Positions 1 through 30,165 of a stretch of DNA of 30,165 nucleotides are shown one piece after another. The translations under genes were made by a program, and so were the position numbers. The stretch lies in NCBI GenBank assembly GCA_046759445.1, contig JBHICG010000041.1, positions 1 through 30,165 on the forward strand, given 5' to 3'. The stretch is from Candidatus Scalinduaceae bacterium. Its GTDB lineage: Bacteria > Planctomycetota > Brocadiia > Brocadiales > Scalinduaceae. Under the pieces are notes generated by a model that saw only the letters and a list, made by a program, of their open reading frames with translations, was not told the DNA's origin and made no database searches. Position 1 is the stretch's first letter, and each line of letters starts with the position of its first letter.

Positions 1-55
1 ATAGAGCGACGGTTTCCTAAACCGTAGGCCAGAGGTTCGAATCCTCTCGGGCGTA
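1..55 (+). tRNA. tRNA-Arg (anticodon CCT), 5' end outside window
   Basis: D-arm end ATAGAGC, anticodon arm ACGGT-TTCCTAA-ACCGT, T-arm AGAGG-TTCGAAT-CCTCT, acceptor 3' strand CGGGCGT-A; CCA not encoded. Confidence 0.93.
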
Positions 56-148
56 TCTTATTTTACAAGGACTTACGATTTCCAGCTTGTAGACTTTTAT
101 GTTCAATTGTCAAGTAAATTTGAAGTGTCCTCTACTATTTTTACTTGC

Positions 149-781
149 TTACTTTTTGCTAGGATACCAAAATGCCCAGCTTTTGCTTTTTTCTATTACA
201 GATGGGAATTGTGGACCTGTTGGACAATCATATGAGCCATCATATGTATATTTTCCCAGTGTTTTATGCAAAATAATTTGCCCTATCGGTATGCCAGGGT
301 AAAGAACGATTGGCACTTCACCTTCATTTATAATTTCTAATGTGATACAACCCTTAAAACCTGGATCAACTTTTGTTGCTGTAGCAACGATGAGACCCAT
401 TCTACCCCAAGTTGACTTTCCACTTACATAGCACATTAAACCAGTGGGCACTTTGACATATTCAAAAGTGGACCCTATTATAAGCTGACGTGGATGCAGT
501 ATAAATTGTTCGTGAAAGTTTATCCTTATTTCCTCTTGGTATTTTCCTATATTAGTTTTTAGGTTTTTTTGATCAGCAACATCAAGAATAGGGAAAGTTT
601 GTTTTCTCATTACTATAAATTCATTTCCTAACCTTACGTCAATAGAGCATTCATCAATTGAGTCTTCGAAATCGATTAGGGGAGTAATGATTAAACGCTC
701 TTTAATATCAGGCTTCTCCATATATGCAAATATTTCACCTTTGCTAAGAACGCCACCCCCTTCCGGCACTTTATTATCCAT
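149..781 (-). CDS. dcd: dCTP deaminase (trimeric dUTPase-like fold)
   Basis: SIDVRLG, GKSTWGRMGL (cf. GRSSxARLGL), VDPGFKGCITLEIIN, LYPGIPIGQI motifs of the Dcd family. Confidence 0.9.
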   Translation of the reverse strand: MDNKVPEGGGVLSKGEIFAYMEKPDIKERLIITPLIDFEDSIDECSIDVRLGNEFIVMRKQTFPILDVADQKNLKTNIGKYQEEIRINFHEQFILHPRQLIIGSTFEYVKVPTGLMCYVSGKSTWGRMGLIVATATKVDPGFKGCITLEIINEGEVPIVLYPGIPIGQIILHKTLGKYTYDGSYDCPTGPQFPSVIEKSKSWAFWYPSKK

Positions 782-784
782 GTC

Positions 785-2257
785 TTACGTTTCTCCTATT
801 TTAAAATCATCTTCGATGCCTGCAAATTCAATCGCTTTGAGTGTTAAGCGGTTCATCCTATCCCTTAATTCTAAAATATCTTTATTAAATGTGCCATCGT
901 TAGTAAAAATATCATTTTCCCATGAAACTCTATGAAACCAGGCAGCATTTATGATTTCTACTATGGAAGCAGTTTCTCGGTGCTTAACAGATGGCTCGTA
1001 TGCATTTGGTGGGATTCCATTATTTATTCTCTCTATAAGATGAGGTAGGTGTCTATATAAAGAATCAGGAGTTATTGAATTGCTTAATAATATAGTTCTA
1101 AATTCCACGGTTGCGGTAGAAATGTCATTCAATATTTGCTTATATGCTATAGAGAGGATTGGGTCTTGATCAATCTTTTCTCTGTCACATTTATTATCGC
1201 TTAACCTTTTTATTAGATCAAATCTAGCGTTTACTTTCTGGCAAATGCTATTATTTTCAAAATTTTCGCTTTTTAAAGGGAAAAATGTTCCATGGTGTTC
1301 AATTATTTTGAGAATCTCACGAATTCGCATACGCCACGGTGGGTAAAAGTTGTTTTCTAACCTCGGAATTGAGTCTAGATCGTCTTGCAAAGCTATTTCC
1401 CATGTAGAAAACAAAACTGCAGGACCAAATAACATGGTGCCTATAATATCTGCTAATAACTCCTCTAATCCTCTCTTCCATGCTTCAATTGCAGTTTCAA
1501 GTGCCAATTGAGTTCGCTCTTGTATTATTACTGGAGTGAAAAGATTGTCAGGTGGCAAATCATCTTTCACCACACTATTTATAATTTGTTCTCGATTGTT
1601 GCTGTTAAATAACTTATCTAGTTCATTTGTAAAAAAGTTTTGTGAGAAAAGATGTCCAATTTCATGACCTAGCAGACAGTGAAGTAAAATATTTTTTCTT
1701 TCTAGGTATGGAAATGAGATGATATGAAAAGGTTCTGTCATGTTTTTTAATACATCTTCTAAATTTTCATGTTCACCAGAAATATCATCTTGGAACTCAT
1801 AAAGCATGTCATAATAGGCTTTCTTTATATCTTTAGTAACAACAGTATAATTATACTTCCATTGAGGTCTAAGCATGACTGTTGTGCTTGGTATAAGATT
1901 ATTTGCCAGCTTGGCAAAAGGTTTGATGAGACTCCAAGGTAACTTCCGTGTTGTAGCACCATCAACATAACGTAAATGCGCTGCCAGCTCTTTGACGATT
2001 ATATCAGCATCGCGTAAGCGTGTAATACAAGTCAATATTTCTTCATTACTACCGTCCCATGGTATTGAATTATATATTGATTTAACAGCAGTTTCCAAGT
2101 AACTGTATATTTTAGAAAGTGTCTTTGAAAGTTTAACAGGGGCTTCTGAGGCGTAGTTACGCGAAAGTAAATCTTGACATTTCTCTGCAGTTACTTGACA
2201 GCGGGATATTATCTCAAGCGTATATCCTTCTACAACTTCACGTGAGTAATGTGACAT
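785..2257 (-). CDS. hypothetical 490-aa protein with zincin/gluzincin-like metallopeptidase motif
   Basis: HEIGH at residues 198-202, downstream EELLAD (265-270) and YPPWRMR (305-311); 3-bp gap to dcd. Confidence 0.75.
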   Translation of the reverse strand: MSHYSREVVEGYTLEIISRCQVTAEKCQDLLSRNYASEAPVKLSKTLSKIYSYLETAVKSIYNSIPWDGSNEEILTCITRLRDADIIVKELAAHLRYVDGATTRKLPWSLIKPFAKLANNLIPSTTVMLRPQWKYNYTVVTKDIKKAYYDMLYEFQDDISGEHENLEDVLKNMTEPFHIISFPYLERKNILLHCLLGHEIGHLFSQNFFTNELDKLFNSNNREQIINSVVKDDLPPDNLFTPVIIQERTQLALETAIEAWKRGLEELLADIIGTMLFGPAVLFSTWEIALQDDLDSIPRLENNFYPPWRMRIREILKIIEHHGTFFPLKSENFENNSICQKVNARFDLIKRLSDNKCDREKIDQDPILSIAYKQILNDISTATVEFRTILLSNSITPDSLYRHLPHLIERINNGIPPNAYEPSVKHRETASIVEIINAAWFHRVSWENDIFTNDGTFNKDILELRDRMNRLTLKAIEFAGIEDDFKIGET

Positions 2258-2747
2258 TTGGGGTGAGATTCTTTTTTGACAGGAGTGTGTCTGTTTTGGG
2301 CATATAACGTTCCTGTTGTATGTCTTCCCTTAAAGCGTTTCCTAATATCAGGAAAAATTCGTTGGGCTTGGATAAATCTAAATTATCTTTTTCTTTTTTC
2401 TTCTCAAGCTGTTTTAAAATTTCTAACAGGTCTGAAAAGTAATCTGTTATAATGTTTTTATCTTTGTCCGTTAAATCTAATTGCTTGACGGTTACAAGAG
2501 CATATCCATACATTGTGATCTCTTTTTGTGTTGGTGGTTGCAGTCCACCATTTTCCTTCTTTCCTTCCGCAAATGCAGAACCTTCTTTAATTCCAGAAAG
2601 AAGATTTATTCCCCTATTTAGAATTTTTACCTGTACACCTGTTAACTCTTTTCCTCGTTTAGCAGCTTGAAGAACTTGTACAACTTTAGTAGTAAGGACA
2701 AGATAATTATATCGTCTGCTTTCTTCAGATAAGTTTAAAGGTGACAT
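2238..2747 (-). CDS. hypothetical 169-aa protein, probably helical
   Basis: Long ORF overlapping the next gene by 20 bp; sigma70-like promoter upstream. Confidence 0.75.
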   Translation of the reverse strand: MSPLNLSEESRRYNYLVLTTKVVQVLQAAKRGKELTGVQVKILNRGINLLSGIKEGSAFAEGKKENGGLQPPTQKEITMYGYALVTVKQLDLTDKDKNIITDYFSDLLEILKQLEKKKEKDNLDLSKPNEFFLILGNALREDIQQERYMPKTDTLLSKKNLTPNVTLLT

Positions 2748-2926
2748 ATATTAGTTTCCGATGGTATTATTTGCTTATAATATGATAATGAATGATTAAC
2801 GCCAAAAAGATAAGAAATTTTTTCTATTTTAAAGCGCTTATAAAAGAATTGTGTTTAACTACTCATATTTCTGATGTGCTATATATAGTATGGTATTGAG
2901 CACTACTATAAGTATATATTACATTG

Positions 2927-2955
2927 AAAATACGATTTTTTCATCTCTTTGTCAA
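2927..2955 (-). promoter_or_regulatory. sigma70-type promoter for the three-gene dcd operon
   Basis: Minus strand TTGACA-17 nt-TATTTT. Confidence 0.5.
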
Positions 2956-3213
2956 TAAAAAAATTCTATTGTTTTTGGCTTGACTAGCAAGGCTGAAAGA
3001 TATAAGGAAAAATAGTAATAATTAATAACTAAAAAGTAGCTTCTATTGTCGGATAATCGTTAGGTAAATCTGAGTTATCAACTTCACTATCCCACAACTT
3101 CTTATCAAGAACTTTTACAGCATTTGCCTTGCGGCCAAGGGCAAGATGGGCATATCTTTACATATGATTCAGTAATAAATGTGTCAAAATCATATTATAT
3201 TATATTATTTCTC

Positions 3214-3242
3214 TTGCTTTCATAAGTTATGTTTGATATTAT
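3214..3242 (+). promoter_or_regulatory. sigma70-type promoter for cold-shock gene
   Basis: TTGCTT-17 nt-TATTAT with TGn extended -10. Confidence 0.45.
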
Positions 3243-3361
3243 ATCTTAGTTGTTTGTTTTGTAATGTCGTATTATGTATATTTTTATAGTAAGACTGCGA
3301 GGTTTACAACTTGGTGGTCTTTTTTTTTACCTTTTTTCTATTAGAGGGGGTGATTTTCAGC

Positions 3362-3562
3362 ATGGCAAATGGGACTGTTAAGTGGTTTAGCGATTCAAAG
3401 GGCTTCGGCTTTATTTCTCAGGAGAACGGGGACGATGTCTTTGTGCATCATACTGCAATCCAGGGCGAGGGATTTAAGACTCTTTCAGAAGGAGATAAAG
3501 TAGAGTTTGAAATCGAACAAGGCCAAAAGGGCTGCAAGGCCTCACAAGTTGTCAAATTATAA
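3362..3562 (+). CDS. cold-shock protein (CspA family), 66 aa
   Basis: [12 protein letters not shown]1 KGFGFI, RNP2 VFVH; true start is the ATG at 3362 after GAGGGGG, not the upstream TTG of the ORF track. Confidence 0.96.
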
Positions 3563-3668
3563 ATATATATAAAGACGTACTCATATATTTTACTGTATAA
3601 TTTTTCAAAAGAGAGTTTTATATAAAAATATAGAGTAGTTGTAAAAATATTATTATAGTGATGACGTG

Positions 3669-3710
3669 AAAGCCCCCAATATCTATAAAAGGGTGTTGGG
3701 GGCTTTTTTT
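3669..3710 (+). terminator. intrinsic terminator after csp
   Basis: AAAGCCCCCAATATC ... GGTGTTGGGGGCTTT stem followed by T-run. Confidence 0.85.
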
Positions 3711-4159
3711 ATATACGTATGTTTAGGAATTTCATAAACCACGATGTCACTAAAACTCAAAGATCATTCTTTATGATTTTAGTGTTAGACTGAACCTTTT
3801 CGATTATTCGAAATTCTGAGTTTCAAGTGGAGGAATGCCTGCACGTTACCCAAGTTTAAGACTATCCTTTGCTGTAGCCCATGCGGTACGGTTAAGACAT
3901 TTGTCAACTTCCCATATCCCCGAATCAATCCGTAAGTAGAGTCTGCATGAAAGATATCTCCACATCCTGTGGTATATTCAGCTTATACTTTACTTTCATC
4001 AACAGCTAGCTTTTTAACTACATTATCCCTAATGTGTAATCTATCAAGTTTTCCCATTGTTATTGTCTCCTTATGTATACAAATTATATTATCATCTGCA
4101 GTATAATAACCAGATAAAATCTAAATGCATTAGCACATTATTGCTTTTATTTCCTATCT

Positions 4160-4288
4160 ACTGTCGAGTAAACACTTTAAAGCAATCTTAAATAAACAAG
4201 AATTATGTAGAAAGTTGCCTTCATTAATCCTTAATAGAATCAAACACTTAGTAATAAGCAGGAAAAGTAATAACACTTTTGAAAGGAA
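4160..4288 (+). repeat. conserved element right-end sequence, copy 1
   Basis: Homologous to 6071-6195: TGTC(G/A)AGTAAAC, a 22/28 identical block, identical TAATAGAATCAAACACTT, TAACACTT, AAAGGAAT; contains IHF-consensus AATCAAACACTTA at 4238-4250. Confidence 0.85.
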
Positions 4289-4316
4289 TTCCTAAACCGT
4301 AGGCCAGAGGTTCGAA
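4289..4316 (+). repeat. att-like direct repeat of tRNA-Arg 3' half (copy 1)
   Basis: TTCCTAAACCGTAGGCCAGAGGTTCGAA identical to 14-41. Confidence 0.95.
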
Positions 4317-4649
4317 CTCACTCGCTCACCTTAACCAATAACGCAAATCTTATTAATTGTTCTAATTTGTGTTTTGTGTGTCTCGTTTACACACGCTAAG
4401 TAGATAGATACTCCTCCATTGGACTATGCACAGTTGTATTTTAATGTATAAAAATTATACAGGTGATATAATTTTATACATGCATTAGGCAAAAGAAGAA
4501 CCACCACTTCCTGATGACACACTAAAATGAATTCTGAACGGTTTTCTAAAAGGCAAGAGAATATGGAAAATAGGTTAATACGAGCATAGCAGGTATGTTT
4601 AGTTTTTTGATAGATAAAGTACTACGTAGAAACAATAATTAGATAAAAA

Positions 4650-4665
4650 AGGAACGCATTTTGCA
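4650..4665 (+). promoter_or_regulatory. putative sigma54 (-24/-12) promoter
   Basis: AGGAACGCATTTTGCA = GG-N10-GC, close to TGGCACG-N4-TTGC; palindrome at 4444-4481 upstream. Confidence 0.35.
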
Positions 4666-4834
4666 TGTATCATATAGATACAAAAAAAGACGTAGTTGTA
4701 ACTGCATCAAGTCATTTAAGAACGCATGAATAAACTTGCGCAACGGTATATCACATGTTGATGAAGATAAATAAAAAGAAAAAAATAGTGCTGTTGTTGA
4801 GCTTAATCGCTAGAAAGGAAATGAGGGGGTCTAA

Positions 4835-5857
4835 ATGCTAATATCTGGCAAAAAAAAGTTTGTCCAATCTCCATTTGTTTCTGAAGATGAATTAAAAAAA
4901 ATGGTTATAGAAAGTGCTGATTACTTCTTTGGGCCGAGTGCTTTTTGTCTCTCGAAAGAGCTAATTTCATCCAGAGAAGGTTTCGAAGTGATTCCAGATG
5001 GATTTGCGGTTGATATTTCAAACCGACAATGGTTTGTCGTAAATGCTACACTCGCCAAGCACAATGTTTGGAGTCATATGGCTCCACAAGTAGCAAAGCA
5101 ACTTATAGCCGCTGATCGATCAACCACAAGACAACTGCTCATTGAACTCTTTGTCCAACAGGTTCGAGAGAATAATAAATTGATAGAATATTTTTTTGAA
5201 GAAGGTATTCATATGGAAGATAAAAAGGGTGTCCTAGAGAAAGACATTCGTGGTGTCTTTGGAGAAATTTTCGGGAAGAGTCCTATTTTGGGGATGACAA
5301 TAGATTCCATATCCAACGATTTAAGGGATTGGGTTGCAATTTTAAAGGTAAATGTAAGATTATGGATAGTTAAGAGATACGTCGAATTTGGAAATACCGA
5401 AAATATAATGTATGAAATTCCGGAGGAATATCGTCCTGAATTGGATACGACAGAGGAATCTAATTCTTCTGAAAATGGGATTACTCGATATGATGTCACA
5501 TTGGATAACTTGATCCAAACAGGACTGCTTTCTGTAGGAGAAAGCCTTTACATGATATATAATCCTAATAATAACAATAAAAGAAAAAAATATGATGCTA
5601 CGATACAGGACGACGGATCTCTACAAGTTCTCGGCAAGGCATTCAGCAATCCTATCTATGCAGCATTATATGGAATTCAAGACTCTGGTAGTAATAGAAA
5701 AACTATAGATGGGTGGAATAGTTGGAAAAATTCGAAAGATCGCACATTGGCAGATTTAAGAGATGAGTATTTGAAGAATATTAGAAAAGCTAAAACAATT
5801 GAAGATGATGCAAAGTCAGAGGAAAAAATGACCGTCAGCCAAGTAGAGTACCAATAA
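4835..5857 (+). CDS. protein with N-terminal restriction-endonuclease-like (PD-(D/E)xK) domain and C-terminal RAMA-like domain
   Basis: EDELKKMV...IPDGFAVD...WFVV...H..PQV pattern; C-terminal TLDNLIQTGLL..GE...ATIQDDGSL...FSNP..AA...DGWNSWK...TLADLR pattern; RBS GAGGGGG. Confidence 0.65.
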   Translation: MLISGKKKFVQSPFVSEDELKKMVIESADYFFGPSAFCLSKELISSREGFEVIPDGFAVDISNRQWFVVNATLAKHNVWSHMAPQVAKQLIAADRSTTRQLLIELFVQQVRENNKLIEYFFEEGIHMEDKKGVLEKDIRGVFGEIFGKSPILGMTIDSISNDLRDWVAILKVNVRLWIVKRYVEFGNTENIMYEIPEEYRPELDTTEESNSSENGITRYDVTLDNLIQTGLLSVGESLYMIYNPNNNNKRKKYDATIQDDGSLQVLGKAFSNPIYAALYGIQDSGSNRKTIDGWNSWKNSKDRTLADLRDEYLKNIRKAKTIEDDAKSEEKMTVSQVEYQ

Positions 5858-6070
5858 CAGCACAAAAAAGTATCAAAGTCAATTAACAAAAAGATGGATC
5901 AGTAAATAGGTTAGCTTCCTCGTCTTTACTCTGCTCAAATTAATAACCTCCATTAATACATTCCCTTATATTCACAAAACATAAAACAGGGTAGTTCATG
6001 CATCAAATTGCAAAATTAATGCAGTACTATATAGCGGAAATCACATAATATCTCCCCTTATTGTCAACTA

Positions 6071-6195
6071 ATTGTCAAGTAAACGTTCCAAATCACTCTC
6101 AAATAGATAGGAATTATAACAAGGGCTATTCTTACTTCTAATAGAATCAAACACTTTACACTAAACAAGTAAAGTGTTAACACTTCTCAAAGGAA
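6071..6195 (+). repeat. conserved element right-end sequence, copy 2
   Basis: Homologous to 4160-4288; tandem TTGTCAACTAA/TTGTCAAGTAA at 6061-6082; 10-bp inverted repeat 6150-6159/6169-6178. Confidence 0.85.
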
Positions 6196-6236
6196 TCCTA
6201 AACCGCAGGTCATAGGTTCACATCCTCTCGGACGTA
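6196..6236 (+). repeat. att-like degenerate repeat of tRNA-Arg 3' half (copy 2)
   Basis: 35/41 identical to 15-55. Confidence 0.92.
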
Positions 6237-6408
6237 ACACATTTATAATTACCCACCACTGACATTCAATAATATCCCTTTTATTGTAACTAAAGTTTTA
6301 GTCAGAAAATCCGATATTAAGGAAAGTTAACATTTTAAACATTATTTATTGATAATAAGTCTCAAGCCCCAAACTCGTCTAGACAAAACTATAAAAAGGA
6401 GAGATAGG

Positions 6409-6624
6409 ATGAGAATCAATAAATTTTCTCGGAATTTATATAACAACAAAGAATCCGTTGAAGAAACCATCGAAAAGCAGGAAAAGATATTTCACAAGAT
6501 TTTAGAAGAACAATATACTTTACTATTGCAATTAATTTTAAAAACACATGATACCTGTTTCATAGAACAATCTTATCGGAAATACAACCCGGGCATGGAA
6601 GATCGTGGGATTCTAGAAGAATAG
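6409..6624 (+). CDS. small hypothetical protein (71 aa)
   Basis: ATG preceded by AAGGAGAG; no recognisable motif. Confidence 0.4.
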   Translation: MRINKFSRNLYNNKESVEETIEKQEKIFHKILEEQYTLLLQLILKTHDTCFIEQSYRKYNPGMEDRGILEE

Positions 6625-6874
6625 TTTTATAAAACTTTGAAAAACACATATTATACACACAAAGTATCCCCCCACATCGTATTCATTTCATAAATAACTA
6701 TAATCCCTTAGTTTCCATTTTCGCATATTATCTTTAAAACCTCAATTTTTTGCAGAATCTGGATTTGGACAAAACAACACATTTGAGATTAAACCAAAAA
6801 CACTTTTACGCCATTAAAACAAAATATCATTTTAAGATAACATTTTATATTATGCAATTCGTGAGGTTTAATTC

Positions 6875-6904
6875 TTGACACAAGTCCCTGGTATTTAATA
6901 AAAT
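6875..6904 (+). promoter_or_regulatory. sigma70-type promoter
   Basis: TTGACA-18 nt-TAAAAT upstream of TPR gene. Confidence 0.45.
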
Positions 6905-6961
6905 TAAGGTTTTGGAAAAACCTTTTTATGTACATAAAAGTTAATAACATTCTAAATCGTT

Positions 6962-7627
6962 ATGGAAAATATTGAAAATATTAAAGAGAAAACTCATGAG
7001 TATTTAAAAATATTAAATGAACACTGGCTAAAAATAAGCATTGGTATTGCAGTAATTGTAGCAGTTAGCGTACCAGTATTTCTTTACAGGCAGAAAAAAA
7101 ATAATGATTTTAATGAAGTCTGGAGTAGGATATGGCGAAATAATTATGAGATTGTGGTTGCCCAACAAGAGGGACCAGAAAAAAAAACTGAGACTATAGA
7201 GGGAGCCATTAACGAATATACCTTCTTAAAGAACAGTTTATCGACAACCAATGCCACTCCATGGTTACTATTAGAACTTGGCAATACACAATACAATGCA
7301 AAGAAATATGACGATGCAATTGTAACCTATAAGGAATTTATACAAAGAGTTGGTAACCACCCTCTGGTGCCCATCGTAAGACAATCTCTGGGATATGCTT
7401 ATGAGGAAAATGGGCAATTGAAAGAGGCTATTGATCAATTCGAAAAAATTGTGATAGACACTGAAGCTACGTTTCTTAAAGCACAAGCCAAGTTAGATGC
7501 AGGAAGGTGCTATGAAAAATTAGGCGAATTAAGTGCAGCAGTAGCCGCATACAAAGATGTGATAGATTTTTTGCCTGAAAGTCATTGTGCAAGAATGGCT
7601 AAGTATCGCATGGAGGGCATTAAGTGA
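6962..7627 (+). CDS. membrane-anchored tetratricopeptide repeat protein (YfgM-like)
   Basis: N-terminal TM helix, three TPR-like repeats (LGNTQY..., LGYAYE..., AGRCYE...). Confidence 0.85.
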   Translation: MENIENIKEKTHEYLKILNEHWLKISIGIAVIVAVSVPVFLYRQKKNNDFNEVWSRIWRNNYEIVVAQQEGPEKKTETIEGAINEYTFLKNSLSTTNATPWLLLELGNTQYNAKKYDDAIVTYKEFIQRVGNHPLVPIVRQSLGYAYEENGQLKEAIDQFEKIVIDTEATFLKAQAKLDAGRCYEKLGELSAAVAAYKDVIDFLPESHCARMAKYRMEGIK

Positions 7628-8700
7628 TTTTCAATACCGTTAAAGAATTTAAAGCAAAAAAGATTGTGCATGAAGAAGACAGATCAGAGCAAATTCAGTT
7701 AGTCGTTAAGAAAAAACACAATTCCAAAAGAATTGACAAATATCTTGTTTCACGGTTACAAGATTATTCACGCAATACTGTGCAGAAATTAATAAAGAAT
7801 GGTGTTGTCAAGGTAAATAACATTACCGTGAAAAATAGTTATGAAATAAAATTAAAAGACGTTATTTCAATTCAGTTACCAGTAAAAGATAATGGTAAGA
7901 TCGTTCCTGAAAATATCCCGCTTGATGTTATATATGAAGACGAACATTTAATGGTTTTGAATAAGCCCCCGGATATGGTTGTACACCCTGCTCGCGGTCA
8001 TGCAATTGGAACATTGGTAAATGCTTTGGCTTTTCATTGCGAAAACCTCTCTTCAATAAATGGCCCACTAAGACCGGGAATAGTCCACAGGTTAGACAGG
8101 GATACAAGCGGAGTTATCATAGTTGTAAAAAATGAAAAAGTACATAAACATCTAGCATTACAGTTCGAAAAAAGAGAGATAAGGAAGGAATACATTGCCG
8201 TAATTAAGGGCGAGACAGAACTTGATTCAGACAAGATTGATTTGCCAATCGGAAAGGATAAAAGGACTAGGAAAAAAATGGCAATCCGCCACGACATAGG
8301 AAAAAGTGCTGTTTCTGTTTTCAAAGTAAAAGAACGCTTTCGTGGTTACACACTAGTTAAGATAATTCCAGAAACTGGAAGGACTCACCAGATCAGAGTT
8401 CACATGAAAACTATTGGCCACCCCATAATAGCTGATTCAGAATACAATAACAGTGATGTGTGTTATCTTGAGGATTTACTCAGACCTTTTCCAAATATAG
8501 AAATTTACAAACTTGCAAAATTAAAAGAATTGTGGAATAATAGTAGTAATCCAATCATTCATAGACATGCATTACATGCTCATAAGGTAAATTTCTTCCA
8601 TCCTATCTTAAACAAAAGGATGGAATTTACAGCCGAATTACCTGAAGATATGTTTAATTTAATAACAATTCTCAGGAAGATTAATATCTTATTAAATTAA
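7624..8700 (+). CDS. rluD: RluA/RluD family 23S rRNA pseudouridine synthase
   Basis: S4 domain (RIDKYL...SR), NKPPDMVVHP, HRLDRDTSG, TGRTHQIRVH, LHA. Confidence 0.93.
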   Translation: MIFNTVKEFKAKKIVHEEDRSEQIQLVVKKKHNSKRIDKYLVSRLQDYSRNTVQKLIKNGVVKVNNITVKNSYEIKLKDVISIQLPVKDNGKIVPENIPLDVIYEDEHLMVLNKPPDMVVHPARGHAIGTLVNALAFHCENLSSINGPLRPGIVHRLDRDTSGVIIVVKNEKVHKHLALQFEKREIRKEYIAVIKGETELDSDKIDLPIGKDKRTRKKMAIRHDIGKSAVSVFKVKERFRGYTLVKIIPETGRTHQIRVHMKTIGHPIIADSEYNNSDVCYLEDLLRPFPNIEIYKLAKLKELWNNSSNPIIHRHALHAHKVNFFHPILNKRMEFTAELPEDMFNLITILRKINILLN

Positions 8701-8783
8701 GCAATCAGTTCATAATTGACAGTATAAAACTTAATTGAGTTTTAAAAGATTATAATATAAATCTTAAACGGGGAGAAAAAAAT

Positions 8784-9008
8784 ATGTTTGGCATGCCGGG
8801 GGGCATAGAATGGATAATCATCCTTATTGTGGCATTGCTTATCTTTGGTAAAAGGTTGCCAGAAGTGATGAAATCCTTAGGAAAAGGTATTGTTGAGTTC
8901 AAAAAAGGCGTTAAAGGCGTAGAGGATGAAATTGAAGACGGCGTAAACGAGAAACATGATAAAATAGAAACGGAAGATAAGAATCATACAAAAGAGATGA
9001 AAGGATAA
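8784..9008 (+). CDS. tatA: twin-arginine translocase TatA/TatE subunit
   Basis: TM helix + FGKRLPEVMKSLGKGIVEFKKG. Confidence 0.95.
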   Translation: MFGMPGGIEWIIILIVALLIFGKRLPEVMKSLGKGIVEFKKGVKGVEDEIEDGVNEKHDKIETEDKNHTKEMKG

Positions 9009-9014
9009 TACTTA

Positions 9015-9113
9015 ATGGCTCAAACCAGTAAAAGACGTAAGCTAAAATGGCGTACTAAAAAAGCAAACCATGGCAGAAAACCAAACATGGGAAGACAAAG
9101 GGGTAAATTATAA
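9015..9113 (+). CDS. 32-aa basic protein, ribosomal protein bL37-like
   Basis: MAQTSKRRKLKWRTKKANHGRKPNMGRQRGKL; KANHG+KPN matches the bL37 KANHGKRPN motif; AAGGA upstream; absent from ORF track. Confidence 0.75.
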   Translation: MAQTSKRRKLKWRTKKANHGRKPNMGRQRGKL

Positions 9114-9115
9114 AT

Positions 9116-9658
9116 TCATTTGCATATTTCTCTTAATGCACGTTCATAAACATTCAAGTCTTTCTCACTGAATAACACGAATCTAACCTCTGCGAAATTA
9201 TGCTCTTGTACGAATGCTTTTACAGTATTAAGGGCAATCCTTGCGGCCTTATCTATCGGAAATCTATAGACACCAGTGCTAATGGATGGAAATGAGATAG
9301 ATTTTATATCCCTCTCCTTTGATATTTTAAGGCTGTTATAATAGGCATTATGAAGGAGTTGTTCCTCATTTCGTTTCCCCCCTGACCAAACAGGACCAAC
9401 AGTATGAATTACATATTTGGCCTTCATATTTCCACCAGACGTTATTACGGCCTCACCTGTAGAACAACCACCTTGTTTTGCCCTAATAATCTCACATTCC
9501 TCCAGGATTTTCGGACCGCCCGCACGGTGAATGGCGCCATCGACCCCTCCTCCACCCAACAGACTTGTATTCGCGGCATTGACTATTGCCTCTGTCTCCT
9601 GTAACGTAATATCACCTTGTATTAAATTTAGTTTGGTTTTACCAATCATTGTTTCCAT
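9116..9658 (-). CDS. macrodomain O-acetyl-ADP-ribose deacetylase (YmdB-like)
   Basis: GDIT, IVNAAN, GGGGVDGAIH, VIHTVGP, FPSISTGVY; start at 9658 after AAGGAG. Confidence 0.93.
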   Translation of the reverse strand: METMIGKTKLNLIQGDITLQETEAIVNAANTSLLGGGGVDGAIHRAGGPKILEECEIIRAKQGGCSTGEAVITSGGNMKAKYVIHTVGPVWSGGKRNEEQLLHNAYYNSLKISKERDIKSISFPSISTGVYRFPIDKAARIALNTVKAFVQEHNFAEVRFVLFSEKDLNVYERALREICK

Positions 9659-9764
9659 TTGTTGCCTCTCCTTTATAAATTGGAAAATTTCTAATGTTAT
9701 TTGGCTTCTCAAACTTTTTTATAAGTTTTGTCTAGTGAACGAAAAAAGAAAGATACCAGAGACA

Positions 9765-10532
9765 TTATGGAAATAATCCAATAAGTTTCATTACCATTGC
9801 AACAACGCAGATTGTAAGTATTATTTTTATCCATTGTTCGCCTTTGGTAACCACCCAATGGCTACCAACCTAACCCCCAAGACCATTGCCAGCAGCTAAT
9901 GCCAGTCCCATCGTCCAGCATATTTTGTTATTAAGTGCAAACGTGAGCAATGCAAATATGGTGTAAACGCCAACAATAAATACCTTGTGGCTATTAGTAT
10001 TTATAAGATTTAGTCCGCTAATCGTAGTTAAGGCGGCAATGATTAGGAAACCAACGCCAGCCTGAATAAACCCGCCATAGATTCCAATAAAAAAGAAGGC
10101 AATCATCGTCATGAGCAGTCGATTCCGTCCTAAACTAATTTTGCCCCCATCATATTGCGGATTGATATACCATCTTTTAGCAGGATTCCAAAGTATGAGT
10201 CCGAGCACAAATAGCATGATAATAGCCAGAACCCTTCTGAACAGGATATCAGACATGTCAATGGCAATTTTGAGCGCCTAAGATGGCTCCCATAAGCGCA
10301 GGCACTGACAGCAAAAGACTTAATTTAAAATTCCCTTTCTCTTAAATCCAGCAACTGCAAATAAACATTGAATCATAATAGCAAGACGGTTAGTACCATT
10401 TGCCACTGCTGCCGGCAGGCCGAGAAAGATGAGTATAGGGAGGGAAAGGAGGGAACCACCACCAGCAAGGGTGTTGATAAATCCTGCAGCGATACCAACG
10501 GTGAAAACAACAGGAATTTGCCAAATTTCCAT
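9765..10532 (-). pseudogene. sulfite exporter TauE/SafE family pseudogene
   Basis: AGFINTLAGGGSLL and GIYGGFIQAGVG motifs; frameshifts near 10330 and 10270; in-frame TAG at 9870-9872, after which the frame continues VGSHWVVTKGEQWIK... to TAA at 9765. Confidence 0.88.
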
Positions 10533-10545
10533 ATAAAATCAAACT

Positions 10546-11865
10546 TTAACCTGTATTCCCCGCAACATTTACGGATCTAAAATAAAAAGGTGGCACACAT
10601 AAACTACCATGCCATTCAGACTTATCACCGATATCTATTATATTATTAAACACATCAAAAACATTCCCTGCTATCATGCAGTCCTTTACTCTTCCAACGA
10701 TCTCACCATTTTCCACAAGATAGCCTAAATCAATATTTACAGAAAATTCTCCTGCAAGGACATTATTCTGGCCTCCGCCAAGAACCTGATCCACAAGTAT
10801 ACCACGCTTTATGTCTTTAATCATATCTTCAAATTTCATTTTTCCGGATTCAACTATAACATTAGAATTACCCGGGGAAGGTTGAGAAGCAAAACTCCTT
10901 GTCCCATTTCCGGTAGATTTAGCATTCATAATACCTGCAGTTTGTAAATCATATATATAGTTCTTGAGTACGCCTGATTCAAAAAGAGGTGTCCTCTGAG
11001 CGCGCACCCCCTCACCATCGCAAATGTAGCTTCCATCAGCATAATCTACCGTTGAATCATCATATATATTGATTCTTTCATCTATTATTTTTAGTCCGAT
11101 TCTGCCCGTTAGCGGAGAAGCGCCTTTTTGAACCATTTTCCCATTACATCCAGTCTCAAATGTTGCTAGCAAAGTTCCAATAGCCTTAGAAGTAAAAACT
11201 ACCGGATAACTACCAGTAGCAATTTCAACCTCCCTTTCTGCTAATTTCAAATCTTGAAGAGCCTTTTCAGTATGTTTTGTAAGATCTTCAACTAACTTTG
11301 CAGAACTTTCACCTTCCCCGATCCATAATAGCCCCTTGTCCTTAACCAGTAATATATCAACGCCTATCCCAAAGGATGTGAACTGAGTACATACATCTAG
11401 GCCACTTGAGTTAATTAGCCTACTCAAACCAATACTTTTTCCGATACTGATTCCACATTCATAATTTGAATTGGTAGATAAGGCTTTTGCTATTTCGTCC
11501 TTGCCGGCTTGTATGCCCTTTTCAATGGGATAGTTTACTACTTTTTCATCAAACAATTTGATATCAATGAATTGATTTTTTGGTTGAAACTCTAACTTCG
11601 CTTCCTGTCCAAATTTAGCGCTTTCCATTGCATTTGAAACGACCTGTTCTGGTTTTCTTAAATCTGTGGTGCTTGAAAAACCAATTTTCCCATCTTTAAT
11701 TACCCGCAGGCCAATTCCTCTGATTGATTTTGTTTGAACGTTCTTTAATTTATTATTTTCGAAGCTGATTGACCTGGATTCACCTTCTTCATATATAACT
11801 TCCACCGAATTAGAATTTTTTAAAGCCAAATCGAGTATCTTTTCCTCTATCTTATTTTCCATCAT
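10546..11865 (-). CDS. pmbA: TldD/PmbA family protein (PmbA/TldE subunit)
   Basis: GIGLRVIKDGKIGFSST, DGEG, STGN, GEFSV; lacks HExxxH. Confidence 0.88.
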   Translation of the reverse strand: MMENKIEEKILDLALKNSNSVEVIYEEGESRSISFENNKLKNVQTKSIRGIGLRVIKDGKIGFSSTTDLRKPEQVVSNAMESAKFGQEAKLEFQPKNQFIDIKLFDEKVVNYPIEKGIQAGKDEIAKALSTNSNYECGISIGKSIGLSRLINSSGLDVCTQFTSFGIGVDILLVKDKGLLWIGEGESSAKLVEDLTKHTEKALQDLKLAEREVEIATGSYPVVFTSKAIGTLLATFETGCNGKMVQKGASPLTGRIGLKIIDERINIYDDSTVDYADGSYICDGEGVRAQRTPLFESGVLKNYIYDLQTAGIMNAKSTGNGTRSFASQPSPGNSNVIVESGKMKFEDMIKDIKRGILVDQVLGGGQNNVLAGEFSVNIDLGYLVENGEIVGRVKDCMIAGNVFDVFNNIIDIGDKSEWHGSLCVPPFYFRSVNVAGNTG

Positions 11866-12968
11866 TCTCTAATATTGAAAGACGGTTTATCCCGTTTTTC
11901 ACCAGGTTCTAATTTCTCAACTTTTATCCTTAAACGTAAATCATTTGTGCTATCCGCATGGGCTAATGCATTTTCATAACTTATCACTTTCGACTTAAAA
12001 AGATTGAATATTGCCTGGTCAAAAGTATGCATACCTTCCTGGCTGCCTTTTGCCATGACCTCTTTAAGTGTTTCTATTTCCCCTTTAAACATCAAATCCT
12101 TCACTCTTGGGGTATCTAATAATATTTCAAAAGCAGCGACTCTTTTCTCGTCAATCGTAGGTATAAGTCTTTGAGAAATTATTGAGCGAAGATTGAGTGA
12201 AAGCAAAAGATATATTTGATCATGTCTTTCTGAGGGGAAAAAATTAATAATACGTTCAATTGCCTGATTGGCATTGTTAGCATGTAATGTACCCAAACAT
12301 AGATGGCCTGTTTCAGCAAAGCTAATGGTAGCATCCATTGTTTCCGTATCCCTGATTTCGCCTACAAGGATAACGTCTGGCGCCTGTCTAAATGTATTTT
12401 TCAAAGCATTTGCAAAAGAATGTGTATCTATTCCCACTTCCCTTTGAGTTACTACCGACATCTTATGTCGATGAACATATTCAATCGGATCTTCAATAGT
12501 GATAATATGATCTGGAGAATTTGAATTTCTATGGTCTATCATTGCGGCAAGGGTTGTGGATTTCCCCGAGCCTGTTCCTCCAACCACCAATACAAGACCA
12601 CGTTTTGTCATTACGATGTTTTTTAAGATAGGAGGTAATTCCATCTCATCTATGGTTTTGATGATATGTTTAATCTGGCGGATTACAATACTTATGCTAT
12701 TCCTTTGATATAATATATTCATCCTGAAACGTCCAAGAGATGGATAAGTTATGGCAAGGTTCATCTCTTTTTCCTTGAGAAAAGTAGTCTTCTGCTTCTC
12801 GCTCATTATTGAAAAAGCAAGTTTTTCGGTATCATCGGGCGTCAGGGCATCTTCAGATACAGGTGTTGCCTTGCCTTGCACACGATAGGCGGGTGGAAAA
12901 CCTACAGTGAGGTAAACATCTGATGCATCTAATTTGACCATCTTACCTAAATATTCTTTTATATCCAT
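11862..12968 (-). CDS. pilU: type IV pilus retraction ATPase PilU
   Basis: GGTGSGKST, TIEDPIE, RQAPDVILVGEIRD, TLHANNANQA. Confidence 0.92.
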   Translation of the reverse strand: MDIKEYLGKMVKLDASDVYLTVGFPPAYRVQGKATPVSEDALTPDDTEKLAFSIMSEKQKTTFLKEKEMNLAITYPSLGRFRMNILYQRNSISIVIRQIKHIIKTIDEMELPPILKNIVMTKRGLVLVVGGTGSGKSTTLAAMIDHRNSNSPDHIITIEDPIEYVHRHKMSVVTQREVGIDTHSFANALKNTFRQAPDVILVGEIRDTETMDATISFAETGHLCLGTLHANNANQAIERIINFFPSERHDQIYLLLSLNLRSIISQRLIPTIDEKRVAAFEILLDTPRVKDLMFKGEIETLKEVMAKGSQEGMHTFDQAIFNLFKSKVISYENALAHADSTNDLRLRIKVEKLEPGEKRDKPSFNIRE

Positions 12969-12977
12969 TTCCTATAT

Positions 12978-14021
12978 TTAAGCCTTTATTATATTGGGGT
13001 TACTAAGAAGGTTTTTTATACTATCCAACGAAACACTTTCCTTCTCATAAAGTTCTTTTAAGGCATCATCCATAGTTTGCATTCCATGCTGTCTTCCCGT
13101 TTGTATGGAAGAATGTATCTGGGCAACCTTTCCTTCTCTAATAAGGTTTCTTATAGCATGTGTTGCAATCATAATCTCTAATGCCACAACCCTACCCTTT
13201 CCATCTTTACGTTTAATTAGACTTTGGCTAATAACGGCTAAAATTGACTCCGAAAACATGGTTCTTATTTGTGATTGTTGTTCAGCAGGGAAAACATCTA
13301 TTATTCTATCAATTGTCTTTGGAGCGCTTGAGGTATGTAAGGTACTTAAAACCAGATGACCTGTTTCAGCAGCAGTTATGGCCAAAGAAATTGTTTCTAG
13401 GTCTCTCATTTCTCCAACTAATATCACATCCGGATCCTCTCTTAAAGCAGATCGTAAGGCATTCGCAAAACTTTTGGTATGAACGCCTAACTCTCTTTGA
13501 TTAATAAGAGCCTTCTTGGGTTCATATTCGAACTCTATGGGATCTTCTACTGTAATTATGTGAACCTTATCTTCTGAATTAACAAACTCAAGCATAGATG
13601 CTAATGTCGTTGACTTGCCACTACCCGTTGGTCCTGTAACCAGGACTAACCCTTTATTTTTTCTTGCTATGTCTGCAAGTATATTTGGAAGCCCCAGGTC
13701 TGCTAGACTGGGTATTATAAAAGGTATTGTCCTGAAAACTATCGCTTCTCCCCTGTTTTGAACAAAGGCGTTGACCCTATAGCGTGATGTCTCACCAAAT
13801 GAAATAGCAAAATCCAGCTCCTGAACTTCTTCAAAAATTTTACGTTGTCGGTCATTTAGTATATCATACAATATAGTATGAACATCCTCTTTGCCCAAGG
13901 GTAAAGTGTCTAATTTCTGTAAATCACCATCTTTTCTGACCATCGGTGGCTCGCCAGAACTAATGTGTAAGTCTGAAGCGTTCTGATCTTTTGCAAATTT
14001 GAGTAATTCTGTAATATCCAT
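12978..14021 (-). CDS. pilT: type IV pilus retraction ATPase PilT
   Basis: GPTGSGKSTT, ALREDPDVILVGEMRD, AIRNLIRE motif. Confidence 0.95.
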   Translation of the reverse strand: MDITELLKFAKDQNASDLHISSGEPPMVRKDGDLQKLDTLPLGKEDVHTILYDILNDRQRKIFEEVQELDFAISFGETSRYRVNAFVQNRGEAIVFRTIPFIIPSLADLGLPNILADIARKNKGLVLVTGPTGSGKSTTLASMLEFVNSEDKVHIITVEDPIEFEYEPKKALINQRELGVHTKSFANALRSALREDPDVILVGEMRDLETISLAITAAETGHLVLSTLHTSSAPKTIDRIIDVFPAEQQSQIRTMFSESILAVISQSLIKRKDGKGRVVALEIMIATHAIRNLIREGKVAQIHSSIQTGRQHGMQTMDDALKELYEKESVSLDSIKNLLSNPNIIKA

Positions 14022-14123
14022 GGACTTAATCCTTTCTCTTTATTACTTTACTCTGTTTCAATAATCATTAAAAATAATATGTTAGTTAACATGAAAATTA
14101 TCTATTGGCCTATTTGTTTTTTC

Positions 14124-15485
14124 TTATCTACCACCGATTGTTACGTTTCTTATTCTAATATGTGGACCACCATCGCTTACACGCAAGGGGGATTGTCCGC
14201 CTTTACCGCAGCCACCAAGCCCTCCAAAAAAGACAAGGTCATTTCCAATTGCGTCTATATTCATTAATGTCTCAAATACATTACCCGTCAAAACCACATC
14301 ACGAATCTTTTCACAGAGTTTTCCACCTCTTATATGATATGCTTCTTCTGCACTAAACGTAAACATCTCTGTATTTGTTTGGCCTCCAAGTGAACCTTTT
14401 GCATATATGCCTTCACCTGCGCTTGCTAACATATCTTCAAATGTCCAACTACGGGGTTCCATATATGTGTTAGTCATGCGCACAATTGGCTCGTGGGTAT
14501 AACTAATTGCTCTGGAATTTCCTGTCGGATCTTCGTCCATTTTTGCCGCTGTTTCTCTTGAATGTAACCGACTTGCTAAAATACCATCCTTTATTAGATA
14601 TGTTTTTTGTGACGGCGTTCCCTCGCTGTCATATTTATTGTAACCCGCCTCTCCTTCTAATGTACCATCGTCTACAATACACAAATCATCTGAACCAAAA
14701 CGCTTTCCAATTTTCATAACCTCACGAAGTTTCTTGTTTTCATATATAAAATCCGCTTCACTCAAATGTCCGAATGCCTCGTGTGTAAATACGCCACAGA
14801 GTTTTGGGTCAACAATTATGGTGTATTTGCCGCCTTCTACTGGTTTTGCAGAAAGTAAATCAACGGCTCTCTTTGTAACCTCTTCACACTTTTCCTCAAA
14901 GTTTTCGACTTTTTTGTATCCTCTAAGGTCGCCAACGGAATTATAGGCTTGCTGTACGTTCATACCGTCCTTGGCAATCGCTAAAACTGAGACTCCACAG
15001 AATATGTTCTCAGAAACTATAAAACTGCCTTCCAGGTTTGCGAAATAAAGTGTACTATGAGAATCCATATACCTGACATTGGATGTTTGAATTTTTTTTG
15101 AAGACAAGACTATGTTATTGTATTTATGGCACAATTCATGTTTGTCAGTCAATGATATATCTGCAGGATCAACTTCAACCTTAGTTTTGGCAGTATCGTT
15201 TATAACCTTAGTCTTTGCAAGCGAAACTTTCTTACCTCCAACGAGTTTAGCCTGCTCACATGCAATTTCGACGTAGCGTGGAAGATTCTCAATATCATTA
15301 AAAGCCACAAATCCCCATCCGCCCTTAACGAGAGCACGAACACTACCCCCAATGCTACTGCTTTCACCTATATTCTCCAATTCCTTACCTACGTAAGTAA
15401 TACCTGTTCCCCTTCCCTCCTGTATACGTATTTCTATATGGTCGGCATTTGCCGATTTTAATGCATTTTTTATTAATTTTTCCAC
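14124..15485 (-). CDS. tldD: TldD metalloprotease subunit
   Basis: HEAFGHLSEAD, RMTNTY, CGKGGQ; GTG start. Confidence 0.93.
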   Translation of the reverse strand: MEKLIKNALKSANADHIEIRIQEGRGTGITYVGKELENIGESSSIGGSVRALVKGGWGFVAFNDIENLPRYVEIACEQAKLVGGKKVSLAKTKVINDTAKTKVEVDPADISLTDKHELCHKYNNIVLSSKKIQTSNVRYMDSHSTLYFANLEGSFIVSENIFCGVSVLAIAKDGMNVQQAYNSVGDLRGYKKVENFEEKCEEVTKRAVDLLSAKPVEGGKYTIIVDPKLCGVFTHEAFGHLSEADFIYENKKLREVMKIGKRFGSDDLCIVDDGTLEGEAGYNKYDSEGTPSQKTYLIKDGILASRLHSRETAAKMDEDPTGNSRAISYTHEPIVRMTNTYMEPRSWTFEDMLASAGEGIYAKGSLGGQTNTEMFTFSAEEAYHIRGGKLCEKIRDVVLTGNVFETLMNIDAIGNDLVFFGGLGGCGKGGQSPLRVSDGGPHIRIRNVTIGGR

Positions 15486-15724
15486 TAGTTATTGTATTGT
15501 TTTATCACGGATACTTACGTAATTGCACTAAGTGTCATAATATTATTCTTAGCATTTTAAAATCATCTGTTTCAAAGTGAAACAATAAACTCTTTAATCC
15601 GTTAGATAAATGTCAGAACATATTTAATCGATAGTACCTAAGCTAATTAATATCTGTTGCAGAAAGCCTAAATACCCTAAAATGCATTGGCAATACCGAA
15701 ACAGATACTAATTAGCTTGCAGCT

Positions 15725-17752
15725 TCAGTGCCAATTAGTGTATTTCGGTGTTAAATTGCAAATTAATTCTTCGAATTTCTCTTTATTTAAAATTGTTGTA
15801 CCCAAAGCTTTTGCCTTTTCAAATTTCGACCCTGGCAATTCACCAACAATCAAAAAATCTGTTTTACTACTTACTGTAGATGATACTCTACCGCCTAAAT
15901 TTTTTATTATGTCTTCTATCTCTTTCCTGGTATATCCATTCAAGGTTCCAGTTACCACAAAAGACTTTCCGGCAATATCAGAAACTGTTCTTCTTTCTTT
16001 ACGTATTAACTCCGTGTTAACACCTGCCGTCTTTAGCTTCTCGAGGACTTCCTTTGTGTGTGTATCTGAGAAGAACTTAACGATACTCCTTGCCATAATA
16101 TTCCCAACCTCATAGATTTCTTCTAACTCTTCAATAGATGCGCTTGCAATTCTATCGATCGTGCCAAAATGTTTTGAGAGTATCTCCGCTGCGTGAGAAC
16201 CAACATGCTGTATTCCTAATGCACAGATCAAGTGGTGTAAATCTCTTCCCTTGCTTTTTTCGACAGAATTAAGCAAATTTTTTACCGATTTTTTCCCCAT
16301 TCTTTCAAGTGATACAAGATTATCAAATTTAAGAGTATAAATATCTGCGTAGTCTCTCACAATTTTCTTATCTACTAATTGTTCGATTATGGCAGGACCT
16401 AAGCCCTCAATATCCATTGCATTTCTACTTGCAAAGTATAGTATTCTCTTTTTTGTCTGAGCAGTACATAAAGGATTGTAACATTTTAGATATACCTCTT
16501 CTTTAAAAATATCACCTTTGCAGATAGGGCATCTTTTCGGCAATTTAAATGTTTTTTCATTTCCTGTACGTCTTTCTTTGATAACCCTAACCACCTGAGG
16601 AATAATTTCTCCAGCCTTCTGAACAGTGACATAATCCCCTACACGAGTATCCTTTCTCTCTATTTCATCAAAATTATGAAGGGTTGCCCTGCTTACCGTT
16701 GTACCACTGAGTTGCACAGGTCTTAATTCTGCCACCGGTGTTAATGTGCCCGTTTTACCAACCTGTACCCTTATTGCCTCAATCCTGGATACAGCTTCTT
16801 CAGGATGATATTTGTAAGACATAACCCAACGGGGCGCCTTGCTGGTAGAACCCAGCTTATCATGTAGTTCTAGTGAATTAACCTTTATGACCATTCCATC
16901 AACCTGATAATTAAGGTCGCTTCGCTTGGTTTCCCAAGAATTACAATACGAGATAGCCTCATCTATATCCCTGCATAATCTGTAATGCGGATTTACGGGA
17001 AGGCCGAATTCTTTAAGAGTTTCAAGACACTCAATGTGGCTCTTACATCTGACATCTTCATAATAACCAAAGGCGTATGCAAATAAGCGTAAAGGCCTTT
17101 TAGATGTTATATGAGGGTCGAGGAGTTTAAGAGAACCTGCTGCAGCATTCCTTGGATTAGCAAATTGAGGTTCATCAGATTCCTCTCGTTCCTGGTTTAG
17201 TCTCTGGAATTCCTTGTTTGGCAGGTATATCTCACCTCTAATTTCGATAACCGAAGGTATTTTTTTGCCTTCTGGACACAAAAATCTCAGAGGAATATCC
17301 TTTACGGTTCTTAAATTTGCTGTAACATCATCACCCCTAAAACCATCGCCCCTTGTCGCACCACGCATAAAGATCCCTTTTTCATACCACAGTGTAATTG
17401 CCACACCATCAATCTTAAGTTCTACAACGTATTCTATTTTACCTACATGCTTTAACATTCGCCTAATCCTATGATCGAACTCCGTCAATTCCTCTTCTGA
17501 GTAAGTATTTTCAATACTAAGCATAGGTATTCTGTGCTCGATTGATGTGAATCCCATTATAGGTTCACCGCTTACACGTTGAGTGGGAGAATCAGGCGTA
17601 ATCAGGTGTGGATAAGCCCTTTCAAGCCTCTCTAACTCCTTTATCAGTTGATCATATTCATAATCCGTAATCTCAGGTGCACTCTCAACATAATATTTTT
17701 TATCGTGGTACCGGATTTTCTCACGAATGTTTTCTATAACCTTCTTATTCAT
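15725..17752 (-). CDS. ligA: NAD-dependent DNA ligase
   Basis: ELKIDG, TRGDG, ANPRNAAAGS, Zn finger, HhH, BRCT. Confidence 0.98.
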   Translation of the reverse strand: MNKKVIENIREKIRYHDKKYYVESAPEITDYEYDQLIKELERLERAYPHLITPDSPTQRVSGEPIMGFTSIEHRIPMLSIENTYSEEELTEFDHRIRRMLKHVGKIEYVVELKIDGVAITLWYEKGIFMRGATRGDGFRGDDVTANLRTVKDIPLRFLCPEGKKIPSVIEIRGEIYLPNKEFQRLNQEREESDEPQFANPRNAAAGSLKLLDPHITSKRPLRLFAYAFGYYEDVRCKSHIECLETLKEFGLPVNPHYRLCRDIDEAISYCNSWETKRSDLNYQVDGMVIKVNSLELHDKLGSTSKAPRWVMSYKYHPEEAVSRIEAIRVQVGKTGTLTPVAELRPVQLSGTTVSRATLHNFDEIERKDTRVGDYVTVQKAGEIIPQVVRVIKERRTGNEKTFKLPKRCPICKGDIFKEEVYLKCYNPLCTAQTKKRILYFASRNAMDIEGLGPAIIEQLVDKKIVRDYADIYTLKFDNLVSLERMGKKSVKNLLNSVEKSKGRDLHHLICALGIQHVGSHAAEILSKHFGTIDRIASASIEELEEIYEVGNIMARSIVKFFSDTHTKEVLEKLKTAGVNTELIRKERRTVSDIAGKSFVVTGTLNGYTRKEIEDIIKNLGGRVSSTVSSKTDFLIVGELPGSKFEKAKALGTTILNKEKFEELICNLTPKYTNWH

Positions 17753-17869
17753 TTCTGTTCATTTAGTTTTGCGTAGCAATTAAAGAACAAATTGGCGATT
17801 CGCCCCTCGGTTATTAGTTCAACGCCTGAACGGTTATCAATCTGGTGGACTGAAAAGAAGCCGATTATG

Positions 17870-17897
17870 AGTATATCAAATTATTTCCATTAGTCAA
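17870..17897 (-). promoter_or_regulatory. sigma70-type promoter for ligA
   Basis: Minus strand TTGACT-16 nt-TATACT with TGn. Confidence 0.45.
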
Positions 17898-17933
17898 TAA
17901 ATCCGTCTATACGAGGTTCATAAGCGAAAAACC

Positions 17934-17962
17934 TTGACATTAAAATTCGTTTTTTATAGATT
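17934..17962 (+). promoter_or_regulatory. sigma70-type promoter, divergent from ligA
   Basis: TTGACA-17 nt-TAGATT. Confidence 0.5.
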
Positions 17963-18044
17963 GTATGTTAAGTACTAGCCAGGTAATTTCTAGAAAACCC
18001 TAAAAGCTATTTTAAAACTCTAAATTTTGCATCAAAGGACATAA

Positions 18045-18812
18045 ATGTTTAAGAAGGATAAGGGATCGAAAGAATTTTTCGAGATCTTTAAAAATCCACA
18101 ACAGAAAGAAGGTATTAAACACCGTGGCGGCGTATCCCAAAAGGAACAAGCCACCCCATCCATTATTCCTAAACCAGTTATAGAAAATAGTCAAAAAACC
18201 CAAAAAGAAGAAACAAAAAATAAACGCTTAGATTGGATTAAGAATACAAGAAGTGGCGAGACTTTTCAAACCGGTGATAGAAACGTCAGAAAGTTATTTT
18301 TAAATGAAGTTGTCTTTAAGCAGGAAACTTTGATTCTGGCCGCACTGGGCGCTGCTATTTTATCAACGGCATGTTTTTTCACCGGTTATAAGATTGGTTA
18401 CAATAAAGCCCTGAGTCCTGAAATATTACAAGAATCTCTTACACAGCCAAAGATGAGTAAAGAAGTTAAATCTATACCGCCGGGTAAGGAAATAAAAGCC
18501 GTAGACTTATCAAAGAAAACTTCAATTACTACAAATAAGAAAAAACAAAATGTAAAATGGACACTTCAAATTATAACCTATAGTAATAACAAAAAGAACG
18601 TAAAGAAGGCTACTAATCTGGCAAAGGCTATCAAGGATATGACAGGTTACAGCACTTTTGTAGCAAAAAGGGGCAAGGAACTTGTTGTATGTGTTGGTAA
18701 ATTTGACTCTAAGAATAATACTGAAATGAAAAATATTTTAGCTGAGATCAGTAGTTTAGAATATGAAGGAAAGAAGCAATTTGCAGGTAGTTATCCAATT
18801 CAAATAAGATAA
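18045..18812 (+). CDS. single-TM hypothetical protein with C-terminal SPOR-like domain
   Basis: Central TM helix (FFTGYKIG), low-complexity linker, WTLQIITY...VCVGKF pattern. Confidence 0.65.
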   Translation: MFKKDKGSKEFFEIFKNPQQKEGIKHRGGVSQKEQATPSIIPKPVIENSQKTQKEETKNKRLDWIKNTRSGETFQTGDRNVRKLFLNEVVFKQETLILAALGAAILSTACFFTGYKIGYNKALSPEILQESLTQPKMSKEVKSIPPGKEIKAVDLSKKTSITTNKKKQNVKWTLQIITYSNNKKNVKKATNLAKAIKDMTGYSTFVAKRGKELVVCVGKFDSKNNTEMKNILAEISSLEYEGKKQFAGSYPIQIR

Positions 18813-18825
18813 GGGAGAAATAACG

Positions 18826-19080
18826 ATGAGTATTGACAAAAGTCTTGTAACAAAGGGCAAACTGGCCAGGCACAGAAATGTACTTACAAGGGCAGAACGT
18901 GTCAAATTTCTAATGGATGAAGGTTTGTGGGAAGAGGGAAAATCTGTCTTTGGTATACCAAAAGTAAAAAACATAAAGATACGAAAGAAGGCGAAGGCAG
19001 CAAAAGAAAAAACTGAAGAGGCCACTACTCCAACAGGTGAAGAAGAGAAAGAGAAAGAGAAAAAGGAAAAGGCATCCTGA
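18826..19080 (+). CDS. PVC-superphylum small basic protein
   Basis: MSIDKSL...RHRNVLTRAERV...W.EG.SVFGIPKVK pattern. Confidence 0.88.
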   Translation: MSIDKSLVTKGKLARHRNVLTRAERVKFLMDEGLWEEGKSVFGIPKVKNIKIRKKAKAAKEKTEEATTPTGEEEKEKEKKEKAS

Positions 19081-20174
19081 TGATTGCCGATCGAATGCGG
19101 GGGTTTGAAGCATCTGGGATAAGGAAAGTTTTCGATCTGGCACAAAAGATTAAAGACCCAATTAATCTTAGTATTGGGCAACCTGATTTTGATATTCCCG
19201 AAGAAGTCAAGAAAGAAGCAATCCAGGCAATAGAAAGGGGGATTAATAGATACACAATAACACAGGGTATTCCAGAACTAAGAGAAAAGATCCTCGAGAA
19301 AGCAAGAAAAGAACAGGGTATTAAGGGTGAAAGCATAATGGTAACGTCAGGGGTTGCAGGCGCCCTGACCCTTGCTTTTCTGGTTCTCATAAACCCCGGA
19401 GATGAGATCCTTGTACCAGACCCATACTTTGTGTCATTTAAGCACCTTATAAAACTATGCGGCGGTAAAATAAAATTTGTTGATACATATCCAGATTTTG
19501 AACTTACCCCCGAACGTATCCTGCCTCACATAACCACACGTACCAAGATTCTTATCATAAACAGCCCATCCAATCCAACAGGTGTAGTTTGTAATCCACA
19601 ACATCTCATTGACATCTGTGATATTGCCAGGAAACATAATTTAATAATCATCTCAGATGAGATATATAGAAGATTTGTATATGATATACACTATCAAAGT
19701 ATTGGAAAATTTCATGAAAACACGTTAACGTGTAACGGATTTTCCAAGTCGTATGCAATGACTGGATGGAGATTAGGTAGTGTAATTGGCCCGGCAAAGA
19801 TTATTAATGAAATGATGAAACTCCAGCAATACACCTATATCTGTGCTCCTTCATTTGCGCAGGTAGCGGGTGTAAAAGCCCTGGATATTGATATCAGTGA
19901 GTATATAAAAGATTATGAGAAGAAACGTGATCTGGTCTATAATGGCCTTAAAGGGCGTTACAGTATAACCAAGCCTGACGGCGCCTTCTATCTCTTTCCT
20001 CAAGCACCCTGGGGCACAGATGAAGAATTTGTTACTGAAGCCATAAAGAGGGATTTGTTAATCATACCCGGTAGTGTATTTTCTGAGAAGAATACTCACT
20101 TCAGGTTGTCATACGCTGCACCACTTGAGACCCTGGTACGTGGGATTGAAATACTAAACTCCATGGTCTCCTAA
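19080..20174 (+). CDS. PLP-dependent aminotransferase class I/II
   Basis: INLSIGQPDF, NSPSNPTG, SDEIY, GFSKSYAMTGWRLG. Confidence 0.94.
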   Translation: MIADRMRGFEASGIRKVFDLAQKIKDPINLSIGQPDFDIPEEVKKEAIQAIERGINRYTITQGIPELREKILEKARKEQGIKGESIMVTSGVAGALTLAFLVLINPGDEILVPDPYFVSFKHLIKLCGGKIKFVDTYPDFELTPERILPHITTRTKILIINSPSNPTGVVCNPQHLIDICDIARKHNLIIISDEIYRRFVYDIHYQSIGKFHENTLTCNGFSKSYAMTGWRLGSVIGPAKIINEMMKLQQYTYICAPSFAQVAGVKALDIDISEYIKDYEKKRDLVYNGLKGRYSITKPDGAFYLFPQAPWGTDEEFVTEAIKRDLLIIPGSVFSEKNTHFRLSYAAPLETLVRGIEILNSMVS

Positions 20175-20788
20175 AAAACTGGTATACTACAATTTTGTAA
20201 AATGTACGTTATAGCGCCTTCAGGCATGAATAATGAACGTTTATAATCTGCTGTTTCAGGCGCCCTGTCACCGGTTTCAGGATTTCGCTTGCCTTTCAAT
20301 GAATCAAACATCCTGTTTAAGACCTCATGGCCCGGCGTTACCACAAGAAATCGATAGGAATACTTGCCCTCTCGTTCATTATTGATTTTATTGAAAAACT
20401 GCCAGATTATAAGAGCAGTGAGCACCCAAGTCTTTCCCGTTCCTGTCGCCATCTTCAGGGCATATTTAGGGAACTGGATTGCTTCAACCTCCTGTTTTAG
20501 AGGGAGATGTTCCAGAAGGGCTTCAGGGGCTACGCGTTCAAATAATTCTTGTAATGTTGTAGCTTGAAGTATCTCATGACAGTAAACTATCGTCTCTATA
20601 GCGTGCCTTTGACAATCATAGAAACATTCTCCAATGTCTTCATCCCTCTTAAACCAGTAATTGAAGAGTTCAAGTGTGGTCTGAGTAACACCATTCCAGC
20701 CCTGATCAGCCCACGCCTTCACCTCACCTTCAAGGGCTTTTGCCAGGTACATCTGGGAAAAGGCTTCTTTATTCTTTTTCATAATCAT
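20171..20788 (-). pseudogene. type III restriction enzyme Res subunit, C-terminally truncated
   Basis: Q..AIETIVY, Walker A KMATGTGKT; only 205 aa, no DExH or nuclease motif before colliding with the aminotransferase end. Confidence 0.8.
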
Positions 20789-20792
20789 ATTC

Positions 20793-20945
20793 TCACGAAC
20801 TTTCCTTGCCTGTTGCTGTCAACAATTTCATCAATTTGTGAGCAATGAAAAGTTTATTTCTTTTCCTGTCTGTCGCTTCATGAAGAATTTCAGTTTCAAC
20901 AAGTCTTAATGCATTTCCCTGTTGGTGAATTTGCAAAATCTTTGT
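20793..20945 (-). pseudogene. fragment resembling the C-terminal HTH of a Fic-family protein
   Basis: Frame reads ...ALRLVETEILHEATDRKRNKLFIAHKLMKLL, like the Fic C-terminal LxxxGILxExTGxxRNRxF; no start or Fic motif. Confidence 0.45.
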
Positions 20946-21119
20946 GTTTCAATATCCATACCTCTATTGCAGGATTCTGCAATTACTATAGCTGTTATTT
21001 CAGGATACGGCATAATGCTGCAATAACACAAATCCTTATTGATGTATTTTGCAATAAGAAATTACTTTATTGATGGATTTACTATTATCAATCTATAAGA
21101 CAATCATTAATAAAAAATC

Positions 21120-22937
21120 TTACCCTTTCATTTCCACTGTTGCTCCTGCATCATTACCAAATATATCTACCACACGAACAGCGATTATGCGATTCTGTTT
21201 CTTTTCTAAAGTTTCTTTTGCCACAACGGGAACTGTTTTAGCTTTCTTACCATTACCTCTAAACGCCTGCCATTGGCTTTTGAAGGTGAAGTCATCGTAA
21301 TCCCAGTCAATAGCCCAGTAATCTATCAGCACGGCAAAGTTGTCTTTGGCAATTTTCATTAAGGCCGTATAGTTCTCCTGTCCCTTCTTTGAGGTCTGGC
21401 TTACGGGAATGTCCATCAAGACGTAGCGTTGTATTGAAAGGCTTATCTCAACTTTTTCTGTTCCTGAAACAAGTTCAGGACAGGCCTTTACCTTTGGAGG
21501 ATTCATCCTCAGATAAGGTCTTTCATAGAATTTTACCTTTTCCGAAAGGGCTTCGATATCTTCTTCTGTCTTTGCTTTTTTGAGATAGTCATATATATCA
21601 GGTGGGATATCCCTGCTTTCGATATGAATTTTAAGCTTGTTTTTCAGTGCACTTAAACGTGATTCAAGGGCTTGATAGTAATTATATTCATAATCCCAAC
21701 CAAGAATAATCAATTGCCTGTATCCTCTGCCATCAAGCTTTTGAGCCTGCAGAGCTAATTCTTCGGCCTTCTTTGCCGTAATGGGACGGTCAGGATAACC
21801 CACATATACGAGTTTTTCTTTCCCATCTTCTGCTTTCCTAATACCAAGACCGCTTGTCCTGTCTCTGGGAGTTGCCCCATACAACTTCAGAATAAGATGC
21901 TGCATCTCCCAGATGCGTCCACCGGTAAGATAAATCATCTCACGTTGATAATTGCCGATGTTTTCTATAAGGAATGGCTTGGCTCCCATCTCTACAAGAC
22001 GCGCTCGTGTAACCTGAATACCAACCTTACCCAGTTCATAACCGATCCAGCGTCTGCCGAGTCTCTCGGCAACAGCAAGGGTTGTTCCGGAACCACTGAA
22101 TATGTCGATGACAAAATCACCCTTGTTTGAAGAAGCCTCTATTATCAGTTCTAATAATTCTTCTTTTTTTTCAGTATCATATCCTGTTTTGAAAGAATAA
22201 GCTATTATATCATCCCATATAGTATCTCTTAAATCCTCAACACTTGCTGGAATTAGATATTCAGGTTTTCCAGTTCGTGGATTTGGCCTTAAAACCCCTT
22301 GTTCTATTGCCTCATTTGCCTTTTCTTTAGTCCATCTCCAATGATTATCTACTGAAGGTTTAAATCCAAATAATTCATAATCCATTCCACGCCTGTATCC
22401 TGCAGCTTCAAATGAATGCCATCTTTCTTGTCGTTTAATTTTCTTCGTCGGCGGGATTATTAAATGTTTTTCACTTTTAGCATAAAAAAAAACAACATCG
22501 TGACCAAAATTTAAAGATTTAACCCTCGCTCTTTCTCTAACATTTTTCCTAATTCTACGGACAATTATCTCATTTCTGAAGTTATCTTTCCCAAAAACTT
22601 CATCAGCAATATTTTTTACATAATGACTTACATACCAGCCTATATGCATGTAAATAGCTCCATCTTCCGCCAACAATCTCTTCATCAACTGCAACCTTGG
22701 ATAAAGCATATCAAGATAGGAATCGGTCCCTCCAGCCCATGTATCCTTATAAGCAAGGCGTTCAATAACCGAAGGCTCTTTGGTAAATTCATTTCCCTCA
22801 ATAGTCATTTTGTGTGAATAGTCGGCCTTGCTGTCAAATGGCGGGTCGATGTAGATAAGATTAATCTTCCCTTCGTAACCCTGTGCAAGCAGCGCCTGCA
22901 TGGCAAGGAGGTTATCACCCCAGATGAGGCGATTCAT
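21120..22937 (-). CDS. type III R-M DNA adenine methyltransferase (Mod-like), probably N-terminally clipped
   Basis: NRLIWGDNL, YIDPPF (motif IV), DIFSGSGTT (motif I), C-terminal VRVVDIFGND; frame stays open upstream to ~23057. Confidence 0.9.
   Translation of the reverse strand: MNRLIWGDNLLAMQALLAQGYEGKINLIYIDPPFDSKADYSHKMTIEGNEFTKEPSVIERLAYKDTWAGGTDSYLDMLYPRLQLMKRLLAEDGAIYMHIGWYVSHYVKNIADEVFGKDNFRNEIIVRRIRKNVRERARVKSLNFGHDVVFFYAKSEKHLIIPPTKKIKRQERWHSFEAAGYRRGMDYELFGFKPSVDNHWRWTKEKANEAIEQGVLRPNPRTGKPEYLIPASVEDLRDTIWDDIIAYSFKTGYDTEKKEELLELIIEASSNKGDFVIDIFSGSGTTLAVAERLGRRWIGYELGKVGIQVTRARLVEMGAKPFLIENIGNYQREMIYLTGGRIWEMQHLILKLYGATPRDRTSGLGIRKAEDGKEKLVYVGYPDRPITAKKAEELALQAQKLDGRGYRQLIILGWDYEYNYYQALESRLSALKNKLKIHIESRDIPPDIYDYLKKAKTEEDIEALSEKVKFYERPYLRMNPPKVKACPELVSGTEKVEISLSIQRYVLMDIPVSQTSKKGQENYTALMKIAKDNFAVLIDYWAIDWDYDDFTFKSQWQAFRGNGKKAKTVPVVAKETLEKKQNRIIAVRVVDIFGNDAGATVEMKG
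21462..21485 (-). repeat. 24-nt palindromic insertion in frame within Mod (ACPELVSG)
   Basis: TCCTGAA-ACAAG-TTCAGGA perfect inverted repeat plus CAGGC. Confidence 0.55.
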
Positions 22938-23023
22938 CTTTTGCTTGTCAATCTCCTCTTCACCAAACAGTCCATCTCTGAAGGAAAGAGGAAGCTGTGC
23001 TTCCTCACGGTGGGGGTTTGGTA

Positions 23024-23497
23024 TTACGACTTCCGCTGTCTGAAATTCAATATTTTTTCACTGTGTCCGGCGGGTTTTACCTTTTCATAAATCTTCTCAA
23101 TCCTACCGTCTTTACCAATGATAAAGGTCGTTCGCGCAATTCCCATGTATTCTTTGCCATACATCTTCTTCTTTACCCATACCCCATAGTCCTTACAGGT
23201 TTTTTTACGTTCATCGCTGAGGAGGATGAACGGTAGATTGAATTTATCTATAAATTTATTATGAGATACCAATCCATCAGGGCTTACGCCTAGTACCACC
23301 GCACTCTTTTTCTCTATGGCCTTTATATTATCCCGAAAATCGCATGCCTCAGTAGTACAACCCGGCGTGTTATCTCTGGGATAAAAATAAAGGATAACCC
23401 GCTTTTTACCCTTGAAATCTTTAAGCGCTATATTTTTACCGTTATTTGCAGGTAAGTTAAATTCCGGCGTCTTAATTCCTTCCTTTAAATCCGCCAT
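23024..23497 (-). CDS. bcp: thioredoxin-dependent peroxiredoxin Bcp
   Basis: YFYPRDNTPGCTTEAC, GVSPD, RTTFII. Confidence 0.95.
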   Translation of the reverse strand: MADLKEGIKTPEFNLPANNGKNIALKDFKGKKRVILYFYPRDNTPGCTTEACDFRDNIKAIEKKSAVVLGVSPDGLVSHNKFIDKFNLPFILLSDERKKTCKDYGVWVKKKMYGKEYMGIARTTFIIGKDGRIEKIYEKVKPAGHSEKILNFRQRKS

Positions 23498-24054
23498 CTT
23501 TCCTTCCTTTTATTATTTCTCTAAATGTGCTCCGCTGTAAATCATATGTTTAGCAAGGATAATAAATCTTTGGTCATAGGTTGTCAATGTGCATTTTGGT
23601 GGCTTTATCCCTGATAGTCTTTACTTTACAATAAAACTCCCTCACTTTAAGAGCCTGTTACCTCTGTCCATAACCCCTTTGAACATTTATATCATTTCAG
23701 CTTTTTTTATAGCTTTATGGTTATGGACGAAGAAACTGAATTAAATTAACTTAAATATTTTACCAATTTATGATTTTAATAAATCCAACCATATTTACTA
23801 TTTCTATACCATATTATTAATATATCTATCAAAATTTTCATTGTAATTAAAACTATTATAGAGTATACAAACATAAATTATTTAAAAAATTTGCCAGTTC
23901 AGATATCGACCGATACATTGTTGCCAATAGGTTAGGTTTGATTATAATCCAACCTGTAGACGCCCACGGGTATGCCCGTGTAACTCTGCTATAGTCTAGA
24001 CAAACTCCGCTCAGCTCGACCGTCAGACACTCGATTATTAAGGAGGGTTTTATT

Positions 24055-24894
24055 ATGACTAAGGCATTTTCAGTTGCGTCCTGGAACGTTGAACACTTTG
24101 GAGCAACTGACAAGAATAAGTTTCCCAAGAAACCAGTTGAACAACAAATTGAGTTTCTTGCCAAACAGAAAGCAGACGTTATAGCTATTTTTGAGGTTCG
24201 CAGCTCAATAGTTTTTCGCCCATTGGTGGAAGCCATGCCCAATTATCAATTCCACATTACAGAAGGCCCTCAAACGCAAGAAATTCTCGTTGGCATCAGA
24301 AATGGCTTTTCTGGCTTTGTCACTCAGAAACTTGAGTTTAAATCAAAACAGCCAGGTCTCAGACCTGGTGTATTAGTAACACTGCGAGTCGATCAAGAGT
24401 ACTATCCAATTATATTTCTACATCTAAAGAGCATGACCGATCCTAAAGGTTTTGGATTGCGCGATGAAATGCTAAAGATTGCACTTCGTTTTCGTAGAAG
24501 GCTGGACGAGGCCGCTGGAGGTACGGGAAAGGCCAACTACCTGTTTATCGGAGATTTAAATACGATGGGAATGGACTATCCTTACACGCAACATGATATT
24601 TCGGCAGATGCGGAAATTAACGAACTTAAGCGTCGAGCTCGGCATCATAGTAAGATGATGCGAGTATTAGACAAAACTGAGCCATACACATGGTGGGGCG
24701 GCTCTGGCTCAAAACATGGCCCAAGCAGTCTCGACCATGTTGTTGTCGCCGATCATCTGGAATTTAAAAATTTCGGGGGTGCTCAGATCGATGTTCGAGG
24801 GTGGCCGCAAGAAACCACAGATGCTGACAAAGATGCATGGACAGAGCGATATTCAGATCATGCATTGTTGTACTTTGAAGTGCAGAAAGTCTAA
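24055..24894 (+). CDS. endonuclease/exonuclease/phosphatase (EEP) family protein
   Basis: SWNVEHF, FEV, HLKS, GDLN, LDH, SDH motifs; RBS AAGGAGG. Confidence 0.92.
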   Translation: MTKAFSVASWNVEHFGATDKNKFPKKPVEQQIEFLAKQKADVIAIFEVRSSIVFRPLVEAMPNYQFHITEGPQTQEILVGIRNGFSGFVTQKLEFKSKQPGLRPGVLVTLRVDQEYYPIIFLHLKSMTDPKGFGLRDEMLKIALRFRRRLDEAAGGTGKANYLFIGDLNTMGMDYPYTQHDISADAEINELKRRARHHSKMMRVLDKTEPYTWWGGSGSKHGPSSLDHVVVADHLEFKNFGGAQIDVRGWPQETTDADKDAWTERYSDHALLYFEVQKV

Positions 24895-25003
24895 CTGTAC
24901 ACATGCGCCTCATACCTGCAAAATCATGGAACATAAGGTCACACCCTGATTTGTGAATTTTATTCTAATACATTTTGTTATCCATTGATAAATAAGTAAA
25001 CTC

Positions 25004-25079
25004 GCATCCCACACAAGTGAAGCATTTAGTGGGATGCTCGACTCCGCGGCAAGTTATCCCCCGCCATAAAGGACGGGGC
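25004..25079. repeat. twin GC-rich hairpins, IS200/IS605-end or REP-like relic
   Basis: GCATCCCAC...GTGGGATGC (25004-25037) and CCCCGCCATAAAGGACGGGG in AT-rich context. Confidence 0.45.
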
Positions 25080-25095
25080 TATAAATTAGTAAAAG

Positions 25096-25457
25096 ATGAT
25101 TTCATACGAAGTATTGTCTGATCAAAGAATTGTAATTATCGAGCCGTCTGGGCCACTTCAGCAAAAGGATTTTGAAAACCTTACAGAGGATATAGATGAA
25201 TTAATTGAAAGGAAAGGAAATCTAAAGGGATAATAATACATGCAAAATCGTTTCCTGGATGGGAGAACACCAAAGCCTTTATACATCATATGAGATTTAT
25301 TAAAGATCATCACAAGCAAATTGCCCGGGTTGCAGCCGTTGTTGACGGCAAACTGTTAAATATTGTGCCTGAGATAGTGAATCATTTTGTTTCAGCTGAA
25401 GTAAAACATTTTGATTATGAAGATATTGAAGTGGCTAAAAAATGGATTTTAGAATAG
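25096..25457 (+). pseudogene. STAS/SEC14 (SpoIIAA-like) protein, frameshifted
   Basis: MISYEV...PSGPL..KDFE...GNLKG then 1-nt deletion near 25230, continuing IIIHAKSFPGWE...H.RFIKDHHKQIARVA.V...HFVSAEVKHF...AKKWILE. Confidence 0.85.
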
Positions 25458-25677
25458 GAATGAGTGTACATCTTGCTTTGTGAATCTTTTTTTTAGCAGC
25501 CTATTATCTATTGACAAATATATAGAAAAAAATCTTGTCTCAAACCTATTAACAATTTACCTATCAGACATTTTTCAAAGAATATTTATGATAATATTTC
25601 TTTTTTCTAAAAGATTCTGATGCATTACAACCACATTATCAATGCTAATCTCAGAATTGTTTTATTATGGAATCTTA

Positions 25678-26127
25678 ATGAGAACTGTAGTTCAAAGGGT
25701 TAAAGGTGCTAACGTAACGGTAAATTCAAGACAAGTGAGCAAGGTGGGTAAAGGTATCGTTGTCTTTGTGGGGATAGATAAAGAAGATACACACAAAGAC
25801 GCAGATTATGTAGCATCAAAGATAACGGGGTTAAGAATCTTTGAAGACAAAGCTGGAAAAATGAACCTTTCACTTAAGGACATTGATGGACAGGCATTGA
25901 TAGTCTCACAGTTTACGCTTCTTGGTGATTGCCGTAAAGGTAAAAGGCCATCATTTGATAGCGCTGCAGATGCAGAAAAAGCGAATGTTTTGTATGAATA
26001 CTTAATTGAAAAGTGTAAGCAAAATAACCTTGTTATTGGCAAAGGAGTCTTTAGAGAAAATATGTTAGTTGAACTGGTAAATGATGGACCTGTAACAATT
26101 TTGCTGGACAGTAAGAAAGTATTTTAG
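25678..26127 (+). CDS. dtd: D-aminoacyl-tRNA deacylase
   Basis: MRTVVQRV, LRIFED, VSQFTL, NDGPVT. Confidence 0.95.
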   Translation: MRTVVQRVKGANVTVNSRQVSKVGKGIVVFVGIDKEDTHKDADYVASKITGLRIFEDKAGKMNLSLKDIDGQALIVSQFTLLGDCRKGKRPSFDSAADAEKANVLYEYLIEKCKQNNLVIGKGVFRENMLVELVNDGPVTILLDSKKVF

Positions 26128-26187
26128 ATAATGATCTTTGAAAAACAATGAATTTTCCTAATTATAAAAAACTGGTGGTGAAATAAA

Positions 26188-26799
26188 ATGGGAATGGAAA
26201 CAGTTAATACAATCGGTGTTTTGCTAGGCAGTTCGTGGGCATCTGGCGTTAACCTTTATATGAGCATGGCTGGTTTAGGTATTGCCCATAGGATGGGATT
26301 AGTCTCTCTACCCGGAGATATGGAGGTTCTTTCACATCCTTTAATTATCGGTGTGGCTATTTTTCTTTATGCAATTGAATTTGTCGCAGATAAGGTTCCT
26401 TATGTAGATTCCGCCTGGGATTCTGTCCATACCTTTATTCGTCCTATTGCTGGCTCTGCATTGGAATATATGGCTATGGCCGATGCAGGACAAATAATGC
26501 AAATTCCTGTAGCGCTTTTGACGGGTAGTATTGCTCTGGATTCTCACCTTACAAAAGCGACAACACGGTTAGCAATAAATTCTTCACCGGAACCAGTGAG
26601 TAATTCCGTTGCAAGTGTCACAGAAGACGCAACCGTAATAGGGATGCTGTATTTAATTATAAGCCATCCTATTGTAGCTACTGTTTTGGTAATAGTTTTT
26701 ATTATATTCTCCGTGTGGTTTCTCAAGAAGATGTTTAAATTCATAAAAAAAGTATTCAGTTTTTCAGGCAGAAGAAAATTTGAAGAAGCAAACCCTTAA
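26188..26799 (+). CDS. DUF4126 family membrane protein
   Basis: WASGVNLY, EFVADKVPYVDSAWD.VHTFIRP, SPEP.SN. Confidence 0.88.
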   Translation: MGMETVNTIGVLLGSSWASGVNLYMSMAGLGIAHRMGLVSLPGDMEVLSHPLIIGVAIFLYAIEFVADKVPYVDSAWDSVHTFIRPIAGSALEYMAMADAGQIMQIPVALLTGSIALDSHLTKATTRLAINSSPEPVSNSVASVTEDATVIGMLYLIISHPIVATVLVIVFIIFSVWFLKKMFKFIKKVFSFSGRRKFEEANP

Positions 26800-26967
26800 A
26801 CTGATGATATTATCTAACCACTTGCTGAAATCAATTGCACAAGTACACTACTTCTATGGATATGGAGTTTGGGGGAGGTCTAATTGCATTCTCAGACATC
26901 CCGTTATTATTGACAAATAATCAAAAAAGATTTCTCGCCTCGATCCTACTAGCAATTTTACTGTAGG

Positions 26968-27996
26968 CTAAATCCTTCCTATTATTACCTCCCCCTCTTC
27001 ATCAAGATTACCATCTATGTGTATTTTCGTATTGGAAAATAAGCTTATGACCTCAGCATTTGTCAAAAGATGCTGTGTAATCTTTGGTGTGGTAAATCTG
27101 GATGTATCTGTTGTCAGGGAGAGTGGCAGAATAATCTGATCTGCTAAATGTTCGTCTATTGTTCCTTTTGTTTCCAAAAAATATTCTAATCCTTCACATG
27201 CTTCATCAGCTACCTTTTCTGCCCTTTTGCCAATTGCGCCCAGACTGAAGTAACAACATTGAGTCTTCTCATATTCACACATAAGCAATAACATCGTACC
27301 TTTAGCAAATGCAGGCATGGTAATAACTTTAATTTCTGGACTGATGTTTGCTTCAGACATACGTTTCATTGCCTGCTCCTTTTGCCTCTCGGCGATATCC
27401 AAATCAAGGTTTCCGACAGCAGAAATGCCTCTTGCCCTCAACAATCTTCCTCTTTCCATCAATACCAGTGGATAAACCTCTTTGACGTGCTTTATGGATA
27501 TTTTTATCTCTCCACCACCCTTTGGGTAAAAACCCGCGCGAACCATCTCAAGTCTTGAATCAAAACCAATTTTTTTAAGATAGAAAAGCCATTGCTCTTT
27601 AAGATAATGGTAACATGGACTGAATGGCACGTGTGTACCGCCTCTGATTGTTACGGAAGAAGTCCCCTTGGCAAGAGACAAGGGCAAAAAGATTGTTTGC
27701 AGTACCAGAGCAACAGACCCCGCCGTGCCTATTTCAATACAATAGTCTCCAGACATAATCTCTCCTGGATAAAATTTAAGGGACAATGACCCTACTCTGT
27801 CCCCACTTATCTCGGCATCACATATCTGAGACATTGCCTGGACACATTGCAAATGCTGGTATCCGAGTCCTGGTTTTTTTCTGCCTACCCTGATATTAAA
27901 CATCTCAAAAGGTTTCTTTTCTATCGCCGAAAGGGTTAAGGCAGTCCTTAATATCTGCCCCCCACCCTCACCAAATGAACCGTCTATTCTAATCAT
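26968..27996 (-). CDS. rtcA: RNA 3'-terminal phosphate cyclase
   Basis: [34 protein letters not shown]. Confidence 0.95.
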
Positions 27997-28246
27997 AGTG
28001 TCAGGTTAAACTCTTTTTTCAATCACACCTTTGTTAAAAGTGGACTATGGGAAATTTATGAAACTTTAGTTGTATTATAAACTAAAAACGTTTACTAGAA
28101 AGGATGAGTATAGAAATGCTGTAAATGATTAGTTTAATTAAGGGCGTCTTTTTTGTGATTAAAAGATATGGATGGACTTCAAATAAAGAAAATTTCTCGT
28201 GTATGAATTATTAGATTAATTAAGTTATAGAAAATTTATTTTGGAT

Positions 28247-28663
28247 TTACTTTTTTGCCGTTTTCTTTTTAGCTGCTGGCTTTTTAGCTGTTGGTTTCTT
28301 AGCTACTGTTTTTTTAGCTGACGCTTTCTTTGTTGTCGCTGCCTTTTTGCCATTCTTTGTTAAGAATGCTTGTATGTCTTTCTTTATAGTTCCAATTAAC
28401 CTTGTCTCGCAACCTTCTATATCCTCATGCATTCTACCGTACATTTCCTGCCCTGAGTCTGCTACCCGTTTTTTTAAACTCGCTATCTCAATGCGAAGGT
28501 CAGTATAATTCGATTCAATTTTCTTTAATCCACTAATATCACTCTGAATTTCATTATACCTGGCTTCAAGATCATCCCTTATCTCTTGAAACTGTTTCGA
28601 AATTATCTCATTAATCTTATCAACTACAATACTCTGAAAATACTGTTCCAATACCGCACTCAT
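28247..28663 (-). CDS. coiled-coil hypothetical protein with Lys/Ala-rich histone H1-like tail
   Basis: Heptad-like N-terminal region; tail KKAATTKKASAKKTVAKKPTAKKPAAKKKTAKK; RBS GAGAGG. Confidence 0.8.
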   Translation of the reverse strand: MSAVLEQYFQSIVVDKINEIISKQFQEIRDDLEARYNEIQSDISGLKKIESNYTDLRIEIASLKKRVADSGQEMYGRMHEDIEGCETRLIGTIKKDIQAFLTKNGKKAATTKKASAKKTVAKKPTAKKPAAKKKTAKK

Positions 28664-28785
28664 TTTAACACCTCTCTTTCATAAAATGGTTGAAGTGTAG
28701 AAAAAATATATGCATACAATATCTAGCTTTAACAATTTTATGGGGTATATATATAGTATTTTTAAATGTTTTTCAAGTATTTTTT

Positions 28786-29619
28786 TTAGAATTCATCGGG
28801 CATTTTGCTTATTTCTTCAGCCGTAAAGACGGGGCCATCTTTACAAACATAAGTACAGCCAATATTACACCTGCCGCATTTCCCCAGTCCGCACTTCATC
28901 CTATTCTCAAGAGTGGTATATACTTTTTCTTGTTTAAAACCCAGTTTTTCCAGTACAGGCAATGTAAACTTAATCATTATGGGAGGCCCACATACTATAG
29001 CGATTGTGTTATCGCTGCTGGGCGCTGTTTGCTCCACAACGGTTGGGACAAAGCCCACCTTGCCGCTCCAATCTGGAGTTTCTCCTCCTGGATCAACTGT
29101 GGTAACCAGATTAACATCGTCTCTTGCATCCCATTCCTTAAGTTCGTGTTTATATACCAGGTCTGCAACGGTTTTTGCTCCGTAAACGATCGTGATATCT
29201 TTATACTTGTCACGAAGGTCTAAACAATTCCAGATGACACATCTTAATGGCGGTAACGCAATGCCTCCTGCAATAAATACTAGGTTCTTCCCTTCCCACT
29301 CCTCTATAGGAAATATGTTTCCGTATGGCCCCCTGAATCCTATAGCGTCACCTACATTAAGCTCTCTTAATGCATTAGTTACCCTTCCTGCCTGTCTGAA
29401 GGTACATTCAATGTAGTCTTTTCGTGTGGGCGATGAGGCAATGCAAAAAGTAGATTCACCATAACCAAATACAGAATACAAGGCGAATTGTCCTGCTTCA
29501 AATCGGAAATTTTTCCCTTCATCTTCTTCTAGAAACTTTAGCCTGAGTGTTCTTACACCAGGGGCCTCATCTATCATATCGCTGATATTCATAAGATACG
29601 GTCTATATATGTTCTCCAT
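28786..29619 (-). CDS. FAD/NAD(P)-binding oxidoreductase with 2Fe-2S (AsrB/HydG-like)
   Basis: GFRGPYGN, AGGIALPPLR, CGPPIM, MKCGLGKCGRC...CKDGPVF. Confidence 0.92.
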   Translation of the reverse strand: MENIYRPYLMNISDMIDEAPGVRTLRLKFLEEDEGKNFRFEAGQFALYSVFGYGESTFCIASSPTRKDYIECTFRQAGRVTNALRELNVGDAIGFRGPYGNIFPIEEWEGKNLVFIAGGIALPPLRCVIWNCLDLRDKYKDITIVYGAKTVADLVYKHELKEWDARDDVNLVTTVDPGGETPDWSGKVGFVPTVVEQTAPSSDNTIAIVCGPPIMIKFTLPVLEKLGFKQEKVYTTLENRMKCGLGKCGRCNIGCTYVCKDGPVFTAEEISKMPDEF

Positions 29620-29631
29620 TTATATGTTTCC

Positions 29632-30165
29632 TTATTCAGGTGAATTGTCTTCGGATGCTATTATTTTAAGCATTTCAGAAATATTCATATCTGCCGGACA
29701 AACTCGCGAACATCTCCCGCATCCGACACAGAGAATACTGTCAAAATTTTCTACATAATACTTAAACTTATGCATAATCCTCTGGCGCCACCGTTGGTCT
29801 TGTGTTGACCTTGGATTGTGTCCAGATGTATGCAGCGTAAACATCTTGAACTGGCATCCATCCCAATTTTTGACCCTATCTCCTTTTGACATCGTACACT
29901 CATCAACAATATCAAAGCAATGGCATGTAGGACATACAAATGTGCATGCACCGCAACCTATACATTTCATGGAGAATTCGGCCCATACTTTGTGTACAAA
30001 ATTTTCATCGAGCCATGGCTTTACCTTTTCTATTTCAAACTTCTCCTCAACTGTAACCACCTGTCTATTGAGAGTTTCAGTACCGGGATTGTCAGCAGGT
30101 GTAAAAACTGTTTCTAAACTTTCTACCAGTTTTTCACCTTTTTCTGTTACTGTTTCAGCCAGATA
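29632..30165 (-). CDS. 4Fe-4S dicluster protein (AsrA/HydB-like), 5' end outside window
   Basis: CIGCGACTFVCPTCHCFD, RWRQRIMHKF, CVGCGRCSRVCP; frame open to the window edge. Confidence 0.92.
   Translation of the reverse strand, partial: YLAETVTEKGEKLVESLETVFTPADNPGTETLNRQVVTVEEKFEIEKVKPWLDENFVHKVWAEFSMKCIGCGACTFVCPTCHCFDIVDECTMSKGDRVKNWDGCQFKMFTLHTSGHNPRSTQDQRWRQRIMHKFKYYVENFDSILCVGCGRCSRVCPADMNISEMLKIIASEDNSPE

What the first reader, a model, noticed from the sequence alone, without database searches (positions are those of the whole stretch)
149..2747. Island-borne three-gene operon: unknown protein + HExxH zincin-like protein + dUTPase-fold dCTP deaminase (candidate new defence system)
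Seen: three co-oriented genes (169, 490, 210 aa) with a 20-bp overlap and a 3-bp gap, a TTGACA-17-TATTTT promoter upstream, inside tRNA att repeats. The 490-aa protein has HEIGH...EELLAD...YPPWRMR, the layout of gluzincin/M48-like metallopeptidases. The Dcd keeps recognisable catalytic-type motifs (GKSTWGR, DPGF, TLE). Established: dCTP depletion by deaminases is an antiphage strategy, but the described enzymes (AvcD-type) use the zinc cytidine-deaminase fold, and housekeeping Dcd is not normally coupled to a peptidase. Inference: this may be a nucleotide-pool-altering (dCTP to dUTP) defence or abortive system controlled by the peptidase-like partner and the small helical protein. I do not recognise it as a named system.
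Basis: partly seen in the sequence, partly recalled or inferred. Interest (0 to 1): 0.85.

Follow-up and report, generated by a model that had tools for sequence, protein, structure and literature searches.

The report
Peptidase-like protein coupled to dCTP deaminase
A small mobile three-gene cassette joins a dCTP deaminase to an uncharacterised zinc-peptidase-like protein and a helical partner, is conserved and often fused across many phyla, and is a plausible but untested new way for microbes to starve viruses of DNA building blocks.

Summary
Three minus-strand genes (169, 490 and 210 aa; 20-bp overlap, 3-bp gap) lie in a 4.2-kb islet bounded by repeats of a tRNA 3' end.

- **Deaminase:** the 210-aa protein is a dUTPase-fold dCTP deaminase, above curated cut-offs, with its catalytic Ser/Arg/Glu kept.
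- **Zinc protein:** the 490-aa protein matches no Pfam, NCBIfam, PHROG or PADLOC model. It belongs to a family of 788 clusters, and 265 of 269 members keep HExxH...ExxAD...R.
- **Linkage:** Dcd is adjacent or fused in 19 of 20 testable loci. All 58 longer proteins with this Dcd type carry the zinc domain.
- **Small protein:** it lies upstream in 20 of 23 loci and is predicted to bind the zinc protein (ipSAE 0.82, best control 0.00).
- **Context:** the cassette is scattered across phyla. One copy sits inside a DISARM locus.

No named system or paper was found. My best reading, at confidence 0.45, is an undescribed nucleotide-pool defence or abortive module with Dcd as effector. Function is untested, and defence neighbours are clear in only 3 of 20 loci.

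The parts
1..55 (+). 3' part of a tRNA gene, cut by the window edge; anticodon loop read by eye as Arg-CCU. It is the insertion site of the islet.
   Evidence: Rfam RF00005, 41.5 bits, E 2.4e-6, model positions 18-71. ARAGORN finds none because the gene is truncated.
14..49 (+). att-like direct repeat, copy 1, inside the tRNA.
   Evidence: Repeat family D1, reference copy.
149..781 (-). 210-aa dUTPase-fold dCTP deaminase (Dcd) of a module-specific clade; the proposed effector.
   Evidence: PF22769, 124.5 bits against a cut-off of 27. TIGR02274, 133.4 bits against 92.8. E. coli Dcd 1xs1, E 5e-24, with S111/R115/E138 aligned to S123/R127/E149. These residues are kept in at least 90% of 140 clade members.
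785..2257 (-). 490-aa soluble zincin-like protein of an undescribed family, with HEIGH at 198-202, ExxAD at 266-270 and YPPWRMR at 305-311; the proposed sensor or regulator.
   Evidence: No Pfam, NCBIfam, PHROG or PADLOC match. The family has 788 clusters at E<=1e-3. The full motif set is kept in 265 of 269 members. AF2 model pLDDT 96.4, pTM 0.93. Peptidase_M48 is the only recurrent weak Pfam match, in 11 of 100 members.
2238..2747 (-). 169-aa basic helical-bundle protein; predicted subunit bound to the zincin-like protein.
   Evidence: A profile finds it directly upstream in 20 of 23 loci. There is one small-Zn fusion, P0126. AF2 gives a 5-helix bundle, pLDDT 82.6. Complex ipSAE 0.82 against a best control of 0.00.
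2927..2955 (-). Promoter-like TTGACA-17-TATTTT, about 180 nt upstream of the first gene.
   Evidence: Matches 10 of 12 positions. The evidence is weak: 32 such sites in 4.4 kb against 18.2 +/- 4.3 in shuffles.
4289..4324 (+). att-like direct repeat, copy 2; the far end of the islet that carries the operon.
   Evidence: 92% identical to 14-49.
6195..6230 (+). att-like direct repeat, copy 3; the end of a second, tandem islet.
   Evidence: 83% identical to 14-49. A 58-nt repeat precedes copies 2 and 3 (4232-4289 and 6139-6196, 81%).

Best explanation
This is a self-contained, horizontally mobile three-protein module.

**Inferred assembly.** The small helical protein, the zincin-like protein and the Dcd form one complex.

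**Inferred function.** The module is an anti-phage or abortive accessory system whose effector is the Dcd. When switched on, the Dcd converts dCTP to deoxyuridine nucleotides. This would deprive replicating foreign DNA of dCTP and raise dUTP.

**Inferred control.** The zincin-like protein, held by the fast-evolving small subunit, acts as the sensor or switch. The most likely route is a proteolytic or conformational step that releases Dcd activity.

**Shown by tools:** gene order, fusions, conservation of the catalytic residues of both enzymes, co-variation of the three proteins, a predicted small-Zn interface, a mobile and patchy distribution, and some defence-island contexts.

**Inferred only:** every biochemical step, the trigger, and the direction of control.
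For: **Linkage**
- Of 23 loci from genome contigs, Dcd is directly downstream or fused in 19 (7 fused).
- Three others (L001, L012, L018) end within about 200 nt of the Zn gene, and tblastn finds no Dcd in what is left. That gives 19 of 20 testable loci.
- 22 of 247 Zn homologues are Zn-Dcd fusions, and one is a small-Zn fusion.
- All 58 longer proteins that carry this Dcd type also carry the Zn domain and no other Pfam domain.
- At least 41 of the 120 listed Dcd homologues share their longest-contig length with a Zn hit. This is my own comparison of the tables, so it is indirect.

**Unit behaviour**
- Pairwise identities over 18 modules correlate strongly: Zn-Dcd r = 0.87 and Zn-small r = 0.93, with Mantel 0 of 2000 for each.
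- Mean identity is 0.53 for Dcd, 0.34 for Zn and 0.24 for the small protein.

**Active enzymes**
- H198, E199, H202, E266, D270 and R311 are all kept in 265 of 269 members that contain the region.
- The Dcd S123, R127, D139 and E149 are kept in at least 90% of 140 clade members.

**Predicted binding**
- Small protein with Zn protein: ipSAE 0.82, best control 0.00. That mark was reached by 116 of 157 solved complexes and 2 of 215 mismatched pairs.
- The runs agree in at least 64% of contacts, and the partner pLDDT is at least 75.
- The interface lies on Zn helices 70-90, 142-157, 211-226 and 242-261, next to the motif helices.

**Mobility**
- The window copy sits in a tRNA-flanked islet.
- In the tree, an archaeal copy is sister to an acidobacterial one (100/100) and the two Planctomycetota copies are split.
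- L014 is flanked by DDE transposases, and L002 sits between a class I/II aminotransferase gene and an imidazoleglycerol-phosphate dehydratase gene.

**Defence context**
- L023 lies between DrmMI and DrmA-DrmB-DrmC.
- L016 lies beside DruA and two GHKL ATPases.
- L015 lies between a SocA/Panacea pair and a type IIG R-M enzyme.

**Not phage- or plasmid-borne** in the collections held.
Against: - No experiment bears on any step.
- Only 3 of 20 loci have unambiguous defence neighbours. Five more have single or ambiguous PADLOC hits (L002, L010, L017, L019, L021).
- Twelve of 20 have only housekeeping or unknown neighbours; L022, for example, follows ftsZ directly. No background rate was computed.
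- A clade of 7 acidobacterial copies looks vertically inherited. Some of these sit beside nucleotide-metabolism genes, which would also fit a metabolic role: a deoxynucleoside kinase in L005 and L006, and a thymidylate-synthase-like gene plus a second DCD-like gene in L010.
- Peptidase identity rests on motifs. No Pfam model reaches threshold, and Foldseek gives no match at E<=0.001 in PDB or BFVD.
- The residues named in the predicted interface do not include 198-202 or 266, so occlusion of the active site is not shown.
- The equivalent of E. coli His121 does not align in this Dcd.
- L021 has the Zn gene without Dcd.
Confidence: 0.45

Rival explanations
1. It is a pyrimidine-deoxynucleotide metabolism module rather than a defence system. 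The Dcd supplies dUTP or dUMP for thymidylate synthesis. The zincin-like protein with its small subunit is a regulator or a second enzyme of the same pathway. One possibility is a metal-dependent nucleotide pyrophosphatase that turns dUTP into dUMP; some HExxH proteins are annotated that way (recalled, not tested).
For: - Fusions of two enzymes of one pathway are common, and all 58 long Dcd proteins carry the Zn domain.
- Nucleotide-metabolism genes are neighbours in L005 and L006 (deoxynucleoside kinase) and in L010 (thymidylate-synthase-like, second DCD-like).
- Twelve of 20 loci have no defence neighbour.
- The conserved Arg-rich motif YPPWRxRxR and R410 could bind phosphates.
- A 7-member acidobacterial clade looks vertical.
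Against: - Distribution across phyla and domains is patchy, and the tree disagrees with taxonomy.
- The window copy sits in an integrase-less tRNA islet.
- One copy is embedded in a DISARM locus.
- The small subunit evolves fast, with mean identity 0.24, which is unusual for core metabolism.
- The clade is distinct from housekeeping Dcd: all of the best 120 relatives are at least 52% identical, while the match to E. coli Dcd is much weaker (E 5e-24).
Confidence: 0.2
2. It is a toxin-antitoxin-like addiction or stress module of mobile elements. Unrestrained Dcd activity is toxic, and the small protein and the Zn protein restrain or release it. On this reading the benefit is element maintenance rather than phage defence.
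For: - The cassette is compact, translationally coupled and carried on mobile DNA.
- The small partner is basic and fast-evolving, and is predicted to bind its neighbour.
- A deaminase kept in check by an antitoxin is known for AvcD-AvcI (recalled).
Against: - There were no matches in 72,556 plasmid records or 50,697 phage records.
- The small protein is predicted to bind the Zn protein; binding to Dcd was not tested.
- Many toxin-antitoxin modules also defend against phages, so this rival overlaps with the main reading.
Confidence: 0.15
3. The wiring is reversed. The Dcd-like domain is the sensor, binding or turning over a nucleotide that appears on infection, such as a modified dCTP. The metallopeptidase is the effector that cleaves an essential host or phage protein, as the Lit protease cleaves EF-Tu (recalled).
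For: - The metallopeptidase motif is under strict conservation, kept in 265 of 269 members.
- The Atlas's nearest named clusters include Peptidase_U49 (Lit) at 0.78, which is a lead only.
- L021 keeps the Zn gene without Dcd.
Against: - Dcd is the most conserved of the three proteins and keeps all catalytic residues, as expected of an effector enzyme.
- Pfam's Peptidase_U49 does not appear in the lists. One search shows only 25 of 80 families, all but the top three matched by a single member, so U49 matches at most one of the 100 members.
Confidence: 0.1

Closest known systems
Defensive dCTP deaminase of Tal et al. / AvcD (nucleotide-depletion defence)
   Same: The proposed outcome is the same: deamination of deoxycytidine nucleotides to starve phage replication. 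Activity in that system is kept off until infection. Passages of the preprint 10.1101/2021.04.26.441389 were read.
   Different: That enzyme is a single 576-aa protein with an N-terminal kinase domain and a C-terminal zinc-dependent cytosine deaminase domain. The deaminase here has the unrelated dUTPase fold (PF22769/TIGR02274). It matches no PADLOC model and always comes with a zincin-like protein and a helical subunit.
Housekeeping dCTP deaminase Dcd (E. coli 1xs1; bifunctional forms of M. tuberculosis and M. jannaschii)
   Same: It belongs to the same family above curated cut-offs, and the catalytic Ser/Arg/Glu align.
   Different: It forms a separate clade: its best 120 relatives are all at least 52% identical. 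The clade has a conserved C-terminal Y.G.Y....GP.FP motif. The E. coli His121 position does not align. The gene is tied or fused to the Zn protein and sits on mobile DNA.
M48 / gluzincin metallopeptidases (HtpX, Ste24, BepA)
   Same: The HExxH lies on a helix that follows a three-stranded sheet, and a later helix carries ExxAD. The M48 form of that second motif is recalled from memory. Peptidase_M48 is the only recurrent weak Pfam match, in 11 of 100 members with best E 0.015.
   Different: No member reaches the Pfam threshold, and there is no significant fold match (ZMPSTE24 6bh8_A, probability 0.38, E 0.79). The protein is soluble by hydropathy and has large helical domains on both sides of the catalytic core.
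Metallopeptidase-plus-partner regulators of defence systems (CapP-CapH of CBASS) and the Lit protease of e14
   Same: In both, a zinc peptidase is paired with a small partner, or acts as a phage-triggered switch of an immune output. The CapH/CapP preprint was seen only as a search listing and the start of its abstract. Lit is recalled.
   Different: There is no detectable homology: Peptidase_M78 matches 2 of 100 members at E 0.18 or weaker, and U49 is not listed. The small partner here has no HTH or other recognisable family. The peptidase is often fused to the effector itself.

Membership tests
dCTP deaminase, dUTPase fold (TIGR02274 / PF22769) | Family HMM score above the curated cut-off | tested here: met
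   TIGR02274 scores 133.4 bits against a cut-off of 92.8. PF22769 scores 124.5 bits against 27.
dCTP deaminase, dUTPase fold (TIGR02274 / PF22769) | Catalytic Ser, Arg and Glu (E. coli S111, R115, E138; the residue roles are recalled) | tested here: met
   They align to S123, R127 and E149 and are kept in at least 90% of 140 clade members.
dCTP deaminase, dUTPase fold (TIGR02274 / PF22769) | Equivalent of E. coli His121 (its role is recalled) | tested here: inconclusive
   The segment is one residue shorter, and His121 faces a gap or an Ala in the HMMER alignment.
dCTP deaminase, dUTPase fold (TIGR02274 / PF22769) | Conversion of dCTP to dUTP or dUMP | not testable with these tools
   This needs an enzyme assay.
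Gluzincin / M48 metallopeptidase | HExxH zinc-binding and catalytic motif | tested here: met
   HEIGH lies at 198-202. H-E-H is kept in 268 of 269 members that contain the region and in 23 of 23 loci.
Gluzincin / M48 metallopeptidase | Third ligand Glu on a later helix, in an ExxxD or ExxAD motif (motif definition recalled) | tested here: met
   E266-L-L-A-D270 lies on helix 241-277 of the model. E266 and D270 are part of the motif set kept in 265 of 269 members.
Gluzincin / M48 metallopeptidase | Match to the Pfam Peptidase_M48 model above its gathering score | tested here: not met
   The window protein has no match. Eleven of 100 family members match at E<=1, best 0.015.
Gluzincin / M48 metallopeptidase | Fold similarity to a solved zincin | tested here: inconclusive
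   No PDB match at E<=0.001; ZMPSTE24 has probability 0.38 and TM 0.19-0.25. In BFVD the AR9 zincin protease has probability 0.89 at E 0.12. Only the whole 490-aa model was searched, not the core alone.
Gluzincin / M48 metallopeptidase | Peptide-bond hydrolysis | not testable with these tools
   This needs an assay.
Lit peptidase (Peptidase_U49) | Match to the family model | tested here: not met
   No Pfam match for the window protein. U49 is not among the 25 of 80 families listed, so it matches at most one of the 100 members. The Atlas feature score of 0.78 is a lead only.
Defensive dCTP deaminase (Tal et al.) / AvcD | Zinc-dependent cytidine-deaminase domain with an N-terminal kinase-type domain | tested here: not met
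   Pfam shows only DCD/dUTPase-fold models. There is no PADLOC match beyond a chance-level 0.043. The defining architecture was read.
Any system modelled in PADLOC-DB 2.0.0 | HMM match of any of the three proteins | tested here: not met
   No family for the 490-aa and 169-aa proteins. One match at E 0.043 (a 2TM effector) for Dcd.
tRNA-linked genomic island | Lies next to a tRNA gene and is bounded by direct repeats of its 3' part | tested here: met
   tRNA at 1-55; repeats at 14-49 and 4289-4324, 92% identical.
tRNA-linked genomic island | Own integrase | tested here: not met
   No ORF with an integrase or recombinase domain lies between 50 and 6960.

The most novel reading that the evidence does not exclude
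This is a previously undescribed immune system of bacteria and archaea. A dUTPase-fold dCTP deaminase is gated by a dedicated gluzincin-like protein of a new fold family and its fast-evolving helical subunit. Infection releases the deaminase, which empties the dCTP pool and floods the cell with deoxyuridine nucleotides. That would be a second, independent invention of deaminase-based nucleotide-depletion immunity, and the first with a built-in peptidase-type switch.
Probability: 0.35. Interest if true: 0.8.

Novelty: new variant of a known kind. Interest (0 to 1): 0.72.

Why it matters
- **Convergent evolution.** If it defends, dCTP-depletion immunity would have arisen twice from unrelated deaminase folds.
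- **A new control logic.** It would add an effector that is wired, and often fused, to a metallopeptidase-like sensor with its own subunit.
- **A function for an unannotated family.** The zinc-protein family has 788 clusters at 50% identity and a confidently predicted fold with no significant match among solved structures.
- **Annotation.** The Dcd homologues that carry a source name in these searches are all called plain "dCTP deaminase" (or its spelled-out form), so metabolic reconstructions may wrongly count them as housekeeping enzymes.
- **Testability.** The cassette is small (2.6 kb) and self-contained, which makes it easy to test.

Tried and rejected
**Zn protein, searches that found nothing significant**
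- Foldseek of the Zn model against PDB and BFVD gave no match at E<=0.001.
- A profile of 126 sequences against PDB sequences returned only coiled-coil noise.
- The ESM Atlas gave unnamed clusters, plus Peptidase_U49 and M48 at 0.77-0.78, which are leads only.
- tblastn of the Zn protein against phage and plasmid records found no match. This argues against a phage-encoded nucleotide-takeover module as far as those collections reach.

**Small protein**
- It has no Pfam family recurring among 19 members, no PDB fold match and no usable Atlas hit.

**Literature**
- Paper searches were seen as listings only, and none describes this trio.
- PMC12839542 was checked by term search. Its "DCD" is an unrelated domain named only in the reference list.

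**Steps I had to redo**
- A Pfam scan of the 126-row alignment was over the size limit. I redid it with 100 rows.
- My first motif count used columns shifted by four residues after trimming. I discarded it and redid the count.

**Rejected idea**
- I considered whether the L010 cluster (second DCD-like gene, thymidylate-synthase-like gene, methyltransferases) belongs to the module. It is absent from the sister loci L007 and L014, so I treat it as a neighbour.
Full report
**What is there**

The window begins inside a tRNA gene. Rfam finds its 3' part at 1-55 (41.5 bits). ARAGORN finds nothing because the gene is cut by the window edge. By eye the anticodon loop reads Arg-CCU.

A 36-nt stretch of this tRNA (14-49) recurs at 4289-4324 (92%) and at 6195-6230 (83%). 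A 58-nt repeat precedes the last two copies. There are therefore two tandem islets downstream of the tRNA.

The first islet holds three minus-strand ORFs of 169, 490 and 210 aa at exactly the coordinates given, with a 20-bp overlap and a 3-bp gap. It also holds a cold-shock protein gene. Neither islet has an integrase.

The TTGACA-17-TATTTT site exists at 2955->2927, but such sites are frequent in this AT-rich DNA: 32 found against 18.2 +/- 4.3 expected.

**The three proteins**

*The 210-aa protein.* It is a dUTPase-fold dCTP deaminase.
- TIGR02274 scores 133.4 bits (cut-off 92.8) and PF22769 scores 124.5 bits.
- Against E. coli Dcd (1xs1, E 5e-24), the residues S111, R115 and E138 align with S123, R127 and E149. 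His121 does not align.
- In 140 members of its clade, the core GKS.WGR.GL.IATATKVDPGF.GC.TLE and a C-terminal Y.G.Y....GP.FP motif are kept in at least 90%.

*The 490-aa protein.* It matches nothing in Pfam, NCBIfam, PHROGs or PADLOC, yet it belongs to a sizeable family.
- A word-indexed search found 174 hits.
- An exhaustive search found 788 clusters at E<=1e-3 and 480 at E<=1e-10.
- Of 285 family proteins examined, 16 are fragments without the motif region. Of the other 269, 268 keep H198-E199-H202, and 265 keep these together with E266, D270 and R311. One is degenerate.
- The AF2 model is very confident (pLDDT 96.4, pTM 0.93). It shows three strands, then the HExxH helix (190-208), then a long helix (241-277) carrying E266-x-x-A-D270. 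As I recall it, this is the gluzincin layout, and ExxAD is the M48 form.
- Membership of M48 is not established. Peptidase_M48 is the only recurrent weak Pfam match (11 of 100 members at E<=1, best 0.015). Foldseek gives no match at E<=0.001 in PDB or BFVD, and the only sensible weak ones are ZMPSTE24 and phage zincin proteases.
- Hydropathy gives no convincing membrane segment.

*The 169-aa protein.* It is basic (pI 9.1) and is predicted to be a five-helix bundle (pLDDT 82.6). It has no family or fold match.

**Linkage elsewhere**

A scan of one genome per species found 23 loci in many phyla.
- Dcd is immediately downstream of the Zn gene, or fused to it, in 19 of them (7 fused).
- L001, L012 and L018 end within about 200 nt of the Zn gene, and tblastn finds no Dcd in what remains.
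- L021 has 8 kb of DNA downstream and no Dcd. That gives 19 of 20 testable loci.
- A profile of the small protein finds it directly upstream in 20 of 23 loci. The other three have an unassigned ORF of 175-196 aa in that place.
- Among 247 Zn homologues, 22 are Zn-Dcd fusions and one is a small-Zn fusion.
- Searching from the Dcd side for longer proteins gave 58, and all 58 carry the Zn domain and no other Pfam domain.
- Over 18 complete modules, pairwise identities of the three proteins correlate strongly (Zn-Dcd 0.87, Zn-small 0.93; Mantel 0 of 2000 each). Mean identity is 0.53 for Dcd, 0.34 for Zn and 0.24 for the small protein. Shared organismal ancestry contributes to these correlations.

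**Predicted assembly**

The small protein and the Zn protein were folded together, each with its own alignment.
- The median ipSAE was 0.82 and the best of three controls was 0.00. That mark was reached by 116 of 157 solved complexes and 2 of 215 mismatched pairs.
- The three runs agree in at least 64% of contacts, and the partner pLDDT is at least 75.
- The model therefore supports binding but does not show it.
- The interface uses Zn helices 70-90, 142-157, 211-226 and 242-261. These flank the two motif helices, but the residues named do not include the metal ligands.
- Zn with Dcd was not folded, because the session allowed one job. Their association rests on the fusions.

**Mobility and neighbourhood**

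The Zn tree disagrees with taxonomy. A Methanobacteriaceae bin is sister to an acidobacterial one (100/100). The two Planctomycetota copies are apart. Acidobacteriota need three changes, although seven of them form one clade that may be vertical. These are mostly metagenome bins, so some assignments may be wrong.

Insertion contexts differ between loci:
- a tRNA islet in the window;
- between a class I/II aminotransferase gene and an imidazoleglycerol-phosphate dehydratase gene in L002;
- directly after ftsZ in L022;
- between DDE transposases in L014.

PADLOC and Pfam scans of 206 flanking ORFs from 20 loci gave the following:
- Three loci have unambiguous defence neighbours. L023 lies inside a DISARM locus between DrmMI and DrmA-DrmB-DrmC. 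L016 lies beside DruA and two GHKL ATPases. L015 lies between a SocA/Panacea pair and a type IIG enzyme.
- Five loci have single or ambiguous hits: L002 (type I S subunit), L010 (methylase), L017 (dGTPase-type HD protein beside ThyX), L019 (UvrD-type helicase) and L021 (PDC-M21A).
- Twelve loci have none.

I ran no background control, so this is suggestive rather than a measured enrichment. The Zn protein has no match in 50,697 phage records or 72,556 plasmid records.

**How it most likely works**

My preferred reading is that the three proteins form one complex and that the Dcd is the effector.
- The Dcd is the best conserved of the three and is catalytically intact. When active, it would remove dCTP and raise deoxyuridine nucleotides.
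- The zincin-like protein is also under strict selection for its catalytic residues. Together with the fast-evolving small subunit, it would be the switch or sensor.
- This follows the logic of nucleotide-depletion defence shown for the unrelated kinase-plus-cytosine-deaminase protein of Tal et al. (passage read).

All biochemical steps are inferred. I put this reading at 0.45. The rivals are:
- a metabolic two-enzyme module, supported by nucleotide-kinase and thymidylate-synthase-like neighbours in some acidobacterial loci (0.2);
- a toxin-antitoxin-like addiction module (0.15);
- reversed wiring, with a Lit-like protease as effector and the Dcd domain as nucleotide sensor (0.1).

**Novelty and limits**

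None of the three proteins matches PADLOC-DB 2.0.0. Six full-text searches found no paper on this trio. Only listings were read, apart from passages of two papers.

Several things stayed unchecked:
- DefenseFinder and newer PADLOC releases;
- bioRxiv supplements;
- the metagenome and viral contig collections;
- the window's own genome, so it is unknown whether it has another dcd.

The closest relative of both the Zn protein and the Dcd is from Candidatus Scalindua rubra (94% identity).

Noticed in passing
window 4325-6194 (ORF 4835-5857, + strand): A second tandem islet is bounded by the same tRNA-derived repeat. It carries a 340-aa protein with a RAMA domain (PF18755, 1.5e-17) whose C-terminal part matches PADLOC candidate PDC-S14 (4.3e-11). 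It is another possible defence cargo at the same tRNA.
   Followed up: partly
window 4232-4289 and 6139-6196: A 58-nt direct repeat (81% identical) lies immediately before att-like copies 2 and 3. The two islets therefore share a conserved end and probably the same integration machinery, though neither encodes an integrase.
   Followed up: no
window 3362-3559 (+) and 3668-3707: A cold-shock-domain protein gene (PF00313, 6.7e-29; PADLOC CSD_V, 3.7e-18) with a strong terminator-like hairpin sits inside the same islet as the operon, on the opposite strand.
   Followed up: no
window 20174-22937 (- strand): A type III DNA methyltransferase (605 aa; PADLOC MTase_III, 4.9e-75) is followed by only a 205-aa ResIII fragment. 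It looks like a decayed type III restriction-modification system.
   Followed up: no
window 10549-15485 (- strand): Two PmbA/TldD-type metallopeptidase genes flank two PilT/T2SSE-type ATPase genes in one co-oriented block.
   Followed up: no
L010 10586-14470: Just downstream of the fused Zn-Dcd gene lie a second, 296-aa DCD-like protein, a thymidylate-synthase-like protein, an unknown ORF and an N6/N4 DNA methylase. This resembles a pyrimidine-modification cluster. It is absent from the sister loci L007 and L014.
   Followed up: partly
L005 6640-7284 and L006 6169-7347: A deoxynucleoside kinase (PF01712) lies directly upstream of the module in two Thermoanaerobaculia genomes. The known defensive dCTP deaminase carries a kinase domain, so this may or may not be coincidence.
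   Followed up: no
L007, L010 and L014, about 5740-6940: A TauD-family dioxygenase and an ORF of 76-83 aa lie upstream of the module in all three Pyrinomonadaceae loci. This could be shared synteny or an extra component.
   Followed up: no
L023 380-15884: The module, with three small opposite-strand ORFs, is inserted between drmMI and drmA-drmB-drmC of a DISARM locus in Aporhodopirellula rubra. A resolvase gene lies at the locus end.
   Followed up: partly
L001 378-728 and 829-2256: In the Candidatus Scalindua rubra contig, the small ORF (116 aa) and the C-terminus of the Zn ORF diverge from the window's versions despite 94% identity elsewhere. Frameshifts or assembly errors near the contig end are likely.
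   Followed up: no
L021 3108-4478: This is the one locus where the Zn gene, with HELFH kept, has no Dcd downstream. A 100-aa ORF of no known family follows instead.
   Followed up: partly
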